A program made the translations under genes and the position numbers. A stretch of 64,000 nt of DNA from Candidatus Berkelbacteria bacterium CG10_big_fil_rev_8_21_14_0_10_43_13 (lineage in GTDB: Bacteria; Patescibacteriota; UBA1384; XYA2-FULL-43-10; 1-14-0-10-43-13). Below, one piece after another: positions 1-64,000 of the stretch (positions within the stretch are counted from its first letter, which is position 1; each line of letters starts with the position of its first letter). A model generated the notes under the pieces. That model had not been told where the DNA came from, did no database searches, and saw nothing but the letters and a program-made list of their open reading frames with translations. Location of the stretch: positions 34,240 to 98,239 of the forward strand of contig PEZW01000018.1 of assembly GCA_002773985.1 (NCBI GenBank), in the 5' to 3' direction.

Positions 1-447
1 CGAGTCTATCCCGTTGGTCGTCTTGACAAAGACACGGTTGGATTAATTATCCTGACCAACGACGGTGAGCTGACCAAAGAGCTAACTCACCCCAGTTTTG
101 AGCATCAGAAAGAGTACCTAGTTGAATGTAGAATATTGAATCCTAAATCATGGAGAGAGAGGGATATTGTTAGTAGTGTGAAACAAAAACTAACTTCTGG
201 ACTTAAGATTGATGGCAAAGTAATGAAGGTAGATAGAGTTAAAACTGCCGAAATTCAAAATTCAAAATTCATTATTCTAACCTTAGTTCTCCACACCGGA
301 TACAATCGACAGGTTCGGAAAATGTGTGCTAAAATTGGACTAGAGGTAAAAAGATTAACTCGAATTGGTATCAGTAAACTTCACCTCGACGAGTTGCAGT
401 TGAAGCCAGGCGAATTCAAAAAGATTTCTAAGGAGGATGTTTTTTAA
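1..447 (+). CDS. Pseudouridine synthase, RsuA/RluB family (5' partial; continues upstream of the window)
   Basis: Frame 1 is open from nt 1 and translates to RVYPVGRLDKDTVGLIILTNDGELTKELTHP, which is the RsuA/RluB catalytic VGRLD block. The 136..447 ORF is the in-frame continuation of this gene, not a separate gene. Confidence 0.8.
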   Translation, partial: RVYPVGRLDKDTVGLIILTNDGELTKELTHPSFEHQKEYLVECRILNPKSWRERDIVSSVKQKLTSGLKIDGKVMKVDRVKTAEIQNSKFIILTLVLHTGYNRQVRKMCAKIGLEVKRLTRIGISKLHLDELQLKPGEFKKISKEDVF

Positions 448-1427
448 TGTTTAATCTGTTTCTGCTCTTTTCAATAGCTTTTAATACGCTCGGTTTATCC
501 GGCGCTGCTATAAAAGTTGATTCTGGCCTCATCTCCAGGTCCGCTGGCGACGCCTCAGTCGCAAACGCAGAAACTCTCAAGGTTGAACTACCTGATATTT
601 TGTCATATCCGACTGTAAATCAAGACGCTACAAAGCCAAAAATTTATGCTAAAAATTATATCCTTCTCGACAGTGATTCCGGCGCAATTTTAGCCTCACA
701 AAAACCATACGAGCGTGTTCCTGTCGCGTCCACTACCAAGATAATGACAGCTATAGTTGTACTTGAAAATTACAGCCTTGATGACGTGGCGACCGTCCAT
801 CAAGACGCGGTCACCGCTGTGTCAAACAGCGGTGCTATTCCCGATTTCTACACTGGAGAAAAGATGACCGTTCGCAATTTACTCTGGTGCATGCTGATGA
901 ATTCATCAAATGTTGCTGCTTACGCTCTGGCAGAACATATGAATTCAAAAAATGAAACAGGGCCTCAGAAATTTCTTACTTTGATGAATCAGCGAGCCAG
1001 AGACCTGGGTCTCAAAGATTCAGACTTTCGTGATCCTGCCGGACTTGACGGAAAGGGCTATTCTACGGCCTTTGACCTTACTGTTATAACCAAACAAGCA
1101 CTGAAAAGCTCTCTGTTTGCTCAGATTGTGAGAACGAAACAATCAACAGTTTATGATACTAGCGGGCGGTATATTCACCAGCTCAATAATTCAAATCGTC
1201 TTGTCAATGAGTGGAATTATCCGGGCGCGATCGGCGTCAAAACCGGTTATATGCCTGACACAGCTGAGCAACCCGGTGCCGGACACACCCTTGTTGCCGC
1301 AGTCGAGAGAAATGGTCATACTTTGATTTCAGTTATTCTAAACACTACCGCTGACACTCCGACAGCGTCAGCCGAAGAATCCCGCCGCCTTCAGGATTGG
1401 GGCTGGATGAGTGTTAGTTGGCAATAA
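447..1427 (+). CDS. D-alanyl-D-alanine carboxypeptidase (peptidase S11, PBP5/6-like)
   Basis: Signal peptide, SxxK motif (ASTTK) and SxN motif (SSN) in the spacing typical of DacA-like low-molecular-weight PBPs. The start overlaps the upstream stop (TAATG). Confidence 0.8.
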   Translation: MFNLFLLFSIAFNTLGLSGAAIKVDSGLISRSAGDASVANAETLKVELPDILSYPTVNQDATKPKIYAKNYILLDSDSGAILASQKPYERVPVASTTKIMTAIVVLENYSLDDVATVHQDAVTAVSNSGAIPDFYTGEKMTVRNLLWCMLMNSSNVAAYALAEHMNSKNETGPQKFLTLMNQRARDLGLKDSDFRDPAGLDGKGYSTAFDLTVITKQALKSSLFAQIVRTKQSTVYDTSGRYIHQLNNSNRLVNEWNYPGAIGVKTGYMPDTAEQPGAGHTLVAAVERNGHTLISVILNTTADTPTASAEESRRLQDWGWMSVSWQ

Positions 1428-1502
1428 TTCAATAGTATTTAGTATAAAGTTATTAGTATGGATACAAAATACCTATAACCTCATACTTTATATTTCATAC
1501 TT

Positions 1503-2198
1503 CTAAAGCGCTGTCTTGATCTCTTCCCACTTTTCGAGTGCTTTTTGTGCGGCGTCTGATTGAGCTTTTTGCTTTGATGGACCAGCGCCTATCGCCACTT
1601 CTTTACCGCCTAGATTAGCAGCAACCGTAAATGTTTTGGAGTGGTCTGGACCAACTTCGGAAACAACAGTATATGTCGGTGTCACGCCTATCTCGTCCTG
1701 AACCAGTTCCTGAAATCGACTCTTCGAATCGTATTCCAAGCCTTCGTTCAAAATTGCATCAAGTTTGTAACAGATGTTTTTCAAAATAAATTTTGTAGCT
1801 GTTTCAAAACCTTGGTCTAGATATATAGCCCCGATCAAAGCCTCAAATGCGTTAGCCAAAATAATATCTCGTGCCTTGCCAGTGTTTTTGGCTTCACCTC
1901 GAGAAGTTTTGATATAAGGATTCATCCCCAGACGCTTGGCTTCGACGGACAATGATTCTCCTTTGACCAGCGCGCTGCGCCAATTTGTCAAATCGCCCTC
2001 AGGTCGATCATATTTTTCATAAAGAAACTTTGTCGTGGCCAATTCCAAAACAGCATCACCCAAAAATTCTAACCGTTCATTGTGCTCAAGACCTGATGAT
2101 TTATGTTCATTGAGATAAGATCTGTGGATAAACACTCGCTCTAGGAGTGCTTTATCCTCAAATTTAACCTCAATAATCTTTTCAAAATCTTCTAACAT
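1503..2198 (-). CDS. rnc: Ribonuclease III
   Basis: RNase III signature ERLEFLGDAVLEL and a C-terminal dsRBD-like region. Length 231 aa. Confidence 0.9.
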   Translation of the reverse strand: MLEDFEKIIEVKFEDKALLERVFIHRSYLNEHKSSGLEHNERLEFLGDAVLELATTKFLYEKYDRPEGDLTNWRSALVKGESLSVEAKRLGMNPYIKTSRGEAKNTGKARDIILANAFEALIGAIYLDQGFETATKFILKNICYKLDAILNEGLEYDSKSRFQELVQDEIGVTPTYTVVSEVGPDHSKTFTVAANLGGKEVAIGAGPSKQKAQSDAAQKALEKWEEIKTAL

Positions 2199-2257
2199 AT
2201 ATTCCTTTCATTACCAACTGTCGTCTCGATCCAAGGGGTCGAAATGACAATTTGCAA

Positions 2258-2749
2258 TTAGCTATCTTTATCTCTTGATTTTAGTATTTGCTTTTCGCTT
2301 TGCTTATAAATCGTTCCCAAAACACCATTGACGAACTTAGATGAATTTTCACCACCAAACTCTTTGGATAATTCGACTGCCTCGTTTATAACAACTTTTG
2401 GTGGAACATCGTTGCAATTTTTCAGTTCATAAATGGCGATTTGTAAAATCACCTTGTCTATCAGAGAAATTTGGTCAACTGGCCAATCAGGCGCGACTTT
2501 ATCGATTACACCATCGAGAGCTTCTCGATCTTTTGAAACACCTTCTGTAACCATGCGAATAAAATCGCTTTCACATCGATCCGAGTACTCAGCCACGTTT
2601 CGAGCTTCAATTTCTGCCAAATCAACACCATCACGAAATTCCCATTCGTAGAGAGTTTGCATCGCAATCATACGTGAAAGGTGACGATTCAAATTTGCCT
2701 CCGCAAATAATAACCAATTACCAAGAAACAAGTTACAAACAGTATCCAA
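2258..2749 (-). CDS. nusB: Transcription antitermination factor NusB (true start probably downstream of the ORF-track start, near [17 protein letters not shown])
   Basis: The NusB fold signature ..R..AR..A.Q.LY.. is matched by [17 protein letters not shown], and the C-terminal [13 protein letters not shown] block is present. The N-terminal 20 aa of the ORF are likely non-coding. Confidence 0.75.
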
Positions 2750-2833
2750 GCTTCAATTTTTGAATATTCAAATTTGAATATTGTAATTTATTTGGTGATT
2801 GCTTACCCCTCGTAGCCCAATAGGGCGAGGTGG

Positions 2834-3013
2834 GGTATCTTGGTTATTGTTTCTTTTCGATTACTTGTTTGCCGTTATAGGTACCACAATTATAGCAAAC
2901 TTTGTGCATTTCCTTGGGCTCGTGACATTTTTCACAATAAGCCAATGCCGGTGCTATGACTTTGTCATGCATCCGTCTCATGCCCTGTTTTGAATTGTTT
3001 GTACGTTGTTTTG
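2834..3013 (-). CDS. rpmF: 50S ribosomal protein L32 (59 aa; absent from the ORF track because it is under 60 aa)
   Basis: The reverse strand translates to MAEPKQRTNNSKQGMRRMHDKVIAPALAYCEKCHEPKEMHKVCYNCGTYNGKQVIEKKQ. The KQRT..R.H and CxxC...CxxCG zinc-ribbon layout matches bacterial L32. The plus-strand ORF 2799..2993 is its antisense shadow. Confidence 0.85.
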
Positions 3014-3122
3014 GTTCGGCCATGGTAAGTTATAAGTTAATATATTGTAGACAGTAAGATATAATATTGCTGAGCAAATTACAGATTCTATTATTGCACA
3101 AAACTGTTTAAAAATCAACCTG

Positions 3123-5753
3123 CTACTTAATAACAATGTTTACTAATTTCTTCGGTACAACGATTGTTTTGACAATTTCATTCCCAGCAAGTATTTTCTT
3201 GATTTTTTCAGTTCCAAGTCCTAGCTTTTTCATTTCCTCGTCTGAAATAGCTGAATCAACCGAAATTTTATCACGAACTTTTCCATTGACCTGAATAACT
3301 ACTTCAATTTTGTCGAATATGAGATATTTTTTGTCTGGCTCAGGCCATTTTTGCATAGTTAAATCGCTGTGTATTACACTTTCATACAATTCCTCGGCAA
3401 TGTGCGGCGCAACGGGAGAGAGTAAAAGTATGAACTTTTCATAAGACTTTGTGGAAATTGAGCCTATCTTTTCAACTAAATTATTGAACTCCATCAATTT
3501 CGAGACCACCGTATTCATCTGAAAATTTTCTAGATCATTGGTCACGCCAGTAATCGTTTGGTTCAATTTGACCAGCAACTCTGTCGGATCAACTACGTTT
3601 TCTTTAACCAGTTCCTGATTTCGCCAGACACGCTTCAAAAAACGATAGACGCCCTGAACCCCAGCCATATTCCAGGCCGATTCCTGATCGTATGGACCGA
3701 TAAACATAACATAAGCGCGCAAAGTATCAGCACCAAATTCAGCGACAATCTCATCAGGATTTATCACGTTACCAAAAGACTTACTCATCTTGCGCCCATT
3801 AGGACCAAGGATGATACCGTGGGCGATTCTCTTGGCATAAGGCTCTAAAGTTGGTACGACGCCAATATCATAGAGAAATTTATGCCAAAAACGTGAATAG
3901 AGCAAGTGCAGTGTCGTGTGTTCCATCCCACCATTATAGATATCAACCCCACCTCCGCTCTTCGAGCTACGCGCGGCATCGCCGGCGTCCAGCCAATATT
4001 CCAACTCTTTGGCATGTTTGGTAAAGATATTCGAACCACTTTTAACTTTTGACTTTAAACTTTTAACTAATGTGTAAGCCAAGTAGTACCAACTCGAGCC
4101 CGCCCAGTTTGGCATGGTGTCCGTTTCTCTCTCGGCCCTGCCACCGCATTTCGGACAAGTCGTCACGACCCAATCTGTGATTTTGGCAAGAGGGGATTCA
4201 CCGGTATCTGATGGTTCATAATTGTCGACAACCGGCAATTCCAGTGGCAGTTGATCATCGGGCAGAGGAACACGACCGCATCCGCCAGTTGGCGGATCAC
4301 AATGAACGATCGGGATTGGCTCGCCCCAGTAATGCTGGCGGGAAAAAATCCAGTCGCGAAGTTTGTAGTTTGTAGTAAATTCACCGGCACCGATACTTTT
4401 TAACTTTTCAGTAATTTTGATCTTGGCTTCATCTGATGACAGTCCGTCAAATTCACCCGAATTAATTAAGATTCCATAGTCAACAATCGCTTTGTCTAAA
4501 ATTTCTGATTTATGATTCAAAATTGAAACGACTTGTTTGATCGGGATATGGTGTTTCTTGGCAAATTCATAATCGCGTTGATCGTGAGCCGGGACACCGA
4601 TGACAGCACCAGTCCCATAGCTGGTCAGGACATAATCAGCGACCCAAATCTCAATATGTTCACCATTGATCGGGTTGACGGCATAAACGCCATAGCATTT
4701 GACACCGGTTTTATCTTTTTGTAATTCAGTTCGCTCTAGTTCTGTTTTTTTCGCCGCCACTTCGACATATTCCTTGATCTCATGATAGTTTTGAATATGA
4801 TAGCCAAGTTTTTCTAAAATCGGGTGCTCTGGTGAAACAACGACAAAAGTTGTGCCAAAAAAGGTATCAATTCGAGTTGTATAAAATTCGATTTCTTCGT
4901 CGTGAACGGTATTACTAAAACCCTTGACCTCAAATCGAACATTAGTACCGGTCGAGCGACCGATCCAATTGATCTGTTGAGTTTTGATTTTATCCAAGTA
5001 ATCAACAGTTTCAAGGTCATCAACCAAGCGGTCAGCATAAGCGGTAATTCGAAGCATCCACTGTTTTTGCATTCTCTTCTCAGTTTCCGTGCCACAACGC
5101 TCGCATTTACCGTCAACAACTTCTTCATTGGCCAGATTTATCTTGCATGATGGACACCAATTGACCGGCATCTCAGCGCGAAAGGCAAGCCTAGGAGTAT
5201 GGTAATCATCATCGGCAACTTCGATTAATTTTCCATTTTTAATTCCATGTTTGTAAAATTGCAAGAAAATCCACTGAGTCCAGTGATAATATTCTGGATC
5301 AGTCGTGTTTATCTCACGCTTCCAATCAAATGAAAAACCAAGCGAGTGGATTTGCTTCTTGAAATTTGCAATATTATCAGCTGTCGCTTTTTGCGGTTTT
5401 ATTTTATTTTTTATAGCATAATTTTCTGTTGGCAGACCAAAAGCGTCCCAGCCGATCGGAAACATGACATTGTATCCCTGAAGCCGTTTCATCCTACAAT
5501 AAGCGTCAGAGGCGCCATAACCCATCAAGTGACCGACATGCAGCCCCGCCCCGGATGGATAGGGAAATTCAACCAAATGATAATGCTTGGGTTTATCGTC
5601 AAAATCAGCAGACTGACCGTATTTGTTTTTTTGCCAAATGTCTTGCCATTTTTTTTCGATGACACGAAAATCATACTCCTGCTTGTCGTCCGTAGCCTTG
5701 GCGGAGGAGGGCCACTTTTTCTCAATTTCGTGAAAATTGTATTTGTCTGTCAC
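3123..5753 (-). CDS. leuS: Leucyl-tRNA synthetase (GTG start)
   Basis: HIGH motif (HVGHLMGYGASDAY), KMSKS motif, editing CP1 domain and a zinc-binding Cys cluster. Length 876 aa. Confidence 0.95.
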   Translation of the reverse strand: MTDKYNFHEIEKKWPSSAKATDDKQEYDFRVIEKKWQDIWQKNKYGQSADFDDKPKHYHLVEFPYPSGAGLHVGHLMGYGASDAYCRMKRLQGYNVMFPIGWDAFGLPTENYAIKNKIKPQKATADNIANFKKQIHSLGFSFDWKREINTTDPEYYHWTQWIFLQFYKHGIKNGKLIEVADDDYHTPRLAFRAEMPVNWCPSCKINLANEEVVDGKCERCGTETEKRMQKQWMLRITAYADRLVDDLETVDYLDKIKTQQINWIGRSTGTNVRFEVKGFSNTVHDEEIEFYTTRIDTFFGTTFVVVSPEHPILEKLGYHIQNYHEIKEYVEVAAKKTELERTELQKDKTGVKCYGVYAVNPINGEHIEIWVADYVLTSYGTGAVIGVPAHDQRDYEFAKKHHIPIKQVVSILNHKSEILDKAIVDYGILINSGEFDGLSSDEAKIKITEKLKSIGAGEFTTNYKLRDWIFSRQHYWGEPIPIVHCDPPTGGCGRVPLPDDQLPLELPVVDNYEPSDTGESPLAKITDWVVTTCPKCGGRAERETDTMPNWAGSSWYYLAYTLVKSLKSKVKSGSNIFTKHAKELEYWLDAGDAARSSKSGGGVDIYNGGMEHTTLHLLYSRFWHKFLYDIGVVPTLEPYAKRIAHGIILGPNGRKMSKSFGNVINPDEIVAEFGADTLRAYVMFIGPYDQESAWNMAGVQGVYRFLKRVWRNQELVKENVVDPTELLVKLNQTITGVTNDLENFQMNTVVSKLMEFNNLVEKIGSISTKSYEKFILLLSPVAPHIAEELYESVIHSDLTMQKWPEPDKKYLIFDKIEVVIQVNGKVRDKISVDSAISDEEMKKLGLGTEKIKKILAGNEIVKTIVVPKKLVNIVIK

Positions 5754-5831
5754 TTTATAAACTTTCCAACTTTATGAACTTTATGAACTAATCTAGTAAT
5801 AATTTATCACTTATTCAGTGCAAATTCAATT

Positions 5832-5864
5832 AAAAAAACGGCTTACACCGTTTAATTTTGGTGG
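5832..5864. terminator. Bidirectional intrinsic terminator (AAACGG-cttaca-CCGTTT flanked by an A-run and a T-run) carrying a tRNA-CCA-end remnant (TGGTGG). Left copy of a 32-bp direct repeat.
   Basis: Hairpin 5836-5853 with a T-run after it and an A-run before it. The 32 nt at 5833-5864 are identical to 10322-10353. Confidence 0.55.
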
Positions 5865-6046
5865 TGTGTTTTAAATGAAGCTCGAACTTTTTTCGAACAA
5901 AATATTAAATAAATATTTTGGTTCCAATTTTGTAATGACCCGCTCGCGCTTCGCTCCCTAAATGTTGCAATGCGGTTCGGGCAAAAAGGAAGGGGTGTAG
6001 GGAGGGAATTTTTGCCCGATAACAGGTGGGGCGAGGGGGAGAAAAA

Positions 6047-7063
6047 TTAGTGACTTATCGGCAATTGCGGAAGTTCCTTTGCTTCGGCAATCATGCTGTT
6101 TCCAGTGATTATTTTACCTATTTCCATTCTAACAGTTTGTACATTATTGTGAATAGTGCAGTATATTTTATATCTATCCATCCAATTCTTATTATGATCT
6201 TTGATTTCCAAAAGCATCAAATTATATGCATCCTCTGCCTTACTCATTGCGTCTGACATATGAATTCTGAACTCACCTGTTTGCATATATTTTAGAATAG
6301 CTTTACCCTTTTCTTCTAACTTGTCTTTGGTCAGTTTTAATTTGTGCATTTCTAAAAGCGCGTTTCTAAGTAAAAAGGCAATATCAAGTAGGCCCATGGG
6401 GTCAATAATGATGATATCGTCTTCAATGAAAAATTTTGACTTTCCTTCTTTAATAGCATGAGTTACGATCACGGCATAATTCGCTTTTGCTTCTTCCTGA
6501 TGCCTTTTTACCTCATTGATAAATGAATTTTGATATGTCGCAGTCTTCTTGCATTCATACAAAATGCTACCAATATTCTCACCGTTATTTTTGATATATT
6601 GGATCGCATCACCTTTTTTTCCCGTTGGCCTAATCTCATCCTCAGGAAAGTTTTCCGTCAATAATTTAATAACTTCTTTTTCATAATCAAAACCAGCTGT
6701 TTGTGGAGTTCGTCCCTCTTTGAGTTGTTTCTCAAGAAGTGCGATTTTACCATTCGATACTTGTATTGCTTTCGCTTGGTTTTCGATTAATTTGCTCATC
6801 TTTTCTCTTTCGCGTTTTTCCTTTTCGACTCCTTGTTTAACACCGGATTCAAGCGCGAGTTTAGACATCTTTTTTAAATCGATTTTGTGCTTAGATTCCA
6901 AATCTAACTTTTCTTTTTTAGCTTTTTCAAGCTGTTTTTGGTTTTCCTTAATTTGTTTTTGCTGATCTTCCCACTGACCAACTATGGAAATCCATTTTTC
7001 CTTTGTCAAAATACTTTTGCACAAAGGACATAAAAAATCATTTTGCTGTTCGATGTTACTCAT
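6047..7063 (-). CDS. Zn-ribbon/coiled-coil protein with a C-terminal PD-(D/E)XK-like nuclease motif (DUF2130/RmuC-like)
   Basis: N-terminal CPLC..(C) ribbon, a long Lys/Glu-rich coiled coil, and a C-terminal GDAIQYI...ILYECKKT (D..ExK-like) block. The family assignment is by recollection of architecture, not a database hit. Confidence 0.45.
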   Translation of the reverse strand: MSNIEQQNDFLCPLCKSILTKEKWISIVGQWEDQQKQIKENQKQLEKAKKEKLDLESKHKIDLKKMSKLALESGVKQGVEKEKREREKMSKLIENQAKAIQVSNGKIALLEKQLKEGRTPQTAGFDYEKEVIKLLTENFPEDEIRPTGKKGDAIQYIKNNGENIGSILYECKKTATYQNSFINEVKRHQEEAKANYAVIVTHAIKEGKSKFFIEDDIIIIDPMGLLDIAFLLRNALLEMHKLKLTKDKLEEKGKAILKYMQTGEFRIHMSDAMSKAEDAYNLMLLEIKDHNKNWMDRYKIYCTIHNNVQTVRMEIGKIITGNSMIAEAKELPQLPISH

Positions 7064-7105
7064 AGTTTCCTCAATTCATTATTTAAGACCGTCCCTGTGC
7101 TTAAT

Positions 7106-7279
7106 CTAGTTTTTGGTTTTATCGACCAAAACATATACCTGACCTGCCTTTGGAGTGGGTGGAAGCGGCTCGCCCGTTACTACGGTGCGTTCCTTTCCGG
7201 TTTCTCCCCCTCTCGGACCAATAATTTCGTATTGGCCAGAGCGGGTGGCAGTTTGGCCGGGTTTGAAAGTCTGTTTCAT
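7106..7279 (-). CDS. YjzC-like small protein (57 aa; absent from the ORF track)
   Basis: Translation MKQTFKPGQTATRSGQYEIIGPRGGETGKERTVVTGEPLPPTPKAGQVYVLVDKTKN, with a GGAGG Shine-Dalgarno 5 nt upstream of the ATG. The FKPG...G.Y...G..G pattern recalls the Bacillus YjzC family. Confidence 0.55.
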   Translation of the reverse strand: MKQTFKPGQTATRSGQYEIIGPRGGETGKERTVVTGEPLPPTPKAGQVYVLVDKTKN

Positions 7280-7392
7280 GAGACCTCCAGTTTATTAATT
7301 AGGCAAGTTCGACATTCTTACCTGCTGATTTGCAGCCAGTCGTCATCTGCTCGCAGAGGTAAACAGGGGCGGTCTTACTAATTGTCAGGCCA

Positions 7393-7422
7393 CTTGACAC
7401 TTTCCAAACGTTTTCGATATAC
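7393..7422 (+). promoter_or_regulatory. Putative sigma70-like promoter for the LexA-MTase gene (TTGACA-18-TATACT)
   Basis: TTGACA at 7393-7398 and TATACT at 7417-7422, upstream of the AAGAGGA RBS and the ATG at 7468. A TTCGA...TCGAA inverted repeat overlaps the -10. Confidence 0.3.
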
Positions 7423-7467
7423 TTAAAATGTAATCGAAAATAAATCGAAAGTCAAGAGGACAATCAA

Positions 7468-9012
7468 ATGCTCACCAAAAGACAAAAACAAACACTTGAG
7501 TTTATCAAGTCATACATCAAAAAAAATGATTTTGCTCCCTCCCTCGAAGAAATAAAAGCCCATTTAAAACTCTCGTCGGTCTCCACCGCACATCATCATG
7601 TTAAGGCTCTTGAAGATCAAGGCTATTTAAGAAAAGAAGATAATGTAGCTCGTGCCATTGATGTAGCTGAACCAGAACAAATGATTCAGATCCCAATAAT
7701 GGGTCTTATCGCGGCTGGTTTCCCTATCGAAGCTATTGAACAGCGAGAAACCATAGCAATACCAAAAACAAAATTACCAAAATCAGGTCAATTTTATGCA
7801 CTAAAAGTAGCTGGCAATAGTATGGTGGAAGAGAACATCAACGATGGAGACATCGTTGTAATAAAACAACAGGATCAGGTTGAAAATGGACAAAAAGCAG
7901 TCGCCTTGATAGACAATTCTGAGGTTACACTTAAAAAAATATATAAAGAGAAGTCATGTATTAGACTACAACCAGCAAACCATTTGGTGAAACCAATGTA
8001 TTATAATGCTGAAAGGGTTGCCATTCAAGGAATCTTGATTGATGTTGTTAGAAATACGCAAGAAGACTTTTCTGTTAATATTGATCTTAATAACACTTTA
8101 AACAATTCAGAATATATCCAACCGAATGCTATTATATGTGGGGATGCTTTGGATATGTTAAAAAAAATAAAACCAAACTCAATTGATTTAGTGCTTTCGG
8201 ATATACCTTATGGAATTTCACTAGATGAGTGGGATGTTCTTCATTCAAATACAAACTCGGCACTCTTAGGCCAATCTCCTGCCCAGATTGGAAAAAAAGC
8301 TTTTAAGAGGCGTGGCAAACCAATCAATGGGTGGTCAAGCGCTGACAAAAATATACCTCTTGAATACCAGCAGTGGTGCTACTCTTGGGGAAAAAAATTA
8401 TTTCCACTTGTTAAGGAGGGTGGTAGTGTTTTTATTTTTGGTGCTAGACGTACAATACATCGAGCTGTTATTGCACTAGAAGATAGCGGTTTTTTGGTAA
8501 GAGACGTACTGGCGTGGGAAAAACCAAACGCTCATCACCGAGCACAAAGTTTGAGTAAAATTTTTTATAACAGAGGATTATACGATGTCGGTGAAAAATG
8601 GGAAGGATGGAAACTAGGCAATTTAGCTCCGAAATATGAACCCATAGCCTGGCTTTTCAAACCATACAAGATTACAATTGCCGACAATGTGTTGAAAAAT
8701 AAACTTGGTGCTATGAATATTGAAGCATGTTTGATAGGTGGGAAATCCCCAACTAATATTTTAAGATATGGTTTCGATAAAAATGAGTCAGGGTTTCACG
8801 AGGCTCAGAAACCAGTGAAGCTATTAGAATACTTGATTAAACTCGTTACAATTAAAGGCCAAACTGTGCTGGATCCATTTATTGGCTCCGGGTCAACCCT
8901 AGTTGCAGCAAAACGATTAGACAGAAAATATATCGGCTTCGATAAATCAGATGAGTACTGTAAAATATCCAATCAACGAATAGATGAAGACAATCATGAT
9001 CCAGAGGTTTAA
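7468..9012 (+). CDS. LexA-like repressor (wHTH plus S24 autopeptidase) fused to a beta-class N6A/N4C DNA methyltransferase. This is the M subunit of a Type II R-M system.
   Basis: Residues 1-197 are a complete LexA paralog: DNA-binding domain, an IAAGFP Ala-Gly cleavage site, catalytic Ser in GNSM and catalytic Lys in TLKK. It is roughly 45% identical by eye to the canonical lexA at 57861. Residues 200-514 carry MTase motif IV (SDIPYG) before motif I (VLDPFIGSGSTLVAAKRLDRKYIGFD), the PF01555-like beta-class order. Confidence 0.75.
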   Translation: MLTKRQKQTLEFIKSYIKKNDFAPSLEEIKAHLKLSSVSTAHHHVKALEDQGYLRKEDNVARAIDVAEPEQMIQIPIMGLIAAGFPIEAIEQRETIAIPKTKLPKSGQFYALKVAGNSMVEENINDGDIVVIKQQDQVENGQKAVALIDNSEVTLKKIYKEKSCIRLQPANHLVKPMYYNAERVAIQGILIDVVRNTQEDFSVNIDLNNTLNNSEYIQPNAIICGDALDMLKKIKPNSIDLVLSDIPYGISLDEWDVLHSNTNSALLGQSPAQIGKKAFKRRGKPINGWSSADKNIPLEYQQWCYSWGKKLFPLVKEGGSVFIFGARRTIHRAVIALEDSGFLVRDVLAWEKPNAHHRAQSLSKIFYNRGLYDVGEKWEGWKLGNLAPKYEPIAWLFKPYKITIADNVLKNKLGAMNIEACLIGGKSPTNILRYGFDKNESGFHEAQKPVKLLEYLIKLVTIKGQTVLDPFIGSGSTLVAAKRLDRKYIGFDKSDEYCKISNQRIDEDNHDPEV

Positions 9013-9022
9013 ATTGAAAATT

Positions 9023-9877
9023 TTATTTTAGTCCAGATATTTTTCTAATCTGAATTAGGCGATTATCAAGCTTCTCTGCCTTAATAAGTAACTCAATTGC
9101 TTTTTCTTTAGTTAGTGATGAAATTTCAGAAATTTTATTCTCGATATAAGCTATCTCTTCTTTCGCCATTCTTGTTAGCGCCACCTGCTCAACTTTTTTA
9201 AATCTACATAATTCTTTATTCGAAATCGAGAGAATTTTACAGATGGAGCTATCAATGGCTTTCCAATATAAGCTAGCATCTTTCTCCCCTTTGAGCTTTT
9301 CTCCTGATAGCCACAATCCCTTGTAGTCTAAGTTACCGCAATTGGGGCTAGACAATATGCAATATAAATGAATATATGAAAACAAAGTAACATTTTTTGC
9401 TGTTGCTTGTCTGTATATTTGACTACTATTTTTTGGGTACTGATACAGCGGCGATACAAGGCAAGCAAAGTCTTTATCTTTTTTCCATTTATCCAATGCT
9501 TCTACTTTAAAATCTTTTTGATTCTTTGCGGTTCTGCTTAATCTAAATAATTTAGCATCAGCGACTATTGTATAGTTTTTTGTTTCACCCTCAACATCTG
9601 CAGAGTCTGCTCTTTCTTTCAAGACTTTTGCGTTTAAACCCATAAATGAAAGCGCCCTCGCTAATAAAACATCAGAATACTTGGAGTATATTTTTTCCTC
9701 AGTCGAATCGTGTGAAAATGACTCAGGAATAATACCGCACTCAAGAAGATGAAGCATAACTTCTTCTTTGGTAAACTTCTCGACTATTGAGATTATCCTT
9801 TCACTATACTCAGTAAAAGAAAGTGGCTCATCAGAAATTTTAGAAATAAAATTTATAATTTCAATTCTTTTCATCAA
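9023..9877 (-). CDS. Type II restriction endonuclease, HindIII-like (PD-(D/E)XK)
   Basis: The block ADVEGET...YTIVADAKLFRLSRTAKNQKDFKVEALDKWKKDKDFACLVSPLYQYPKNSSQIY matches my recollection of the R.HindIII catalytic region (D..D-A-K). It overlaps the C-protein gene by 17 nt, which is characteristic of C-R operons. Confidence 0.6.
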   Translation of the reverse strand: MMKRIEIINFISKISDEPLSFTEYSERIISIVEKFTKEEVMLHLLECGIIPESFSHDSTEEKIYSKYSDVLLARALSFMGLNAKVLKERADSADVEGETKNYTIVADAKLFRLSRTAKNQKDFKVEALDKWKKDKDFACLVSPLYQYPKNSSQIYRQATAKNVTLFSYIHLYCILSSPNCGNLDYKGLWLSGEKLKGEKDASLYWKAIDSSICKILSISNKELCRFKKVEQVALTRMAKEEIAYIENKISEISSLTKEKAIELLIKAEKLDNRLIQIRKISGLK

Positions 9878-10079
9878 AAAGATCCTTTATATTTAATTTA
9901 AGAGATTTAGAAATTTTTTCAATATTCTCCAAGGTTATATTCTTCTCCGCTCTCTCAATCATCCCGATGTAAGTCCGGTGAACACCAGCAAAACCGGCAA
10001 GCTGCTCTTGCGATAGACCTTTCTTCAATCTTTCTTCGCGAACTTTGTCGCCAAATTTTTTTAGAATTTCTTTTTTCAT
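9861..10079 (-). CDS. Controller (C) protein of the R-M system (XRE-family HTH, 72 aa)
   Basis: Small HTH_3 protein (LSQEQLAGFAGVHRTYIGMIERAEKNITLENIEKIS). Its stop overlaps the REase start, and tandem palindromic boxes lie immediately upstream. Confidence 0.7.
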   Translation of the reverse strand: MKKEILKKFGDKVREERLKKGLSQEQLAGFAGVHRTYIGMIERAEKNITLENIEKISKSLKLNIKDLFDEKN

Positions 10080-10094
10080 ACAGATTAAATATAC

Positions 10095-10140
10095 AGATAT
10101 TGCTAACTTTAGTTCTACATACTATAGTTAGCATATAAAA
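10095..10140 (-). promoter_or_regulatory. Putative C-box operator pair (GCTAACT ATAGTATGTAG AACTAAAGTTAGC)
   Basis: A 7-bp outer inverted repeat GCTAACT/AGTTAGC encloses two ACT-N2-AGT cores (ACTATAGT and ACTAAAGT), 20-40 nt upstream of the C-gene ATG. Confidence 0.4.
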
Positions 10141-10321
10141 AGATAAACAAAAGGGGTTTCACTGTCTTTCGCGCGGCGGGAGGGAGGGCAAGTGAAAGTA
10201 AATAATCCGCCCCGCCCACAAAAAGCCCTACTTCGCTGAAGCTACGAAGGAGGCGCCGAGAGCGTGCGCATTCCCTCCCCATACCCCTCATTGCTCACAC
10301 CGAATAAAATTTAGAGCAAAT

Positions 10322-10353
10322 AAAAAACGGCTTACACCGTTTAATTTTGGTGG
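10322..10353. terminator. Bidirectional intrinsic terminator plus the CCA end of the adjacent tRNA-like fragment. Right copy of the 32-bp direct repeat.
   Basis: Identical to 5833-5864. Hairpin AAACGG/CCGTTT with flanking A-run and T-run. Confidence 0.55.
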
Positions 10354-10400
10354 ACCCTAGGAGACTCGAACTCCTGACCTAGCCGATAGATCGGCTCGCG
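10348..10400 (-). pseudogene. Truncated tRNA-like 3' fragment (anticodon arm with a 6-nt loop, T arm AGGAG-TTCGAGT-CTCCT, acceptor 3' strand, ACCA). There is no 5' acceptor or D arm.
   Basis: The reverse complement reads ...AGCCGATCTATCGGCTAGGTCAGGAGTTCGAGTCTCCTAGGGTCCACCA. No complementary 5' acceptor strand (AGGGTCC complement) exists upstream. Confidence 0.45.
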
Positions 10401-10414
10401 AATTTGTTTTTATT

Positions 10415-10491
10415 TGGTGGACCTGACCGGGCTTGAACCGGTGACCTCCTCGCTGCCAGCGAGGCGCTCTAGCCAACTGAGCTACAGGCCC
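10415..10491 (-). tRNA. tRNA-Ala (anticodon GGC), CCA encoded
   Basis: Hand-folded cloverleaf: acceptor GGGCCTG/CAGGTCC with the G3:U70 Ala identity pair, anticodon stem CCTCG/CGAGG, loop CUGGCAG, T arm ACCGG-TTCAAGC-CCGGT. Confidence 0.9.
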
Positions 10492-10645
10492 ATTAAAGAA
10501 AAACAAATGGCCCAACTAAGCTAAGGGCCCAATGTTGTCTGAATACAATTCTAGCACAAAAATCGTCAATCGAGAAGAGCATTGAAGTGCGTTGATTGAT
10601 TTCTGTTTTGCGATATAATAATGACATACTTATTTTGGAGGGAAT

Positions 10646-11839
10646 ATGCCGGATCAGGGGATACTAGAATATATCCGTGCCGAGAAGGCGCGTGGTGTCG
10701 ATGCTGAGACAACAAGAAACGAACTCTTGAAAGCCGGCTGGAAGGTCAGTGATATTGAGGTCGCTTTTCGTGCTATGACACCGGAGCCGACCGTAGAGAG
10801 TCACCCGACTGCCGTGACGGCTACTGATTTTTCGAAACTTACCGAACACAAACCATCACCAACAACGATCGCCTTGCAATCAGTTCCGAAATTCAAGTCG
10901 AAGAGATTGATCTTCGAGCTGTTTGCCGTGATCCTGATAGTTCTAGCCGGCGGGGGAATCACTTATGGATATTATTATCACCTCTCACCTTATCTGGTAC
11001 TGAACAAAAGTATGGGCAAGTTATCTGAAGTCAAGACCTTTGAATATTCTCTCACAATCTCAAACACTGACACATCAAACAAATATGACAACTTCACTCT
11101 ACAGTCCAGAGGCGTCGAAGATATCACTGATTTGAATAACACCAAAAGCTCGATCACTCTGAGTGGCACTTCGGCCGATGATAGCACCTTTACCAATCCG
11201 ATCGGATTTCAAATTGATTACCGCAACATTAGCCACAATATTTACGCCAAAGTAGACAAACTTGATGGACTCGAAGACCTGGCTGCGCCCATCTTCGATA
11301 AATGGATTAAGTTTGATTTAACTCCGATCAAGGAGCAATATGATCTCGACAAAGTTGACGAGCCAGTAGCTGGCAGTAAGGATGCATCCAAGATTTCGTC
11401 TGATCAGAAAGATAAATTGTATAAAGCGCTGAAGGCCGATAAAGTCTTTGACTTTTCAGAAAGATTGCTCAATGAAAAAGTAAATGGTGTCGATGCAACT
11501 CACTATCAAATCACTCTGAACAAAGAAGGTTTTCTAGAATTTTACACCGACGCCGCAAAAATTCTGTTTGACAGAGAGTTTACAAACAATGATATCAAAT
11601 CTATGAGGCAAGATTTACGAGTAATTAATTCCGCCGACATAGAGATTTGGATCGGCAAGAATGACTCACTGCCATATAAAATAGTCGGATCATCGCAAAT
11701 CGTCGATCCCAAGACATCTAAAATCACCGGCAGCTCGACCCTGACGCTGAATTTCAAGAATTTCAACAAATCGGTCACTGTCGCAACTCCTACCGATACA
11801 ATTTCGTTCGAAGAAGCCTTCGGCCTTCTCTTCAAGTAA
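10646..11839 (+). CDS. Hypothetical membrane-anchored protein (one TM helix near residue 95)
   Basis: Long ORF preceded by a TTGATT-16-TATAAT promoter-like sequence and a GGAGGG RBS. No recognisable catalytic motif. Confidence 0.5.
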   Translation: MPDQGILEYIRAEKARGVDAETTRNELLKAGWKVSDIEVAFRAMTPEPTVESHPTAVTATDFSKLTEHKPSPTTIALQSVPKFKSKRLIFELFAVILIVLAGGGITYGYYYHLSPYLVLNKSMGKLSEVKTFEYSLTISNTDTSNKYDNFTLQSRGVEDITDLNNTKSSITLSGTSADDSTFTNPIGFQIDYRNISHNIYAKVDKLDGLEDLAAPIFDKWIKFDLTPIKEQYDLDKVDEPVAGSKDASKISSDQKDKLYKALKADKVFDFSERLLNEKVNGVDATHYQITLNKEGFLEFYTDAAKILFDREFTNNDIKSMRQDLRVINSADIEIWIGKNDSLPYKIVGSSQIVDPKTSKITGSSTLTLNFKNFNKSVTVATPTDTISFEEAFGLLFK

Positions 11840-11884
11840 GATCTATTGTTGCCACAAAACGTCTTGTTGTGATAACATTAATCT

Positions 11885-13183
11885 ATGATTACCGAACATA
11901 AACCGAACTCTCATCAACCATTGGCTGAGAAATTGCGACCACAAACGCTGGATGATTTTGTTGGTCAGGAACACATCCTCGGTGAGGGGAAGATATTGCG
12001 GCGAATCATCGAGTCGGATCGAATTATCCCGATGATTTTTTGGGGACCACCCGGCTGTGGCAAGACTACATTAGCGAAAATTATTTCCAACAAAACTGAT
12101 TCTAGTTTTGTCTTCTTCTCCGCTGTCACCAGCGGCGTTGCTGATGCCAGAAAATTGATCGCCACCGCGCACGAGGAATTGGAAAATAAAAATCACCGCA
12201 CTATTTTATTTGTCGATGAAATTCATCGTTTTAGCAAATCACAGCAAGACCTGTTTTTGCCTTATGTCGAATCAGGCACTATTATTCTGATCGGGGCAAC
12301 AACAGAAAATCCCTCTTTTCAGGTCAACGCACCACTGCTATCCCGTGCTCGGGTTTTTCATTTTCGCGAAGTGACGATCGACGAAATTATTAAATTAGTA
12401 AAGTCGGTGATTAAAAGGATCAACGCTAAGCCGTCAGAATATTTCCCGACTTTATTTGGTGATTATAAAATAAAAATATCGATTACTGAAGATGCACTTC
12501 AAACTATCGCCAAACTTTGTGACGGTGATGTCAGAGACGCATATAACACTCTCGAGCTAGCAATTATTTCCGCTCCTTATTCTTCGAGTGAATCGAGAAG
12601 TAACAGAAGTAGTTCTCGACTAAGCTCGAACGATAAAATAAATATTGATCAAAAACTGGCCGAGGAATCGATCCAGCAGAAATTTATCCGTTACGACAAG
12701 GGAGCCGATCAACACTTCGATGCGATTTCTGCACTTCATAAATCAATCCGTGCCTCACAACCCGATGCCGCTCTACACTACTTGGCCCGTATGCTTGAAG
12801 CCGGTGAAGATCCACTTTATATTGTCAGACGACTTGTCCGACTCTCAGCCGAAGATATTGGTCTAGCTGACCCACAAGCACTAATTTTAGCTACTTCGAC
12901 GCAACAAGCAGTCCATTTTCTCGGCATGCCGGAATGCAATGATGTCATCGCTGAATTAGTCATTTATCTAGCAAAAGCCAAAAAATCCCGCGCAGTCGAT
13001 GACGCCTATAGTGCGGCAAAAAATGATGTTATAAATGCTCGACTTGACCCGATCCCACTCAAAATTCGCAATGCGCCGACAAAAATGATGAAGGATTTTG
13101 GCTTCGGCAAAGACTATAAAATGTACGACCAAGGGTCGCATCTGCCGGAGAATTTGAAAGATAAGAAATATTGGAAAGAATAG
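11885..13183 (+). CDS. rarA: Replication-associated recombination protein A (AAA+ ATPase RarA/MgsA)
   Basis: Walker A (FWGPPGCGKTTLA), Walker B (FVDEIHRF), and a C-terminal MgsA helical domain. It has a Ser-rich low-complexity insertion (SSSESRSNRSSSRLSS). Confidence 0.9.
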   Translation: MITEHKPNSHQPLAEKLRPQTLDDFVGQEHILGEGKILRRIIESDRIIPMIFWGPPGCGKTTLAKIISNKTDSSFVFFSAVTSGVADARKLIATAHEELENKNHRTILFVDEIHRFSKSQQDLFLPYVESGTIILIGATTENPSFQVNAPLLSRARVFHFREVTIDEIIKLVKSVIKRINAKPSEYFPTLFGDYKIKISITEDALQTIAKLCDGDVRDAYNTLELAIISAPYSSSESRSNRSSSRLSSNDKINIDQKLAEESIQQKFIRYDKGADQHFDAISALHKSIRASQPDAALHYLARMLEAGEDPLYIVRRLVRLSAEDIGLADPQALILATSTQQAVHFLGMPECNDVIAELVIYLAKAKKSRAVDDAYSAAKNDVINARLDPIPLKIRNAPTKMMKDFGFGKDYKMYDQGSHLPENLKDKKYWKE

Positions 13184-13233
13184 CTGGAAGTTCAAAGCTC
13201 AAGACTAGAAATCCAATGGTGAGGGTAAAAAAG

Positions 13234-14469
13234 TTATTCGTATCGCAGAGCGTCAAGAGGATTGATTTTAGCGGCGCGATGAGACGGGTAGATTCCGGTC
13301 AGATAGCCAATGAAAACTGAGAGGACAATAATCGTCAGCAAAAACCAGTTGGGGATATAAAACATGTTTATTGCCTCGCCGCCGAAAGATTGGGCGACTT
13401 GGGCAAAAACAACATTGACACTGAACATTGCAATATAACCAAGTATTACACCCGAAGCACCACCAACAAAACCGACTGCGACCGCTTCAAACATAAACAT
13501 CTGCTTAATCGCGCGATCAGTCGCACCGATAGCTTTCATCACGCCAATCTCCCGAGTGCGCTCGAGCAGCGCAATGGTCATCGTGTTGAACATACCGATT
13601 GAAGCGATGAAGAGCGCTATCAATCCAATGACGGCAAAAACTATCTGTGAGATGTGAAAAATTTTGTTCATCTGATCAAGCGTATCGATCAGGGCCGTCA
13701 CCGCAAAACCAAGTGCCGATATTTTATCCTTGAGTACTTGGACCGATTCAGCGTTCATGGCCTTAACTTTGAGCTCGAAATATTGAGAAAAATCAATCAA
13801 GTCAAAATTTTTCAGTGGGACGAACACATAGTTGCTCTCATCTTCGATGACACCGACCACCGTAAACTTGTCCGGAAGTTGGAAAACATCAGTTGTTTCC
13901 GCTGCTGTATTTGGCACAAATAAGTCAATGCCGATTTCCTGATTTAGTGCGACTTTAGAAGTATTGAAATTTAGTAATTTTGCGGTGGAACTGCTAATAA
14001 TTATTTTTTTCGCATCTTCTGGCTCATCGGAGAAAGTTGTGCCGTAGGTCATCGTTTTACCGGCCAAACGAAAGTATGAATTTTTCACACCAAAAAGTGC
14101 GCCCTGAGTTTTGATATCAGTCCCAGATAATTGAGCTGAGAGTGATTTGACTGGGCTGACCTCAGCCACTTCTGGCATAGATTTGATCTTGGAAATGGCG
14201 TCATCATTGATGGGGATAATGTTTGAAATATCGCCATTTGCCAAAACATCCAAGGTAACCAAAGACTCAGCATTTGCCACTTTATCAACAACGATTTTTT
14301 GCAATCCAAAAGTAAGACCAACGAGAAAAAGTACGGCGGCAATACCGATACCGATTCCGAAAACGGTTAGCACTGTCCGCATTTTCTTATTGCGGATTCT
14401 CTGGTAATTGATATTTAAAATGTCGCGAAAGCGAATGTCTGTTTTGAAGATATGCTTTTTCAATTTCAT
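13234..14469 (-). CDS. ABC transporter permease, FtsX/MacB-like
   Basis: N-terminal TM helix, a large periplasmic domain, and a C-terminal FtsX 3-TM bundle. Overlaps the upstream ATPase gene by 4 nt. Confidence 0.8.
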   Translation of the reverse strand: MKLKKHIFKTDIRFRDILNINYQRIRNKKMRTVLTVFGIGIGIAAVLFLVGLTFGLQKIVVDKVANAESLVTLDVLANGDISNIIPINDDAISKIKSMPEVAEVSPVKSLSAQLSGTDIKTQGALFGVKNSYFRLAGKTMTYGTTFSDEPEDAKKIIISSSTAKLLNFNTSKVALNQEIGIDLFVPNTAAETTDVFQLPDKFTVVGVIEDESNYVFVPLKNFDLIDFSQYFELKVKAMNAESVQVLKDKISALGFAVTALIDTLDQMNKIFHISQIVFAVIGLIALFIASIGMFNTMTIALLERTREIGVMKAIGATDRAIKQMFMFEAVAVGFVGGASGVILGYIAMFSVNVVFAQVAQSFGGEAINMFYIPNWFLLTIIVLSVFIGYLTGIYPSHRAAKINPLDALRYE

Positions 14470-15503
14470 AGAACCTCCAATAAAGCCTCAATGTTGTCAG
14501 CAATATGGTGAGCAGTATTTGAATAAAGCCCAGCACCACCATCTTTAGTTGGTAAATCGAGATTTTTTCGCAACGCACTAATAGTGATTTTTTTGTCGAT
14601 AGCCGCCTCAATAAGTATGGCAGTTCGCTCAATCTCAGTCTCAGCAAAACCATCAAGCTGGGTTTTCGACAAAATAATTTTCATTAACTTTATTATTTTT
14701 TCTTCTCTCTTGCTATGCTTTTGCTCGACATAAGTAGTCCAGGAGTTTTTCTTTGCTGGTCGCGATGCCTCGCGATGGTGATGAACGGTTTGTTTAATCA
14801 CTTTACCATCCAAAACGTGAATGACCCTATCCGCGTAGTGGAGCTGTTCTGGGTTATGGGTAACTACTATCATCGTCGTGCCGATGTCGTCGTTTAACCT
14901 TGCAAAAAGATCCATAACCTCTGTGGCTGAGGCCGAATCAAGATTGCCCGTTGGCTCATCAGCAATGATAATTGGAGGCTGACAGATCAGAGCTCGCATA
15001 ACTCCGACACGCTGTTGTTGGCCACCAGAAACTTCTGCTGGCAGTCGATCAGCCAGGGCCGACAAATTGAAATCGTTCAACATCTTCGAGACAATCTCAC
15101 GACGTTTTGCTGGTAGTATTTTAGAAAAAACCAGTGGCAAAGAAATATTATCAAAAATATTTAAAGATGGAATGAGGTCATAAGCCTGAAAAACCATTCC
15201 TACTTTTTCACGATGAAAAATTGCCTTCTCTTCCTTGTTCATCTTGTTTATATCGACACCGTCGATTACAACCTTGCCGCCATCAGGAACCTCTAGGCCG
15301 GCTAATATGTTTAACAAAGTAGATTTTCCAGACCCAGACGGTCCGAAAAGGAAAACAATCTCTCCAGGAAAAACCTCAAAACTGACTCCGGCGAGCGCCT
15401 TGACTCGGGATTGTTCCGATCCAAAAAACTTCTCAAGTTTTTCGACGATGATCACCGGCTTTTTTTTCTCTATTGTTTCTCTTATCATAAGTTTTTTGTC
15501 CAA
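14466..15503 (-). CDS. ABC transporter ATP-binding protein (MacB/LolD-like) with a C-terminal extension
   Basis: Walker A (GPSGSGKST), ABC signature (VSGGQQQRV), Walker B ([11 protein letters not shown]). Confidence 0.9.
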   Translation of the reverse strand: MDKKLMIRETIEKKKPVIIVEKLEKFFGSEQSRVKALAGVSFEVFPGEIVFLFGPSGSGKSTLLNILAGLEVPDGGKVVIDGVDINKMNKEEKAIFHREKVGMVFQAYDLIPSLNIFDNISLPLVFSKILPAKRREIVSKMLNDFNLSALADRLPAEVSGGQQQRVGVMRALICQPPIIIADEPTGNLDSASATEVMDLFARLNDDIGTTMIVVTHNPEQLHYADRVIHVLDGKVIKQTVHHHREASRPAKKNSWTTYVEQKHSKREEKIIKLMKIILSKTQLDGFAETEIERTAILIEAAIDKKITISALRKNLDLPTKDGGAGLYSNTAHHIADNIEALLEVL

Positions 15504-18500
15504 CTAAAGGCCTGTTTCAGACCACCAAGAATCAAATCAAATATCGAAGCATTTCTTGTCGGAGTCAACAACATATACTTGTCTGATTTTGCAACATTAC
15601 CGGCCTTGTCGTTGGAGAGAAGATAATACTGGTAAACGGTCGATGGCTTCAGATCGACCAAGACAACGGTGTGGTTTTTGACCAGATCAGATGAAAGGGG
15701 TGTAGAAATTACAGTTTTGCTACTCAGACTATTCTCAGCATAAACAACCTGACTATCGGCAGGTTTGTTTGTTTGCCATGTTATCACCGTCTGGACCTTG
15801 TCCTGAGATCCGGAAACAAGTGCGGAGCGGTTTTCAACTTTGGAAATTACCGGCGTATTACCATCGGCAGAAGTTGAAAAATTGTAAGAGCCGCTGCGGA
15901 CGGTATCACCCTTCTCTGTTCTCATGACAATATTGAAGGAATAACGTGAATCGTCCGAAAGATTAGATAAAGCTACCGTGTGAGTTCGCCCCAGATTGTT
16001 ATCCGCGACAGATAACGGCTTGGTGCTCAAATCACTATTGTACTCAACTATGCCGGTCGAGAGAGAAGCAGTGTTCCAACTAATACTGACCTTTGTCGTC
16101 TCTATATTATTGACCGAAACCGAGGAGATTGTGCCGGTCAACATCGTCACATCATAAAGACTCGAACTTGTCATATTGCCGGCAACGTCGGCGGACTGAA
16201 TTTTGTACTCATAGTTTTGGTTTGGCTCTAAGTTTTCAACTGTCACCGTATGTGCTCGTGAGTAGTTTGTGTCACCGGCAGTAGCAAAATCATCATTCGA
16301 ACCAATCAGCCGATACAAAACTGCTCCCGTCGAGCGAGTATCAGTGGTCCAGCTGACTGTAAAACTCTTCTCTGAAAGCGCTATCACTGTCGGACCACTA
16401 CTGGAGATCTTTGGCCCCAGACCGGAAACTGTCAAGGTCGGATCGGCGACAGAATTGATGACAGATTGTGCCGATTCAAAGGTTGTGTCACTGCTTCTTA
16501 CCGTCAAAGTAGTAAATGTCGCATCGGTATTGCTGTTTAAATTACCGGATTCATCGCTGGCGCTGACTAAATAATGATAGGTTGTGTCTGCAGTTAAGCC
16601 GCGAATAACCACTGTCTTGGTCTTGGTATAAGTATTGTTGCCTTCATTGGCACCATAAGTGTAATCAGTGGTGACTCCATACAAAACTCGACCAAGCGAA
16701 TCCTCATTTGATACAAACGTAATTGTCGCACCAGATGAGGTAATATCGGAAACTGTAACACTCGATATCGTCGGTGCCGTCACATCAGCAGTATCGGTAC
16801 CGGCCGAGGCAGTTGTGAAAGTGGAGGTATCGCTTGTTGTCGTGTTGCTACTTGCGTCTGTGCTGGAAACATTAAAGTAATAGGTTGTATTACTTGTCAG
16901 CCCAGACAAGGTCACTGCGTGACCGGTAACCGAAGTGGCCGAAGTTTCAGCCGATCCCAGCGAACCGGTGGCGCCATAGTTGACAACTGAATTGCTCGAC
17001 TCTGTAGTTGACCAAGTTACTCCGGCTGTCGTCAGCCCCACCACCGTGTTTATATTGGAGATGGTCGGTCCGGTTGTATCAGCCGCAGTCGAAAATGTCT
17101 GCGTTTCCGCATCGGTATTGGTCGTCTTGTTATTACTTGCATCATAAGATATTACTCGGAAATAATAAGTCGTATTAGAGGTTAGATTGGCCAAAGTGAC
17201 GGAATGACTAGTTGCCATTGTGGGCACGCCGGTTTCCGTTGCATAATTTGTGTCTGTGGAGTAGCCGACAGTTGAGTTCGACAATTCGTCGGTTGTCCAA
17301 GTGATAACGACCGAGTTCGTCGTTGGCGTGCCGGCAGCGACACTGGAGATTGCCGGGCCGGTGTAGTCACCACCACCGGATCCGTTTGGCATCAAGCCGG
17401 TACCTGATTGTGCGGCCGCAGCCGCGGCACTGCTTGGAGTACTGTAATTTGACTCATTTACATGATTGTCAACGACTGTGAGCTTGTAATAGTATGTTGT
17501 CGCATTATCAAGACTAGTATCTACATAATAATTTGTCAGCCGATTACTCACCTGCGCCAGAGTTGAAAAATTGTTGTTGTCTGTCGAGCGATAAAGCTGG
17601 TAATAATTGAATCCTTCCGTTGGGGTAGTAACAACATCCCAAGAAATAAATAGACGCCAATCAGAGGTTGAGGAATTCGATGTATCTTGTATCAGGACAT
17701 TTGTAGGGTTTTGGGCAGTTGTCGTTGAGACGGTAGCCGCAGTATTACCATACTGATCTTTGTAAGAAACATAAATTGATTCAGTCCGATCCACGGCCGC
17801 GCTTGCAGACCACGATTTTGAGGAAGCGTAAGAAATCCAGTTACCAGAGTCAGTATTATTTACGTCGGCAGACAAATCAGCACTATTAGAAATTTTCATT
17901 GAAACAGAGTTGCCATCAGTCGCAGCAAGAGTTAAAGTGTCGGTACGAGAATTTAAAATCACAGAGGTGCTCGTCGGCGCTTTTGAATCCATTGTCAATG
18001 CGCTAGTTTCGTCACTACTAAATTGATTGGCAGAATTACCATCATTTGCTACAAGTTTGATAGTAGCCGAGCTACTTTCAATCCCAGAAATATCGCTCGA
18101 CAGTGTCCAGGAAATACTTTTGCCAGTTCCAGTAGCGACTGTACCGACATCACCACTGACACCAGCGCTGACGCGGAGATAAATTGCATCAGAAGTCGAG
18201 TGAGACGCTGCTGTTGTACTTAGCTGTGCACGAGACAATCCCGACAATGCTGTACCGGACCGAGAGGTATAGGTGATCATCTCACTGCCAACTAAAATTG
18301 TCCCGCCACCAGTTGGCAAGAAGGTGTAAGCACTGGCATCGTCGGCTGTCAAAGTTGCACTCGTACCGGAAGATGTAATATCACCGCCAAGTATTGCACC
18401 AAATCCAGCAGTTAGATAAATACTGGCAGTGCTCTCCTCAGGATCAGACAAATTGTAATTGATTGTATACACGCCCGCTGATGATTCAGTGGGGGAGTTT

Positions 18501-20497
18501 GAAATCGAGACCGTTGGTGCGGTATTTAAAACATATTGTAGACTTAGATCACTCAGAGTCGGAGTGACACTTGTGTCTGTCGTCGAAAGAAATACTTTGT
18601 ATTTTAGCCATTCATCGTTTGTCCCGTCCGTCTGTGCAGAATTGATCGTTTCACCGCCAGCTGAGTTTGTATAAAAGTCGCCTGTACTAGTCGGTCCGAC
18701 AAAATCACTCCAGACACCTGGTGACCCAGTATCATCAACTGCAGTGCTGATCTGAAACTTAACATCAGTTCCAGCGGGCAAGCTTTCAGTCCAGCTGAGC
18801 TGGTTGAGGACGTCACCAGGATCAGATGAATCGTACGACGAAGAAATTAAAGTGCCGGAGGCCGCATACTGACTATAATTAATAGTAATGTCTGAAAGCA
18901 CAGATGTAGCAGATGGATTTGTTGTAGATAAAAATGCCTTGTATTGAAAATATTGGTTGCCGTTTAGACTAGAATCGATTACTGTACCGCTCGAAGTAAA
19001 ATATGTACCTGAGGTACCATCAGGACCAATAAAGCTCCAGGTTGCGTTATCATTATTGCCGGCAATTTGGAATTTAATCTCAGTATTACTGGGAGCTGTG
19101 GTATTAAAATCCAGATTACCAACAATCACTTTCCCGCTCAAATCGATGCTCTGAGAAATAAAATTACCGGAACTTTCATAGCCCTCAACTTTGTATGCGT
19201 ATAAAACAGGACTATCGGGAACACCAGTCATCCAATAGATATTTCCATTTGTATACACAAAATTACCAGACCAGGCTCGAGTCAACGCTGTCAAATCGGT
19301 TTTAGCTGACCAAGAGTCTCCAGCTACATCATATTGCCAGAAAGTACTTGTTCCATTACCTTTGTTAAAATATAAATAATCACCAGCGTTGACTAAAAAG
19401 GAACCGAGTCTATCGTTTGTCTCTGGAATCACTGCGAGATTTGTAGTCCAAGTCTCAAGAGTCAGATCGTAATATCCGAAGGTTGTATTATCCGAGCTAA
19501 CCTTGGTCGCATAAAGCTTGCCGTTATAGGGTGCAATATTGAAACCTACCCCTGCAGCATTTGAAGGTAGTGATACGCTGACCCAACTATCGGTCGCAAT
19601 TGTATAAACATAAAGAGAAGTTGCTGTACCTTCATATAAATAAATTTTTCCTTGGTAATAAATGCTTTGTAAATTCTGCGCGTAATTAGAGTTGTTACAA
19701 CTCGAACAAGCGGTTAAATCACCCCAAGAATCAGAGCTAATGTCATATTTATAAAAAGTATTGTTGACCAGATTGTACCAATAAATATCTGTACCATCAG
19801 AAGAAAGAGTCCCTTCGTTGGTTGCTGCCGGGGTAGTAGTTTGTGTTGACCATGTCCCCGCATCACTATCATAAGCATAGATATTGCTTGTATTATTATT
19901 TTGGTGTGTATAGATGACATTACCAATATTGGTCAATGTTCCTACACCAGCAGTATCTGCCGGGCCATTTGTCGTTGTCATAGCAGACCATGCGTTTGCC
20001 CCACTAAGGGCGGCTAGTTGGACAACGGCACTATCGCCACTGCCTGAGCTAGCAGTGCCACTATCAGTACCGGCACCAAAATCTGTATCATTTGTTTCCG
20101 TCGCAGAGCCAGCACTACTGGTCAAGGTTAGTTCTGTACCGGCAGTGACATCAGTGGCCGAATAATATTTTGTCCAGCCACTTTGGTTCGAAGTGTGATT
20201 CGCAGTTGAAACAGTATCGGCACCACCAGACCAGTTAGTTTGTAAAAAAATATATGATGTCGCCCTTGCAAAACCAGCTGGAAATAATAATGAGAATGTG
20301 CCTACGATTATAGCTATAAAAGCAGCAGTCAATCCCGTAAGATGAACTTTTTTGTGGTAGGGATGACGATGCCATTTATGATACATTTTGCTTTTACGCA
20401 GTAAAAAATTATGAAGTTTTTGAAAACACAAAAACCGCGCCCGTGAAGGCTCTTTCGTATAATCAAAACCTCTCCTGAGTCGACTGACTCCCCTCAT
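15485..20497 (-). CDS. Giant cell-surface protein (1670 aa; the probable start is an internal Met at 20386). It has an N-terminal membrane anchor, beta-propeller-like repeats and multiple fibronectin-III-like domains.
   Basis: Hydrophobic anchor (LTGLTAAFIAIIVGTFSLLF), Thr/Ser-rich sequence, and repeated YYF(R/N)V.S.DASSN and YHYLVSASDESGN Fn3-like strands. It is co-directional with, and overlaps, the ABC ATPase gene. Confidence 0.7.
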   Translation of the reverse strand: MRGVSRLRRGFDYTKEPSRARFLCFQKLHNFLLRKSKMYHKWHRHPYHKKVHLTGLTAAFIAIIVGTFSLLFPAGFARATSYIFLQTNWSGGADTVSTANHTSNQSGWTKYYSATDVTAGTELTLTSSAGSATETNDTDFGAGTDSGTASSGSGDSAVVQLAALSGANAWSAMTTTNGPADTAGVGTLTNIGNVIYTHQNNNTSNIYAYDSDAGTWSTQTTTPAATNEGTLSSDGTDIYWYNLVNNTFYKYDISSDSWGDLTACSSCNNSNYAQNLQSIYYQGKIYLYEGTATSLYVYTIATDSWVSVSLPSNAAGVGFNIAPYNGKLYATKVSSDNTTFGYYDLTLETWTTNLAVIPETNDRLGSFLVNAGDYLYFNKGNGTSTFWQYDVAGDSWSAKTDLTALTRAWSGNFVYTNGNIYWMTGVPDSPVLYAYKVEGYESSGNFISQSIDLSGKVIVGNLDFNTTAPSNTEIKFQIAGNNDNATWSFIGPDGTSGTYFTSSGTVIDSSLNGNQYFQYKAFLSTTNPSATSVLSDITINYSQYAASGTLISSSYDSSDPGDVLNQLSWTESLPAGTDVKFQISTAVDDTGSPGVWSDFVGPTSTGDFYTNSAGGETINSAQTDGTNDEWLKYKVFLSTTDTSVTPTLSDLSLQYVLNTAPTVSISNSPTESSAGVYTINYNLSDPEESTASIYLTAGFGAILGGDITSSGTSATLTADDASAYTFLPTGGGTILVGSEMITYTSRSGTALSGLSRAQLSTTAASHSTSDAIYLRVSAGVSGDVGTVATGTGKSISWTLSSDISGIESSSATIKLVANDGNSANQFSSDETSALTMDSKAPTSTSVILNSRTDTLTLAATDGNSVSMKISNSADLSADVNNTDSGNWISYASSKSWSASAAVDRTESIYVSYKDQYGNTAATVSTTTAQNPTNVLIQDTSNSSTSDWRLFISWDVVTTPTEGFNYYQLYRSTDNNNFSTLAQVSNRLTNYYVDTSLDNATTYYYKLTVVDNHVNESNYSTPSSAAAAAAQSGTGLMPNGSGGGDYTGPAISSVAAGTPTTNSVVITWTTDELSNSTVGYSTDTNYATETGVPTMATSHSVTLANLTSNTTYYFRVISYDASNNKTTNTDAETQTFSTAADTTGPTISNINTVVGLTTAGVTWSTTESSNSVVNYGATGSLGSAETSATSVTGHAVTLSGLTSNTTYYFNVSSTDASSNTTTSDTSTFTTASAGTDTADVTAPTISSVTVSDITSSGATITFVSNEDSLGRVLYGVTTDYTYGANEGNNTYTKTKTVVIRGLTADTTYHYLVSASDESGNLNSNTDATFTTLTVRSSDTTFESAQSVINSVADPTLTVSGLGPKISSSGPTVIALSEKSFTVSWTTDTRSTGAVLYRLIGSNDDFATAGDTNYSRAHTVTVENLEPNQNYEYKIQSADVAGNMTSSSLYDVTMLTGTISSVSVNNIETTKVSISWNTASLSTGIVEYNSDLSTKPLSVADNNLGRTHTVALSNLSDDSRYSFNIVMRTEKGDTVRSGSYNFSTSADGNTPVISKVENRSALVSGSQDKVQTVITWQTNKPADSQVVYAENSLSSKTVISTPLSSDLVKNHTVVLVDLKPSTVYQYYLLSNDKAGNVAKSDKYMLLTPTRNASIFDLILGGLKQAFSWTKNL

Positions 20498-20622
20498 TGA
20501 GTTCTGCCCGATTTAGCTATCTCTTTTCACTAACTAAATTATACTCTTTCCAGTCATTGCTTTCAATTAAATTTCTACGTCAAAAATACAGTCCTGCTGT
20601 TTATAAATCACAGAGTTCAAAC

Positions 20623-21450
20623 CTATTTCAATTTTTTGTTTTTTTCGACGGCAATCGCGCCATCCGGACAAAAACGAAAACAGTTGCCACAAGCAATGCA
20701 TTTTTCGAGATCAATTTCAGGCACCGGCGTGGCAAAAACACCGAGAGTGTCAGAAAATTTAAGAGCACCGACCGGGCATTTGACGATGCAAATACCACAA
20801 CCTTTGCATCGTTCCGGCAAGATCTGCGCGGTTTTTTCGGCATTTTTTATGATAATTTTACCAGTCGCAGGCTGAAAAGTCGGTCTGGAAAAATCCTTCA
20901 GTTCAAAAATATATTTTCGACCAGAAAGGTATGCCTGGCGACTTTTTTCTTTTATCTCTGGCGTTTTGAATTTTTTGCCGAGCAACTTCTCAATTTTTTG
21001 CCACACTTGATCCTCATCAAGATTAAGGACCCGACTTAGTTTTCCGGCAACAATCAGATTGAAGGCTTTTGGCGTAAATTTTTCTGTTGCAATCTGTGTC
21101 GCCGGAATACCAAAACTGTGAATCGCTTCATCAGGCAAGTCTCTAACTGAGACGGTAGAGGAATCGAAAACAACCTTTGTTTTTTTATTTATATATGCCA
21201 AAACACTCGCAACAGCCCGTTTCTGTAAAATAATGGCGTAATCAGCTGAATCAAAGCGAGGATAATAAATTTTTTCGTGCGACAAAATAATAAATGCGAC
21301 CGAGGGCGTACCGCGTTGTTCGACTCCAAAAACAGGAATGTATGATACATCTAACCCCTGTTCGGCTGCAACTTCCGTAATAACCTTGGCAATTGTCTGA
21401 ATCCCTTGTCCACCTTCACCGGCGAGAATAATTTTAGTCGTATCAATCAT
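20623..21450 (-). CDS. 2-oxoacid:ferredoxin oxidoreductase gamma subunit fused to a delta (2x[4Fe-4S] ferredoxin) domain
   Basis: N-terminal POR gamma-like domain (GEGGQGIQT...) and a C-terminal CKGCGICIVKCP...CIACGNCFRFCP double cluster. Confidence 0.8.
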   Translation of the reverse strand: MIDTTKIILAGEGGQGIQTIAKVITEVAAEQGLDVSYIPVFGVEQRGTPSVAFIILSHEKIYYPRFDSADYAIILQKRAVASVLAYINKKTKVVFDSSTVSVRDLPDEAIHSFGIPATQIATEKFTPKAFNLIVAGKLSRVLNLDEDQVWQKIEKLLGKKFKTPEIKEKSRQAYLSGRKYIFELKDFSRPTFQPATGKIIIKNAEKTAQILPERCKGCGICIVKCPVGALKFSDTLGVFATPVPEIDLEKCIACGNCFRFCPDGAIAVEKNKKLK

Positions 21451-22163
21451 TTTACCTCCCCGATTGGGTATGTTTTTTCCATCTCAAACGCCATATCCAG
21501 ACTGGCTTTGGCGCCCGTCTTCCAGTTGGTCGGACAGATCGATAATACCTCGACCAAGGCAAAATTATTATTTTCTTTTTGAGCCAAAATTGCTTTCTTT
21601 AGAGTTGATAATAAATGGATTGGATTTGTGACCGTCGTTCGGGCGATATATGCATCTTTGTGGGCCACATTGCGAATCAATTCAGGTCCCTTGAAACCAG
21701 CCCCCAACTCGGGTGATTTACCGACAGGCGAAGTCGGAGTGATCGTCCCGGGCAAAGTCGTGTAGGAGGATTGACCTCCCGTCATGGCAAAATTTTCATT
21801 GTTTATCACTATCACAGTGACAGGATTATTTCGATAGGCGGCGTGGATAATATTTTGCAAACCGATACCCCATGCGGCACCATCTCCCATATATGAGATG
21901 ACAATTCGCTTTGGCTTGACTAGTTTGTAGCCGACAAGGAGAGGCGTTGTCCGGCCGTGATGAGTCTGAATCGTCGGAACATCAAGAAAATTCCAAGCCA
22001 GGAGCGAGCAACCGATATCGACACCCATGGTGATCTCTTTTTGTATTCCGAGCCCATCAATGGCAAAACCAAGTTGTTTGAAAGTAATGCCGTGACCACA
22101 ACCCGGGCAAAAAAGATGCGGTTTCAGCTTGACGTTCCAACTTTTGGGTATTGTGCTAAGCAT
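21447..22163 (-). CDS. 2-oxoacid:ferredoxin oxidoreductase beta subunit (TPP-binding)
   Basis: TPP-binding GDG..WGIG motif (MGDGAAWGIGLQ) and the Cys ligands of the proximal cluster (CPGCGHG). Confidence 0.85.
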   Translation of the reverse strand: MLSTIPKSWNVKLKPHLFCPGCGHGITFKQLGFAIDGLGIQKEITMGVDIGCSLLAWNFLDVPTIQTHHGRTTPLLVGYKLVKPKRIVISYMGDGAAWGIGLQNIIHAAYRNNPVTVIVINNENFAMTGGQSSYTTLPGTITPTSPVGKSPELGAGFKGPELIRNVAHKDAYIARTTVTNPIHLLSTLKKAILAQKENNNFALVEVLSICPTNWKTGAKASLDMAFEMEKTYPIGEVK

Positions 22164-23202
22164 TGTGTTTTTTGATCTCCTTTAATATTTCTTCCGGAGT
22201 GAAACCCTCTGCCGGTTTGCTGATCTGACTAATCTTGGCCTTGATGTTATGACCGGCCAATTCCGCCTTGGCAATAGTCCCAAGTTGGCCATATGCTGAT
22301 TCTACGATAAATATGTGTTTGGCACCTCTAGCCACAGTTCGGAGTGCCTCACCGTCAAACGGATTCAGAGTAATCGGACGGAATAATCCAATCCTAATTC
22401 GCTCATGGCGCATTTTCAAAACAGTTTCTTTGGTCGCACTGGCAACAAGTCCGTGAGCGATTACCAGATAGCGAGCATCATTTGTGTGAAATGACTCTGA
22501 TTCAACAATTTTGTTTTTATTTTTCTCCCAGTCTGTGATGTGATTGTTGAGTAAAGTATTGAGCTCCTCCTCTGAACTGAAGCAGTTGCGAAGCCAGGTC
22601 GGCGCGCCTGATTCTGACAAAATTGGTTTGGACTCAACCGGTTTTAGAAGTTTTTTTAGCTCGACTGTCGCCTTCATCTTACCGAGATAACCGTCGCCGA
22701 GTACAAATGTGGGAAAGCGATATTTCCAAGCCGCCGAGAAGGCCTTGATCACCAAACTATACATTTCCTCAACATTCGAAGCCGAATAGACAATTCGAAA
22801 TGAATCACCGTTGCCACCATGGATCGCTAGATTGACTTCTTGTTGAGAAAAATTGACTGTCCCTGTTGATGGACCGCCTCTCTGCATCATAATACCGACG
22901 AAGGGGAGACGCATATTTTCCGCCATCGCGACAGGGTCTTGGAGCAAAACATGACCGATACCGGCAGAGGCCGTAAAGGCTTTTGCCCCTCCTAGTACCG
23001 CACCGAGGACACCAAATCCCGCCGCAATCTCATCCTCAGTTTGTAAATATTGCAAACTTTTATCAGTGACAGTTTGAGCAATCCAGCCTTCAAGAATTTC
23101 AGTTGCCGGAGTGATCGGATAGCCAAACATAATCTTGGCCCCCGCATCGACAGCACCACGCACCGCCGCCTCATTTCCAGTTATAAATATTTTTTCTGCC
23201 AT
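22156..23202 (-). CDS. 2-oxoacid:ferredoxin oxidoreductase alpha subunit
   Basis: POR/KOR alpha N-terminal domain (ITGNEAAVRGAVDAGAKIMFGYPITPATEI). Confidence 0.85.
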   Translation of the reverse strand: MAEKIFITGNEAAVRGAVDAGAKIMFGYPITPATEILEGWIAQTVTDKSLQYLQTEDEIAAGFGVLGAVLGGAKAFTASAGIGHVLLQDPVAMAENMRLPFVGIMMQRGGPSTGTVNFSQQEVNLAIHGGNGDSFRIVYSASNVEEMYSLVIKAFSAAWKYRFPTFVLGDGYLGKMKATVELKKLLKPVESKPILSESGAPTWLRNCFSSEEELNTLLNNHITDWEKNKNKIVESESFHTNDARYLVIAHGLVASATKETVLKMRHERIRIGLFRPITLNPFDGEALRTVARGAKHIFIVESAYGQLGTIAKAELAGHNIKAKISQISKPAEGFTPEEILKEIKKHNA

Positions 23203-23237
23203 ATCTAATGTCCTGTTGAAAAATAAAATTGAAAATC

Positions 23238-25241
23238 TTAACTAGTTATAATCCGAACATCCACCATCTCATAGCTGTCGTCAGTCACTATGATCGGATT
23301 GAAATCAACTTCCTTAATGTTTGAATAATTGTCGGCAAATGTCACCGCCTGACAAACAAGTTTCGACAACTTTTCTAAATTATACACCTTCTGTCCACGA
23401 GCACCAGCCAAGATTTTACCTATTTTTGTCGAAAGAATCAGATCAGTCGCCATTTTTTCAGTCAGGGGAGCTATAGCATAGCCGAAATCACCATAAATCT
23501 CAGAATAGATCCCGCCAGTACCAAAGAGGACTGTTGTTCCAACATTGCCATCTTTCTTAATTCCAAGAAGTAGCTCAAATTTACCCTTAATCATCTTGCC
23601 TGCCACCACCGGATAGCCAATTTTTTCTGCGGCCTTGATCAGGTCAGCCTCGCTTTGAATGTTTGTTGCCACTCCGCCTTCGTCCGTCTTGTGAGCAGTT
23701 TTATCAGCAACTTTGACCACGACCGGATAACCAATTTTGAGAGCCGCTTCCACTAATTCAGTTTTGTTCTGAGCCTTGTAGTAAGAAACTACAGGTAGAT
23801 CAAACTTTTTCAAGATAGGTTTCTCATCACCTGAATTGAAAACGTCGATCGCCGCAGTGGTAATTTTGACAGACTCTGACTCCGTCGAAAAATCGACCAG
23901 TGCGCGAATTGCGGTGACAGCTTCTTCTGGATACGAAAAACATGGTTTTGCTGCCTTTTCAATCAATTCCTTGGCAGTAGTAAGAATCTCACCACCGACA
24001 AAAGAAGCTAGTAAGGGCTTTTTACCATTAAAATTAACAACTACCTCAGCAGTGGCGACAATATCAGTCGAAGTCTGTGGTGTCAGAAGTAAGATAATTG
24101 CATCAACATTTTTGTCGGCAGAAATTATGTCTAGGGCCTTTTTGTAATCAATCGCTGTGGCATCGCCGAGCAAATCAACAGGATTTTTGAAACTAGCTTC
24201 AGATCGCATATTAGCTGACAACTTTCTGTTGGTCTCGTCACTAAATTCAGCCAACTCGAGGTGGGAGGCAGAGACGGCGTCAGAAGTTGCAATCGCCGGT
24301 CCGCCGGCATTAGTAATAATTGCTACTTTCTTTCCATTTACCTGTTTGCAACAACTAAATATTCGCGCTTTCAGCAATAAATCTTCTAAGTTGTCAGCCA
24401 AAATGACACCGGTCTGCTCGAGGTAGGTTTTGATCGCGACATAGGAAGTCACGACTGCACCTGTATGTGAGGCAGCCGCTTTGGCGCCCAGAGCACTTTT
24501 GCCACCAAAGAGAATGACCGTTGGCTTCTTTTTGGTATTTTCGTTCAGCAATTCTGTCAGCTCCGGTGTCACTTTTAAGCTCTCAATATAGCCAATAATA
24601 ACTTTAGTTTCTGGATCATCATATAGATATTTGAGAAGATCAACCTCACCAACCAAAGCCTTATTACCCAGTGAAAATATTTTAGAAAAACCGACCTGAG
24701 CTGAGTCAGACAAACTAATCATCGAGGAGATAATTGCTCCGGACTGAGACATGAAGGAAACAGCCCCTTTCTCAGGCATCCCCTTGGCAAAAGTAGCATT
24801 TAGCTTAATCTCAGTATTTATCAAGCCAAGACAGTTTGGCCCGATCAAAGTTACATCGTTTTGACGGCAGAATTTAACAACCTTGTCTTCAAGCTCCTTG
24901 CCCTCGCCGTTGATCTCAGAAAAACCGGCACTGATCACTACCACATTCCTGATATCAGCCGCGACACATTCGGCAAGAGCTGTCATCACAAAATCGCGGG
25001 GGATGACAATAATTGCTAGATTAACTGTCTTCTTTATCTCGGCGACAGACTTGAGAACTTTAAGACCAAGTATTTCGCCCCCCTTGGGATTGATGGGATA
25101 AACCTCACCAGTAAAACCAGCCGACTGGATATTTTGCAGTATCTGAAATCCGACCTTCTGGCTATGAGATGATGCTCCAATAATTGCAATCGATTTTGGC
25201 GAGATAGTTGATTTAATATTACTCATAAACATGATGCTCAA
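23238..25241 (-). CDS. Acetyl-CoA synthetase (ADP-forming), fused alpha and beta domains
   Basis: CoA-binding Rossmann domain (SIAIIGASSHSQKVGFQILQN), ligase-CoA domains and a C-terminal ATP-grasp domain. Length 667 aa. Confidence 0.85.
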   Translation of the reverse strand: MSIMFMSNIKSTISPKSIAIIGASSHSQKVGFQILQNIQSAGFTGEVYPINPKGGEILGLKVLKSVAEIKKTVNLAIIVIPRDFVMTALAECVAADIRNVVVISAGFSEINGEGKELEDKVVKFCRQNDVTLIGPNCLGLINTEIKLNATFAKGMPEKGAVSFMSQSGAIISSMISLSDSAQVGFSKIFSLGNKALVGEVDLLKYLYDDPETKVIIGYIESLKVTPELTELLNENTKKKPTVILFGGKSALGAKAAASHTGAVVTSYVAIKTYLEQTGVILADNLEDLLLKARIFSCCKQVNGKKVAIITNAGGPAIATSDAVSASHLELAEFSDETNRKLSANMRSEASFKNPVDLLGDATAIDYKKALDIISADKNVDAIILLLTPQTSTDIVATAEVVVNFNGKKPLLASFVGGEILTTAKELIEKAAKPCFSYPEEAVTAIRALVDFSTESESVKITTAAIDVFNSGDEKPILKKFDLPVVSYYKAQNKTELVEAALKIGYPVVVKVADKTAHKTDEGGVATNIQSEADLIKAAEKIGYPVVAGKMIKGKFELLLGIKKDGNVGTTVLFGTGGIYSEIYGDFGYAIAPLTEKMATDLILSTKIGKILAGARGQKVYNLEKLSKLVCQAVTFADNYSNIKEVDFNPIIVTDDSYEMVDVRIITS

Positions 25242-25258
25242 TTAATTTTTTAACGCTC

Positions 25259-26713
25259 TTAGTCTCCCGAAAGTAAAATTTTAAGCGCATCAAATACATT
25301 TGTCAAATCTGCCTTCGAATGGACGATTTCTTGCAGAAGTGTCTCACCTGATTTATGTTTTGTTTCAGCCGAGATAATAATAAATGGAAGATGAGACTGT
25401 CTCTGCTTCTCGTTCACCTGCTCAATCTTAGTATCTGCACCACCTTCCGCCCCACCGAAAGCCGAGCAAAAGACCACATAGCCAGAAGCGGCCAAGGCAT
25501 CCTTGACGATGCGACCAAGTGATTTATCCAGTAGTTTGACTTCGGTGACACACTCAGCAAACAAGCCCGCCTGACTAAATCGGTAAAGCGAGGGGAAATT
25601 AACGGTGATAAAGTCACACTGCTTCTGAGCAATCACCTGCAACGCCAGGTCAGTAATTTCCTCAGTAGTGCTGGTTTGCTTTTTTAGATGCGATTCCGAT
25701 CTAACTAGAGGGACTTTAATTTTTACGTGCCCAAGACCATCAAGATAATAGGTGTCTAGATTGTGCAAATTGTCCTGATCTGTCACTAGAGCCTGGTGAA
25801 GTCCTTGTTCATATAAAATGTTGGAAAGATATGACTGCAGATCCTTTTGAAAAAAATAATTAACTTTGGTGCGTAAATCGAATGGAAATTCTGAAATTGC
25901 CCAAAAATCCAAAAATGAAACGGCGCGCGAGGTTTTCTCGTTTGCAGACATAATGATTTCACGCAAAACATCAGTAAGTTGTGGAGAGGGTACAGACAAA
26001 AGAAACGGTAAATCAAAGCTGCTTATTTTGGGATTATGACGCAATTTGATAATAGTCGGGCTCATTTCAGCTGGTGTTTCTGACTTTTGCAATGCCAGCG
26101 CTTGCTTTGCAGACAACGCTGTCTGAGCTTTGCCAGACAAAAGCATTTTTACAATCAAAGCAGTGTTGTGTTTTTTCTTGTTTCCGCAGCCACTCAGACT
26201 AGCGATTTGACCATATTCAATTATTTTTAGACAATCTTCAATGGCAGATAAGCAGACAGCCGCATCTGCTTTTGTCGACACAGAGGAATCAAAGAACAGG
26301 TGAACGAAAAGACCAATAATAGAATTTCTTTTGGCGAACCTAGCTATTTCAGATAAGTTTTCAACTATTTCATCTAGATTATAGTTTGAAACCTGGGCGA
26401 GTATCTGGATTGAAGCGTTGTTTCGCTTTGCCGCATCTAAACTCGAGAGAAACCGCTGATTGTGTGACAGCGATTCCTGTGTCAAACGCACCCTGCTTTT
26501 GTTTGGTTGGCCGGTCGCTATCTCGGTATATCCAGTGTAGCAATCATCGTAAACACCTCTTTTTGATTGCAAAACAAGATGGCGATAGTCCTGCCAATAT
26601 TCTGAAAAAATAGCTGTTTGAGCTGCTGTAATTGCATTTCCCTGCCAGCTTGTGCTCAAGCCAAAACCGTCAGCAATTATTAATACAATAGGTTTTTTTT
26701 CTTTTTGTGTCAT
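25259..26713 (-). CDS. Degenerate paralog of cofactor-independent phosphoglycerate mutase, with catalytic residues lost
   Basis: N-terminal ILIIADGFG resembles iPGM LIILDGWG, but the GNSE(V)GH phosphoserine motif, the ADHGNAE block and the HT..PVP block are all absent. Start set at the internal Met (MTQKEKKP), which gives TAATATG stop-start spacing with gpmI. Confidence 0.55.
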   Translation of the reverse strand: MTQKEKKPIVLIIADGFGLSTSWQGNAITAAQTAIFSEYWQDYRHLVLQSKRGVYDDCYTGYTEIATGQPNKSRVRLTQESLSHNQRFLSSLDAAKRNNASIQILAQVSNYNLDEIVENLSEIARFAKRNSIIGLFVHLFFDSSVSTKADAAVCLSAIEDCLKIIEYGQIASLSGCGNKKKHNTALIVKMLLSGKAQTALSAKQALALQKSETPAEMSPTIIKLRHNPKISSFDLPFLLSVPSPQLTDVLREIIMSANEKTSRAVSFLDFWAISEFPFDLRTKVNYFFQKDLQSYLSNILYEQGLHQALVTDQDNLHNLDTYYLDGLGHVKIKVPLVRSESHLKKQTSTTEEITDLALQVIAQKQCDFITVNFPSLYRFSQAGLFAECVTEVKLLDKSLGRIVKDALAASGYVVFCSAFGGAEGGADTKIEQVNEKQRQSHLPFIIISAETKHKSGETLLQEIVHSKADLTNVFDALKILLSGD

Positions 26714-26714
26714 A

Positions 26715-28322
26715 TTAGTGCAGAACCAATGATTCAGCTTTTGTTTCACTTTTAAAGGGTATCTTCATCAGGTCCAATACTGTCGGGACAATGTTTGACA
26801 GGGAACCTCCACTTTTGAGCTTTGTTTTTGCGATTTGTTGATCGGCACTGACAATGATAAAAGGGACGGGATTTGTTGTGTGCTCTGTATCAGGCTCACC
26901 AGTGCGAGGATTGACCATCTGCTCAGCATTTCCATGATCAGCAAAGACAAAAACTGTGCCATTTTTCTGGAGCACAGTATTTAATATTTCTCCTAGACAC
27001 TTGTCAACAAATTCCACCGCTTTGACGGCGGCTTTCATATTACCAGTGTGCCCGACCATATCAGCGTTGGCAAAATTTACGATAAAAGTATCGTAGATAT
27101 TTTTATTGATTGCCTGTAGCAGTGTGTCTGTGACACCCTGTGCTGACATTTCCGGTTTCAAATCATATGTTGGCACATCGCGAGGGGAAGGAACCATTTT
27201 CCAATCTTCGCCAGGAAATGGCTTTTCACGGCCACCGTTCAGAAAATAAGTAACGTGGGCGTATTTTTCCGTTTCTGCTGTATGATATTGACGAAGATTA
27301 TTGAGCGATAATTGCTCAGCTAAAGGACTCATCACCTGTTGTGGTTCAAAGACATGATTTCCAAGCGTCGTGTCCCCATGCATGACAAAGGAAGCAAAAT
27401 AAAGATTTTTGAGCATCTTTCGGCCTGGCAACTTATCTCTCATGTCTGGTTCCAAAAAAGCATTTGTCAGCTCCCTTGCTCGATCAGCGCGATAATTGAA
27501 AAATACAACGCTGTCGTTGTCAGAGATAAGCTCGGCATGATTGTCTTTATTGATAATCACGCTTGGTTCGATAAATTCGTCGGTCATACCACGAGCATAT
27601 GATTTAGTGAAAATTTCACCGGCAGAACTAAATTTTGTGCCTTTACCTAGAGTCAATAAGTCATACGCCTCAGCGATTCGCTCCCAGCGATTATCGCGAT
27701 CCATCGCATAAAATCGGCCAATTATTGTCGAGATCTGGCCAACTCCGATCTCTCGCATCTGATTTTCAAGCTCCGCCAGTGTCTCAATACCAGTCATCGG
27801 CTCTGAATCACGACCATCAGTAAAAATATGCAAATAGACATTGCTAAAATTCATTTTTTTGCACAATCTCAAAATAGCATAAATATGGGAAATTTGACTG
27901 TGAGTACCAGTCTTTGAGAGAAGTCCCATCAAGTGCAGACGAGCATGGTTCTGCTGAGCTGAGTGGATAGCTCGATTCAAAACCTCATTTTTCTCGAAAC
28001 TGCCGTCTTCAATAAATTTATCAATAATTGATTGATCCTGATAAACCACGTGGCCAGCACCAATGTTTAGGTGTCCAGCCTCAGAATTTCCAGGGGATTC
28101 AGCCGGCAAACCAACCGCAGTTCCAGAAGCCTGGAGTGTTGTGTGCGGACACTTTTTTGTAATAGTGTTGTAGTTCTTTACCTCAGCAATACTGAGAGCA
28201 TTGCCACCCCAAACCGGAGCCACGCCCCAACCGTCTAATATAATCAAACCAAAAATATTCTTCTTTGTATTCGTGCCTAAAACCAAAATCCCTCCAAAAT
28301 CGTTTGCGATTTTGTCCTCCAT
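26715..28322 (-). CDS. gpmI: 2,3-bisphosphoglycerate-independent phosphoglycerate mutase
   Basis: LIILDGWG, GNSEAGHLNIGAGHVVYQD (catalytic Ser), ADHGNAEQM and HTTNPVPFIIV motifs. Length 535 aa. Confidence 0.9.
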   Translation of the reverse strand: MEDKIANDFGGILVLGTNTKKNIFGLIILDGWGVAPVWGGNALSIAEVKNYNTITKKCPHTTLQASGTAVGLPAESPGNSEAGHLNIGAGHVVYQDQSIIDKFIEDGSFEKNEVLNRAIHSAQQNHARLHLMGLLSKTGTHSQISHIYAILRLCKKMNFSNVYLHIFTDGRDSEPMTGIETLAELENQMREIGVGQISTIIGRFYAMDRDNRWERIAEAYDLLTLGKGTKFSSAGEIFTKSYARGMTDEFIEPSVIINKDNHAELISDNDSVVFFNYRADRARELTNAFLEPDMRDKLPGRKMLKNLYFASFVMHGDTTLGNHVFEPQQVMSPLAEQLSLNNLRQYHTAETEKYAHVTYFLNGGREKPFPGEDWKMVPSPRDVPTYDLKPEMSAQGVTDTLLQAINKNIYDTFIVNFANADMVGHTGNMKAAVKAVEFVDKCLGEILNTVLQKNGTVFVFADHGNAEQMVNPRTGEPDTEHTTNPVPFIIVSADQQIAKTKLKSGGSLSNIVPTVLDLMKIPFKSETKAESLVLH

Positions 28323-28625
28323 CTTGTCCCTCGTAGCCCGCAGTGGGCGAAGTGGGAAGCTTTATGCGAAGGAGGACTAGTCATTATTTATGCAATTTCT
28401 TATCCTATTATATTATGCTAGACTGTTTTTAGCAATTGCACACAACAAGCTTAATTCTTAATACTTTATTCTACGCGTTATGTGTAATTATTGTTCGAAG
28501 CTGAAAACTATCAGCTGATAACTTAAAAAGTTTATTAAACTTCTCGCTTCACGCTCGAAGAATAAAAAAACAGTTAAATGTTAATTTAATTGCACATAAC
28601 GCGTTTTATTTTTAATTCTGGTAAT

Positions 28626-29219
28626 ATGAACATCAAAAAACTAACACCTCAAAATTTTGAACAGGTTGTGACTGAAGCCGTAAATATTATCAAATCTGGC
28701 GGTCTTGTCATCGCACCTTTTGATACTGTCTATGGCATCATTTGCGATCCGAAAAATGACGAGGCTGTCAAAAAGATTTTTGATCTGAAGAAAAGACCAC
28801 TCGACAAAACTATTGGCCTGGCCGTCACTTCAATTCCAGCACTAGAATTGATTGCGGAAAACACTCATCCAGATTTTATAAAATCTCATATTTTCGGTCC
28901 GTATACATTTATATTGAAATCAAAGAAAAATAATGGCATTTCCAAATATTGCCAAAAAGAGGGGACTGTCGCAGTTAGAATTCCAAATTCGGAGCTAATT
29001 CTGACAATTGCTAAAAAGTCAGATTATATCCTCGCTCAAACCTCAGCCAATCTCACCGGCAAGCCAACATCTGCCTCGGTCGAAGAAATAACTGCCCAAT
29101 TTGAACCAAAAGTGTTGGACGCAATCGGATTAATTATCGACGGCGGCAATATCAAAAACCCCTCTCCATCACAAATTTTCGATCTAACAGGCGACAAGCC
29201 GATTGAGATTGCGAGATAA
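28626..29219 (+). CDS. tsaC: L-threonylcarbamoyladenylate synthase (TsaC/YrdC family). Start taken at MNIKK.
   Basis: YrdC fold signature (GGLVIAPFDTVYGIICD...LKKRPLDKTIGLAV). The ORF-track start at 28590 lies inside an 18-bp inverted repeat, so the internal Met is preferred. Confidence 0.8.
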   Translation: MNIKKLTPQNFEQVVTEAVNIIKSGGLVIAPFDTVYGIICDPKNDEAVKKIFDLKKRPLDKTIGLAVTSIPALELIAENTHPDFIKSHIFGPYTFILKSKKNNGISKYCQKEGTVAVRIPNSELILTIAKKSDYILAQTSANLTGKPTSASVEEITAQFEPKVLDAIGLIIDGGNIKNPSPSQIFDLTGDKPIEIAR

Positions 29220-29245
29220 GTTATTTTCTGCTATTATTTGGTCAT

Positions 29246-29288
29246 GCCGAAGTGCCTGCCTGCCGGCAGGCAGGGCGGAATTGGTATA
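29246..29288 (+). pseudogene. 5' part of a second tRNA-Leu(CAA)-like gene (acceptor plus D arm), interrupted by a 20-bp perfect palindrome (29255-29274)
   Basis: With the palindrome removed, the sequence is GCCGAAGTGGCGGAATTGGTATA, against GCCGCGGTGGCGGAATTGGTATA in the intact tRNA-Leu (21/23 identical). Confidence 0.5.
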
Positions 29289-29299
29289 ACCTATTATAT

Positions 29300-29539
29300 A
29301 TGTATTTTGTCTATGTATTAAAAAGTACAAAAAGGAATTATCATTATATTGGTATTAGCAATAATTTATCTCGAAGAATAAATCAACACAACAAGGGTTA
29401 CAACAAAACAACTAAGCCTTACACACCTTTTAAATTAATTTACAGTGAAAAGTACCCTGACCGTGTCTCAGCCAGAACTAGAGAAAAACAATTAAAAAGT
29501 GGTTGCGGTCGTGAATTTATTCGAAAAATAGATATTTAA
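29300..29539 (+). CDS. GIY-YIG nuclease-domain protein (about 80 aa, UPF0213/Slx1-like)
   Basis: MYFVYVLKSTKRNYHYIGISNNLSRRINQHN matches the GIY-(10-11)-YIG motif plus the conserved Arg and Asn. The ORF-track upstream extension (from 29252) runs through the palindrome and is unlikely to be coding. Confidence 0.7.
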   Translation: MYFVYVLKSTKRNYHYIGISNNLSRRINQHNKGYNKTTKPYTPFKLIYSEKYPDRVSARTREKQLKSGCGREFIRKIDI

Positions 29540-29569
29540 ATAATTTGATTAGCGTCTTGTTCATTTTGG

Positions 29570-29655
29570 GCCGCGGTGGCGGAATTGGTATACGCGTACG
29601 ACTCAAAATCGTATTCCCTCAAGGAATGTGGGTTCGATTCCCACCCGCGGCACCA
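29570..29655 (+). tRNA. tRNA-Leu (anticodon CAA), long variable arm, CCA encoded
   Basis: Hand fold: acceptor GCCGCGG/CCGCGGC, anticodon stem TACGA/TCGTA with loop CUCAAAA, variable hairpin TTCC-CTCA-AGGAA, T arm GTGGG-TTCGATT-CCCAC. Confidence 0.9.
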
Positions 29656-29670
29656 AATGAATAAGAATCG

Positions 29671-29769
29671 CACGACCTGTCTGCCGACAGGCAGGCTCAA
29701 AATCGTGTGGCCTCGTGCCTTATGGGTCTGCCTGTCGGTAGACAGGTTCAAATCCCACCTTCGGTACCA
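29671..29769 (+). pseudogene. 3' part of the split tRNA-Leu(CAA)-like gene (anticodon arm, variable arm, T arm, acceptor 3', CCA), carrying two 20-bp palindrome insertions (29676-29695 and 29727-29746)
   Basis: With the palindromes removed, the sequence is CACGA-CTCAAAA-TCGTG ... TGGG-TTCAAAT-CCCA-CCTTCGGT-A-CCA. The acceptor 3' strand CTTCGGT is complementary to the 5' fragment GCCGAAG, including compensatory changes relative to the intact gene. Confidence 0.5.
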
Positions 29770-29770
29770 A

Positions 29771-29800
29771 AAAAAACAGCTTAATTGCTGTTTTTTATTT
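29771..29800 (+). terminator. Intrinsic terminator (AACAGC-ttaatt-GCTGTT followed by a T-run)
   Basis: Hairpin 29775-29792 followed by TTTTTTATTT. Confidence 0.6.
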
Positions 29801-29864
29801 ATCCAATTTTGTTGATGGGCGGAAGGTTTCTGGCACACGGCCCGAAACCTTCCGCCCCGACACT

Positions 29865-30230
29865 TCAGGGCGACTCCTTGTCGCCCTGCAACTTCTTTGT
29901 CTCCTTCGAGGCCTGTTGTTCCGCGACGATCTTCATTCGCGGGCTATCCTTCACAGCCTCAGCCTCCGCAGCCTGTTGCTCAGCAACGATCCGCATCCGC
30001 AGACTATCGCTGAGATCAGCCGCATTACTCTCCTCACCGGCACGTTGTTCGGCGACGACCTCCGCCGCCGACATGTTCGGCTCCGGATCGGGCCGAACCG
30101 ACTCGCTTGGCTGCACCGCCACAGACTGTGCAGGTTTGTAGCCGTAGTCGTCGACTTTGTGGCAACCGACGAGAATTGAAAACCCGAGGGATGCCACCAC
30201 AATTGCCAACACATCGGAAAACTCTTCCAC
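29865..30230 (-). CDS. Putative lipoprotein with internal repeats, GC-rich
   Basis: Signal peptide with lipobox (SILVGC) and a tandem R/K-M-R/K-IVAEQQA motif. The GC content is clearly above the local background. Confidence 0.5.
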   Translation of the reverse strand: MEEFSDVLAIVVASLGFSILVGCHKVDDYGYKPAQSVAVQPSESVRPDPEPNMSAAEVVAEQRAGEESNAADLSDSLRMRIVAEQQAAEAEAVKDSPRMKIVAEQQASKETKKLQGDKESP

Positions 30231-30296
30231 TGTATGACTCCCTTTCCCTTGACATGTTTATAACATTTTTGACTGTGTGTGTCAACATTTTTGGGA

Positions 30297-30490
30297 GTAA
30301 CTGCTCACCCATCTTTTCATTTCGACCCCGTGAGCTCTGTCGAACGGTCGGAGAAATCTGACACGAAGTGTCATTCCCTCGGCTAGCTCGGGACAGGCTC
30401 TGAGCTTGTCGAAGGATCTTTTCAAGAAACAAGATCTCTCCACCCTCGACGAACCGAGGAGTCGAGATGACAATATGAAGTGAGTTAGTA
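30297..30490. repeat. MITE-like palindromic element (GTAACTGCTCA terminal repeats, GTCATTCC subterminal)
   Basis: Begins GTAACTGCTCACCC and ends GTGAGTTAGTAATTAC. It shares its termini and the GTCATTCCCTCGGC core with the copies at 42539, 48641 and 50041. Confidence 0.4.
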
Positions 30491-30633
30491 ATTACTTTTC
30501 TCTGAGAACACAAAAAAAACCGGCATCCGAATGGACAACCGATTACATTATTTTCTTTTTAATTTTGCTGTGTCGGCGAGGGTCCCCCGAAGGGTACCCC
30601 CGCCGACGAGCTTTCATCACGACGCCACTCCTG

Positions 30634-31089
30634 TTATTTCTCCGCCGCCACGGGGCGGAGAGAGGCGGCCATCTCCTTGGCCGCTTCCTCCGCTGTCGGG
30701 ACCCTCTGCACCAGAGGTGACGAAGGGTCGACCGCCGAATCAACCGGCAACAGCAAGCTGTCACCGGAGGACAGCTGGCCGTTGCTCGACGACCGCCTGT
30801 TAATGCGGTCGAGCTCAGCCTCCCAGTGCCGCTTGTCAGCGCCTTTCGGCGCAAACAAAGTGGCGATCGAGTGATACGTGTCGCCGTCCTGGACGGCGTA
30901 GTACCATCGCGTCGGCTCAGCAACAGCGGCACGGACCGCTACCGCACGCCGATTGCCATCATCGACGGCGCGGGTGATGAACGCCGCCGCGATGGCAACG
31001 ATCACGATCACTAGTACCAGCCACGCCGCAACCTCTTTCAAGGTCATCGGCTCGGCCGGTCGATCAAACGCTTTCACGTTTTTGCCCAT
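30634..31089 (-). CDS. LysM-domain membrane protein (start probably MGKNVK; the ORF track extends to 31164), GC-rich
   Basis: TM helix (WLVLVIVIVAIAAAFI) followed by a LysM-like block YYAVQDGDTYHSIATLF...GQLSSGDSLLLP. Confidence 0.55.
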   Translation of the reverse strand: MGKNVKAFDRPAEPMTLKEVAAWLVLVIVIVAIAAAFITRAVDDGNRRAVAVRAAVAEPTRWYYAVQDGDTYHSIATLFAPKGADKRHWEAELDRINRRSSSNGQLSSGDSLLLPVDSAVDPSSPLVQRVPTAEEAAKEMAASLRPVAAEK

Positions 31090-31386
31090 CTTCAGGGCTC
31101 CTTTTTCGGGCAGGATTGGCAGAATTGCCAAAATTATACTAACAGATTTGATAGTATTTGTCAATATATAAGCACAAAATTATGTTCAATTTAGTATTTT
31201 GTCAGACCCAAACTGTATAAACACCGGAATTCGCGCCATTTTCTAGTCGAAAGCTTTAGTCTTTTAGCCATCTTTTCAGCTTTATCTCAGCCAATATGGT
31301 ATAATATCAACGTAGATCCAAGTTCACAGTACCGAGTACCGAGCGCCCCCTAATACGTTATACGAGATACCTAATACGAAATTTGT

Positions 31387-31464
31387 ATGAGATTGCTTGT
31401 TATTGAAGACGATCACCAGCCTACGCCAAGGCTACGGCCGGCAGGACGAGGTTTGAGATATTAA
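31387..31464 (+). pseudogene. Duplicated 5' end of the response-regulator gene (MRLLVIEDDH then frameshifted junk and a stop)
   Basis: atgagattgcttgttattgaagacgatcacc at 31387-31417 against atgagattattggttatagaagatgatcaca at 31488-31518. The encoded peptide is identical. Confidence 0.35.
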
Positions 31465-31487
31465 ACTAGAATGCGAGATTTTAACAT

Positions 31488-32171
31488 ATGAGATTATTGG
31501 TTATAGAAGATGATCACAAAATTGCCAATGCAATTAAAAAAGGCTTAAATCAGGAGTCCTATGCTGTCGATGTTTCTTTTGACGGCAAGGACGGCTTGGC
31601 GACCGCTCTGACGATTGATTATGATTTAATTATTATCGACCGAATGTTACCCGGAGTTGACGGCATCAAGGTCTGCCAGGCTTTGCGTGACAAGAAATAT
31701 AACACGCCAATTCTCTTTCTGACCGCCAAAGATAAAATTTCTGACCGTGTCGAAGGTCTCAATGCTGGCGCTGATGATTATCTGATCAAGCCCTTTGCCT
31801 TCGAGGAATTATTGGCCCGCGTCCGCGCTCTTCTGCGACGGCCGAGCAAAACAGACGATACAGTGCTTCAAATTGCTGATCTGACGCTTGATCCGGCTCG
31901 TTTCGTCGTCAAGCGCAAAAACAAAGACATCAAACTCTCGAGCAAAGAGTTTGCACTACTGGAATACATAATGCGCAATCCTGATCGGATCTTGACCAAG
32001 GACAACATCATCGCCCATGTCTGGGATTACGACGCCGACATTTTGCCCAACACTGTCGAAGTTTACATTGGATATTTGCGTAATAAAATCGATCGACCAT
32101 TTCCCAAAGAACCCAACCTTATCCAGACAAGCAGGGGATTTGGCTACAAAATCACCGAGGCACCAGAATAA
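31488..32171 (+). CDS. OmpR-family response regulator
   Basis: Receiver domain (DD...D phospho-acceptor context, K) and a winged-helix trans_reg_C domain. Confidence 0.9.
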   Translation: MRLLVIEDDHKIANAIKKGLNQESYAVDVSFDGKDGLATALTIDYDLIIIDRMLPGVDGIKVCQALRDKKYNTPILFLTAKDKISDRVEGLNAGADDYLIKPFAFEELLARVRALLRRPSKTDDTVLQIADLTLDPARFVVKRKNKDIKLSSKEFALLEYIMRNPDRILTKDNIIAHVWDYDADILPNTVEVYIGYLRNKIDRPFPKEPNLIQTSRGFGYKITEAPE

Positions 32172-32295
32172 TCACAATGATTACAAAACTACAAATCAAT
32201 GCAAATCTTACAAATGGTTCCTCCCCTAAGCTAGGGGAGGCTAGGTGGGGTATGTATTTGTAGAATTTGTAATCAATTCGTAATTTTGTAATCCC

Positions 32296-33342
32296 TTGGC
32301 AACTATCATGAAGCTCCATAAGTCTCCCTATCTTCGTCTGACCCTATTTTACGTCCTGATCGTCATGACGATCAGCATGCTTTTTAGTTTTGTTATCTTC
32401 AATTTATCATCAAAAGAGCTCGACTCTGGACTTGGTCGACAATCACGTGTTATCTGGAATATAGGGCAAAACAACGGAATGATGACACCGTTTTCCGACA
32501 TTGACCAGATCCGCCAAAACCAGCTCAGTGAATCCGAGGATAATTTGCGCGACAATCTGATTTATTGGAATTTAATTATCCTGATATTGTCATCATTCTT
32601 GAGTTATTTTCTCGCCAAAAGCTCGATGCGACCGATCGAAGACGCACTTTACTCTCAAAACTGTTTTACCGCCGATGCTTCTCACGAGCTTCGTACTCCC
32701 TTGACTGCGATGAAGACCGAAGTTGAAGTAGCCTTGCGTGATAAAGATATCCATTTAGATGACGCCAAAAAGTTATTACAAAGTAACCTCGAAGAGATTG
32801 GCAAACTCGAATCTCTCTCAAATGCACTTCTCAAAGTTGCCCGAAGCCGAGAAGCAGCAAAAGCAAGTTTTACAAAAATTGCAATATCAAATATTGTCCT
32901 CGAAGCTTACGAAAAGATAGAAAGTCTGGCAAAGAAAAAATCGATTCACTTCACCTTCAAGGGTCAAGCAAAAGATCTTTTTGTCCACGGTGACACCCCA
33001 AGTCTCAACGAACTTTTTGTTATTCTTTTTGATAACGCGATCAAGTACTCAGATGAAAAATCAAAAGTTGATATTTATCTCTCCGCTGACAAGAAGCACG
33101 CAGTCGTGTCGGTAAAAGATCATGGTGTCGGCATCAAAGCAGGTGATGTACCGTATATTTTTAACCGTTTTTATCGTGCGGACAACTCACGTGTCAGAAA
33201 TGTCCCCGGTGGCTACGGTCTTGGGTTATCAATCGCCAGAAACATCGCTGAGATGCATGACGGGATCATCACGATCGAAAGTCAGCCCGGTCACGGCAGT
33301 GAGTTCAGAGTGACTTTTCCACTTTTACACTTGCCAAAATAG
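32296..33342 (+). CDS. Sensor histidine kinase (2 TM, HisKA plus HATPase_c)
   Basis: H-box ASHELRTPLTAM, N-box, G1 box DHGVGI, G2 box GGYGLGLSIA. Confidence 0.9.
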   Translation: MATIMKLHKSPYLRLTLFYVLIVMTISMLFSFVIFNLSSKELDSGLGRQSRVIWNIGQNNGMMTPFSDIDQIRQNQLSESEDNLRDNLIYWNLIILILSSFLSYFLAKSSMRPIEDALYSQNCFTADASHELRTPLTAMKTEVEVALRDKDIHLDDAKKLLQSNLEEIGKLESLSNALLKVARSREAAKASFTKIAISNIVLEAYEKIESLAKKKSIHFTFKGQAKDLFVHGDTPSLNELFVILFDNAIKYSDEKSKVDIYLSADKKHAVVSVKDHGVGIKAGDVPYIFNRFYRADNSRVRNVPGGYGLGLSIARNIAEMHDGIITIESQPGHGSEFRVTFPLLHLPK

Positions 33343-33420
33343 TAAAAAATCTATATAATAGATAGGTTGAGTATCCACAATCTAGTGGATTTTTGTTTGT
33401 AATAAAACAAGGAGGACAAG

Positions 33421-33888
33421 ATGACCAAAAAGAAAAAAATCAAAAAAATCACTCTAGATACTATTTCTGACGCAACTGTTGTCTGGGTTGGTACGACCCA
33501 ATCAATAATTGTTCACACTATTTTGTTTGCTCTCTTTTTCGCAGCTCACTGGATTTTCGGATTAACATACGACCTGATCTTGCTGATTTTAACCACGGTG
33601 GTCTCGCTTGAAGCAATTTATCTGGCTATCTTTATCCAACGCTCCGTCAATCAGCAGGCCGACAGACTTGACGACTTCGAGGAAAGCCTTGATGATGTCG
33701 AAGAGAGCTTGGATGATGTGGAGGAAAATCTTGACGACGTTGAGGAGTCAATCGATGCCGTCGAGGGTCACTTGGCCTCTGATCACGAAAAAACAGAGAT
33801 TGATCGCCACAAAAAACTGGACAAGACACTCGATCAAATTATTGACGAACTCAAAAATCTCAAGGCCAAGATCGACGATCTGGATTAA
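33421..33888 (+). CDS. Hypothetical 2-TM membrane protein with an acidic tandem repeat (LDDxEESLDDVEE, four copies) and a C-terminal coiled coil
   Basis: ORF with two hydrophobic helices. The repeats are visible directly in the sequence. Confidence 0.5.
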   Translation: MTKKKKIKKITLDTISDATVVWVGTTQSIIVHTILFALFFAAHWIFGLTYDLILLILTTVVSLEAIYLAIFIQRSVNQQADRLDDFEESLDDVEESLDDVEENLDDVEESIDAVEGHLASDHEKTEIDRHKKLDKTLDQIIDELKNLKAKIDDLD

Positions 33889-33951
33889 GCATTTCTTCAG
33901 CTTCCTGTTATAAGATCATATTAAGTTGATCATTAAACATAGGAGGCGCCA

Positions 33952-33990
33952 ATGGGAGAAACAAAAATGTGTACTTGCCAAGGCATGTGA
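33952..33990 (+). CDS. Mini-ORF MGETKMCTCQGM (12 codons) with a strong RBS and its own terminator
   Basis: AGGAGG lies 7 nt upstream of the ATG. A terminator hairpin (GACACG...CGTGTC then TTTTT) sits at 34046-34076. Confidence 0.25.
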   Translation: MGETKMCTCQGM

Positions 33991-34149
33991 TCATGCCGGA
34001 TCAGGGACCAACAATTTATTAAAAAAATAATTTAACCCATAAAAAAGACACGTCGATCGCTGGCGTGTCTTTTTGTCGCGAATACAATATTCAAATACAT
34101 AGCGCGTTATTAAGCCTGTTCTCAGGTTGTTGTTTTAAACTAATATTAG

Positions 34150-34300
34150 TTCTAGTCGCCCCGCTCACATCATCCTCCCCCGGTATGGGCGGGGCACTGA
34201 ACTGCTCACCACCTTCTTTGTCATCCTCGGGTTCAGCGGTGTGACTTGCTCCGCCTTGAGACTTAGGCGGGGCGAGAGAGTGAAGCCCGGGGATCTATAG
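34150..34300. repeat. MITE-like GC-rich palindromic element (same family as 42539-42779, opposite orientation)
   Basis: 34203-34265 is the near-exact reverse complement of 42700-42760. Confidence 0.5.
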
Positions 34301-34315
34301 GAGGTTTGGTCGCGA

Positions 34316-34891
34316 TTGTACTGTTTGAGTTTAAATAAAGTGATATTAAAGAAAGAGGTTATGGTGGACGAGGAAATGAAAGAGAAAAAAACAAACGAAT
34401 CTGAATATAATAAGATGAATCAGGAAAAAATGCACTACTATCGTCATCAGTATGGTCCGTTTGGAATGATTTTTGGTGTGCTAATTTTCTTGCTAATTCT
34501 CGGTGGTGTTTTTGCACTCGGCAGAGGATCAAGCCGACATTACGCTTATGGGAGTTTTGGTAAAATAGCGGGCACTGAAGCTAGCTATGGCGGCGGCGGA
34601 ATGATGAGGGGATATGGACGACATCGCGTGATTGATGGCGATGAGAACACCATCTCTGGTTATCGAAATAGAATTGCGGGACAGATTAGTACGGTCAATT
34701 CCGACAACATCGTCATAAAAGACACTGACGGCACCGCCTACACCGTCAAAATTGCCTCAGATACCTCAGTGGTTATTAACGGCAAGATCGACAAAGCCAG
34801 TAACCTTAAAGCCAGCAGTGAAGTCATCGTTGTCGGCGACTCAAACAGTGACGGCAGTATCAACGCAACAATCATCCGTAGTTTGCAATGA
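34316..34891 (+). CDS. Hypothetical membrane protein (N-terminal TM, Gly-rich linker, C-terminal beta-rich domain)
   Basis: ORF with a TM segment ([17 protein letters not shown]). No catalytic motifs. Confidence 0.45.
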
Positions 34892-34918
34892 AGCTCCCCA
34901 CGGCCAAGCCGTCGGGCA

Positions 34919-35230
34919 CATGCTGCCAAACTACTCAAACAGGCTGGCATAACCGATGACAAATTTTTACGCAAACCGACCAGACTATCTGGCGGTGAGC
35001 AGCAACGTGTTGCAATTGCCAGGGCGCTGGCAAACAATCCAAAATTAATTTTAGCTGACGAACCGACAGGTAATCTCGATTCGGCTACCGGGCAAATTGT
35101 TATTAATTTGCTCAAAAGCTTGGCGAAAACCGAGAACACAACTATACTCGCTGTTACTCACGATAACGGTGTTGCCGATCAAGCCGAAAGAACTTTCCGC
35201 CTCAAAGACGGCAGGCTTGTTTCGTCGTAA
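34919..35230 (+). pseudogene. 3' fragment of an ABC-transporter ATPase gene (signature, Walker B, H-loop), lacking Walker A
   Basis: Translates to [51 protein letters not shown]...[26 protein letters not shown]. It is in the same frame as the upstream ORF and begins directly after that ORF's TGA stop. Confidence 0.6.
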
Positions 35231-35344
35231 CTGTTGTCATTTCGACCGATGTGGTTTCAAAAGCGGAGAAACATCACAAAAAAACACTATGACCTGAGTT
35301 ATTTTTTTGCTAAAATATTAACATCAACCATAGTTACTTCCTGC

Positions 35345-35397
35345 GGTATCATTGCGAGCCAAGCCGATGTTCATCGGCTGGCGCGGCAATCTATCAC
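35345..35397. repeat. Short palindromic element GTCATTGCGAGCCAAGCCGATG-N-CATCGGCTGGCRCGGCAATC
   Basis: A near-identical copy occurs at 38810-38861, and a related start GTCATTGCGAGG at 36204. Confidence 0.45.
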
Positions 35398-35416
35398 AAT
35401 GTTAATAAAGTAGGCA

Positions 35417-36193
35417 ATGAAACAACAAATCACCGAAGAAGATCTCGTCAGGCTTTTTTCCTACCGGGACCGTGCTGAAAAACGACAAAGTGTACTTTTT
35501 AGTATATTTTACTATTTCATGTATTTCGCAATTTTTTCTGCGATAGTTTATTCTGTTATCAATTTCAATGCCGTCTCTTCGACAATCACTTATTGGTACA
35601 AAAGCAACTTTACGACGCAAACGACCGATGAAACACCTGTCGTTCAGATAAATGTGCCGAAAGTGCCAACTCTAGAGGAAGAAAAATACTCAACGCCGAA
35701 TGTCGCAGATAATCACATTGCGATTCCCGTATTGGATGTCAACGCACCAGTTACCTTTGGTGTCAACAATGTTTACAAAGAGGTTGAATCAAATTTAATC
35801 AATGGTGTTATTCAGATCAACGGCACCTCACTACCGGGACAAACCGGGAATATTTATATTACCGGTCATAGTTCCAATTACGTTTGGGTCAAAAGTGATT
35901 ATAACTCTATTTTTGCTCTACTTGATAAGCTCGTCATTGGCGACCAGATCTATATCAATTATAACGATGTTGTCTATGTTTATCAGGTTTTTGACACAAA
36001 AATTGTCGTGCCAAGTGACATTTCACTTTTAAAAGCTACAAATGATTCACGCCTGACCCTTGTAACTTGCTGGCCGGTCGGCACATCTCTAAAGCGCGTC
36101 GTCGTCCTGGCAAATCAAATTCATCCGGATCCCAAAAATAATACCAAGCCAGACACTCCGATCAATTTCCAGTCTTTGACTAGTGGACGATAA
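35417..36193 (+). CDS. Sortase family transpeptidase
   Basis: N-terminal TM helix, catalytic His (ITGHSSN), TLxTC motif (LTLVTCWP) and a conserved Arg downstream. Confidence 0.8.
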   Translation: MKQQITEEDLVRLFSYRDRAEKRQSVLFSIFYYFMYFAIFSAIVYSVINFNAVSSTITYWYKSNFTTQTTDETPVVQINVPKVPTLEEEKYSTPNVADNHIAIPVLDVNAPVTFGVNNVYKEVESNLINGVIQINGTSLPGQTGNIYITGHSSNYVWVKSDYNSIFALLDKLVIGDQIYINYNDVVYVYQVFDTKIVVPSDISLLKATNDSRLTLVTCWPVGTSLKRVVVLANQIHPDPKNNTKPDTPINFQSLTSGR

Positions 36194-36238
36194 AATTTTA
36201 CTTGTCATTGCGAGGATTAAGCCTGTAATTCGACTGTC

Positions 36239-37186
36239 ATGAGCACTCACTGTCAAATGATGGGCATCGATCTGTCGTGTTTTAGTCAGAATATTAAAGA
36301 GAAAAGTAGTTTGTTTATCCAAATTTTCATCAATGGTTTAGTCGCTGGCGCAATCTACGCTCTGATCGCGTCTGGTTTTTCGTTGATTTATTCGACCAAT
36401 AAATTTGTTCATTTTGCCCACGGCACCGTCGCGGTTTGGGGTGGTTATCTTCTGTACTGGTTTTATTCACTTTTAGGACTGGACTTTTGGCTCGCCGCTG
36501 TCCTGACAATCATTTCGACCGCTATCATTGGATTTTTACTCAATTTACTTTTTTACAAACCACTTAGAAAAAGGAAATCGAGTTCGTCGATTTTATTGAT
36601 CGCCAGCGTCGGACTTTTAATTTTGCTGGAATCACTTATTCAAATTTTCTTCGGAAATAATGTCAAAACAATTGGGTTTGTCCAGTCAAGAACGGGCATC
36701 TCGATTGCCGGTGGCTTAATCACGCCACTTCAAATCATAACAATCATCAGCGCGGTCATCCTTTTTATCTTTCTGACATGGTTTATGAATAAAACCAAGA
36801 CCGGCAAGGCGATGAGAGCTGTCGCCGACAACAAGGACGTGGCCGAGATCGTCGGGATTTCAGCAGAAAAAATTTATACTTGGTCTTTTGTAGTCGGCTC
36901 GGCTATCGCCGGCTTGGCCGGTATTTTGATCACACTTGAATACAATCTAACACCGACAATGGGAACAAACTTGATGATCAAAGGCTTCGCCGGCGCCATC
37001 ATCGGCGGCATCGGCAGCGTTCCTGGCGCTATCGCCGGCTCATTTTTTCTCGGTCTGGTCGAAAAATTCGGCATCTGGTTTTTACCTTCTGGTTTCCAAG
37101 ATGCTATTGCCTTCATTATTTTGTTTATTTTTCTATTATTTAAGTCAACTGGATTATTTACGGTCAAGAAAGAGGCAACAAAATGA
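36239..37186 (+). CDS. Branched-chain amino acid ABC transporter permease (LivH-like). True start possibly the TTG at about 36311.
   Basis: LivH-like N-terminus (IQIFINGLVAGAIYALIASGFSLIY) and 8-10 TM helices. Confidence 0.75.
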   Translation: MSTHCQMMGIDLSCFSQNIKEKSSLFIQIFINGLVAGAIYALIASGFSLIYSTNKFVHFAHGTVAVWGGYLLYWFYSLLGLDFWLAAVLTIISTAIIGFLLNLLFYKPLRKRKSSSSILLIASVGLLILLESLIQIFFGNNVKTIGFVQSRTGISIAGGLITPLQIITIISAVILFIFLTWFMNKTKTGKAMRAVADNKDVAEIVGISAEKIYTWSFVVGSAIAGLAGILITLEYNLTPTMGTNLMIKGFAGAIIGGIGSVPGAIAGSFFLGLVEKFGIWFLPSGFQDAIAFIILFIFLLFKSTGLFTVKKEATK

Positions 37187-38055
37187 TCTCGAGCTATTTT
37201 GGCGGATTACTGATAATGATTTCGATTTACTTGATTTTGGCACTGTCACTTCAACTCGCACTTGGCTTTTGTGGTTTGTTTAATCTCGGGTTTGTCGGCT
37301 TCTACGCTATCGGGGCTTATGCTTCCGCTCTTTTGGCTTTGTCCGGCCAACCGTTTTGGTTTTGCTTGCTCACCGCTGCTCTGGTACCAACAATCTTTGC
37401 TTATATACTTTCGACCGCAACCAATAAATTAAAAGGGGATTATCTCGCACTGGCAACGATGGGGTTTTCATTTGTGATCTACGCTGTCACTCTCAACTGG
37501 ATTGGACTGACCAAGGGTCCACTTGGACTACCCGGGATTCCGCGACCACAATTTTGGGGTATAGATTTCAACAACGACACAAACTTTTTAATTCTCTCTG
37601 CTCTGATCGCAATTTTAACTTATTTAATTCTACACAAAATTGCTTCATCGCCGTTTGGTAAAACACTCGAAGCCATCAGAGATGACGAATTGGCAGCCAA
37701 GAGCTTAGGTAAAAAGACAGCCACTGCCAAAAGCCTGGCCTTGATGATTTCAGCTTTTTTTGCTGGCATCGCCGGCTGCTTACTGGCATCTTATCTTTCA
37801 TACATCGATCCAACCTCTTTTATGTTTGTCAACTTGATTCCTATCCTAACCATTGTCGTTATCGGCGGACTTGCCTCTCTGCCCGGTACTGTCTTTGCAA
37901 CTATAATAATTGTCTTACTTCCTGAGCCGCTCCGCTTCATCGGCTTGCCATCATCACTGATCGGTCCGGGACGCCAATTGCTCTATGCCCTGTTTTTACT
38001 TTTAATACTTCTTTACAAACCAAAGGGGTTTTATGGAAAGGTTGAACTTGAGTAA
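37183..38055 (+). CDS. Branched-chain amino acid ABC transporter permease (LivM-like)
   Basis: Polytopic membrane protein with a LivM-like signature (LGFCGLFNLGFVGFYAIGAY). Start overlaps the upstream stop. Confidence 0.8.
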   Translation: MISSYFGGLLIMISIYLILALSLQLALGFCGLFNLGFVGFYAIGAYASALLALSGQPFWFCLLTAALVPTIFAYILSTATNKLKGDYLALATMGFSFVIYAVTLNWIGLTKGPLGLPGIPRPQFWGIDFNNDTNFLILSALIAILTYLILHKIASSPFGKTLEAIRDDELAAKSLGKKTATAKSLALMISAFFAGIAGCLLASYLSYIDPTSFMFVNLIPILTIVVIGGLASLPGTVFATIIIVLLPEPLRFIGLPSSLIGPGRQLLYALFLLLILLYKPKGFYGKVELE

Positions 38056-38782
38056 TATTTTGGAAATAAAAAATCTTAAGCGGTCATTTGGCGGCGTCAA
38101 AGCGGTTGACGGCTGTAGTTTTGAAATTGAGTCCGGCAAAATTATTGCCATGATAGGTCCAAATGGTTCAGGCAAGACAACCGTCTTTAATTTGATTTCC
38201 GGAATTTTATCTGTAGACTCAGGCAAAATAATCCTTGACGGATCCAATATCACTGATAATTCAGTTGAAGAAAGAGCCCGGTTGGGTATCTCGAGAATGT
38301 ATCAGCAATCGCGGCTGTTCAAAAATCTAACCGTCAAGGAAAATCTGTTGTTGGTGCTCGATCAGAGAAATTTTAATTTCTTTGCCAGGTCTAAGCCATC
38401 GACAGAACAGACAGAACAAATAAATGAAATTTTGGATTTATTTGAACTCAACAAAAAAATAAATATGCCGGTCAAAACTCTCAGCTTCGGTCAACGCCGA
38501 CTGATTGAAATTGCCCGAACATATCTCTTGCCACACAAAATTATGCTTCTCGATGAGCCGGTCGCCGGTGTTACGCCACATTTGCGAAACGAAATTTCAA
38601 AATTCTTAACCAAGCTTAAGGATGAGGGAGAGACTATTCTAATTATTGAACATGATATGAACTTTGTGTACAATTTAGTTGATGAGGTGGTGGTCATGGA
38701 TGCAGGTAAAATAATCGCACATGGCAATCCGGTTGAGATCGAGAAAAATCAAAAAGTCAAAGAAGCTTATCTCGGTGCATAA
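38033..38782 (+). CDS. ABC transporter ATP-binding protein (LivG-like)
   Basis: Walker A (GPNGSGKTT), signature (LSFGQRRLIEIAR), Walker B (LLDEPVAG). Confidence 0.85.
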   Translation: MERLNLSNILEIKNLKRSFGGVKAVDGCSFEIESGKIIAMIGPNGSGKTTVFNLISGILSVDSGKIILDGSNITDNSVEERARLGISRMYQQSRLFKNLTVKENLLLVLDQRNFNFFARSKPSTEQTEQINEILDLFELNKKINMPVKTLSFGQRRLIEIARTYLLPHKIMLLDEPVAGVTPHLRNEISKFLTKLKDEGETILIIEHDMNFVYNLVDEVVVMDAGKIIAHGNPVEIEKNQKVKEAYLGA

Positions 38783-38809
38783 ATGAATCTAGGCACCTAT
38801 CCGTCATTG

Positions 38810-38861
38810 CGAGCCAAGCCGATGAACATCGGCTGGCACGGCAATCTATGACTTTCGAAAT
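38810..38861. repeat. Second copy of the GTCATTGCGAGCCAAGCCGATG palindromic element
   Basis: Matches 35345-35397 with 2-3 mismatches. Confidence 0.45.
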
Positions 38862-38958
38862 GCAGAACTCAATTTATTAACATATTTTCCGATATATCAG
38901 ACAAGATGGAAATAAAATTTCTAAAATTTATGCAGAATTAATTTAAGAAGGTGGAGGA

Positions 38959-40143
38959 ATGGACAAAAAAGAAGAAGTGGAAGAACAGAAAAAAACCAAC
39001 TGGTGGCTACCAATCGGTTTAGTTATTTTATTGGTTGTATTTATCGGCGGGTTGTCGTGGTGGCAACAAAATAAAACGCCAAAGACCAATATTAAAATTG
39101 GAGTTATAGCACCACTGACAGGCGTAGCGGCACTTTATGGTCAGGGTTCGCTCGACATGATCAATATGGCTGTTGAAGAAATTAACAAAGCAGGTGGCAT
39201 CGACGGGCGAAATTTGAGTGTAGTTGCTGAAGATGGTAAATGTCAAGCTGATCAGGCCGTGATTGCTGCAAATAAGTTGATTCAGACTGACAAGGTTAAA
39301 TTTATTCTCGGTGGTCATTGTAGTAGTGAAACTGCCATAATCGCACCAATCTTGGACAAAAATAAAGTTTTTGGATTGGCCGGTGTTTCGACAGCCCCAG
39401 GAATTTTGGATAAATATTCTTATGTTTTTCGAACAAGTCCATCGAGTTCTGACCAATCAGCACAAATTGCACAGCTGGCTTATAATACTTACAATCTTAA
39501 AACAATCGCTACAATCACAGAACAGACAGCGTACGCAAAAGGTATTACTGATGATTTTATAAAAGATTTTGTCGCTTTGGGTGGAACAATTATCGACTCC
39601 GAGGAATATGCTTCAGGTCAAGCCGGTTTTCAAACCGAGTTAACAAAGATAAAGGCCGCCAAACCTGACGCGCTGTTCGTCTCTCCACAGGGGCAACCAA
39701 CTGCAATAGAAATTGCCAAAGAAATAAAAACTCTCAACATTACTGGAACACTTCTGGGTAATTCAGTTTTTGTTGGAAAGACGGTATACGCACAATCCGG
39801 TAATGCTCTCCCTGACGGAACATTTACTGTTGCTCCGTATGCTAATTTAACATCCAAAAATACAGCTGCATTAATTTCAAAATACAACGCTAAATATGGC
39901 AAGGATATTCCTTACAACAACTTTTTTGTTGGTGCGGCTTATGACGGTGTTTATATGCTAAAAAATGCATTGGTAAAATGCGGCGAAGATTCAACGTGTG
40001 TGAAGGATTACTTTTCTTCAATTAAAGATTACAACGGATCCGTTGCCACCTTTTCATTCAAGTCAAATGGTGACGCCGACATCAATAATTGGTACGAGCT
40101 GAAGTTGGTTGGTGGTAAGGAAGTATACTCAAAAGTTCAGTAA
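38959..40143 (+). CDS. Periplasmic substrate-binding protein (LivJ/K-like, type I PBP) with an N-terminal membrane anchor
   Basis: TM anchor, then IGVIAPLTGVAALYGQG and KFILGGHCSSETAII, typical of Leu/Ile/Val-binding proteins. Confidence 0.8.
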   Translation: MDKKEEVEEQKKTNWWLPIGLVILLVVFIGGLSWWQQNKTPKTNIKIGVIAPLTGVAALYGQGSLDMINMAVEEINKAGGIDGRNLSVVAEDGKCQADQAVIAANKLIQTDKVKFILGGHCSSETAIIAPILDKNKVFGLAGVSTAPGILDKYSYVFRTSPSSSDQSAQIAQLAYNTYNLKTIATITEQTAYAKGITDDFIKDFVALGGTIIDSEEYASGQAGFQTELTKIKAAKPDALFVSPQGQPTAIEIAKEIKTLNITGTLLGNSVFVGKTVYAQSGNALPDGTFTVAPYANLTSKNTAALISKYNAKYGKDIPYNNFFVGAAYDGVYMLKNALVKCGEDSTCVKDYFSSIKDYNGSVATFSFKSNGDADINNWYELKLVGGKEVYSKVQ

Positions 40144-40219
40144 TACAAAAATGATTTAATCTGCTCAAAAAGCTCATCTCTGGGCTTTTTTGAGTAGTTT
40201 GAGATATAATAAACTCATC

Positions 40220-41053
40220 ATGAAAAAGTCAAATTCCATAATCCTATTTGATCAAAAGAAAGTTCGCCGCACTTGGAATAAGGAGAGAGAGCTGTGGTAT
40301 TTTTCAGTCGTTGATGTTATTGAAATTTTAACCAATTCGACTATCCCAAAACGATACTGGAGTGATTTAAAAAATAAACTAAAAGACGAAGGAAGTGAGG
40401 TGTACGAAAAAATCGTACAACTGAAGTTTGTTGCCTCTGACGGTAAAAAATACGCGACAGACTGCTTTTCTACGGAAAATTTACTTCGTCTTGTTCAATC
40501 GATTCCCTCACCAAAGGCTGAGCCGTTTAAACTATGGCTGGCAAAAGTCGGATACGAGAGAATAGAAGAAACTGAGGATCCAGAGCTTGCTTTTGATCGG
40601 GCGATGAAAATTTATTTGCGAAAAGGTTATTCAAAGGAATGGATAAACCAGCGCTTGAAAAGTATTGAAGTACGCAAAGAGCTGACCGATGAATGGCACG
40701 AACGAGAAATGAAAGAGGGGCTGGAATACGCGATTTTAACGGATGAAATCACAAAAGCTTGGGCGGACAGGAGTGTCAGAGATTACAAAAAGCTGAAAAA
40801 ACTCAAAAAAGAAAATCTGAGAGATAATATGACCAATCTAGAGCTGATCTTGAATATGTTGGCCGAAGCCTCTACGATGGAAATTTCCAAAAAACAGAAG
40901 CCGACCGGATTACAAAAAAACAGGGAAGTGGCTCGAAAAGGTGGTTTAGCCGCAAAAAAAGCGCGATTAGAAGTGGAAAAGCAAACAGGTGAAAGTGTTG
41001 TGACTTCAAAGAATGCCAAAGTGTTGCGTCACGAGAACAAGAGACTAAAATAA
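40220..41053 (+). CDS. DNA-damage-inducible protein D-like (Bro-N domain) protein. Start taken at MKKSNS.
   Basis: Bro-N-like N-terminus (ELWYFSVVDVIEIL...SPKAEPFKLWLAKVGYERIEE) with a DinD-like size and layout. Located inside the liv operon. Confidence 0.55.
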   Translation: MKKSNSIILFDQKKVRRTWNKERELWYFSVVDVIEILTNSTIPKRYWSDLKNKLKDEGSEVYEKIVQLKFVASDGKKYATDCFSTENLLRLVQSIPSPKAEPFKLWLAKVGYERIEETEDPELAFDRAMKIYLRKGYSKEWINQRLKSIEVRKELTDEWHEREMKEGLEYAILTDEITKAWADRSVRDYKKLKKLKKENLRDNMTNLELILNMLAEASTMEISKKQKPTGLQKNREVARKGGLAAKKARLEVEKQTGESVVTSKNAKVLRHENKRLK

Positions 41054-41054
41054 T

Positions 41055-41759
41055 ATGCTAAAAATATCCTCTCTAAAATCCGGTTATGATGGTATGGAAA
41101 TTCTTCGCGGGGTTGATATTTATGTCGATCCGGGCGAGATTGTGGCATTGATCGGTACCAATGGAGCAGGCAAGTCGACATTACTCAAAAGCATTTTTAA
41201 CTTGGCAGATATCTATGATGGCCAAATTATTTTTAAAGACAAAGACATTACAAATCTACCAACACACGACTTGATTAGGGAGGGTATTAGCTTTGCTCCA
41301 CAGGGCAGACTGGTTTTTTCCGACATGACGGTGTTCGAAAATCTAGAGATGGGAGCTTTTATCTTTACCGACAAGGAGCTGGTCAAAAGAAATATTAAAG
41401 ATATATTTGAAAAATTCCCAACCCTTAAAGCAAAGCAGAAACATAACGCATCTACCCTTTCAGGGGGACAACAGCAATTGCTCTCAATCGCTCGTGCACT
41501 TGTTCAAAATCCTGAGTTACTACTCCTTGATGAACCATCACTTGGTCTTTCTCCAATCGCGATGAAAGAAGTGTTTAGTAAAATTGTTGAAATTAATCAT
41601 AGAAGTGTGTCAGTTTTAATTGTCGAACAAAACGTTAAACAGGCTGTCTCGATTGCAAACCGTACATACATACTTGAAAATGGGCGTGTCGCGCTTGAAG
41701 GAAATAAAGATATTTTAAAAAATCCCGAGACCAGCCAAATTTATTTTGGTCTAAAATAA
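41055..41759 (+). CDS. ABC transporter ATP-binding protein (LivF-like)
   Basis: Walker A (GTNGAGKST), signature (LSGGQQQLLSIAR), Walker B (LLLDEPSLG). Confidence 0.85.
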   Translation: MLKISSLKSGYDGMEILRGVDIYVDPGEIVALIGTNGAGKSTLLKSIFNLADIYDGQIIFKDKDITNLPTHDLIREGISFAPQGRLVFSDMTVFENLEMGAFIFTDKELVKRNIKDIFEKFPTLKAKQKHNASTLSGGQQQLLSIARALVQNPELLLLDEPSLGLSPIAMKEVFSKIVEINHRSVSVLIVEQNVKQAVSIANRTYILENGRVALEGNKDILKNPETSQIYFGLK

Positions 41760-41800
41760 GCAATAGTCCTACTTATTATTAAAGAGATTTATATTCAGAT

Positions 41801-42523
41801 TTACCGAATCTTTGCCATTTTGTACTTACCGTCATCCTGAAAATAGAGTTCTGAACCACGACTCCCGATAGCAAAGATGGTCGGCGTATCACTGGATAAT
41901 TTCACAAGGGCAGTGTCGTTTTGACCATTTGACTCGATAAGACGAATTTCTTTGCCCTGTTGATATACTATATGAGCAAGATCCGGATACCAGACTGCGC
42001 CCTGGACAGGTGATGCAAATCGAGTTACGAGTTGATTACCGACCCAAATCTCGTATTCATTGTACAACAATTGATCAGGGGCATTTGACGCCAGAACTTC
42101 GGTTGGTTCCGTCAAAATACCGATTTTATCCGGATCAGTCAGATCAGAAACAGGTATTTTCGAACGAAAAAGTATGATGTCACTAAATTCATTGACAGAC
42201 TGAGATCTCACCTGCAGACCAAGCTTCCATGACACATATCCAGATTTATCGACTGAAACATGATATAAACCGGGCGTCAGGTTTTCAACAAAACTTGAGG
42301 ATTCTTCCTGACGCAGATCATTTACGCTGATCGTCACATTTCGTGGCTGAAATTTGAGATAGAGTACGCCGGTTTTTACGACTCTGAAGGTTGAAAAATC
42401 GAAACGATAACCTTCAGCATAAAAGATAACACCAAGGGACATTAAAATAACAATGAATGCAACTATGGATTGTCCAAACAAAATTTTTGGCAGCAAACGT
42501 GTACGTCGATCATTTCTAACCAT
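41801..42523 (-). CDS. PEGA-domain membrane-anchored protein
   Basis: N-terminal TM helix, and a PEGA-like beta domain (NVTISVNDLRQ...TPGLYHVSVDKSGYVSWKLGLQV). Confidence 0.55.
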   Translation of the reverse strand: MVRNDRRTRLLPKILFGQSIVAFIVILMSLGVIFYAEGYRFDFSTFRVVKTGVLYLKFQPRNVTISVNDLRQEESSSFVENLTPGLYHVSVDKSGYVSWKLGLQVRSQSVNEFSDIILFRSKIPVSDLTDPDKIGILTEPTEVLASNAPDQLLYNEYEIWVGNQLVTRFASPVQGAVWYPDLAHIVYQQGKEIRLIESNGQNDTALVKLSSDTPTIFAIGSRGSELYFQDDGKYKMAKIR

Positions 42524-42538
42524 TTTGTGCTTTCATAA

Positions 42539-42779
42539 TATTGCAAACTGTAACTGCTCACTCGGCTGTCATTCCCGCCCCGTATCAGAGTACGGGATAA
42601 ACTCCGGCGGGTCATCGATTCTGAGGGATGAGCCCTCAGGCTCAGACTCGAATGAGAATCCAGGTGGCACAATCGCAACCGAACTTCCTGGATCCCCGGG
42701 CTTCACTCCCTCGCCCCGCCTAAGTCTCAAGGCGGGGCAAGTCACACCGCTGAAACCGAGGATGACAGAAAGGATGGAT
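42539..42779. repeat. MITE-like element (about 240 bp) with 11-bp perfect terminal inverted repeats GTAACTGCTCA/TGAGCAGTTAC and internal hairpins
   Basis: The terminal repeats are read directly. The interior shares GTCATTCCCGCC...GGATGACAG with the copies at 34150, 48641 and 50041. Confidence 0.55.
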
Positions 42780-42865
42780 GAGCAGTTACTGCAAATTGTC
42801 TTGTAACTTTACATTTATTACAATACAATAATAGCAAATAGTATAGAAAAAATAAATGAGGTTTT

Positions 42866-44128
42866 ATGGCAAAGTTCAAAATAACAGGACAAACAAAATT
42901 AAACGGTACCATCAAAATAGGTGGAGCAAAGAACGCAGCTTTAAAAATTTTACAAGCGGCAATTTTAGCAGATTCACCGTCAACCATTTCAAATGTGCCG
43001 AACATCTTGGATATAAATAAAAGCCTGGCAATCCTTGAAAGCATTGGTGCTAAAATTAAGCTTACAAACAACGTTGTAACGATCGACCCGACAGAGATAA
43101 AATCGTCACATCCAGATGAAAAATTAATGAAAAAATTGCGCGGATCAATCGTTCTGATCGGGGCACTTCTATCGAAATTCGGTCACGCCGTCTTTTCCCA
43201 GCCGGGTGGCTGTTTGATCGGTTCCAGACCGATCGACGACCATCTCGATTTATTCAAACAGCTCGGCGTCAAAATTACCTCCGACGACCATACTTTTTAT
43301 CTCGGCGGTAAACCACAAGCCGGAAAAATTGTCCTCAATAAAATGAGTGTTACCGCGACTGAAAACGCTATTTTGGCGACAGTTTTTTCCCCTGGAAAAA
43401 CCGAGATACATATAGCTGCAGCCGAGCCGGAAATCGCTGACTTGGCCAACTATTTGAATAAAATGGGGGCAAAAATCTCCGGCGCCGGCACTCATGTCAT
43501 CACTGTTGAGGGTGTGAGCAGTCTATCCGGAACAGATTATGAAGTCATGCCTGATCGGATAGAAGCGGGAACATATCTGGCCGCTGCGATTGCGACAAAT
43601 TCCGGGCTCGAGATTGGCCCAGTTATCAGTGACCATCTGTCCATCTATCTTAAAAAGATGAAAGACGCCGGAGCTAGTTTTTCAATAGTGAATCACAATG
43701 GCGCTGAATATATTAAAACTTCACGACACTCCGGTCTCACTGCTCAATCTATCGACACGCGTCCGTACCCGGGTTTTTCGACCGATCTCCAATCGCCTTA
43801 TGCAGTCCTGATGACTCAAGCAAAAGGATTGACAAATATTTTTGAAACCATGTTTGAAGGCCGATTTGCTTATCTCGAACAAGTAAGGAAAATGGGGGCG
43901 AGTACAGAGATCGTCAATACGCACGAATTTACCATTTCAGGTCCGTGCGAACTAACAGGGGCAGAGGTTTCTGGCGCTGACATCCGTGGAGGTGCCGCTC
44001 TAGTTATCGCTGCGTTGATTGCCAAAGGAGAAACAATTATCACCGATATCGAATTTGTTGATCGCGGCTATGAAAATATGGATAAAAAATTACGTGCCGT
44101 CGGCGCCGATATTGAACGAATTAGCTAG
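42866..44128 (+). CDS. murA: UDP-N-acetylglucosamine 1-carboxyvinyltransferase
   Basis: EPSP-synthase fold signature KITGQTKLNGTIKIGGAKNAALKIL and a catalytic Cys-containing loop. Length 420 aa. Confidence 0.9.
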   Translation: MAKFKITGQTKLNGTIKIGGAKNAALKILQAAILADSPSTISNVPNILDINKSLAILESIGAKIKLTNNVVTIDPTEIKSSHPDEKLMKKLRGSIVLIGALLSKFGHAVFSQPGGCLIGSRPIDDHLDLFKQLGVKITSDDHTFYLGGKPQAGKIVLNKMSVTATENAILATVFSPGKTEIHIAAAEPEIADLANYLNKMGAKISGAGTHVITVEGVSSLSGTDYEVMPDRIEAGTYLAAAIATNSGLEIGPVISDHLSIYLKKMKDAGASFSIVNHNGAEYIKTSRHSGLTAQSIDTRPYPGFSTDLQSPYAVLMTQAKGLTNIFETMFEGRFAYLEQVRKMGASTEIVNTHEFTISGPCELTGAEVSGADIRGGAALVIAALIAKGETIITDIEFVDRGYENMDKKLRAVGADIERIS

Positions 44129-44170
44129 CGACTAATTTTTAACTCTTAATTTTAAATCAATTTATATTTA

Positions 44171-44258
44171 TTACCACTGTTGTGTAGTTGTCATGCTGAA
44201 CTCGTTTCAGCATCTCGGAATCAAGCCGCGGGATCCCGAAACGAGTTCGGGATGACAT
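44171..44258. repeat. MITE-like element (TTACCACTGTTGTGTA terminus, GTCATGCTG...GGGATGAC hairpin)
   Basis: Shares its 16-nt terminus with the copies at 59738 and 63705. Confidence 0.45.
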
Positions 44259-44377
44259 AAAAGATTTAATTGTACAACATTAGTATTTATTCTAATTTTC
44301 TAACAATAGAACATTGGGATTTTATTAGAAATTAAGTCAAAGACTCCCCTTTGGGGGAAATTAGAAATTTTATTAGC

Positions 44378-45385
44378 ATGATCCGCAAAATAGCCATCGA
44401 TCTTGGAACCAACAATGTTCGAGTTTATATTCCCAAGAAGGGGATAGTTATTAGCGATCCTAGCGTTGTTGCTCTCCAGGCCGCTGACAACAAGGTTATG
44501 GCAATTGGCGAAGAAGCCAAGAAAATGATCGGACGAACCCCGGAGAGCATCATCGCTGCCAGTCCGCTCAGAGATGGTGCGATTGCCAGTTTCCATATCG
44601 CGGAAGCCATGCTCAAGCACTACATCGACAAAGTTTCTGGTAGTATCCGTCTTTTCAAACCAGACATTATGGTTTCGATTCCTGCCGGTGTCACTTCGAC
44701 AGAGAGACGTGCCGTTATCGATGCCTGTAACTCTGCTGGCGCCAAACAAACTTATTTGATCAAGCAACCAGTCGCCGCGGCACTAGGAGCAGGAATCCCG
44801 ATTGCCATTCCTGCCGGCAACATGATTATTGATATTGGTGGCGGTACTAGCGAAGTTGCCGTCATCTCACTCGGCGATGTCGTCGCTTCGACTTCCGTAC
44901 GCGTTGGTGGCAATAAATTTGATTCTGCTATTGCCAATTATGTTCGAAAAAAACACAATCTTATTATCGGCGATCAAACTGCTGAAGAGATCAAGATTAA
45001 GATCGGTTCAGCTCAACCGTTGAAAAAAGAGTTGAAAATGGAAGCCTCTGGGTCAAATTCTATTACTGGCCTACCTGAAAGCATCATTCTCTCATCAGAG
45101 GAAATCGTCGCAGCCATCAAAACACCACTTCTGGAGATTATCAACGCAGTCAAAGATGTTTTACAAAAAACCCCTCCAGAACTCGCTTCCGATATTATGG
45201 ATAAAGGGGTCATCTTGACCGGTGGCGGCTCGCTCCTTCGCAACATCGATGCGCTCTTGACAAAGGTCACAGGAGTTCCCTGTGAAGTAGCAAACAACCC
45301 GATGGAGTGTGTCGTTAAGGGGTCTGGAATTGCTCTCGAAAATCTCGACGCATTTAAGAAGTCAGTTCTTTGGTCCAAAAGCTAG
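44378..45385 (+). CDS. mreB: Rod shape-determining protein MreB (start taken at MIRKIAIDLGT)
   Basis: Actin-fold phosphate-1 motif IAIDLGTNNVRV and the MreB-specific blocks. Confidence 0.9.
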   Translation: MIRKIAIDLGTNNVRVYIPKKGIVISDPSVVALQAADNKVMAIGEEAKKMIGRTPESIIAASPLRDGAIASFHIAEAMLKHYIDKVSGSIRLFKPDIMVSIPAGVTSTERRAVIDACNSAGAKQTYLIKQPVAAALGAGIPIAIPAGNMIIDIGGGTSEVAVISLGDVVASTSVRVGGNKFDSAIANYVRKKHNLIIGDQTAEEIKIKIGSAQPLKKELKMEASGSNSITGLPESIILSSEEIVAAIKTPLLEIINAVKDVLQKTPPELASDIMDKGVILTGGGSLLRNIDALLTKVTGVPCEVANNPMECVVKGSGIALENLDAFKKSVLWSKS

Positions 45386-45487
45386 ATCATTCTACAAATT
45401 ACAAATTTAATACAAAAATACAAATATCGATAAACTGATTTGTATATTTGTAATCAGATTTGTAATATGTAGAGATTTGGAGCTATT

Positions 45488-46585
45488 ATGATCATCGGCA
45501 TCGACGCTTCAAAAGCAGCAGTCAAAAATAGAACTGGCATAGAAAATCTTGTCTATGAGCTTATTTTGAATTTGATAAAAATCGATCACAATAATATCTA
45601 TTATCTATACACCAACGCCCCTCTGCCAAAAGAACTCAAACACCAGCTAAATTTTATCGAAAAGTTAGATCGACGAAAACGTTTCTGGAATAGCTGGTTC
45701 TTACCCCAAATTGTTCGCACAAATAAGTGTGATGTCTATCTCCAGCCAACCGATAAAATTCCAGCAAGCGCCCCGAAAAAATCAATTGCAATTGTTCATG
45801 ACCTGGCTTGGAAGTATTTTCCCGCAGCATATTCTGTTCTCGGAAATATACGCCAAAGGCAGGCGATTGATAATTACTTACGCCGAGCCAAAAAACTAAT
45901 CTGCGTCAGTGAATCAACAAAAAATGACCTGACCAAATATTTTCCCGAAGCGAAATCAAAAGCCTCCGTCGTCCCGCTCGGATACGACAAAAATGTTTTT
46001 CATCCATTTTCGTCACCACGTGATTTGCTTAAAATTGATAGCCCTTATATTCTCTCTGTCGGACGTCTCGAGGAGCGAAAAAATACCGCTCGCCTGATAA
46101 ATGCATTTGTTAGCTTGAAAAAGGAGAAGGGGATCGAGCACAAACTTGTTCTCATCGGCTCGCCTGGATATAATTTTGATGTTATTTACAGATTGATCAA
46201 CGATGCGGGACAATATGCCAAAGATATCGTCTTGCCTGGCTTTATCAAACGCGATAAACTGGCCGAGGTAATCGCTCGCGCTGATGTCTTTGCGTTTCCG
46301 ACACTCTACGAAGGTTTTGGCTTGTCAGTTCTCGAAGCGTTGGCCTGTGGTGTCCCGGTAGTCACGTCCAATGTCTCGTCATTGCCGGAAATTGTTGGCA
46401 ACGCCGCTCTGCTCTGTAATCCCGAGGATGAAAATGACATTGGCGAAAAAATATTTCAATTTATCTCCGACGAAAAACTAAGAGATAAATATTCCCGTCG
46501 AGCCGTCGATCAAGCTACCAAGTTTTCTTGGGAAAAAACAGCAAGAGAGACTCTGAACATTATTGAGAAATGGAAAAATGAATAA
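45488..46585 (+). CDS. Glycosyltransferase family 4 (GT-B)
   Basis: EX7E motif (EGFGLSVLEALACGVPVV). Confidence 0.8.
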   Translation: MIIGIDASKAAVKNRTGIENLVYELILNLIKIDHNNIYYLYTNAPLPKELKHQLNFIEKLDRRKRFWNSWFLPQIVRTNKCDVYLQPTDKIPASAPKKSIAIVHDLAWKYFPAAYSVLGNIRQRQAIDNYLRRAKKLICVSESTKNDLTKYFPEAKSKASVVPLGYDKNVFHPFSSPRDLLKIDSPYILSVGRLEERKNTARLINAFVSLKKEKGIEHKLVLIGSPGYNFDVIYRLINDAGQYAKDIVLPGFIKRDKLAEVIARADVFAFPTLYEGFGLSVLEALACGVPVVTSNVSSLPEIVGNAALLCNPEDENDIGEKIFQFISDEKLRDKYSRRAVDQATKFSWEKTARETLNIIEKWKNE

Positions 46586-47735
46586 AACAGAAAATGAAAA
46601 AAATGGGCTAAAGGTCGCACTTGTTTGTGATTTTTTGACCAAGATGGGCGGCGCCCAAAAAACCCTTGCCGCCATCTGTGAACTTTATCCTGATGCGCCC
46701 ATTTATTGCATGATTTACGATGAAGAGGGGACGCACGGTATTTTTAAAAATCACAAAATAATTACTACTAGTCTGCAAAAATACCAGATATTTTTCCGAC
46801 AAAAACCAAAATATTTAATCGGTAAATATTCTCGAGCCGTCGAAGAACACGACCTTTCAAAATACGACGTTGTCATTTCCTCAAATGATTCCTATGCACA
46901 CGGCGTCATCACCAAACCGGAGACTTTCCACCTCTGCTACTGCCACACACCAACTCGCTATCTCTGGGACTGGACAAACGAATATCTGCATGAAAATAAT
47001 ATCGGTTGGGGTTTGAAAGGGTTGTATATCCGCAACATTCTCCACAAATATCGTCTCTGGGATCGAGCTTCAGCTGATCGCGTTGACCATTTTCTGGCTA
47101 ATTCGGAAAATGTTCGAAAAAGAATATCCAAATACTATCGACAAGATAGCCGTGTTTTATATCCACCAGTTGAAGTATCTGAAATTGAAATGGCAAAAGA
47201 TGGTCCAAGCGATTATTTTCTGATCGTCTCGCGACTCGAACCATACAAGCGCATCGACCTAGTTATCGATGTTTGCAATAAATTGCAGAAAAAATTGATT
47301 ATCGTCGGCGAGGGATCATCACAGGCAGATCTCGAAGCAATTTCCGGACCGACAATTAAATTCGTCGGTTGGCAAAGCGATGTGAAGACCTATCAATTTT
47401 ATCGTGATTGTCGCGCCTTTATCTTCGCCGGCGAGGATGATTTTGGCATCACACCTCTCGAGGCGATGGCGGCTGGGCGACCGGTTATCGCCTATAGTCG
47501 CGGCGGAGCACTGGAAACAGTTGTTCAAAACGTGACAGGAGTTTTTTTTGATAATCCGACGACCGAATCGCTCGAAAAAGCAATTGTCGAGCTGGAAGAA
47601 AAGTATGATACCTTCATACCACAAAATTGTCGCTCCCAAGCTGAGAAATTTTCTAAAGAAAAGTTTTTAGAACATCTAAGCCATCATGTCGATGATGGTT
47701 ACCGGAAATATTTGGAGAAAATGAAAAATGCCTAG
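46578..47735 (+). CDS. Glycosyltransferase family 4 (GT-B). Start taken at MNKTENEK.
   Basis: EX7E motif (DFGITPLEAMAAGRPVIA). Confidence 0.8.
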   Translation: MNKTENEKNGLKVALVCDFLTKMGGAQKTLAAICELYPDAPIYCMIYDEEGTHGIFKNHKIITTSLQKYQIFFRQKPKYLIGKYSRAVEEHDLSKYDVVISSNDSYAHGVITKPETFHLCYCHTPTRYLWDWTNEYLHENNIGWGLKGLYIRNILHKYRLWDRASADRVDHFLANSENVRKRISKYYRQDSRVLYPPVEVSEIEMAKDGPSDYFLIVSRLEPYKRIDLVIDVCNKLQKKLIIVGEGSSQADLEAISGPTIKFVGWQSDVKTYQFYRDCRAFIFAGEDDFGITPLEAMAAGRPVIAYSRGGALETVVQNVTGVFFDNPTTESLEKAIVELEEKYDTFIPQNCRSQAEKFSKEKFLEHLSHHVDDGYRKYLEKMKNA

Positions 47736-48567
47736 AAACATTATCAATGTCCTCGGTGTGACTTTTGACAATCTCTCTTTTGCTGAAGCAGAACAAAAAA
47801 TTGTTGACTTCGTCGAATCGAGCCAAAAATCAATTATCACTACTCCGAACACAGAGTTTGTCATTCGCGCCCAAACTGATGAAGAGTTCAAGGATATATT
47901 AAATAAAAAATCAAAACTAAATCTGCCAGACAGCTATGGCATCCTTTGGGCCGCCCATTTTCTCGATTTCAAAGCTCCAAAAAATAAATATTTACGTGCA
48001 ATTACTATTACTATTTACTGGTTTTTGTCACTTTTATTTCTGCCACTTGCTACTAGGCGTTATCACACACCACTTCAAGAAAAAATCTCCGGGTCTGATT
48101 TTATCTGGTCTATTGCCAAGGTCGCCGCTCAAAACAAGTACCGTCTTTTTCTTTTTGGCGGCACCGCCACAGTTGCCGAACGAGTCGCCCTGAAACTCCA
48201 AACCGATGTCCCAGGCCTTCGTGTTGCTGGCGTCTTCGATGGAAAAATAGGTGCCAAGGGCTCAGAAATAATTGAGGTGATCAATCATTCCAAAGCCGAC
48301 ATCTTGCTTGCCTGCCTTGGCGCGCCCAAGCAAGAACGTTGGCTTGTCGAAAACTTAGCCAAAACTTGTTGCAAAGTCGGCGTCGGTCTCGGCGGTACTT
48401 TTGATTTCATCGCCAAGATAACACCGCGCGCTCCGCACTGGATGCAAAAAAGTGGGCTAGAGTGGCTTTATCGCTTAATTCACGAACCAAATCGAGCCAA
48501 ACGTCAACTCGCCCTACCCAAACTCGCTTGGCTGGTCTTGAGGGAAAAGATGAAACAACCCTCTTGA
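47728..48567 (+). CDS. WecB/TagA/CpsF-family glycosyltransferase (GT26) with a hydrophobic insertion
   Basis: LGAPKQERWL and C-terminal WLYRLIHEPNR blocks typical of TagA/WecG. Confidence 0.75.
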   Translation: MPRNIINVLGVTFDNLSFAEAEQKIVDFVESSQKSIITTPNTEFVIRAQTDEEFKDILNKKSKLNLPDSYGILWAAHFLDFKAPKNKYLRAITITIYWFLSLLFLPLATRRYHTPLQEKISGSDFIWSIAKVAAQNKYRLFLFGGTATVAERVALKLQTDVPGLRVAGVFDGKIGAKGSEIIEVINHSKADILLACLGAPKQERWLVENLAKTCCKVGVGLGGTFDFIAKITPRAPHWMQKSGLEWLYRLIHEPNRAKRQLALPKLAWLVLREKMKQPS

Positions 48568-48640
48568 TTTTTAGGCTACTTTGAGTTAAAGTATAATCAA
48601 TGTTAGTGGTCCTTCGGACCACTTCTTTTTTTCAGAAATG

Positions 48641-48776
48641 TAACTGCTCATTTGCAGTGTCATTCCCGCGCAGGCGGGAATCCAGGCAGCACAAACTTTT
48701 TATGGATCCCCGGGCACCACTCTCGAGAACACCGCTGGTCCCGAGGATGACAATGATAGGGTGAGTGAGTAGTTAC
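48641..48776. repeat. MITE-like element (TGTAACTGCTCA ... GAGTAGTTACA, with GTCATTCCCGCGCAGGCGGGAATCC hairpin)
   Basis: Same termini and core hairpin as the copy at 50041. Confidence 0.5.
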
Positions 48777-48848
48777 AAAAAAATACACAGTTCAAATATT
48801 GAACTCTGTGCTATAATTAAATTTAAGATTTAGATAAGAGGAGTTGTT

Positions 48849-50030
48849 ATGAAACAAGTTAGCCCGTTCATGTTGGCGATAGACGACATTTGCGAAGAAA
48901 AAGGTTTGGACAAGGCAATTATTTTGGAAACTGTCGAGGCAGCACTTGCTGCTGCTTATCGTAAGGACTATGGTAAAGCACGACAGATAATTCGCACCAA
49001 GCTAAACCCGGAAACCGGTCAAGCTGAAATGTTTCGCATCTATGACGTCATCGAGGACCCCGAAGAGATCAAGGAACACGAACACGAGCTGACACTAGAT
49101 GAAGCAAAGGAAATTGACGCCAAAGCCGAATACGGCAAAGAAGTTATCGTCCCGCTACCACACCACGATGATTTTGGTCGTATCGCCGCCCAGACCGCCA
49201 AGCAGGTTATCATCCAGCGCATTCGTGAAGCTGAGCGCGACTTACTCTTTGCTGAGTTCAAAGACAAGGAAAACAAAATCATCACTGCAACAGTTTCCCA
49301 GCTTGAAGGCAGAAATATTGTTGTCAGCCTTGGTAAGGTAAATGGTATTTTGTATCCCTCCGAGCAAATTCCCAACGAGCGCTATCATCTAGGCCAAAGA
49401 CTAAAGGTTGTCGTCAAGGAGGTTTCACAGTCGGTCAAGGGTCCACAGATTATCGTTTCTAGAAGCAACGAAGAGCTTATTCGAGGACTATTTGAAATCG
49501 AGGTGCCAGAGATTCTGGCTGGCACTGTCGAGATAAAAAGTATCGCCCGAGAAGCTGGCTTCAGGACAAAAATTGCCGTCATCGCCACAGAAGACAAGGT
49601 TGATCCGGTCGGTTCGTGCGTCGGTCAACGTGGCACCAGGGTCCAGGCCGTACTTGATGAGATTGGCATGGAGAAAATTGATATAGTTCTCTGGGATGAA
49701 GATGTCGAACAATTTATCATGAACGCTTTGTCGCCAGCCAAGACTCGCCAGATTCAAATTTCATCCAAAGACAGCAAGGCTACCGTTTACGTCGACACCG
49801 ACAACCTATCACTTGCAATCGGCAAAAATGGTCAAAACGTTCGTCTTGCCTCAAAACTTACTGGATGGGGGATCGACATCAAATCACTTGAAGACCTCGG
49901 CGAAGAAGCAGCTGCTGAAGCAGTTGAGAAGAAAGAGATGACTATCAGTACTGCCAAAAAAGCTCCAGCCAAGAAGAAGGTATCAAAAAAGTCAAAGGCC
50001 AAAAAAGACAAAATTATTGACGAAGAATAA
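48849..50030 (+). CDS. nusA: Transcription termination/antitermination factor NusA
   Basis: NusA N-terminal domain, S1 domain (LGQRLKVVVKEV) and two KH domains. Length 393 aa, with a Lys-rich tail. Confidence 0.9.
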   Translation: MKQVSPFMLAIDDICEEKGLDKAIILETVEAALAAAYRKDYGKARQIIRTKLNPETGQAEMFRIYDVIEDPEEIKEHEHELTLDEAKEIDAKAEYGKEVIVPLPHHDDFGRIAAQTAKQVIIQRIREAERDLLFAEFKDKENKIITATVSQLEGRNIVVSLGKVNGILYPSEQIPNERYHLGQRLKVVVKEVSQSVKGPQIIVSRSNEELIRGLFEIEVPEILAGTVEIKSIAREAGFRTKIAVIATEDKVDPVGSCVGQRGTRVQAVLDEIGMEKIDIVLWDEDVEQFIMNALSPAKTRQIQISSKDSKATVYVDTDNLSLAIGKNGQNVRLASKLTGWGIDIKSLEDLGEEAAAEAVEKKEMTISTAKKAPAKKKVSKKSKAKKDKIIDEE

Positions 50031-50040
50031 CTCACTTTTA

Positions 50041-50165
50041 ATGTCTACTCGTATTATTCTGTCATTCCCGCGCAGGCGGGAATCCAGGCGAGTTGAATAA
50101 TTTCGAAAGCAAAGTATTGCAACCAAACTTCCTGGATCCCGGATCAGTGTCCGGGATGACAAAAA
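50041..50165. repeat. MITE-like element (GTCATTCCCGCGCAGGCGGGAATCC ... GTCCGGGATGAC)
   Basis: Its core hairpin is identical to the one at 48641. Confidence 0.5.
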
Positions 50166-50192
50166 CGCAATATTATTTTTTGAGGAACAAAA

Positions 50193-52709
50193 ATGAACAA
50201 TGATATATTCAATAAATTCACCCCTAGTCTGAAGAAAACTTTGATAGACGCAGAGCAAATCGCTCGCGAACGCAATCTCACTCTCGACACGGAGCACCAG
50301 CTTTTGGCCATTTTGCAAAATAGGGATACTTTGGCCGCTGAGATACTGACAAGCTTTGATGTTACCTCCGATAGAGCCGAGCTGATCTCGTCGCTGATCT
50401 CGCACAAAAAAACCAAAACGACAAAACCTACAGTGATTACTGAATCAGCCAAAAAATCCCTCCAACTTGCCGTTCAAACGGCTCTAAAATACCGCCATTC
50501 CAATGTTGGCTCAGAACACCTTCTCCTGGCTCTGATTTCCAATAAAATGTTTAACTCATATCTCGTTATCGAGCGTATCGGTGTTGACCCGAAAAAAATC
50601 AAGAAACAGGTCGAGTCAATCTTCAATGGTATCAATCAATCGTTTAATCAGCTGGACAGTCAACCACAAATCAATCCAATGATAAACCCGAGCAATCTCC
50701 TAGAAGACGAAGGAATAGCTGATGAACAGTTTTTCGGTCCAATGCCACCGATGCCAGGTTTAAATAATCCTGCCCAAACAAAAGAATCTACTCTCGACAC
50801 CCATTCGACAAATCTAACTGCACTGACAAAAACAAAGAAACTAGATCCGGTGATCGGCCGAGAAAAGGAGATTCATCGTTTGATCCAGACACTATCGCGC
50901 CGAACGAAAAACAATCCGGTGCTTGTCGGCGAGCCGGGTGTCGGAAAAACAGCGATTGTCGAAGGTCTAGCCCAGAAAATTATCAAGGGCGAAGTTCCTG
51001 AAAAAATTGCTAATACCGAAATTTTGTCTCTCGATTTAGGCTCGATTCTAGCTGGAACGATGTACCGTGGCCAATTTGAAAGCCGAGTCAAAAAGATTTT
51101 GGCCGAAATAGAGAAACGCAAAAACATCATTCTTTTCGTCGACGAAGTTCATATGATCATCGGCGCTGGTTCGACCGAAGGTTCGGTCGACGCCGCAAAC
51201 CTGCTCAAACCAATGTTGGCCAAAGGCAAGCTCCGTCTGATCGGCGCGACAACATTTAACGAGTACAAGAAATATATCGAAAAAGACTCCGCCTTCGAGC
51301 GACGCTTCCAACCGATCAAGGTTGAGGAACCGACTCGTGACGAAGCATATAAAATTTTGACTGGGATTAAGAGTTATTACGAAGAATTTCATCATGTAAA
51401 ATATAGTCCCGAATCTCTCGATGCTGCCGTCGATTTTTCCATCCGCTATATTCATGACCGATCCCTGCCAGACAAGGCGATTGACCTGATCGACGAAGCC
51501 GGCGCCGCCCATAACTCCGAGGTCAAGAAGGCTGATCCGCTGTCAAAATTACAAAAAGAATTAGCTCAAATTTCACGTGAAAAAGAAAAATTAATTGACG
51601 CTGAGAAATACGAACAAGCAACGCTTTTGCGCGAAAAAAGCTTAAAACTCCAAAACAAAATCAAGCAACTAAAGTCAGACCGAAAAGCCGCTTCTGTTCC
51701 CGAAATAAATGCCCGAGATATCGCTGATTTAGTTTCCGAGTGGACTGGAGTACCCGTGACCACGATGTCGCTCAAGGAGAGAAGCAGCTACATAAATCTT
51801 GATAAGAAATTGAAAAAATACATCGTCGGACAGGACGAAGCGATCGTCGAGCTGGCCCGGGCGATCAAACGAGCTCGAACTGGTATCGCCAATCCGGCCA
51901 GACCGATTGGCTCCTTCATCTTCCTCGGCCCGACCGGGGTAGGCAAGACCGAACTGGCCAAGGTTTTAGCGCGCGAAATCTTTGGTAGTGAAAAAACACT
52001 GGTCAAAATAGATATGTCTGAGTTTGCCGAGAAGCACAATGTTGCTCGCTTGATTGGCGCGCCTGCGGGCTACATCGGCTACGAAGAAGGTGGCAAGCTG
52101 ACGGAGAAAATTCGCCAAAATCCTTACTCTGTCATTCTCTTCGACGAGATCGAGAAGGCTCATCCTGAAGTCTTTAATATTTTACTACAAATCATGGATG
52201 AGGGGGCACTGACCGACGCAAAGGGTCGCACAGTTGATTTCAAAAATACTATTATCATCATGACTTCAAATCTCGGCACTGATATCATTCGTCGCCAAGC
52301 AGCGATCGGTTTTGGTCACTCGAAATCAGACCAAGGCAGATATGAGATGATGAAAGAAAACGTCATCGAGACTGTCGAGAAAACTTTTCGACCGGAATTT
52401 ATCAACCGACTCGACAAAGTCATCGTCTTTTCACCACTGAGCAAAATCGTCATTCGCAAAATTGTCGATCTACAAATTGGCGAATTAGTCACACGATTGG
52501 CAAATAAAAATATTAAGCTGGTCGTTCCGATCGATGTCCGCAAATTCATCGCTGACAAGAGTTATTCCGACGACTACGGTGCCAGACCCATCCGCAAATT
52601 CATCGCCGACAAGATCGAAAGCATTCTCTCTGACAAACTGCTCGAACATGACACAGCCGAAAACCTAACTCTAAAATTGAAGCTGGAAAAAGATAAAATA
52701 ATTTTATAA
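50193..52709 (+). CDS. clpC: ATP-dependent Clp protease ATP-binding subunit ClpC
   Basis: Two Clp_N repeats, two AAA+ modules (GEPGVGKT and GPTGVGKT) and a UvrB/C-like motif between them. Confidence 0.9.
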   Translation: MNNDIFNKFTPSLKKTLIDAEQIARERNLTLDTEHQLLAILQNRDTLAAEILTSFDVTSDRAELISSLISHKKTKTTKPTVITESAKKSLQLAVQTALKYRHSNVGSEHLLLALISNKMFNSYLVIERIGVDPKKIKKQVESIFNGINQSFNQLDSQPQINPMINPSNLLEDEGIADEQFFGPMPPMPGLNNPAQTKESTLDTHSTNLTALTKTKKLDPVIGREKEIHRLIQTLSRRTKNNPVLVGEPGVGKTAIVEGLAQKIIKGEVPEKIANTEILSLDLGSILAGTMYRGQFESRVKKILAEIEKRKNIILFVDEVHMIIGAGSTEGSVDAANLLKPMLAKGKLRLIGATTFNEYKKYIEKDSAFERRFQPIKVEEPTRDEAYKILTGIKSYYEEFHHVKYSPESLDAAVDFSIRYIHDRSLPDKAIDLIDEAGAAHNSEVKKADPLSKLQKELAQISREKEKLIDAEKYEQATLLREKSLKLQNKIKQLKSDRKAASVPEINARDIADLVSEWTGVPVTTMSLKERSSYINLDKKLKKYIVGQDEAIVELARAIKRARTGIANPARPIGSFIFLGPTGVGKTELAKVLAREIFGSEKTLVKIDMSEFAEKHNVARLIGAPAGYIGYEEGGKLTEKIRQNPYSVILFDEIEKAHPEVFNILLQIMDEGALTDAKGRTVDFKNTIIIMTSNLGTDIIRRQAAIGFGHSKSDQGRYEMMKENVIETVEKTFRPEFINRLDKVIVFSPLSKIVIRKIVDLQIGELVTRLANKNIKLVVPIDVRKFIADKSYSDDYGARPIRKFIADKIESILSDKLLEHDTAENLTLKLKLEKDKIIL

Positions 52710-52853
52710 ATTTCTCTATTTATATAAATAATGTCACTCTGAATGCACATGAAGAGTCTGTTTTCTGATTCTGAATGCAAATTCAATCACGGGACGCTCG
52801 GCGACCAAATCAATGGTCTGCCAAACGTCCCGCACGGCTTGTAGGTGGACAGA

Positions 52854-53288
52854 CTAGCCGTCACCATCAAGACTCTGAAGCAGTTCCCCGAGACCGCTGA
52901 TGAGGGTATTGTCCATCAGCCGAGCGGAGCTTGCCATGTAACTAATGTCAACCAGCCCCCCTGACAGCTTGGCCAATGTGGTCGCGGAAACTCTCATGAC
53001 CTCGGGGTCGTCTGTCGTCTTGATCTTGGCCGACAGTACCTCAACGACCGATTCCAGGGCGTACTTCAACACCCTGAGATCATCCTGCGTCTGCACCCTT
53101 GTGAAGAAGGCGCCGAGGTTGGCGCCATCATGAAGCTCGAGTAGCCTCAAGATCTCATTCGCCAGACTGGTGATCGTCATGGCGGCTGGCGATGCCTCAG
53201 GAATGAGATCCCCGAAGTACACAGCGAGCTTGCCCTCGTCCAGCGGATCGCTCTCGTCACCAAATCGGTCCGAACCTGTGTCACTCAT
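52854..53288 (-). CDS. Hypothetical acidic protein encoded in a GC-rich segment (start taken at MSDTGS)
   Basis: ORF with visibly higher GC than its neighbours. A palindromic GAGTACTCAGTAC...GTACTGAGTACT site lies upstream (53365-53410), and a CGGGACG/CGTCCCG hairpin lies downstream. Confidence 0.4.
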   Translation of the reverse strand: MSDTGSDRFGDESDPLDEGKLAVYFGDLIPEASPAAMTITSLANEILRLLELHDGANLGAFFTRVQTQDDLRVLKYALESVVEVLSAKIKTTDDPEVMRVSATTLAKLSGGLVDISYMASSARLMDNTLISGLGELLQSLDGDG

Positions 53289-53496
53289 CTCGACTCCCTT
53301 TGTCAGTGCGATGGCAAAAGAGTACAATATTAAGACAAATTTTGCAATATTTCTCCTGAGTACTCAGTACTATGCACTGCATACTGCGTACTGAGTACTA
53401 TCTAGATTTGACTTTCACGCTTGAGTCCTGCTAAAATTGGCTCAGTTGAGATCGAATTCTGAATAATATCATTCTTAATTCTGAAAGAGGAACTCT

Positions 53497-54792
53497 ATGG
53501 GCAAACAAGTCTATCAAACAGCGCGGGGAACCAAGGATATCCTACCAGCCGAACAGCCGTACTGGGCACAGATCAAACAAGTTGCCGAAAAAACCTTACT
53601 TGGACTCGGTTTTGGCCGCATCACACTGCCGCATTTTGAAGACGCTGATATCTACACCAAGGGGATCGGCGCTGATACTGACATCGTGTCCAAGGAAATG
53701 TTTTATCTCAAATCTCACACTGATAGCGACTCGGTCAAACTTGCCCTCCGACCCGAAGGTACTGCCGGCGCTGTCCGCTCTTATATCCAAAACGGTATGT
53801 CAAGTTTGTCACAGCCCGTCCGCCTATATTACACCGGCGCTATGTTTCGTCACGAGCGACCACAAAAGGGCCGCTTTCGTGAATTTTATCAGGTCGGCGT
53901 CGAGATTTTTGGCGATGATTCAGCCAAAGCTGATTATCTCGTCATAATGTCTGCTTGGGAGATCCTGAATCGTCTTGGTTTAAAAAACTTAATCGTCTAT
54001 GCCAATTCGATCGGCTGCCCGAAATGTCGGCCGAAATATATTGCGAAATTAAAAAAATATTACAAAAGTCATCTCGACAATCTCTGCACTGATTGCCAAA
54101 ATCGTTATGAAGTCAATCCACTTCGCCTGCTCGATTGTAAGGAAGACAGTTGTCAGAAGGTCGCCAAGGGCGCCCCGACCATGCTCGACAATCTCTGCAC
54201 TGATTGCAAGACACATTTCCAGCAAACTCTCGAGTATCTTGATTATTTCAACATCCGCTACGATCTGGATCCGACACTGGTCCGCGGCCTCGATTATTAC
54301 ACGCGGACTGTTTTCGAAATCGTTGATAAGAGTGACAAGGGGCGCAAAAACACCATTGTCGGCGGGGGTCGCTACGACGGCTTGGTCGAATTACTTGGTG
54401 GTCATTCGACTCCAGCTGTCGGCTATTCGATCGGGCTAGAGAGACTGGTTGGGGCGATGAAAGAGCAGGGGATTAAGCCGCCAAAAACTCGCGGCGTTGA
54501 AGTCTGTATTCTCCAGCTCGGTGACAAAGCGCGAGAAATTTCCAAAAAAATTTACGACACCTTGGCAAAATCTGATATAAATGTTTATTTTGTCCCTAGT
54601 AATGATGGTATCCGACCACAGATCAAGTCAGCTGCCAAGATTGGGGCAACATACGCCGTCATCATCGGCCAGAAGGAAGCGCTCAACGATGAGATTATTC
54701 TGCGCGACCTGACCTCGTCCTCACAGGAAGTTTTCTCCTCCAAGGATATCGCCGAAGAGATCAAGAACCGCTTGATCAAATGTGAATGCTAA
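53497..54792 (+). CDS. hisS: Histidyl-tRNA synthetase
   Basis: Class II motifs (LRPEGTAGAVRSY and FRHERPQKGRFREFYQVG), a Cys-rich insertion domain and a C-terminal anticodon-binding domain. Confidence 0.9.
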   Translation: MGKQVYQTARGTKDILPAEQPYWAQIKQVAEKTLLGLGFGRITLPHFEDADIYTKGIGADTDIVSKEMFYLKSHTDSDSVKLALRPEGTAGAVRSYIQNGMSSLSQPVRLYYTGAMFRHERPQKGRFREFYQVGVEIFGDDSAKADYLVIMSAWEILNRLGLKNLIVYANSIGCPKCRPKYIAKLKKYYKSHLDNLCTDCQNRYEVNPLRLLDCKEDSCQKVAKGAPTMLDNLCTDCKTHFQQTLEYLDYFNIRYDLDPTLVRGLDYYTRTVFEIVDKSDKGRKNTIVGGGRYDGLVELLGGHSTPAVGYSIGLERLVGAMKEQGIKPPKTRGVEVCILQLGDKAREISKKIYDTLAKSDINVYFVPSNDGIRPQIKSAAKIGATYAVIIGQKEALNDEIILRDLTSSSQEVFSSKDIAEEIKNRLIKCEC

Positions 54793-54840
54793 CAACTTTG
54801 AACTTTACATACTTTTTTACTTTATAAACTTTCTCACTTT

Positions 54841-55293
54841 ATGAACTTATCCCTTGTTCTCGACAATATCCGCTCGATGCAAAACGTCGGTTCGATTTTT
54901 CGAACCGCCGACGCTGCTGGAGTTAGTAAGATTTATCTCTGTGGCTTCACGCCCAAACCACCGCGCAAGGAGATCGACAAAGCGGCTCTCGGCGCCGTTG
55001 ATTTTGTCGAGTGGGAATACCAAGACAATTTAAAAAATTTAATTTTCAATTTAAAAACAAAAGGGATTAAAATCATTGCCCTCGAACAGCATGAAAACTC
55101 AACCCCTTATACGTCATACGTTATACCTAATACGAATACTCTCGCTCTCATCGTCGGTAACGAAGTCGACGGCATCTCCAAAGAAATTTTGGAACTATGC
55201 GACGACATTATCGAAATCCCGATGCACGGCCAGAAGAATTCTCTAAATGTTGCCGTCGCCACAGGCATCGTGTTATTCGAATTAATAAAATAA
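54841..55293 (+). CDS. SpoU/TrmH-family RNA 2'-O-methyltransferase (SPOUT)
   Basis: SPOUT motifs NVGSIFRTADAAGV, LIVGNEVDGIS, and the knot region NSLNVAVATGIVLFE. Confidence 0.8.
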   Translation: MNLSLVLDNIRSMQNVGSIFRTADAAGVSKIYLCGFTPKPPRKEIDKAALGAVDFVEWEYQDNLKNLIFNLKTKGIKIIALEQHENSTPYTSYVIPNTNTLALIVGNEVDGISKEILELCDDIIEIPMHGQKNSLNVAVATGIVLFELIK

Positions 55294-55383
55294 TTTTATT
55301 ACAAACAAACACACCACTCTAATAGATCTTTAAGTCTTTAAATCATTAAACACACTATTCTTTTCTATACTTCCGCTATTACT

Positions 55384-55426
55384 TTTTATCCTTTTGACTA
55401 ACGATCGTTGTATAAAAGGATAAAAA
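55384..55426. promoter_or_regulatory. 42-bp palindrome TTTTATCCTTTT-gactaaCGATCGttgtat-AAAAGGATAAAA (left copy)
   Basis: Outer 12-bp arms are perfect with an AACGATCGTT core. It lies 17 nt upstream of the 55443 ATG. Confidence 0.5.
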
Positions 55427-55442
55427 GTTTTAGAATTACATT

Positions 55443-56042
55443 ATGATCCAAAAAGAGACAAAAGAAATTATTAAATTAACTAGCAAGGAAATTTTACTTC
55501 TTTTTGCGGACGGGGTGGCATCTCTCGGATTTGCATTTACAAAATCCAAAAAAGACAAAAATGCTTTAGGAAAATATTTAGATGAACGATCCATCGATCG
55601 ATCAGATTTTTCACGAAAAATATATCGTCTCAAGCAACGCGGTTATATCCGAAAAATCGTTGAAAACAAGAGTGATTATATTGAGCTTACCGACTTAGGT
55701 AAAAATCGTGTAGAGATAAATTATTTAAATGAGCTGAAACCGAGAATTTCAGATCACTGGGACAAAAAATGGCGAATTATAATTTTTGACATTCCGGAAA
55801 AGTACCGCACAATCCGTGATGTCATCCGTTCAAAACTTTATGAACTTGGTTTTATCCAGGTTCAAAAAAGCGTGTTTGTATATCCGTTTGATTGCCATCA
55901 TGATATACAATTAATTTGTAAACATTATGGTGGATCAACCTATATTAAATATATGATCGCAGAAATTATTGAGGGGGAAGAAGAGTTCATAGAAATATTT
56001 ATTAATAATAACATACTAACTAAAGATATTTTATCCTTTTAA
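55443..56042 (+). CDS. wHTH plus Cas2-fold (PaaX-C-like) putative transcriptional regulator
   Basis: The C-terminal WRIIIFDIPEKYRTIRDVIRSKLYELGFIQVQKSVFVYPFD resembles the Cas2/PaaX_C fold, and the N-terminal region looks like a wHTH. No CRISPR array is present. Confidence 0.5.
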   Translation: MIQKETKEIIKLTSKEILLLFADGVASLGFAFTKSKKDKNALGKYLDERSIDRSDFSRKIYRLKQRGYIRKIVENKSDYIELTDLGKNRVEINYLNELKPRISDHWDKKWRIIIFDIPEKYRTIRDVIRSKLYELGFIQVQKSVFVYPFDCHHDIQLICKHYGGSTYIKYMIAEIIEGEEEFIEIFINNNILTKDILSF

Positions 56043-56070
56043 CTAACGATCGTTAGTTAAAAGGATAAAA
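56029..56070. promoter_or_regulatory. Perfect 42-bp palindrome TTTTATCCTTTTAACTAACGA/TCGTTAGTTAAAAGGATAAAA (right copy), overlapping the stop of the 55443 gene
   Basis: The left arm's reverse complement equals the right arm exactly. Confidence 0.55.
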
Positions 56071-56115
56071 ATAAAGTTGAATAGTAAAAATAGCCACAAT
56101 TTTTGCAGAATAATT

Positions 56116-57438
56116 ATGAGAATAAAAATTGAGAAGTTAATATATGAAGGCTGGGGCATCGGGCACGACGAAAATGGTCGCGCTGTTTTTGTCAAAAAAT
56201 CTGTTCCTGGCGACGTCTTGGATGTCAAAATAACCAAAGAAAAAAAGTCCTATACTGAAGCTGTGATTGAAAAAATAATCGAGCCATCAGAAAAAAGAAT
56301 TGATCCACCATGTCAATATTTTGATCTCTGTGGTGGCTGTGAACACCAAAATATTGCTTATCCTGATCAATTGAAATTTAAAGAAGAAATTTTTAGAGAA
56401 ACGCTGTCGCGGACAAAAATTGAGACAGAGATATTGCCAATCGTGCAAGCCTCTGAGCCATTCTTTTATCGCAACTCCATCCGTTTCTTTTTGGTCGAGC
56501 AAAAAAGCGGAAAGAAAATTTTCACTCGCCACAATTATCTCTACACTGATGGCTTAGTCGAAGCAGAAAGCTGTTTGCTCCAATCAGTAAAATCAAACCT
56601 GATTTTGTCTCTGATTTTAGAAGTCGTCAATTCTGATCGCAACAAATCTCTATCCGGTTTTTATCAGGTCAAGATCCGTGAAGGTAAATTTACTGATGAA
56701 TTTATGGTCGAGCTGATGACTGATGACAATAAGTTGCCATTTGAGCTGGAACTAAAAACCGCCCTCAATCAAATTCCGGAGATTAAGTCCCTCTATCACA
56801 CAGTCACTCCACAGAGGCAACTGAGGAATATTCGACGACGCTTACTTCATGGCTCACCAATAATAAGCGAAAAGATTGATAAATATAAATTTCAGATTTC
56901 GCCAGATTCTTTTTTTCAGACCAATTCACTCGGAGTTAAGGCTTTATATGACAAGATCAAGGAATTCGCACAGATCGAAATGGGGGACACTGCTCTTGAT
57001 CTTTTCTGCGGTACTGGCACGATCGGTATTTATCTCTCGACACTGGCCAAGGAAGTTGTCGGCGTCGAAGTCGTCCAAAGTGCCGTCAATGACGCCAAAG
57101 TCAATGCTAGAATAAATAATATTTATAATTGTGAATTTATCCACGCCGATGTAAATATGTGGCTTAGAAATGAAAAAATTGAAAAATATGAAAATATAAA
57201 AATTATCCTCGATCCGCCTCGCGCTGGGCTAAACAAAGAATTGATCAAAAAACTTTCTAACTTTTTGTCCTTGAAAAACTTTACAAACTTAATTTATGTT
57301 TCCTGCAACCCTGCGACTTTTGCCCGCGACATCAATGAATTTGAATTACATGGACTAAAATTAAAAAAAGTCCAGCCACTGGACATGTTTCCGCAAACCC
57401 ATCACCTCGAATGTGTCGGATTATTGCAAAAGATCTAA
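56116..57438 (+). CDS. rlmD: 23S rRNA (uracil-C5)-methyltransferase RlmD/RumA family (TRAM, [4Fe-4S] Cys cluster, SAM MTase). Start taken at MRIKIEK.
   Basis: TRAM domain, CQYFDLCGGCEHQ cluster, SAM motif LDLFCGTGTIG and the catalytic Cys near the C-terminus (YVSCNPAT). Confidence 0.8.
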   Translation: MRIKIEKLIYEGWGIGHDENGRAVFVKKSVPGDVLDVKITKEKKSYTEAVIEKIIEPSEKRIDPPCQYFDLCGGCEHQNIAYPDQLKFKEEIFRETLSRTKIETEILPIVQASEPFFYRNSIRFFLVEQKSGKKIFTRHNYLYTDGLVEAESCLLQSVKSNLILSLILEVVNSDRNKSLSGFYQVKIREGKFTDEFMVELMTDDNKLPFELELKTALNQIPEIKSLYHTVTPQRQLRNIRRRLLHGSPIISEKIDKYKFQISPDSFFQTNSLGVKALYDKIKEFAQIEMGDTALDLFCGTGTIGIYLSTLAKEVVGVEVVQSAVNDAKVNARINNIYNCEFIHADVNMWLRNEKIEKYENIKIILDPPRAGLNKELIKKLSNFLSLKNFTNLIYVSCNPATFARDINEFELHGLKLKKVQPLDMFPQTHHLECVGLLQKI

Positions 57439-57448
57439 TCAGTGCAAA

Positions 57449-57633
57449 CGAGCCGCTCGAGATTTTGGTAAACCAGGAGCGGCTCCGAAAAGGGGAGGTG
57501 AGGTGGCCTGTCTCTAGGAGCGCCAATGCGATGCCTGTGTGACATTCTAGACTACTGCTCGTCACAGCAGCCGAGAATGTGGCCAACCACACAGGCACTA
57601 TCCGTGTCGGGATTGTCGCACCACCTCACCTGT
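57449..57633 (+). other. GC-rich, highly structured element (local hairpin GAGCCGCTC/GAGCGGCTC, long-range helices GGAGGTGAGGTGG/CCACCTCACCTG and CCTGTGTG/CACACAGG, inner ACATTCT/AGAATGT and CTGCT/AGCAG). Candidate ncRNA or palindromic repeat.
   Basis: The nested complementary segments were read directly. It is followed by T-runs, and sits between rlmD and lexA. Confidence 0.3.
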
Positions 57634-57860
57634 GATTATATTAGCGTTTTTCAATTTTTTGTCAATCTTATTAAAAGTTTTCCACAGGCCTTTGTTTGAC
57701 TTTTGTTTGGGTTATGTTCGATAATGTATAAGTAAACAGACCGAACACAATCGGATTTCAATTCTACCGACACTAAATATTAATCCGCATTTGTATGTTT
57801 GTATTAGATTTGTCCCCCAAAGGGGGATCTCCCCTTGGGATGATAATTTGTAGATATCTT

Positions 57861-58466
57861 ATGGAAACACTGACAAAAAAACAAAAAGAAATCCTAGAAT
57901 ATATCCGTCAATTCATTGACGAAAACGGCTACGCGCCGAGCTATCGCGAGATTGCTGCTTATTTTGAATTATCATCGACCGGAACCATCGCTGAATACGT
58001 TTCTATATTAGAAGATAAGGGCTATCTGACAAAGGAAGCGACCGAAGCTCGTGCGATCCAGTTGACACCGGCTTATGATGACGGCGTCGAGTTGCACTCG
58101 ATACAACTCCTTGGAATTATCGACGCCGGCCGGCCGATCGAAGCCATCAGGACAAACGAAACAATAGACATACCTCGTGATATGCTGGGGCGACATACTT
58201 TTGCCCTCAAGGTTCGTGGCGAATCAATGATTGATGACGGCATTTTGGAGGGGGACTATGTCATCATTGAACAGACATCTTTGCCAAAAAACGGCGAGAT
58301 CGTCGTCGCCTTGATCGATAATTCGAACGCCACACTAAAACGCTACTATAGTGAAAAAAATAGTGTTCGTCTCCAGCCGGCCAACAAGACGATGAAGCCA
58401 ATGCTATTCAAAAAAAATCGTGTCACCATCCAGGGTCGTGTTAAAGGCGTCATCCGCAAGTTCTAA
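57861..58466 (+). CDS. lexA: LexA repressor (start taken at METLTKK)
   Basis: wHTH domain, DAG cleavage site, Ser (GESM) and Lys (TLKR) dyad of the S24 peptidase. Confidence 0.85.
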   Translation: METLTKKQKEILEYIRQFIDENGYAPSYREIAAYFELSSTGTIAEYVSILEDKGYLTKEATEARAIQLTPAYDDGVELHSIQLLGIIDAGRPIEAIRTNETIDIPRDMLGRHTFALKVRGESMIDDGILEGDYVIIEQTSLPKNGEIVVALIDNSNATLKRYYSEKNSVRLQPANKTMKPMLFKKNRVTIQGRVKGVIRKF

Positions 58467-58572
58467 ATATTTTTTTCAATTCAAAATCATTTACACAAAA
58501 GTTCTTTTGGTAAAAATAGACAACAAATTTCGTTGTGCTATAATTTAGATGTATATTTTCCGAAGGAGGGAA

Positions 58573-59316
58573 ATGGGGATATCAGACGACATTTCGCCAC
58601 GACGAAATCATCACTCGACACACGCTATACCGAAGCCTGAAATAAAACTTCCGGTTGCTTCTGATGATGATTTAAAACCAGAAAAAACCCACAAGACTGT
58701 AGAGCCGAAGAAGAAGACGGAAACAGATGGAGATTTGTTTACACCAAACAATGAAAGTGACTTTTTTCCGCCAAGCAAGAAGGCCAAAGAGCCAATAAAA
58801 ATTTCAGCCGCAAAAACACCCACCAAAGAGAAAAACTCAGAGACTGATCAGCGAAAGACTGTTTTTTCTTGGCGGCAGGCATTTCGCAATATTATAGCTA
58901 TTGTCATCATTGTGTTGCTGACGATATTGATTTATAGCAATATCGACTCAATTAAGAATTTTGTTTCCGACGGTGACACAACAAAGAAATCTGGCGATGC
59001 AAACGCAGTAACTGTTGTGGAAACACCGGCGGCTCCTGACAAGACAACCACTACTATTCAAGTCTTGAACGGTAGTGGAGTCAACAATATCGCAGCCACT
59101 TATAAGACAATTCTCAGCCAGGCAGGGTACAATGTTGCAGCGATTGGAAACGCCTCGCGCTATGATTACTGGAGCACTTATGTTTATTACAAAACCGGAT
59201 ATGATACCATCGCTTCAGATATTAAAACCGTCCTGAAGCGAAAATCGACACTGTTAAAAAATGACGACACGATGACAAAAAATTATGACATTGTCATAAT
59301 CATGGGAAGCCACTAA
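58573..59316 (+). CDS. LytR_C (LCP C-terminal) domain protein with a TM helix (start taken at MGISDD)
   Basis: C-terminal TIQVLNGSGVNNIAATYKTILSQAGYNVAAIGNA block typical of LytR_C, and one TM helix. Confidence 0.55.
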   Translation: MGISDDISPRRNHHSTHAIPKPEIKLPVASDDDLKPEKTHKTVEPKKKTETDGDLFTPNNESDFFPPSKKAKEPIKISAAKTPTKEKNSETDQRKTVFSWRQAFRNIIAIVIIVLLTILIYSNIDSIKNFVSDGDTTKKSGDANAVTVVETPAAPDKTTTTIQVLNGSGVNNIAATYKTILSQAGYNVAAIGNASRYDYWSTYVYYKTGYDTIASDIKTVLKRKSTLLKNDDTMTKNYDIVIIMGSH

Positions 59317-59475
59317 ATCTTTCGCGACACCTGACTACCACAAATACATTTCTGGTTTGTTTGTGTTTAGATACTGAAAGTGGTGACGAATTTCTAATTT
59401 CTAATTTCCCCCAAAGGGGAGTCTTTGACTTAATTTCTAAACAAATTTTAAGGTTAAATTCCTAAATTTCACATT

Positions 59476-59736
59476 ATGGATCTGCTAATTTCAATATTTA
59501 GTTTCTACGACAAAACCCTCTCCGGACTGCCAGCAAATGCCCAGTTTTTTATCGCTTTATTGCTAATCGCCTTGATTTGCTGGTCTTTTTATTCTATTTT
59601 TGCTCATGGGCACTGGATTTTTATCATTATTTTTGTCATTCTATTCCCAGGTGCCTGGCCAGCCCTAAAATCAATCGGCGTTATTACTTGGGCAGCTCTT
59701 AAGTTTCTAATCGTCAGAATCCGCATCAATATATAA
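59476..59736 (+). CDS. Small hypothetical membrane protein (2-3 TM)
   Basis: Hydrophobic ORF downstream of a TCCCCCAAAGGGGAG palindrome. Confidence 0.35.
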   Translation: MDLLISIFSFYDKTLSGLPANAQFFIALLLIALICWSFYSIFAHGHWIFIIIFVILFPGAWPALKSIGVITWAALKFLIVRIRINI

Positions 59737-59737
59737 A

Positions 59738-59845
59738 TATTACCACTGTTGTGTAATTCGGATCGAAGTGTCATTCTGAGGTAACGAAGAACCTCTCTAG
59801 ATCCTTCGCTTCCAAACTACATCGGCTCAGGATGACAATTAGACA
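59738..59845. repeat. MITE-like element (ATTACCACTGTTGTGTAATTCGGATCGAAGTGTCATTCTGAGG ... CTCAGGATGACAATT)
   Basis: An inverted, near-identical copy lies at 63618-63720. Confidence 0.5.
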
Positions 59846-59969
59846 GCTCATGTAAATTTTATAAATTTTCTGGTTGCAAAAAAACAATGTCTTTGTCCTA
59901 CAGTGTGCCACCCAACATAAATAAGTGATCAATTTGTGTCAACTTTAATAACCAACCGAAAGGGTATAT

Positions 59970-61220
59970 ATGAGCGAGACAAATGCATTTGACAATGCGA
60001 TTGCCCAGATCGAAAATGCTTCGGGTTGTTGCAGTAATAGTGACAAAAAATTAATTGAGATATTGAAATTTCCCCAGAAAATTATTGAGGTTTCGATTCC
60101 TCTCCGGATGGACAATGGCAGTATCCGTGTTTTTACTGGATTTAGAGTTCAACACAATAACGCTAGGGGACCATACAAGGGTGGGGTGCGCTTTCATCCC
60201 GGAGTTACTCTTGATGAAGTCAAGGCACTTTCACTCTGGATGTCGATGAAATGTGCCGTTGTCAATATTCCTTACGGTGGTGCAAAAGGCGGAATCATCG
60301 TCGACCCCAAAAAATTAACCGGGCATGAGCTAGAGCACCTGACACGAGGTTATGTCGATAAAGTTTTTGACTTCATCGGTCCGATAAAAGATGTGCCGGC
60401 ACCTGACGTTAATACAAATGCCCAAACGATGGCTTGGATTATGGACGAGTATTCACTTCTCAGCCGAGAACACTCACCAGCTGTAGTCACTGGTAAACCT
60501 GTCGCAAATGAGGGCTCGCTTGGTCGTGACACGGCAACAGCAATGGGAGGAAAACACGTTTTACTTGAATATTTGAAAGCAAAAGGCGTTAACCCAAAAA
60601 CCATGACCGTCGCAGTCCAAGGTTTTGGTAACGCGGGTTACAATATCGCCAAATTGCTTCATGACGAAGGTATGTCTATCGTCGCAATCGCCGATTCCAA
60701 GGGGACTGTGTATAACGAAAGCGGCATCGACCCGATGCGGGCACTTAAGTACAAAGAAAAGCATGGCAGTATCAAAAATTTACCTGACAGTGTCGAAATA
60801 AAATCAGAAGAAATATTTGGGCTAGATTGTGATGTTCTCATCCCAGCTGCACTTGAAAACGCTATCGATCACAAAATCGCCAAAACAGTCAAAGCTAAAA
60901 TAATTTTAGAACTAGCAAACGGCCCGATCACTCCTGAGGCTGATATTATTTTGAAGGAAAAAAATATTACGGTAATTCCTGATATCTTGGCAAACTCTGG
61001 TGGTGTCACCGTCAGTTATTTTGAATGGGTTCAGAACCTTTCTCGAGATTATTGGACACTTGAAACAGTAGAAAACAAGCTTCGCGAGATTATGGTAAAT
61101 GCATTTACTGATATATATAATTTTGCCAATCGCAAGAAGGCCACGATGCGCTCTGCAGCATTTGCTTTAGCGATGAATAGGATTATTGAAGCAACTAAAA
61201 ACAGAGGAATATTGTCATGA
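59970..61220 (+). CDS. gdhA: Glutamate dehydrogenase
   Basis: Glu/Leu/Phe/Val dehydrogenase active-site block ([11 protein letters not shown]) and an NAD(P) Rossmann GxGxxG motif (QGFGNAG). Confidence 0.9.
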
Positions 61221-62155
61221 CAGAAACCAAAAAGTATGATGTTGTCATAATCGGTGGTGGACCGGCTGGATTAACTGCTGGAATTTATGCTGGACGTCGG
61301 GCGCTGAAGACGTTGGTTGCAACAAAAGATATTGGTGGTCAAATCGCTCAAACAAGCGAAGTTGAAAATTACCCTGGTTTCGAATTGATTTCAGGTTTTG
61401 ATCTAGCCAAGAAATTTTTCAATCAAGCTAAAAAGTTTGGTGCCGAGATTAAATTTGATGAAGCCAAAAAGATTACAAAATCAAAAGATGGTTTCAAGAT
61501 CAAATTTACTCGCGAAACAGTCGAAGCCAAAACCATTATTCTGGCTTTCGGTAAGAAACCGCGAGAACTTGGTGTCCCCGGAGAAGAAAGGCTTAGAGGC
61601 GCCGGAGTTTCGTATTGTGCCACCTGCGACGCACCATTTTTCAAAGGAAAAATACTGACAATAGTTGGTGGTGGTAACACCGCCTTGGAGTCATCGATAT
61701 TTTCCGCCGCTATCGCCAAAAAAGTTTATCTTATATATCGTGGCTCTGAATTTCGTGGCGAAAAGATTCTGCAAGAAAAAGTAAAGAAAATTCCAAATGT
61801 TGAGATAATGTTTAGCGAAGAAGTGACAGAAGTTTTTGGCAAAGACACTGTCGACTCGATCTCTCTTAAATCGGGCAAAAAGCTCAAAACTGATGGCATA
61901 ATTGTCGAAATCGGCTTTGTAGTTGATCGGACACTGGCCGAGGGATTTGTTGAGATGGACGAAAAAAATCAGATTGTTATCAATCCACTTCAAGAAACCT
62001 CAGTTCCTGGAATTTTTGCTGCTGGCGATCTGACGCAGACAGCAGCCAAACAAGTTGTCATCGCTGCTGGAGAAGGTGCAAAAGCAGCCCTGTCCTGCTT
62101 CGACTATCTTCAGCGAATTGACGGCAAACGTGGCATTTTAGCCGACTGGCATTAA
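61217..62155 (+). CDS. trxB: Thioredoxin-disulfide reductase
   Basis: FAD motif ([14 protein letters not shown]), redox-active [17 protein letters not shown] motif. Confidence 0.9.
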
Positions 62156-62278
62156 TGTTTCAAAGTAAGACTGGGCCATTTTGCAGTCGCAAAACGGAGT
62201 TGCTTTATTATTCTTTTCGAATTCGTTATAATATTCTTATACGAATTGTTTTTACGATATTTCAAATAAGGAGGGTAA

Positions 62279-63595
62279 GTGGCTGCAATTAAAGAAATCC
62301 GCGCTAGTGAAATTTTAGATTCTAGAGGAAATCCCACAGTTTCTTGCGAAATTTTACTTGATGACGCGACATACGCTGTCGGATATGTCCCTTCAGGCGC
62401 TTCCGCTGGCAAATATGAGGCTATTGAGCTAAGAGATGGGGACAAGAAACGTTTCAACGGCAAAGGCGTTCTCAAGGCCGTCAACAACGTAAACACCTCT
62501 ATCAGAAGTGCTCTTATCGGTATGGATGTGGCCAATATCTCTCAAGTTGATCAGAAAATGATTGCTCTCGACGGTACCACAAATAAAGCCACCTTGGGCG
62601 CAAACGCGATATTGTCTGTATCCTTTTCTGTCGCTAAAGCCGCCGCCAAAAGTAGTAGGATGCAGTTGCACCAATATCTTGCCGCATTGATGGGTAAACG
62701 GACAGACAAGTTAATTCTTCCAATCCCATTTTTTAATATTTTAAACGGTGGTAAACACGCTGTTGGTTCGACAGATTTTCAGGAGTATATGATTGTTCCG
62801 ATCAAATTTCCCTCATTTCGCGAGGCTTATCGGGCGGCTACTGAGATTAATCACGCCTTGGGCAAAATACTCGAAGAAAGAAATTATCAGCCACTTGTTG
62901 GAGACGAGGGAGGCTATGCTCCATCACTTTTTTCAAACGAACAAGCCATGGAGCTTTTGATGATGGCGATTGCCGAAGCTGATTATCGGGCTGGAGAAAA
63001 TATCTTTATCGCCCTTGACCCTGCGGCTAGTCGGATTTATTCTGAAGAAAACTTTTATGAACTTCACCGAGAAAATAAATCACTCACCAGTGACGAACTG
63101 ATTAATTTTTACGAGGCTTGGATAGAAAAATATCCGATTATTTCCATCGAGGATCCACTGGCTGAAGGTGATTGGGATGCTTGGCGTGATATGACCCAGC
63201 GCGTCGGAGATAAAATCGAGATAATAGGTGACGACATTTATGTTACAAATACCGAATTGTTGAAGAAGGGGATTGAGCAAAAAGCCTCGACTGGCATCCT
63301 TGTTAAGCCGAATCAGATCGGAACTGTGACTGAAACTCTCCAGACTGTGAAAATGGCTGAAGACTCAGGCTTCAAAGTGATGATTTCTCACCGCTCCGGT
63401 GAAACAGAGGATACCTTTATCTCTGACCTGGCCGTCGCGACTGGATGTGGTACGATCAAATCTGGTGCTCCTTGTCGCTCGGAGAGAACATCAAAGTACA
63501 ATCGTCTCTGTGAGATAGAGGACAAAAATCAGGGGAACGCTTCTCTCGCGACATGGTCTATGTCAGACGATGTGGTTGTCACACCTCAACTGTAA
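62279..63595 (+). CDS. eno: Enolase (GTG start, AAGGAGGG RBS)
   Basis: N-terminal SEILDSRGNPTV, catalytic Lys/Glu blocks, SHRSGETED. Confidence 0.95.
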   Translation: MAAIKEIRASEILDSRGNPTVSCEILLDDATYAVGYVPSGASAGKYEAIELRDGDKKRFNGKGVLKAVNNVNTSIRSALIGMDVANISQVDQKMIALDGTTNKATLGANAILSVSFSVAKAAAKSSRMQLHQYLAALMGKRTDKLILPIPFFNILNGGKHAVGSTDFQEYMIVPIKFPSFREAYRAATEINHALGKILEERNYQPLVGDEGGYAPSLFSNEQAMELLMMAIAEADYRAGENIFIALDPAASRIYSEENFYELHRENKSLTSDELINFYEAWIEKYPIISIEDPLAEGDWDAWRDMTQRVGDKIEIIGDDIYVTNTELLKKGIEQKASTGILVKPNQIGTVTETLQTVKMAEDSGFKVMISHRSGETEDTFISDLAVATGCGTIKSGAPCRSERTSKYNRLCEIEDKNQGNASLATWSMSDDVVVTPQL

Positions 63596-63617
63596 ATAAA
63601 ATAATACTGGTGTTGCA

Positions 63618-63720
63618 CAATTGTCATCCTGAGCCGATGTAGTTTGGAGGCGAAGGATCTCAGAGATTCTTCGTTACCTCAGAATGACACTTCGATCAGA
63701 ATTACACAACAATGGTAAAT
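63618..63720. repeat. MITE-like element, inverted copy of 59738-59845
   Basis: Its reverse complement matches 59741-59840 with few mismatches. Confidence 0.5.
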
Positions 63721-63728
63721 AATATAAA

Positions 63729-63768
63729 AAATCCCGCCATTTCTCAGGCGGGATTTTTTATATTTCTA
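63729..63768. terminator. Bidirectional intrinsic terminator (A-run, ATCCCGCC-atttctca-GGCGGGAT, T-run) shared by eno and the convergent transglycosylase gene
   Basis: Perfect 8-bp stem flanked by AAAAAA and TTTTTT. Confidence 0.7.
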
Positions 63769-64000
63769 GACCGTAACTTCGTGCTAAATTCTTAATTTTA
63801 TTTAGATAAGAAATTGAACGATTATACTTCAAAATGGCGTTATCTTTATCAGCCTGATAATTGCAATCACTCAAAAGTTTTGCAGCTGAATATATTGCAT
63901 CAGAAACATTGTGGACATTTTTCACCCCGTCACCATCACCATCAACAGCGTGCCCACGAAACGTTGAGGGCATAAACTGCATCGGGCCGGTCGCACCGGA
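63758..64000 (-). CDS. Lytic transglycosylase (SLT domain), 3' part only. The gene continues past the window end.
   Basis: The reverse strand near the window end reads SGATGPMQFMPSTF, the SLT catalytic motif. The ORF is open to nt 64000. Confidence 0.75.
   Translation of the reverse strand, partial: SGATGPMQFMPSTFRGHAVDGDGDGVKNVHNVSDAIYSAAKLLSDCNYQADKDNAILKYNRSISYLNKIKNLARSYGLEI

Follow-up and report, generated by a model that had tools for sequence, protein, structure and literature searches.

A probable recombinase-less defence islet, horizontally acquired, between tRNA-Ala(GGC) and leuS of a Candidatus Berkelbacteria genome

Little has been described of mobile elements in Berkelbacteria (CPR). 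Serine integrases exchange DNA at a 2-bp overlap, their att sites normally have few base pairs in common and they usually leave no long repeat; the classical ones are known only rarely to target tRNA genes. SCC elements, which use a large serine recombinase, target the 3' end of a conserved gene and have ends with direct and imperfect inverted repeats. Remnants that are flanked by att sites and have no recombinase are known as well: the CIMEs of Streptococcus thermophilus and the staphylococcal pseudo-SCC elements without ccr. That restriction-modification (R-M) systems move and are flanked by repeats at tRNA genes is known already. Integrase-bearing R-M units have been described that are inserted into tRNA genes with long direct repeats (Furuta, Abe & Kobayashi 2010, PMC2853133). 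A further class, insertion with long target duplication, is recognized by R and M genes inside, an insert of <20 kb, a repeat of >30 bp and no other mobile-element genes, and variable duplication length is its stated hallmark (PMC2853133).

We analyzed a 64 kb stretch of DNA, hereafter the window, in which an R-M locus lies between two direct repeats. Taken alone, the locus is a genomic-islet scar of a fairly ordinary kind. With moderate confidence, we read it as a recombinase-less integrated defence islet that a Candidatus Berkelbacteria genome acquired horizontally, between its tRNA-Ala(GGC) and leuS; as such it would be a rare, well-delimited case of horizontal acquisition of a defence system in Berkelbacteria (CPR). 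Features of tRNA islands that we observed are the direct repeats at its ends, the right one continuous with a tRNA 3' end, and a composition unlike that of the host. Neither end of the islet has an integrase or recombinase gene.

The 32-bp repeats and the tRNA-Ala remnant

The ends of the islet and its flanks have the following features.

3123..5753, minus strand: leuS (Pfam), native gene downstream of the insertion site; synteny conserved with relatives L098, L099 and L100
5833..5864, minus strand: left 32-bp direct repeat copy (exact match, hairpin), CCACCA plus intrinsic terminator, then the leuS upstream region
10322..10353, minus strand: right 32-bp direct repeat copy (exact match, hairpin), continuous with the tRNA-Ala 3' remnant
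10348..10380, minus strand: remnant of the lineage's native tRNA-Ala(GGC), 33 nt; variable loop, T arm, acceptor 3' strand, CCA
10381..10414, minus strand: 34-nt spacer between intact tRNA-Ala and remnant, with a small hairpin, AGCCGA/TCGGCT (sequence, fold)
10415..10491, minus strand: intact tRNA-Ala(GGC) (ARAGORN; Rfam, 65.6 bits)

A sequence-only reading of this DNA had reported identical 32-nt repeats made of a terminator and a tRNA CCA end, and both statements hold. The 32-mer AAAAAACGGCTTACACCGTTTAATTTTGGTGG is present at 5833-5864 and 10322-10353, identical at 32/32 positions, and has no further match in the 64 kb window with up to 3 mismatches allowed; shuffling the sequence gave any match in 0/100 shuffles. 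Its 26-nt core was found nowhere else in 189 fetched loci, apart from the same two places in contigs of the same locus, and a scan of metagenome and viral collections gave no match. Each copy, read on the minus strand, is CCACCA, then AAACGG-TGTAAG-CCGTTT, then a T run. Terminator-like signals run from 10342 to 10325 and from 5853 to 5836, and folding gives a hairpin. The tRNA share of the repeat is thus 6 nt only, and the other 26 nt are the downstream terminator. With the terminator kept by both copies, transcription of the tRNA would be kept out of the islet, and that of the islet out of leuS.

Beyond the repeats, the two copies lose similarity abruptly at either end (p about 0.1 for the flanks). 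Other samples, assembled independently, gave the left junction (L016 and L097) and the right junction (L002, L003 and L007). Hence, an assembly artefact can be ruled out.

The truncated tRNA-like fragment and the intact tRNA-Ala noted earlier at the right copy are both there. The fragment, 10348-10380(-), reads AGGTCAGGAGTTCGAGTCTCCTAGGGTCCACCA and is identical at 32/33 positions to the tRNA-Ala(GGC) 3' end of relative L099 (7799-7831); neither ARAGORN nor Rfam called it. The intact tRNA-Ala diverges over its full length from the tRNA-Ala of three relatives and shows compensatory changes (alignment A1); it is thus a second or replacement copy. The 33-nt fragment is what remains of the lineage's native tRNA-Ala. 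A divergent second copy beside a native remnant implies at least two events at the locus.

The sequence-only reading had missed this distinction between the divergent second copy and the native remnant. Strain variants of the locus were also observed, with IS1595 at about 10580 and with an unrelated left flank.

Islet genes, composition and the site in relatives

The enclosed segment, 5865-10321, comprises 4457 bp and contains these genes and promoter elements.

6047..7063, minus strand: DUF2130 protein, cargo gene (Pfam, 5.6e-23; no PADLOC match)
7106..7279, minus strand: 57-aa ORF, weakly YjzC-like (Pfam, 22.4 bits, below the 25-bit cut-off)
7468..9012, plus strand: LexA (DNA-binding domain and S24 peptidase) fused to an N6/N4 DNA methyltransferase, M (Pfam; N6_N4_Mtase, 1.7e-44)
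9023..9877, minus strand: HindIII-family type II restriction endonuclease, R (Pfam RE_HindIII, 4.8e-72; PADLOC REase_II)
9861..10079, minus strand: C (controller) protein (Pfam HTH_3, 6.5e-15; PADLOC Control_protein, 1.3e-21)
10100..10137: C-box and divergent promoter region, palindrome GCTAACT...AGTTAGC

This gene content agrees with what had been listed before, the YjzC match being below the Pfam cut-off. With an endonuclease, a methyltransferase, a C protein and a palindromic C-box, the islet carries a predicted C-controlled type II R-M system of the HindIII family. The sequence AAGCTT is not avoided. As claimed previously, the islet has no integrase: none of its five ORFs is a recombinase by Pfam, and tblastn with three serine recombinases found no remnant in the islet, returning only a tRNA antisense artefact. 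None was seen among the window ORFs screened either.

The composition of the islet deviates in GC and codon usage, a check that had been proposed earlier. Its GC content, 36.9%, is lower than that of any other 4.5-kb stretch of the window (42.3% overall), and its tetranucleotide distance is in the top 2.5%. The GC3 of M and R is 0.29, lowered against 0.43 +/- 0.08.

Were the enclosed genes ancestral at this position? This, named earlier as a refuting observation, was not borne out: the islet genes are absent from the site in L098, L099 and L100. The nearest leuS relative is L098 (73%), and the collections searched contain no relative between 73% and 100% LeuS identity, hence none close enough to show an empty site with one 32-mer. 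In L099 (LeuS 71%), tRNA-Ala(+) and leuS(+) are neighbours 169 nt apart, with a hairpin terminator in between, oriented as in the window. The 32-mer is without match in L099, which is too distant a relative to share it. L098 has a 520-aa Resolvase and Zn_ribbon_recom ORF that runs into tRNA-Ala(GGC) beside leuS, and in L100 a GIY-YIG gene adjoins the same tRNA-Ala, with 20 bp of the tRNA 5' end exactly duplicated at its flanks. Because the remnant matches the tRNA-Ala 3' end of L099, where tRNA-Ala, terminator and leuS are contiguous, we conclude that the 4457 bp are an insertion. The sequence comparisons support an inserted, foreign and formerly mobile islet of 4.46 kb at a tRNA 3' end.

Homologous cassettes and the conserved arm

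LexA-methyltransferase fusions form a family that is 62-69% identical in Patescibacteria, and homologous cassettes match the islet at 65% (M), 52-56% (R) and 75% (C) identity. Their common order is tRNA 3' end, serine recombinase (antisense, where present), C, R and an oppositely directed M. They lie at different tRNAs.

L102, at tRNA-Glu: large serine recombinase, ORF runs into the tRNA
L105/L106, at tRNA-Leu: large serine recombinase, ORF runs into the tRNA
L107, at tRNA-Thr: without recombinase and without C gene

Proteins with Resolvase, Recombinase and Zn-ribbon domains are encoded in L102, L105 and L098, and none in the window islet. The three recombinases are just 20-29% identical to each other; hence, one common att logic is an extrapolation. 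No long repeat was found at the recombinase-bearing L102 element. L105 has a perfect 148-bp repeat that starts at the tRNA's CACCA and holds the tRNA's terminator; it is inverted, not direct. In contigs L108 and L126, the arm described below is joined through its CCA to the C-gene/recombinase side, resembling a circular junction in other elements.

Four non-coding features lie just inside the repeats or overlap them.

5859..5904, minus strand: conserved element arm ('P arm'), TATTTTGTTCGAAAAAAGTTCGAGCTTCATTTAAAACACACCACCA, ending in CCACCA; alignment A4 with L105 1-55 and L108 9786-9831
5978..6018: GC-rich hairpin module, CGGGCAAAAA...TTTTTGCCCG, holding a 19-nt inverted-repeat core at 5991-6009
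10138..10321: GC-rich non-coding segment, 184 nt, where homologous elements have the serine recombinase gene
10270..10288: inverted partner of the GC-rich core (17/19), inside a degenerate copy of the GC-rich module

In the window, L105 and L108 alike, the arm of about 45 nt stops at CCA, past which the sequences are unrelated. The arm alignment takes in these three sequences, so that the nhmmer values of its profile for the three source arms (E 3.5e-8 to 1.6e-7) are matches by construction; the next three hits were weak (E 0.12-3.8), and all were LexA-methyltransferase loci. Among 109 loci, the 11-mer GTTCGAGCTTC occurs only at the window site and in L105. Reading the sequence, we observed a T-loop-like GTTCGAG in both the arm and the tRNA remnant, its first base 23 nt ahead of the repeat in the former and 18 nt in the latter. 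Against this shift of 5 nt in the window, that of L105 is 4 nt; counted to the terminal CCA, L108 and L126 have 5 nt. In serine integrases, the motif of the zinc-ribbon domain is shifted by 5 bp between attP and attB (PMC3783163), and the 23 versus 18 nt agree with this shift. No palindromic partner half-site was visible in the sequence downstream of the CCA, and the sequence common to both junctions is 32 bp, versus about 2 bp for a serine-integrase core.

The imperfect GC-rich inverted motifs reported earlier inside the repeats were recovered: 5991-6009 and 10270-10288 agree at 17/19 positions, against a chance expectation of 0.02 matches. Homology links the module at 5978-6018 with the terminal inverted repeats of a different LexA-methyltransferase defence islet. 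At the other end, segment 10138-10321 has partial homology with what follows the C gene in L108 and L109. The C-box region 10100-10137 is identical to L105 2949-2986 (38/38), whose end lies 2 nt before the recombinase start codon; homology thus stops where the recombinase should begin.

The comparison brings out a recurring architecture: a tRNA 3' end, a large serine recombinase, C-R-M genes with a LexA-fused methyltransferase, an arm ending at CCA and GC-rich end modules. It suggests serine recombinases that target tRNA CCA ends. On the best reading, the islet would belong to a family of Patescibacteria islets directly downstream of tRNA genes, the complete form of which carries a large serine recombinase gene that adjoins the tRNA 3' end and reads into it. 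That islet and recombinase-bearing relatives may share their att sites is drawn from the one conserved arm.

Origin of the islet and its likeness to known systems

How might the islet have arrived? We infer a recombinase-mediated origin, with a particular crossover position and a later recombinase loss. A circular form and the tRNA's CCACCA end would have crossed over at the CC. The tRNA T arm and acceptor end would be the attB half-site and the element's conserved arm the attP half-site, with its T-loop-like motif farther from the junction by 5 bp than the true T-loop. This would give tRNA remnant, CCACCA and terminator at the right junction, and element arm, CCACCA, terminator and leuS at the left. 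The recombinase gene may have been lost later; alternatively, the islet never had one of its own and the enzyme acted in trans. What is left would be a passive remnant that could still be deleted or mobilized via its 32-bp repeats. We regard a site-specific origin of the repeats as likely, not as proven, since serine-recombinase chemistry does not explain a 26-bp terminator duplication. Hence, of the earlier view that repeats of a tRNA end are the classic scar of site-specific integration, the insertion at a tRNA 3' end stands; the repeat as a 'classic' recombination product is not established, because only 6 of its 32 nt are tRNA, L102 has no long repeat, the islet contains no recombinase or remnant of one, and by the criteria of PMC2853133 an R-M insertion with long target duplication suits the locus just as well.

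A wider proposal is tentative, and we would not put it high. The islet may be the recombinase-less member of an undescribed CPR defence-islet family whose large serine recombinases find a generic attachment site in the near-universal T-loop of tRNA genes and their encoded CCA end. The conserved pseudo-tRNA arm would be the element half-site and the GC-rich hairpin modules the end repeats, and a CCA-anchored duplication of the host terminator, variable in length and direct or inverted, would go beyond canonical serine-integrase chemistry. If true, such a generic site would explain insertion at Ala, Glu, Leu and Thr tRNAs. If confirmed, tRNA CCA targeting would be a new target class, possibly of multi-site integrases of interest for genome engineering. 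The CCA-anchored duplications of 26-143 bp point to a junction-forming step for which neither integrase chemistry nor the 'long target duplication' class, itself without explanation, gives an account at present.

Perhaps no recombinase was needed? A break-repair or replication-based event with CCA microhomology could have copied 26-32 bp of the target on both sides, the link with serine recombinases being incidental hitch-hiking. The locus has the published properties of long target duplication (R and M inside, 4457 bp, a 32-bp repeat, no mobility gene; PMC2853133), the duplicated length varies (32 bp here, 148 bp in L105) with the start always at CACCA, and the 20-bp duplication in L100 indicates that target duplications without recombinase do occur at the tRNA-Ala/leuS locus. 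However, this class is without known mechanism, and it predicts neither a conserved arm ending exactly at CCA in several elements, nor the 5-bp register shift of the T-loop-like motif, nor that homologous cassettes would recur at four different tRNAs, each time at the 3' end. We regard it as unlikely.

Two further explanations begin from sequences already in place. The tRNA-Ala region could have been duplicated and partly deleted earlier, so that the cassette came to lie between two copies of CCA end and terminator, either at random or through homologous exchange with foreign DNA. Three tandem tRNA-Ala-type 3' ends (10415, 10348 and 5859) are indeed present, the divergent second intact tRNA implies other rearrangements at the locus, and the IS1595 and left-flank strain variants show that rearrangement is ongoing. 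However, the left copy is preceded by an element-type arm and not by tRNA sequence, full identity of the repeats with abrupt loss of similarity beyond them fits a single event better, and L099 has one tRNA-terminator unit only; we consider this course quite improbable. Lastly, the 32-mer does resemble an ordinary intrinsic terminator, and 64 kb of genome were examined, so it might be a common genomic terminator after two CCA-like ends, with ancestral genes between. Its restriction to two copies in 64 kb, with none elsewhere in the fetched loci or scanned collections, and the foreign composition and absence from L098, L099 and L100 of the enclosed genes leave this reading scarcely credible and close to refuted.

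Read as a recombinase-less integrated islet, the locus resembles the R-M units at tRNA genes (PMC2853133) in being a small R and M unit with direct repeats that include tRNA sequence, read as site-specific integration. Unlike them, it has no integrase, its repeat is 6 nt of tRNA and 26 nt of terminator, and the recombinases linked to its homologues are large serine enzymes, not tyrosine integrases. With long-target-duplication R-M systems (Nobusato et al. 2000; Furuta et al. 2010, PMC2853133) it shares a short R and M insert, no mobility genes and a duplication of >30 bp of varying length, but here a tRNA CCA end anchors the duplication, a conserved arm lies next to it, and homologues carry recombinases. 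As in phage large serine integrases (A118/LI, Bxb1 and phiC31; PMC3783163), the islet's homologues encode Resolvase, Recombinase and Zn-ribbon domains at the element end, and the 5-bp offset of the common 7-8-nt motif, nearer to the junction at the host's side than at the element's, may correspond to that between attB and attP; unlike classical serine integrase systems, the islet has a 32-bp repeat and the enzyme is missing. Like CIMEs and pseudo-SCC elements, it is a short cargo with attachment-type repeats at both ends and no recombinase of its own, at what may be a hot spot of related autonomous elements, and like SCC it has direct and imperfect inverted repeats at its ends and, through its homologues, a link to large serine recombinases, whereas its host is a CPR bacterium, its target a tRNA CCA end and its cargo an R-M system with a LexA-fused methyltransferase.

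Direct repeats and a tRNA-Ala remnant

An islet bounded by perfect 32-bp direct repeats, each made of a terminator plus a tRNA CCA end, had been proposed from the sequence alone, with a truncated tRNA-like fragment and an intact tRNA-Ala beside the right copy. All of these elements are real:

5833-5864: left copy of the 32-mer, AAAAAACGGCTTACACCGTTTAATTTTGGTGG, exact match
10322-10353: right copy of the 32-mer, exact match
10348-10380, minus strand: 33-nt tRNA fragment, AGGTCAGGAGTTCGAGTCTCCTAGGGTCCACCA, its final six bases being the start of the right repeat
10415-10491, minus strand: intact tRNA-Ala(GGC), called as tRNA-Ala

On the minus strand, both copies of the 32-mer read CCACCA, then a hairpin with a 6-bp stem, then a T run. 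A consensus scan classed both as terminator-like, and folding agreed. No third copy was found in the 64-kb window with up to three mismatches allowed, and 100 shuffles gave 0 matches; a 26-mer of the repeat had 0 matches in metagenome_contigs and 0 in viral_contigs. Occurrence of the 32-mer at many unrelated terminators genome-wide had been named as an outcome that would refute the proposal; with just two copies in the window and none in the scanned collections, the explanation as a common terminator is nearly excluded. The repeat does not extend significantly past 32 bp in either direction: neither an 11/13 match lying 0 and 7 nt downstream nor the upstream 8-mer AGTTCGAG stood out against shuffles (p ~0.1). 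Both islet junctions, left and right, are 100% identical in independent assemblies from other samples.

The 33-nt fragment and a 34-nt spacer separate the right repeat from the intact tRNA-Ala, which is the only known RNA family in 5400-10900. The fragment is 32/33 identical to the tRNA-Ala(GGC) 3' end of L099, a locus encoding a LeuS relative, while the intact gene differs from the tRNA-Ala of three relatives over its full length, with compensatory stem changes. We therefore infer that the fragment is what remains of the native tRNA-Ala, with that gene's CCA end and terminator still attached, and that the intact gene is a second, divergent copy; the native tRNA-Ala seems to have been truncated, with a foreign or divergent copy in its place. 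The native 5' half was not found elsewhere in the window, and the remnant had 0 matches in viral_contigs.

Strain variants from three samples (L004-L006) carry an IS1595-family element at ~10580, 66 nt upstream of the 397-aa gene, and to its left unrelated DNA including a Fic gene. The region around ~10580 is thus rearranged in part of the population.

The insertion site in relatives and the contents of the islet

The closest LeuS among 185,579 species genomes has 56% identity, and a collection of 5.8 billion proteins holds nothing between 100% and 73%. Exact-protein look-ups with the 397-aa neighbor, leuS, L32, DUF2130 and the 100% LeuS cluster yielded no contig with an empty site; all contigs recovered were of the same strain and had the same junctions. 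Many Patescibacteria LeuS relatives (P0003, P0004, P0009-P0012 and others) are 950-1200 aa long with an extra NUDIX domain (PF00293), and some have hydrolase domains too; the LeuS of the window has no such extras.

In L099 (LeuS 71%), a POR/ferredoxin gene, tRNA-Ala(GGC), a hairpin terminator and leuS follow one another in a single direction, leuS lying 169 nt from the tRNA. Minus the islet, the window would have this arrangement. The contiguity of tRNA, terminator and leuS argues against the enclosed genes being ancestral here, the other outcome that had been named as damaging to the proposal. Two further relatives have other contents at this spot. In L098 (LeuS 73%), a 520-aa ORF with Resolvase and Zn-ribbon domains runs into the tRNA-Ala(GGC) 3' end, 122 nt from leuS. 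In L100 (LeuS 69%), a GIY-YIG gene lies between tRNA-Ala(GGC) and leuS (7484-7882); on either side of it, the same 20 nt of the tRNA 5' end occur as an exact direct repeat (7541-7560 and 7863-7882). The spacer beside tRNA-Ala(GGC) thus serves as a recurrent hot spot for insertions.

GIY-YIG genes beside tRNAs recur in this lineage; in the window, a 95-aa GIY-YIG ORF (29252-29655) lies directly upstream of tRNA-Leu(CAA). Separately, a Bro-N domain gene (40190-41053) sits within an apparent branched-chain amino-acid ABC transporter operon (36239-41759), a position that suggests another small insertion.

The 4457-bp islet carries the five genes previously listed, none of them a recombinase: DUF2130, a YjzC-like ORF (a weak match), a fusion of LexA-S24 with an N6/N4 methyltransferase (M), a HindIII-family endonuclease (R) and a controller protein (C). 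The absence of an integrase also holds for the GC-rich islet ends, where we found no recombinase remnant. GC content and codon usage, suggested as a check on foreign origin, do deviate. The islet's GC content, 36.9% versus 42.3% for the window, is below that of every other 4.5-kb stretch; by tetranucleotide distance the islet ranks in the top 2.5%; and GC3 of M and R is 0.29 versus 0.43 +/- 0.08. AAGCTT, the HindIII site, is not avoided (18 observed versus ~19 expected in 1-64000) and so gives no sign of long residence, which could reflect either recent arrival of the system or a specificity unlike that of HindIII. The N-terminus of M (7468-9012) is a complete LexA, with DNA-binding domain and S24 peptidase. 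Patescibacteria metagenomes commonly contain LexA fused to methyltransferases of several different types, and two IMG/VR contigs have such fusions as well. The window also has a separate LexA ORF of ordinary appearance (57795-58466), judged by eye from its N-terminal sequence only.

Related cassettes and a conserved arm

Relatives of M in Patescibacteria form a family at 62-69% identity. Wherever context was fetched, a tRNA 3' end immediately precedes the M(+) R(-) C(-) cassette, and the order is that of the window (tRNA -> ... -> C -> R -> <-M).

tRNA genes adjoining related cassettes
L102-L104 (Uhrbacteria): tRNA-Glu(CTC)
L105/L106: tRNA-Leu(TAA)
L107: tRNA-Thr(CGT), 27 nt from the R gene; recombinase absent, as in the window

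We saw no tRNA linkage among distant LexA-methyltransferase fusions (32-52% identity), so the linkage is specific to the HindIII-type cassette family. Among viral-contig relatives of M, nothing comparable was found save an R-M system beside a resolvase-like ORF in L190. L107 also contains another tRNA-end duplication on a Patescibacteria contig, an exact 20-nt direct repeat CGAATCCCTCTTCCCCAACA (5979-6112), with one copy at a tRNA-Gln 3' end and the second 114 nt downstream.

In L102 and L105, C and the tRNA are separated by the gene for a large serine recombinase of 511-534 aa (Resolvase, Recombinase, Zn_ribbon_recom), its ORF reading antisense into the tRNA. Over 38 nt, the window's C-box region (10100-10137) matches L105 at 100%, and the match stops 2 nt short of the start codon of the L105 recombinase; the next 184 nt in the window are GC-rich and non-coding, with no recombinase remnant. 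The L105 element is flanked by a perfect 148-bp repeat (51-198 versus 4479-4332, inverted) that starts with the final five bases of tRNA-Leu, CACCA, and includes the GC hairpin after the tRNA. Its composition, CCA end plus hairpin, is that of the window's 32-mer, but the L105 repeat is inverted whereas the window's is direct. In two assemblies, the L105-type element (second context of P0141) has opposite orientations relative to rbfA-tRNA-Cys-tRNA-Leu. This could equally be a real inversion or assembler ambiguity across the 148-bp inverted repeat, and for that reason we do not use it as evidence.

The non-tRNA repeat copy of L105 is preceded by ...ATTTTTGCTAAAATAGGTTCGAGCTTCGTTGTAGAGATT, and the left repeat of the window, on the minus strand, by ...ATTTTGTTCGAAAAAAGTTCGAGCTTCATTTAAAACAC (5859-5904 with the CCACCA); L108 has a third version of this arm. 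All three arms end at CCA, and the sequences past CCA are unrelated, which indicates that the arm moves with the element while the post-CCA sequence is the host's. The 11-mer GTTCGAGCTTC is common to the window and L105 arms and occurs nowhere else in 109 loci. A profile built from the three arms matches them by construction (E 3.5e-8 to 1.6e-7); its next three matches in 2 Mb of fetched DNA, L126, L127 and L128 (E 0.12-3.8), are all LexA-methyltransferase loci. The left junction thus reads as a putative attR-type layout. In L108 (9786-9831), the arm ending in CCA runs straight into sequence that lies upstream of the C gene, and in L126 (871-916) into a serine-recombinase fragment; both arrangements are attP-like or circular-junction-like. 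The M protein is the same in L108 and L109, whose sequences part exactly after ...TATTGGC.

A T-loop-like GTTCGAG starts 23 nt before the repeat in the window arm versus 18 nt in the tRNA remnant, where it is the real T-loop. By the same measure, L105 shows a shift of 4 nt; for L108 and L126, measured from motif to terminal CCA, it is 5 nt versus a standard tRNA. Serine integrases recognize a distal motif that sits nearer the crossover in attB, by 5 bp, than it does in attP (PMC3783163). By analogy with one well-studied integrase, the predicted central dinucleotide would be the first CC of CCACCA in both partners, with which the 32-bp repeat begins.

The imperfect GC-rich motif and its reverse complement reported just inside the repeats were also confirmed: 19-nt inverted motifs at 5991-6009 and 10270-10288 match at 17/19, and no longer inverted homology was found between the two GC-rich ends. 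The left motif folds as the loop of a hairpin, CGGGCAAAAA...TTTTTGCCCG (5978-6018); the right one is a degenerate copy in opposite orientation. A homologous GC hairpin lies right of the C gene in L109, and in L128 another forms the center of imperfect inverted repeats, 121-123 nt long, at the two ends of a 5.6-kb islet (3263-9078). That islet carries CBASS (a nucleotidyltransferase-domain protein, presumably a CD-NTase, plus a Cap15 effector), a LexA-methyltransferase and an MvaI/BcnI nuclease. No recombinase lies inside it, and the contig ends at the right repeat. The hairpin modules, which had no match in viral contigs, look like recurrent end pieces of the islet family.

Origin of the islet and comparison with known systems

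The most economical reading places the islet, as a member or remnant without a recombinase, in a family of islets that target tRNA 3' ends. Its insertion point would have been the CCA end of the native tRNA-Ala, with the two repeats as junctions; the empty site would read ...TTCAATTA - 32-mer - ACCCTAGGAGACTCG... and the circle junction ...TTTAGAGCAAAT - 32-mer - TGTGTTTTAAATGAAGC.... This reading does not explain the 26-bp terminator duplication past CCA: serine-integrase exchange leaves ~2 bp shared, no long repeat was found for the L102 element, and that of L105 is inverted. The sequence-only description of a classic scar of site-specific integration survives in part. That a formerly mobile islet was inserted at a tRNA end is well supported; for the repeat, a site-specific origin is likely, though less secure because serine-recombinase chemistry does not account for the 26-bp terminator duplication.

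Judged by the Furuta et al. criteria (PMC2853133), the locus also counts as an R-M "insertion with long target duplication", a class for which no mechanism is known. Alternatively, duplicated tRNA-terminator units might have been present before insertion. Two observations weaken this explanation: the left copy is preceded by an arm of the element type, and similarity stops abruptly on either side of the 32 bp. We rejected a transposon with target-site duplication (a 32-bp repeat is too long for one, and the distances from the inverted motifs to the repeats are 126 and 33 nt), a Xer/dif-type module (the terminator palindrome is the only resemblance) and a group II intron or IS200-type insertion at the terminator (there is no reverse transcriptase and no TnpA).

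Att-flanked remnants without a recombinase are a known kind of element, and so are R-M units at tRNA genes flanked by repeats. We found no description in the literature of such islets in Patescibacteria. What is new is the host group, a repeat that is mostly terminator and anchored on CCA, and the association with large serine recombinases whose ORFs read into tRNA 3' ends, together with a pseudo-tRNA arm that is conserved.

Follow-up and report, generated by a model that had tools for sequence, protein, structure and literature searches.

A gene for a DUF2130 protein and the small yjzC-like gene that precedes it are best seen as one operon, and this operon as the exchangeable, cargo-bearing arm of a small mobile restriction-modification (R-M) islet. 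The best explanation for this arrangement, to which we assign an even chance of being correct as a whole, is that the operon acts as an accessory nuclease cassette, inducible by damage, in support of the R-M system. Its elements are that LexA would bind at the promoters, that DNA damage would induce the operon, that the DUF2130 protein would act as a metal-dependent PD-(D/E)XK nuclease, and that this activity would contribute to defence.

The islet occupies 4.5 kb of the window, by which we mean the whole 64,000-nucleotide stretch of DNA that was analysed. It adjoins tRNA-Ala, carries perfect 32-nt direct repeats at both ends (Table 1), and is poorer in G+C (0.33-0.40) than its flanks (0.40-0.47). 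These boundaries bear out the sequence-only reading, which had placed both ORFs together with the R-M genes inside a repeat-bounded islet. The left repeat copy is the terminator of the DUF2130 operon. A hairpin, CTCGAAC-TTTTTT-CGAAC (5880-5898), was considered as a Gram-positive-type LexA box, but a terminator of the DUF2130 operon is the better reading.

Table 1. Features of the islet and of its surroundings, with positions given in the window
Feature	Position	Strand	Basis or remark
Direct repeat, left copy, 32-nt	5833..5864		Minus-strand reading gives CCACCA plus terminator hairpin
DUF2130 gene, 338 aa	6047..7063	-	ORF; Pfam DUF2130
YjzC-like gene, 57 aa	7106..7279	-	ORF; first of two-gene operon
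lexA-methyltransferase promoter, predicted	7394..7423	+	TTGACA, 18-nt spacer, TATACT; 11/12 matches
yjzC promoter, predicted	7427..7455	-	-35 TTGACT 7455-7450; -10 TACATT 7432-7427; promoter scan
LexA-methyltransferase fusion, 514 aa	7468..9012	+	LexA aa 2-197; N6_N4 MTase aa 218-510
HindIII-family restriction endonuclease	9023..9877	-	PF09518 E 4.8e-72; PADLOC REase_II 2.5e-69
C (controller) protein	9861..10079	-	PF01381 6.5e-15; PADLOC Control_protein 1.3e-21
Direct repeat, right copy, 32-nt	10322..10353		Abuts tRNA-like 3' remnant
tRNA-like 3' remnant	about 10350-10414	-	Contacts right repeat copy
tRNA-Ala	10415-10491	-	Beyond right repeat and tRNA-like remnant
Stand-alone LexA, 201 aa	57861..58466	+	tblastn; Pfam

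The R-M genes constitute a Type II system with a controller protein, as judged by the joint presence of a restriction endonuclease, a methyltransferase and a C protein. The gene for the HindIII-family endonuclease is convergent with the methyltransferase gene, and the C-protein gene overlaps the endonuclease start by 17 nt. What the sequence-only reading overlooked is that the neighbouring methyltransferase is fused to LexA. This fusion protein scores 183 bits against TIGR00498 (LexA, cut-off 111) and matches PF01555 (N6_N4 MTase) at 1.7e-44. The protein has the winged-helix DNA-binding domain and the S24 domain of a LexA, and across 12 fusion proteins there is no variation at the A83-G84 cleavage site or at the Ser/Lys dyad (S118 and K156). 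The LexA part of the fusion is complete and, judged from these residues, apparently cleavable. The architecture is represented by at least 25 protein clusters. In 68 of the best 80 metagenome loci, the reading frame of LexA spans 440-640 aa, and most loci truncated by a contig end still show the methyltransferase. Our literature searches returned no paper on LexA-methyltransferase fusions.

The 188-bp gap between the LexA-methyltransferase gene and yjzC is predicted to hold two back-to-back promoters. The spacer of the yjzC promoter is filled by a perfect period-11 direct repeat, TTTCGATTTATTTTCGA (7450-7434), which has 0 mismatches to the motif and which we consider a putative LexA operator. 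In the spacer of the lexA-methyltransferase promoter the direct repeat is degenerate, TTTCCA-N5-TTTCGA (7401-7417). The TTTCGA period-11 motif is present in 62 of 72 unique regions upstream of related LexA-methyltransferase genes, compared with 0 of 69 coding controls, and PMC7739468 cites patescibacterial LexA as a direct-repeat binder (its ref 52). No RNA family from Rfam was found in the control region or in the yjzC leader, and the folding energy of this leader is not better than that of shuffled sequence. What would tie both genes to defence is that they lie downstream of a LexA-type operator, within the arm of the LexA-methyltransferase module that is hypervariable, and not mere adjacency to R-M genes; this placement had also been overlooked.

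Two observations on the operator count against our main reading. The window encodes a second, stand-alone LexA that shares 47% identity with the LexA portion of the fusion, and the promoter spacer of its gene carries its own direct repeat, TGTTTG-N5-TGTTCG, such that either LexA may be the one that binds. Furthermore, at loci L125-127 the LexA operator differs in sequence, and the vicinity of yjzC shows no second copy.

The 338-aa ORF matches Pfam DUF2130 (PF09903) with an E value of 5.6e-23 and 82 bits (cut-off 26.7), in an alignment that spans model positions 4-246 of 255, and thus what had been a guess at DUF2130 is now a firm family assignment. The protein consists of an N-terminal CPLC knuckle, a helix (residues 21-116), a PD-(D/E)XK core (about 127-241) and a C-terminal helical hairpin (246-320). 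A D...ExK-like motif had been noticed from the letters alone, and its residues, D152 in GDAIQ and E170 and K172 in YECKK, together with E128, are invariant in 34 homologs with identities down to 22%. The AlphaFold model (pLDDT 81.8) has a restriction-endonuclease-like fold, and the predicted alpha-beta-beta-beta-alpha-beta core, combined with the E, D and (D/E)xK residues, places the protein in the PD-(D/E)XK superfamily.

Other parts of the original description are upheld only in part. Of the proposed CPLC zinc ribbon, the CPxC pair (C12 and C15) is invariant and sits on a beta-hairpin, but the comparison of the 34 homologs reveals no second conserved Cys/His pair, and therefore a four-ligand ribbon within a single chain is not supported. 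The Lys/Glu coiled coil of roughly 120 aa is in the model a single long helix of about 96 aa, in which 42 of the 96 residues are K, E, R or D. Given that no single heptad register is dominant, a coiled coil is at most plausible for this modelled helix. The suggested RmuC/DUF2130 layout is correct with respect to DUF2130, whereas kinship with RmuC is not borne out: Pfam RmuC (PF02646) gives no match to the 338-aa protein at E<=1, and hhalign of the DUF2130 family alignment against E. coli RmuC yields a probability of 0.4%, although the use of a single template sequence makes this a weak test.

The 57-aa gene, described previously as having a perfect ribosome binding site (RBS), indeed carries GGAGG 4 nt ahead of its ATG (minus strand: AAACTGGAGGTCTCATG). 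Only 42 nt separate it from the DUF2130 start, and this gap contains a GAGGAA RBS and no terminator. The encoded protein had been called YjzC-like, and although its score against Pfam YjzC (PF14168) is 22.4 bits, slightly below the cut-off of 25, it matches phrog_3202 at 2e-14 and shares 70-81% identity with proteins that are annotated with PF14168 or named YjzC family protein by NCBI, and therefore it probably belongs to the family. It has 691 homologs. Across CPR, Gammaproteobacteria and Actinobacteria, 23 of the 57 positions are invariant, with about 75% identity between phyla. The AF2 model (pLDDT 86) is all-beta. Neither protein matched a housekeeping family, and searches of solved-structure sequences and of NCBIfam gave no match; the DUF2130 protein also has no match in PHROGs. 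Neither protein matches any family among the PADLOC 2.0 protein models at E<=1, which counts against a role in defence.

Co-occurrence with R-M or other defence genes, which had been proposed as a check, was found for both families in unrelated genomes, and DUF2130 and YjzC alike recur beside known defence genes. These loci form a sample rather than a census set against a background rate. The divergent slot, which is where yjzC and the DUF2130 gene reside in the window, is hypervariable and well stocked with known defence genes in 45 other LexA-methyltransferase loci, where its contents include bSEFIR, a CBASS cyclase, an HNH-SAVED effector, ThsB (the Thoeris TIR protein), PsyrT, PD-T7-4 and PDC candidates. 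DUF2130 is found in this slot again at two loci, L084 and L128. The latter, from a second Berkelbacteria genome with a different R-M system, was recovered by a YjzC-anchored look-up, has the YjzC-DUF2130 pair and keeps the back-to-back promoter layout, and a weak HEPN AbiU2-like gene follows its DUF2130 gene.

Outside the slot, DUF2130 genes also recur at the 3' end of R-M operons that are unrelated to one another, in several phyla. The order at one locus (L001) is LexA, MTase/Eco57I, DUF4145, S subunit and DUF2130, and at another (L029) the DUF2130 gene is divergent from a LexA-Vsr-Dcm operon. Elsewhere the gene is accompanied by HSDR_N_2 (L007), by NmeDI_C and a 1520-aa SF1 helicase (L009 and L016), by Dcm and Vsr (L012), or by an MTase-NmeDI_C fusion, HEPN and Phd (L014), and at three loci (L031, L035 and L039) an N6_N4 methyltransferase gene is located immediately upstream. 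On a Chryseobacterium plasmid, DUF2130 sits between a helicase gene and hsdM-hsdS, and on a Bradyrhizobium plasmid it adjoins a gene for a TIR protein. Several DUF2130 loci, including L028 and one on a Mesorhizobium plasmid, have no obvious defence neighbour, which counts against the main reading.

A YjzC-like gene repeatedly comes first behind a LexA repressor or behind an HTH plus M78 peptidase repressor, and the genes that follow such leaders encode CD-NTase-Cap15, SEC-C, TIR, DUF1173 or DUF2130 proteins. In a Microbulbifer locus, for example, an HTH and M78 peptidase pair occupies the divergent repressor position. YjzC is absent from all 80 loci found by the LexA-anchored search, and thus the LexA-methyltransferase module can exist without it. 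In the contexts covered, YjzC lies beside DUF2130 only in the window and at L128 and L129. In prophage-like contigs YjzC genes are mostly alone and near terminase genes, a setting that counts against our main reading.

The DUF2130 family comprises 2122 clusters among 1.84 billion representatives, and a pattern-limited scan of 185,579 species genomes matched 18 loci. Its distribution is sporadic and very patchy, which favours the main reading; members are found on plasmids and islets and are nearly absent from phages. The distant members of DUF2130 (COG4487, PF09903) likewise exhibit a CxxC start, a long helix, an E..D..ExK core and C-terminal helices. Typical members have 390-450 aa and a longer helix; the window protein, by contrast, falls in a compact clade from CPR bacteria, about 335-345 aa in length, whose helix is shorter. 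Members of this clade are 50-69% identical between candidate phyla and merge into one 50% cluster. Such conservation is unusual for a defence gene, and it too counts against the main reading.

With these caveats in mind, the cassette would operate as follows. The LexA-methyltransferase protein would repress both its own gene and the divergent yjzC-DUF2130 operon through the TTTCGA operator in each promoter. Upon DNA damage, or upon breaks that arise during infection or restriction, RecA would stimulate the protein to cleave itself at Ala83-Gly84, whereupon both promoters would be released and the DUF2130 protein produced. This protein, probably a dimer or a higher assembly held by the long helix and the CxxC knuckle, would then cut nucleic acid as a second-line effector behind the R-M system. 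YjzC would be the small, very conserved beta protein encoded by the leader gene of such cassettes, and may serve as a modulator or adaptor. More tentatively, and with some doubt on our part, we propose that CPR bacteria possess a LexA-methyltransferase damage switch equipped with an effector slot, for which DUF2130 would be a new effector and YjzC a leader or adaptor with a universal target. Such a self-cleaving switch would couple the restriction state and DNA breakage to the hypervariable slot.

The DUF2130 protein might instead be an RmuC-like, SOS-type nuclease of repair or recombination, which is induced by LexA cleavage, does not attack invaders, and processes or limits double-strand breaks, including cuts made by the neighbouring restriction enzyme in the cell's own DNA. 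We judge this to be unlikely, even though DUF2130 lies repeatedly beside lexA (in the window and at L001, L029, L084 and L128), a predicted LexA-type operator is located in the promoter of its operon, the CPR clade is strongly conserved, its long helix and PD-(D/E)XK layout resemble RmuC, and PADLOC models lack the family. No sequence tie joins DUF2130 to RmuC, and the patchy distribution on plasmids and islets is unlike that of a core repair gene. Moreover, the slot is filled elsewhere by CBASS, TIR, SEFIR and HEPN effectors, and at L128 the DUF2130 gene itself is followed by the AbiU2-like gene.

Improbable, in our view, is that the two genes keep the islet stable as an addiction pair of the toxin-antitoxin kind, with the nuclease as the toxin and the mini-protein restraining it. 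A small upstream gene followed by a nuclease gene in a single operon would suit such a pair, the same pairing recurs at L128 beside a different R-M system, and the YjzC-like gene of M. tuberculosis (Rv1954A) heads the higB-higA-Rv1957 operon (PMC3912914). However, tblastn indicates that most DUF2130 genes are without a YjzC neighbour, and thus the regular pairing of a type II toxin-antitoxin system is not seen. YjzC also precedes unrelated partners (CD-NTase, SEC-C, TIR and DUF1173) and is often alone, and its identity of about 75% between phyla is more in keeping with a conserved target in the cell than with a dedicated antitoxin. We give just as little credence to the idea that both genes are passengers unrelated to R-M or LexA, which owe their position to the piling up of horizontal genes at tRNA-linked hot spots. 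The att-like repeats that flank the islet at a tRNA site agree with this idea, and defence-island surroundings gather unrelated mobile genes too, but the association recurs across many genomes that are unrelated and differ in R-M type, the putative operator lies inside the yjzC promoter itself, and the back-to-back promoter layout is retained at L128.

If the accessory nuclease cassette is real, a nuclease effector and a small accessory protein would be new additions to bacterial immunity, and the LexA-methyltransferase fusion would connect the R-M systems of CPR bacteria with small genomes to the SOS signal. DUF2130 and YjzC are widespread families without an assigned function, and they are now placed in a defined setting with a damage-type repressor and exchangeable immune effectors. 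The combination of LexA-methyltransferase and direct-repeat operator would also provide a genomic anchor for mining defence genes, which would be useful for lineages that can hardly be cultivated or manipulated genetically.

Several known systems share features with this cassette. RmuC has a long N-terminal helical region followed by a PD-(D/E)XK domain. The recombination-limiting RmuC of E. coli (PF02646) thus has the same general layout as DUF2130 with no detectable sequence relation, and its gene is chromosomal, between udp and ubiE, whereas the DUF2130 gene described here is carried by an islet. Shedu (SduA, DUF4263) is a stand-alone effector of the restriction-endonuclease fold with a non-catalytic N-terminal region, and it is found in defence islands. 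Such single-gene PD-(D/E)XK nucleases belong to a different Pfam family, and DUF2130 has no PADLOC match, including to Shedu. Both RmuC and DUF2130 are listed in the PD-(D/E)XK superfamily, and no member of DUF2130 has a known function (PMC3424549). A parallel in logic only is offered by PrrC and RloC, latent anticodon nucleases that are genetically linked to R-M loci and step in as accessory enzymes once restriction comes under challenge; the coiled coil of RloC bears a CxxC zinc hook, and the protein reacts to DNA breaks (PMC2610378, PMC3458546, PMC3874168). These proteins combine ABC-ATPase and tRNase domains and are regulated at the protein level, whereas DUF2130 has a PD-(D/E)XK domain and its operon is proposed to be under a LexA operator.

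With respect to control, the CapH/CapP pair of CBASS and pairs of the ImmR/ImmA type (HTH plus M78) provide examples of a cleavable repressor that is divergent from a defence operon and responds to damage. The repressor in the islet, by contrast, is a genuine LexA of the self-cleaving S24 kind, and its fusion partner is an R-M methyltransferase. In M. tuberculosis, the YjzC-like gene is the first of an operon with a toxic effector and a DNA-damage-inducible promoter; this promoter (P1) is downstream of the YjzC-like gene, P2 ahead of that gene is repressed by HigA, and the effector is an RNase toxin where the islet has DUF2130 (PMC3912914). Some methyltransferases repress their own R-M promoters, the modification enzyme being also the transcriptional regulator (PMC3874152). 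The islet protein differs from these enzymes in having a complete LexA with cleavage site and dyad, and in that the putative operator is found also in the divergent cargo promoter. To our knowledge, the self-regulating R-M methyltransferases reported to date rely on a simple helix-turn-helix region to bind DNA.

Both open reading frames that the sequence-only reading had picked out among the restriction-modification (R-M) genes proved real, with the boundaries it proposed, and the perfect GGAGG ribosome binding site (RBS) reported for the 57-aa gene, yjzC, lies 4 nt ahead of its ATG. The DUF2130 gene starts 42 nt after yjzC with its own RBS (GAGGAA), and this short junction lacks a terminator; we therefore read the two genes as one operon. 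The window is from a Candidatus Berkelbacteria genome, and the 514-aa protein encoded next door has a Berkelbacteria entry 100% identical to it. The same arrangement was found on a 66-kb contig from the same population.

Coordinates, in the window, of the features discussed
Feature	Position	Strand	Remarks
DUF2130 gene	6047-7063	-	338 aa
yjzC	7106-7279	-	57 aa
lexA-MTase	7468-9012	+	514 aa
Terminator-like hairpins, downstream of DUF2130 gene	5898-5880; 5853-5836	-	
lexA-MTase-side promoter-like site	7394-7423	+	TTGACA-18-TATACT; best in region
yjzC-side promoter-like site	7455-7427	-	TTGACT-17-TACATT
Repeat in yjzC promoter	7450-7434		TTTCGATTTATTTTCGA; perfect
Repeat in lexA promoter	7401-7417		Degenerate
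yjzC leader hairpin	about 7290-7345	-	Also in L125-L128, L130, L131
32-nt direct repeats, perfect	5833-5864; 10322-10353		Flank 4.5 kb of lower G+C
tRNA-like 3' remnant	10350-10414	-	T-arm, acceptor, CCA; between tRNA-Ala and right repeat
G-rich inverted repeats	5991-6009; 10270-10288		19 nt; 89% complementary
Stand-alone lexA	57861-58466	+	Product 47% identical to fused LexA
Stand-alone lexA promoter	about 57695-57730		TGTTTG-N5-TGTTCG in spacer

Pfam assigns the 338-aa protein to DUF2130 (E 5.6e-23), and no match was obtained in NCBIfam, PADLOC, PHROGs or, by sequence, the PDB. In an alignment of 34 homologs, reaching down to 22% identity, C12-P13-x-C15, E128, D152, E170 and K172 are invariant. 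The AlphaFold model built on this alignment (pLDDT 81.8) predicts four parts: a short beta-hairpin bearing the CxxC, one single helix (residues 21 to 116), an alpha/beta core, and a helical hairpin at the C-terminus. The helix is rich in Lys and Glu (42 of 96 residues are charged), with no one heptad register dominant. The proposed zinc ribbon is not self-contained, because just one CxxC is present in the alignment, and the suggested kinship with RmuC was not measurable as a sequence link. The 57-aa protein is a clear YjzC family member, as had been recognized, despite scoring slightly below the Pfam threshold. This family is remarkably conserved, with 23 of 57 positions invariant across sequences from CPR bacteria, Microbulbifer, Vibrio and Tsukamurella; its model is small and predicted to be all-beta (pLDDT 86), and a structural search with it gave no significant match.

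Opposite yjzC lies the gene for a LexA-methyltransferase fusion (LexA-MTase), of which residues 2-197 are LexA (183 bits; cut-off 111) and residues 218-510 an N6/N4 methyltransferase by family score. The Ala-Gly cleavage site and the Ser/Lys dyad are invariant across the fusion family, whose architecture, with no fewer than 25 protein clusters, is common among CPR bacteria. In the best 80 metagenome loci from a search with the LexA part, the LexA reading frame measures 440-640 aa in 68; the LexA part is 55-64% identical and the attached methyltransferase mostly just 22-49% (74% in locus L082), which suggests that the methyltransferase module is swapped. Given that the window encodes another, ordinary LexA, the fused LexA is an extra copy travelling with the R-M genes. 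The differing repeats at the promoters of the two, both of period 11, hint that this small genome runs two LexA circuits insulated from each other. One relative of the fusion, P0280 (382 aa), carries the LexA DNA-binding domain alone, without the S24 cleavage domain, fused to the same methyltransferase type.

The 188-bp gap between yjzC and lexA-MTase holds two promoter-like sites, back-to-back, each with a direct repeat of 11-nt period in its spacer. Of 72 distinct regions upstream of related LexA-MTase genes, 62 carry this repeat, in either orientation, and the other ten a close variant. None of the 69 coding controls has it, and shuffling yields 0.07 per set. A direct-repeat type of LexA motif for Patescibacteria is cited in PMC7739468 (its reference 52). 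LexA binding to the period-11 repeats and damage induction are both putative. Many related promoters (among L045-L122 and in L125-L127) also carry TGTGGATAAC, the DnaA-box consensus TTATCCACA reversed, directly upstream of the -35 element and operator; the window's own promoter is without it.

Elsewhere, 45 LexA-MTase loci have a gene on the opposite strand that begins about 80-110 nt upstream, and it is almost always a different one. Family scans of this divergent slot returned bSEFIR, a CBASS cyclase, an HNH-SAVED effector, Thoeris ThsB, PsyrT, PD-T7-4, several PADLOC candidate families, Schlafen/AlbA_2, an AbiEii-type ATPase, DUF4238 and SEC-C proteins. DUF2130 itself recurs in this position twice: L084 has it after a 98-aa GIY-YIG leader, and L128/L129 after a YjzC gene with 89% identity to the window's own. 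In the latter case the pair faces a LexA-MTase whose partner is a different restriction enzyme, of MamI type, and a weak HEPN AbiU2-like gene follows the pair. We regard this wider pattern, in which LexA-methyltransferase fusions anchor a hypervariable defence slot, as the more interesting lead, and found no description of it as far as our literature search reached. The stand-alone GIY-YIG protein (start MPKFSRTQKFTK...) holds YjzC's leader position in L049, L056, L060, L068, L082, L084 and L114, divergent from LexA-MTase and ahead of a DUF2130, CD-NTase-like or Schlafen/AlbA_2 gene.

The sequence-only reading was largely right about the two genes, and an accessory role in defence or DNA processing is supported by association. 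In nearly every retrieved context, close CPR homologs of DUF2130 sit at the 3' end of, or adjoin, unrelated R-M or defence-like genes: a type I/IIG-like system with lexA ahead (L001), an HSDR_N_2 gene, NmeDI-type endonuclease genes as well as a 1520-aa SF1 helicase, Dcm-Vsr, and a divergent LexA-Vsr-Dcm operon (L029). Among more distant members, the gene comes directly after one for an N6/N4 methyltransferase in 3 of 14 loci; a Chryseobacterium plasmid carries one member between a helicase and hsdM-hsdS, and on a Bradyrhizobium plasmid another has a TIR gene as its neighbour. Occurrence of the family is sporadic, at 2122 clusters in 1.84 billion representatives, and phage collections nearly lack it. 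We judge the chances about even that this is a cargo operon under a putative LexA operator, whose predicted nuclease would back up the R-M system. The main rival, that DUF2130 acts in repair under SOS control, we consider rather unlikely.

In look-ups anchored on YjzC, its gene comes first behind a repressor of the damage type, and what follows it varies: opposite LexA/R-M and ahead of CD-NTase and Cap15, opposite LexA and ahead of a SEC-C protein, opposite an HTH and M78 peptidase pair and ahead of DUF1173 (a Microbulbifer island), or ahead of a TIR protein. In M. tuberculosis, the YjzC-like Rv1954A is first in the higBA-chaperone operon, where a damage-inducible promoter is present as well (PMC3912914). 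YjzC occurs in none of the 80 LexA-anchored loci, and in prophage-like contigs it is mostly alone, near terminase genes. As a companion it is frequent yet optional, and it is not dedicated to DUF2130.

Besides yjzC and DUF2130, the islet (the R-M stretch between the 32-nt repeats) encodes a C protein, a HindIII-family endonuclease and the methyltransferase. Each repeat, on the minus strand, comprises CCACCA and a terminator hairpin, and the right copy adjoins tRNA-Ala and a tRNA-like 3' remnant called by neither ARAGORN nor Rfam. Together, repeats and remnant are what site-specific insertion into a tRNA-type site would leave behind; neither an integrase nor a transposase was found in the interior. 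The repeat opens with the CCACCA end of the remnant, matching the expectation for an att site. The G-rich inverted repeats just inside both ends are possibly remnants of terminal inverted repeats, and a serine recombinase lies near the related locus L128.

A short hairpin (GGYRAG...CTYGYC) is retained in the yjzC leader (~140 nt); it encloses a conserved GTCGAAC ~25 nt before the RBS. It is without an Rfam match and shows one compensatory pair change between Berkelbacteria and Nealsonbacteria, too few sequences being available to judge; the Microbulbifer leader has a similar hairpin. The LexA of loci L125-L127 belongs to a different clade; it is a stand-alone protein of 208 aa, and R-M genes lie downstream. 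The intergenic regions of these loci carry their own period-11 repeat, ACCTAAA-N4-ACCTAAA, beside the -10 element; thus, from one LexA clade to another the operator sequence changes but the direct-repeat design persists.

Follow-up and report, generated by a model that had tools for sequence, protein, structure and literature searches.

The window analysed here, a stretch of DNA of 64,000 nucleotides, contains a cassette of three genes: a LexA-methyltransferase fusion gene, M (7468–9012, plus strand), a HindIII-family restriction endonuclease gene, R (9023–9877, minus strand), and a controller gene, C (9861–10079, minus strand). Homology confirms the locus as a predicted Type II restriction-modification (R-M) system, its R being of the HindIII type, its M of the beta class and its control that of a C protein. 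M and R are convergent, with a 10-nt gap (9013–9022) between the stop codon of M and the end of R, while C and R overlap by 17 nt if R starts at the TTG at 9877, or by 14 nt if it starts at the ATG at 9874. A first-pass annotation of this DNA had M converging on a C-R operon with a 17-nt overlap; the convergence stands, whereas the overlap is that of C with R, M and R being separated by the 10-nt gap.

M is a single open reading frame (ORF) of 514 amino acids with both Pfam and NCBIfam matches. Specifically, from the N-terminus its LexA half incorporates a winged-helix-turn-helix (wHTH) DNA-binding domain (residues 2–63; 7471–7656, plus strand; PF01726, LexA_DNA_bind, 63 bits against a cutoff of 24 bits) with the recognition helix SVSTAHHHVKAL, and an S24 peptidase/dimerisation domain (residues 76–190; 7693–8037, plus strand; PF00717, Peptidase_S24, 96 bits). 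Residues 2–197 match the lexA model TIGR00498 at 183.1 bits, against an equivalog cutoff of 110.95, and in a comparison with PDB structures residues 2–195 match the LexA structure 3k2z (E 2e-34), with 3k2z and 1jhh aligning across residues 2–196. As the first-pass annotation proposed, this half aligns with the stand-alone LexA encoded elsewhere in the window (57861–58466), with 47% identity over 198 residues (E 1e-59). The predicted self-cleavage site, Ala83-Gly84 (7714–7719), and the catalytic residues Ser118 (codon 7819–7821) and Lys156 (codon 7933–7935), all on the plus strand, are the same in all 87 LexA-type sequences aligned, the alignment columns having been placed using the E. coli LexA sequence as a ruler. 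The linker that follows (approximately residues 197–215; 8056–8112, plus strand) varies in length and sequence among the aligned proteins, and the AlphaFold2 model of the fusion has three folded modules with low-confidence linkers at residues 58–69 and 197–210, the latter with pLDDT below 50.

The remainder of the protein is a beta-class N6A/N4C DNA methyltransferase domain, whose PF01555 (N6_N4_Mtase) match at 152.8 bits covers residues 239–502 (8182–8973, plus strand), within the residues 200–514 to which it had been assigned. Motif IV, SDIPYG (residues 244–249; 8197–8214, plus strand), precedes motif I, DPFIGSGST (residues 469–477; 8872–8898, plus strand), which is the beta-class order, and residues 440–506 match the CcrM/DpnA/MboIIA class of structures. 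Unfused methyltransferases that likewise converge on HindIII-type R genes share at most 74% identity with that of the fusion. The motifs first read by eye (IAAGFP, GNSM, TLKK, SDIPYG and DPFIGSGST) are all present in the M translation, and Pfam, TIGR00498 and the single ORF agree on a full LexA fused in frame to a beta-class methyltransferase.

R encodes 284 amino acids with a PF09518 (RE_HindIII) match of 243 bits, and it matches the HindIII crystal structures 3a4k and 2e52 with an E of 6e-44. Its catalytic block, VADAKLFRLSRTAKNQKDFKV (approximately 9503–9565, minus strand), is nearly identical in HindIII, R and 3a4k having ADAK.FRLSRTAKNQKDFKV in common, so that the HindIII-like block noted at first pass is borne out. 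The 72-amino-acid C protein matches HTH_3 at 55 bits and the PADLOC model Control_protein at 75 bits. Upstream of C lie the tandem palindromes that the earlier reading had likened to C-boxes, TGCTAACTTTAGT / ACTATAGTTAGCA (10101–10133), an inverted repeat with 13-nt arms that are 92% complementary and within which the sub-palindromes AACTTTAGTT and ACTATAGT are found. The same C-box sequence recurs upstream of a homologous C gene at another locus (L003), and related C-boxes are found at two more (L042 and L050). The 64-kb window contains 18 AAGCTT sites against 25.6 expected, an avoidance that is not significant.

The best sigma-70-like match within 7200–10400 (11 of 12 positions) is a predicted M promoter at 7394–7423 on the plus strand, with TTGACA at 7394–7399, an 18-nt spacer and TATACT at 7418–7423. 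Its spacer is filled by a predicted operator, O1 (7401–7418, plus strand), an imperfect direct repeat, TTTCCAA-ACGT-TTTCGAT, with two mismatches to TTTCGAT-N4-TTTCGAT, and homologous promoters have a direct repeat at the equivalent position. A second predicted operator, O2 (7433–7450, minus strand), is a perfect direct repeat in inverted orientation, TTTCGAT-TTAT-TTTCGAT, which lies directly downstream of the -10 and covers the likely transcription start; it is the sole perfect TTTCGAT-N4-TTTCGAT in the 64 kb, where 0.01 would be expected by chance. The O2 18-mer occurs once in each of 11 other loci, 10 of which have a LexA-type gene directly downstream of it, and in nearly every locus an 8-mer repeat with an 11-bp period abuts or follows the -10. 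Across 67 loci the predicted repeat core co-varies with the recognition helix (Mantel r 0.57, reached by 0 of 2000 permutations), in a test that is uncorrected for shared ancestry, promoter and domain travelling as one module. The helix/core pairs are HHH with TTTCGAT, HFH with TTTCTAT, HQH with TTCGGTA and NHY with TCTAG, while HEH pairs with CGG-containing cores such as (T/C)TCGGG.

A LexA-type operator is found at the M promoter (7401–7418 and 7433–7450) and none at the C/R promoter, and thus direct control would concern methylation, with restriction only indirectly affected; this narrows the first-pass hypothesis, in which methylation or restriction control would be coupled to the SOS state. 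The first-pass annotation had also raised the possibility of an operator common to M and the host lexA. The architecture is indeed common to both, as a direct repeat with a period of 11 bp also lies between the -35 and -10 of host lexA; however, the core there is GTT(T/C)G against TTTCGAT, and the two recognition helices differ. Direct-repeat LexA motifs have evolved several times, a study of Patescibacteria (Sanchez-Osuna 2017) being among the sources for this (PMC7739468). No recA gene lies within the 64-kb window.

The LexA-methyltransferase fusion is a widespread design in Patescibacteria and not a one-off. Among 89 LexA-type ORFs, 81 (approximately 78 distinct) are such fusions, and a search of related genomes, as proposed at first pass, found about 80 fusion loci, nearly all in Patescibacteria, with full-length relatives at 45–69% identity on many independent contigs. 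The fusion methyltransferases scanned with Pfam include beta-class N6_N4, permuted N6_N4, D12/Dam and N6_Mtase/Eco57I classes, and LexA modules that are 80–90% identical are carried on methyltransferases of only 24–38% identity. At 72 fusion loci there is an adjacent downstream ORF, which in 63 is convergent with its 3' end abutting or overlapping that of the fusion gene. The partner restriction enzymes come from at least 10 families across the loci, including HindIII, MvaI/BcnI, TaqI, BglII, MamI, BsaWI and HNH/EndoVII. A C protein follows the fusion gene at 29 loci and is missing from some related cassettes (L007 and L008), and thus the regulatory circuit varies among cassettes. Restriction genes are also flanked by stand-alone genes of this LexA group, in a lexA-M-R.TdeIII operon, in lexA-DpnI and in lexA/Mrr arrangements.

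We propose that this HindIII-type Type II cassette was acquired horizontally, that two controllers act on it independently and that damage triggers a boost of methylation, a reading towards which, taken as a whole, we lean by a little. Homology shows that the C protein governs the C-R operon via the C-boxes, in the manner of PvuII- or Esp1396I-type systems. The fusion would be a regulatory methyltransferase, a dimer of which binds the 11-bp-period repeats O1 and O2 in its own promoter and represses its own synthesis, keeping the methyltransferase at a set point; dimer binding and autorepression are suggested by the position of the operators and by the covariation of helix and operator. Full-length LexA carrying C-terminal fusions still binds its operators, yeast two-hybrid baits being an example. 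When DNA is damaged, breaks by the cassette's own endonuclease at unmethylated sites included, RecA filaments would form on single-stranded DNA, upon which the LexA half would cut itself at Ala83-Gly84, a step that the strict conservation of Ala-Gly, Ser and Lys points to. With the wHTH domain lost, the M promoter would be derepressed and the S24-methyltransferase fragment would build up, the probable net outcome being a boost of methylation triggered by damage. Stronger transcription of M could also run antisense into the abutting, convergent R gene, and the two effects together would amount to restriction alleviation, or feedback on autoimmunity, of a Type II kind. Once the damage signal is over, intact fusion would again repress the M promoter.

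The recurrence of the fusion suggests that these bacteria link protection from the restriction enzymes they themselves make to the alarm for DNA damage. A wider reading, for which we would put the chances at slightly under even, is that the LexA module is a portable damage-sensing controller of R-M systems, in which breaks by the system's own endonuclease lead, via RecA, to cleavage of the methyltransferase-bound repressor and so restore methylation. The portable unit would comprise promoter, direct-repeat operator, wHTH and self-cleaving S24 domain, and would have been recombined onto at least four methyltransferase classes, as well as standing alone beside the methylation-dependent nucleases DpnI and Mrr. 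Two considerations bear on the direction of the response. In E. coli the cleavage fragments of LexA are degraded by ClpXP, and if the S24-methyltransferase fragment were degraded likewise, damage would lower methylation instead of raising it. Moreover, where a stand-alone LexA precedes DpnI or an M-R operon, damage would induce restriction, and the logic of raising defence fits this better than that of protecting self.

The proposed circuit has to be weighed against several other explanations. The LexA half could be an autorepressor only, that is, a dimeric DNA-binding module providing tight negative feedback and methylase-first timing when the cassette enters a cell, with cleavage being non-signalling or a slow turnover. 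A predicted operator in the fusion's own promoter at essentially all loci would fit this, as would the mobility of the cassette, next to which three loci (L001, L003 and L006) have a large serine recombinase that sister contigs (L002 and L005) lack, and methyltransferases fused to a helix-turn-helix (HTH) already work in this way without a sensor domain (PMC12707154). However, a mere dimerisation scaffold could lose Ala-Gly, Ser and Lys, and their invariance in all 87 sequences, in modules down to approximately 45% identity, therefore speaks against it; P0049, a wHTH-only fusion, indicates that such a reduced form is possible yet rare. We regard this explanation as rather unlikely. That cleavage instead serves a loss of protection, as in suicide or abortive infection, seems to us improbable. 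Here cleavage would expose degrons, the methyltransferase fragment would be destroyed, new sites would stay unmethylated and the endonuclease would kill the cell that is damaged or infected. Cleavage would leave the N-terminal fragment with the end LIAA, similar to the VAA terminus by which E. coli LexA, once cleaved, is directed to ClpXP, and related stand-alone LexA genes lie upstream of restriction genes in a manner that would make them inducible by damage. R-M systems are also known to act as toxin-antitoxin-like addiction modules (PMC3874152). Cleavage would, however, also derepress the M promoter, opposing depletion of the methyltransferase, and chromosomal methylation of the HindIII type stays until replication.

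There is little to recommend the idea, to which we give a low probability, that the fusion is a second cellular SOS regulator, acting on host SOS genes or through mixed dimers with host LexA, with the methyltransferase as a passenger or tethered to SOS boxes. It draws on the LexA half exceeding the LexA equivalog cutoff and being up to 65% identical to stand-alone LexA proteins of Patescibacteria, on a stand-alone member (L019) with an identical TTTCGAT operator in a housekeeping context, and on the repeat architecture common to the host lexA promoter. Yet the one perfect operator of the fusion type in the window is at the M promoter, where no AAGCTT site lies within the operator region, the host LexA has another recognition helix and a GTTCG-type repeat, and the module travels with many kinds of R-M cassette. 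Finally, an artefact in which an error of sequencing or assembly fused adjacent but separate lexA and M genes merits almost no credence: unfused arrangements are known, such as the lexA-M-R operon of L088, but the ORF is continuous across about 80 assemblies that are independent and stem from different projects, and an identical protein is present on three contigs and is recorded for Candidatus Berkelbacteria CG10_big_fil_rev_8_21_14.

How Type II systems spare their host when repair or recombination yields unmethylated sites is poorly understood, and restriction alleviation induced by damage is established for Type I systems only. If our preferred reading, the damage-triggered methylation boost, is true, a methyltransferase with its own SOS-sensitive repressor would be a direct and testable answer to Type II self-protection, and a signal-responsive class would join C proteins, HTH-fused methyltransferases, promoter methylation and antisense RNA among R-M controls. 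Genome defence would moreover be connected with the DNA-damage response in the Candidate Phyla Radiation, a vast, uncultured lineage reported to depend on R-M systems instead of CRISPR. If the portable-controller reading is true, Type II R-M would have, in this module, its first described built-in sensor of autoimmunity or circuit of restriction alleviation. The matched pairs of helix and direct repeat, with at least five specificities, are a natural data set for LexA-DNA recognition and could supply orthogonal, cleavable repressors to synthetic biology.

Among known systems, the HindIII system of Haemophilus influenzae has a homologous endonuclease with a near-identical catalytic block and a beta-class methyltransferase, and we know of no LexA fusion in it. 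PvuII, Esp1396I, AhdI and Kpn2I resemble the locus in that R is preceded and overlapped by a small C gene of the HTH_3 type, itself preceded by a pair of palindromic ACT-N-AGT-type C-boxes; in these systems M is under C, under methylation of its own promoter, or unregulated, whereas the M of the window adds a predicted LexA-type autorepressor.

The fusion has the wHTH and S24 domains, the Ala-Gly site, the Ser-Lys dyad and the (predicted) own-promoter operator of LexA, lambda CI, SetR of SXT and UmuD (S24), and mobile elements sense SOS with this same S24 repressor design. Unlike LexA, it shares one polypeptide chain with an enzyme, which to our knowledge has no described precedent, it apparently controls one promoter in the window as opposed to a regulon, and its predicted operator is an 11-bp direct repeat as opposed to a palindrome.

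The closest likeness in operation is to the HTH-fused, autorepressing methyltransferases M.SsoII, M.Ecl18kI and M.EcoRII (PMC12707154). Like the fusion, they place an N-terminal DNA-binding repressor on a methyltransferase through a flexible linker, with autorepression at an operator in their own promoter (predicted for the fusion). They differ, however, in being C5-cytosine methyltransferases whose HTH is short and lacks a sensor, whereas the fusions are of N6A/N4C classes and carry a whole LexA with S24; they also have divergent M and R promoters with the operator between the two, whereas here M and R are convergent and R has its own C protein. The fusion works like this family and is not a member of it by descent. 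M.MspI is a further HTH-fused regulatory methyltransferase. In agreement with the first-pass annotation, to which the architecture was new, the literature searched contains no description of a LexA/S24 version, and a 2025 review of R-M systems is without LexA.

Type I restriction alleviation after DNA damage, which is the degradation of HsdR by ClpXP (PMC12707154; PMC11109961), addresses the same problem as the proposed circuit, namely self-restriction at unmodified sites arising in repair. It does so post-translationally, through a host protease acting on the restriction subunit, whereas in the Type II circuit the fused repressor would cleave itself and so derepress transcription of the methyltransferase. 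In CapH/CapP of CBASS and the WYL-type BrxR/CapW, DNA damage inactivates the repressor of a defence island and raises the linked system. These regulators belong to other protein families, are encoded by separate genes and control the effector, whereas the proposed fusion would control the antidote.

The region 7393-10140 of the window comprises three genes: M, encoding a 514 aa LexA-methyltransferase fusion (7468-9012, forward strand); R, encoding a 284 aa HindIII-family endonuclease (9023-9877, reverse strand); and C, encoding a 72 aa controller protein (9861-10079, reverse strand). The first-pass annotation had proposed that M unites a complete, cleavage-competent LexA and a beta-class methyltransferase in a single ORF, and this is upheld by Pfam, which finds LexA_DNA_bind (residues 2-63), Peptidase_S24 (76-190) and N6_N4_Mtase (239-502) in one reading frame. 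Residues 2-197 match the NCBIfam LexA equivalog model at 183 bits, against a cutoff of 111, and comparison with solved structures relates residues 2-195 to Thermotoga LexA (3k2z, E 2e-34) and residues 440-506 to CcrM, DpnA and MboIIA-type methyltransferases. Specifically, the sequence places the cleavage site at Ala83-Gly84 and the dyad at Ser118 and Lys156, and motif IV (SDIPYG) precedes motif I (DPFIGSGST), which is the beta-class order. Across 87 distinct LexA-type N-termini, aligned with an E. coli LexA sequence to locate the columns, the Ala, Gly, Ser and Lys positions never vary. Judged on these matches, the N-terminal half of M is a bona fide member of the LexA family. The AlphaFold2 model of M (mean pLDDT 75) has three folded modules, set apart by low-confidence stretches at residues 58-69 and 197-210. 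The protein itself is the same as a recorded hypothetical protein of Candidatus Berkelbacteria CG10_big_fil_rev_8_21_14.

The protein alignment of M homologues (A1) also contains a 382 aa relative, P0049, in which the LexA wHTH alone is fused to the methyltransferase; its S24 domain is deleted, making it a natural non-cleavable variant. Most HindIII-type methyltransferase homologues in this alignment, fused or unfused, end in Q-x-x-L-F after a variable tail (for example NQVSLF, QSKLF and QVRLF, among the C-termini of P0002-P0029 and P0062), an ending similar to QL[SD]LF, the motif that binds the bacterial beta sliding clamp. The window M protein (...EDNHDPEV, ending at 9012) is without this tail.

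The earlier assignments of the two remaining genes also hold. R is a HindIII homologue (PF09518, 243 bits; 3a4k, E 6e-44) with a conserved catalytic block, and C is a controller protein (HTH_3; PADLOC Control_protein, 75 bits) with a C-box of paired palindromes at 10101-10133. The homologous locus L003 has an identical C-box, and those of two further loci (L042 and L050) are recognisably related to it. By homology, then, the R-M core of the cassette is HindIII-type and C-controlled. A 17-nt overlap had been reported between M and the C-R operon; there is an overlap of this length, but it is C and R that share it (14 nt with the ATG at 9874 as the start of R), whereas M and R are convergent and stand 10 nt apart.

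A search for the same fusion in related genomes, as had been suggested, shows that it is far from unique. A protein search returned approximately 27 full-length fusions at 45-69% identity; a search with the LexA half alone gave mostly LexA proteins of about 200 aa or fragments and was unhelpful for counting fusions. An alignment of the LexA halves, used to scan one genome per GTDB species, gave 80 loci, labelled Patescibacteria almost throughout, and these, with 8 loci found by exact protein look-up and the window, provide 89 LexA-type ORFs. Fusions account for 81 of them (390-645 aa, about 78 distinct); the other 8 either stand free or are truncated where the contig stops. The possibility that the fusion is an artefact, such as a frameshift, is rejected by its presence in about 80 independent loci. 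The fusion partners scanned include beta-class N6_N4, permuted N6_N4, D12/Dam-class and N6_Mtase/Eco57I-class methyltransferases. An adjacent downstream ORF is present in 72 fusions and is convergent in 63, with 3′ ends abutting or overlapping; a C-protein gene follows 29 fusions. The partner ORFs form at least 23 sequence clusters, with nucleases of the HindIII, MvaI/BcnI, TaqI, BglII, MamI, BsaWI and HNH/EndoVII families among them, and the co-directional partners, where scanned with Pfam, prove to be second methyltransferases or small ORFs that resemble nucleases. Carriage by phage is rare: 2.9 million viral contigs yielded a single full fusion (L089) and a single partial match. The LexA-methyltransferase fusion is thus a recurrent design, widespread in an uncultured superphylum.

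The LexA part behaves as an add-on. The nearest unfused methyltransferases (70-74% identical) converge on HindIII-type genes and have no LexA, and methyltransferases that are merely 24-38% identical carry LexA halves that are 80-90% identical, which argues that the LexA module has been shuffled among R-M systems. In one locus (L004), the LexA half is 73% identical to that of the window and the methyltransferase is a different one (32% identical), next to an R with a weak likeness to ApaLI, a C gene and a CBASS system. The CBASS-like system (45-3003) lies directly upstream of the fusion cassette and includes a CD-NTase gene (SMODS/CD_NTase_C) and DUF8370/8371, so that the locus looks like a defence island. 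Stand-alone LexA-group genes also lie beside restriction genes, in a lexA-M-R.TdeIII operon (L088), as lexA-DpnI (L061), converging on Mrr (L078) and as lexA-NOV_C (L062); another (L019) has a housekeeping context. In L001, L003 and L006 the cassette has a large serine recombinase at its side; the sister contigs L002 and L005 do not have this gene, a difference that speaks for mobility.

The window cassette has a G+C of 0.33-0.37, against 0.40-0.46 in its flanks, and adjoins tRNA-Ala (10415-10491, reverse strand) and an orphan tRNA 3′ fragment (10348-10395, reverse strand) that retains the T arm, the acceptor 3′ strand and CCA but lacks the 5′ half. ARAGORN and Rfam did not call the fragment, and no second copy was found in the window; it may be an integration-site remnant. 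A G+C-rich stretch (10150-10300) separates it from the C-boxes. Rfam over 5700-10700 gave tRNA-Ala and otherwise nothing relevant. Comparison of the flanks with all loci by blastn revealed neither a conserved cassette boundary nor an att sequence; the sole matches were short ones, to one further Berkelbacteria contig. Directly upstream of M is a DUF2130 gene (6047-7063, reverse strand), as in L005 (608-1912) and L006 (200-1504), whose cassettes otherwise differ from that of the window. A D...ECK motif in the window copy hints at a PD-(D/E)XK nuclease, and the gene may belong to the same defence island.

The promoter region of M has TTGACA-18-TATACT at 7394-7423 and two candidate operators. O1 (7401-7418) is an imperfect direct repeat, TTTCCAA-ACGT-TTTCGAT, that fills the promoter spacer, and O2, which directly follows the -10 (7433-7450), is inverted in orientation and repeats perfectly, as TTTCGAT-TTAT-TTTCGAT. 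The perfect 18-mer occurs once in the 64-kb window, against 0.01 expected, and once each in 11 of the other 168 loci, in 10 of these directly ahead of a LexA-type gene. In almost all LexA-type promoters examined, an 8-mer recurs with an 11-bp period, abutting or following the -10. The repeat core varies with the recognition helix: ..STAHHHV.. is paired with TTTCGAT, ..STAHFH.. with TTTCTAT, ..STVHQHI.. with TTCGGTA, ..ST(I/V)NHYM.. with TCTAGT, and ..HEH.. with cores that contain CGG, for example (T/C)TCGGG. A Mantel test of helix identity against repeat similarity gives a correlation of 0.57, reached by none of 2000 permutations, although shared ancestry inflates this figure. According to PMC7739468, whose sources include a Patescibacteria study, direct-repeat motifs have evolved several times in LexA.

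Other features of these promoters were also noted. Of 84 distinct LexA-module promoters, 48 have a perfect DnaA-box sequence (TGTGGATAA/TTATCCACA) near the -35, against a background of 63 in 7773 100-nt windows of the same loci; with up to one mismatch allowed, the number of promoters is 62. The sequence precedes the direct-repeat operator by about 10-14 nt in L003, L007, L009, L010, L014-L017, L055, L079 and many others. The -35 of the window M promoter is TTGACA and not a DnaA-box; in the host lexA promoter, TTTTCCACA closely precedes the -35 (about 57680). GTCAA is found 5-25 nt before the LexA-type start codon in 40 of the 84 promoters (background, 2% of 25-nt windows) and in the window at 7451-7455, within a 9-nt inverted repeat with the -35 region (7390-7398/7451-7459). 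AAGCTT has no site in the window's operator region.

A search had been suggested for an operator shared by M and the stand-alone host lexA. The two promoters agree in architecture, but the host lexA has GTT(T/C)G (57705-57720) as its core rather than TTTCGAT and the recognition helices differ; an identical operator is rejected. Host LexA (57861-58466) is 47% identical to the fused LexA, and cross-talk between the two is possible but not indicated. Perfect GTTCG-N6-GTTCG sites of the host type lie at 5883-5898, between leuS and DUF2130, and at 11893-11908, at the very start of a rarA/mgsA-like gene (11885-13183), both on the reverse strand; these are candidate host SOS boxes, although the number of such sites overall (5 against 4 expected) does not exceed chance.

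Homology shows that C controls C-R. We propose that M is an autorepressing regulatory methyltransferase, for which there is good support. From residue conservation and what is known of the family, RecA filaments would trigger self-cleavage of the fusion, releasing the wHTH and derepressing M, with more methylation during damage as the outcome. Stronger M transcription should also interfere with R, since the two genes meet at their 3′ ends and leave no space for a terminator. Self-restriction at unmethylated sites could then close a feedback loop, through breaks, RecA and cleavage, by which methylation would be restored. No recA gene was found within the window.

The fusion might instead be an autorepressor only, its self-cleavage being irrelevant. 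In each locus the candidate operator is essentially limited to the fusion's own promoter, which favours this reading, but the invariance of Ala, Gly, Ser and Lys points to selection on self-cleavage, since a domain kept for dimerisation only could lose these residues. The same cleavage could also be read as damage-triggered destruction of the methyltransferase, leading to suicide, where the proposed mechanism has methylation rise. A further alternative is that the fusion acts as a second SOS regulator. Beyond the M promoter, no LexA-type operator was found in the cassette of the window, the C/R promoter included. One operator-like site, TTTTCTATTCATTGTCTAT, with one mismatch to the locus's own operator, lies at the junction of the C end and R start in L003 (2698-2716, forward strand); seen in L003 alone, it is not a general feature. 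One MAG encodes two different fusions (485 aa in L016, CBDVEN010000076; 621 aa in L058, CBDVEN010000074), both with the TTTCTAT operator type, and cross-regulation between R-M systems is therefore possible. Overall, the observation made in the first-pass annotation is confirmed and its interpretation is partly supported.

With regard to known systems, the alignment of M to the PADLOC Type II methyltransferase model extends into the S24 domain. LexA-type methyltransferases may therefore already be present, uncommented, among the source sequences of this model, which we take to come from REBASE. The first-pass annotation knew of no such architecture among described R-M systems, and the literature searched, a scope outside which the Patescibacteria SOS study lies (Sanchez-Osuna 2017), holds no description of a LexA/S24-methyltransferase fusion. 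The closest functional relatives of M are the HTH-fused regulatory methyltransferases SsoII, Ecl18kI and EcoRII, covered in a 2025 review in which the word LexA is absent (PMC12707154). M would work in the manner of these enzymes; however, they are C5-methyltransferases whose HTH is short, whose promoters diverge and which lack a sensor domain, and M departs from them in each of these features.
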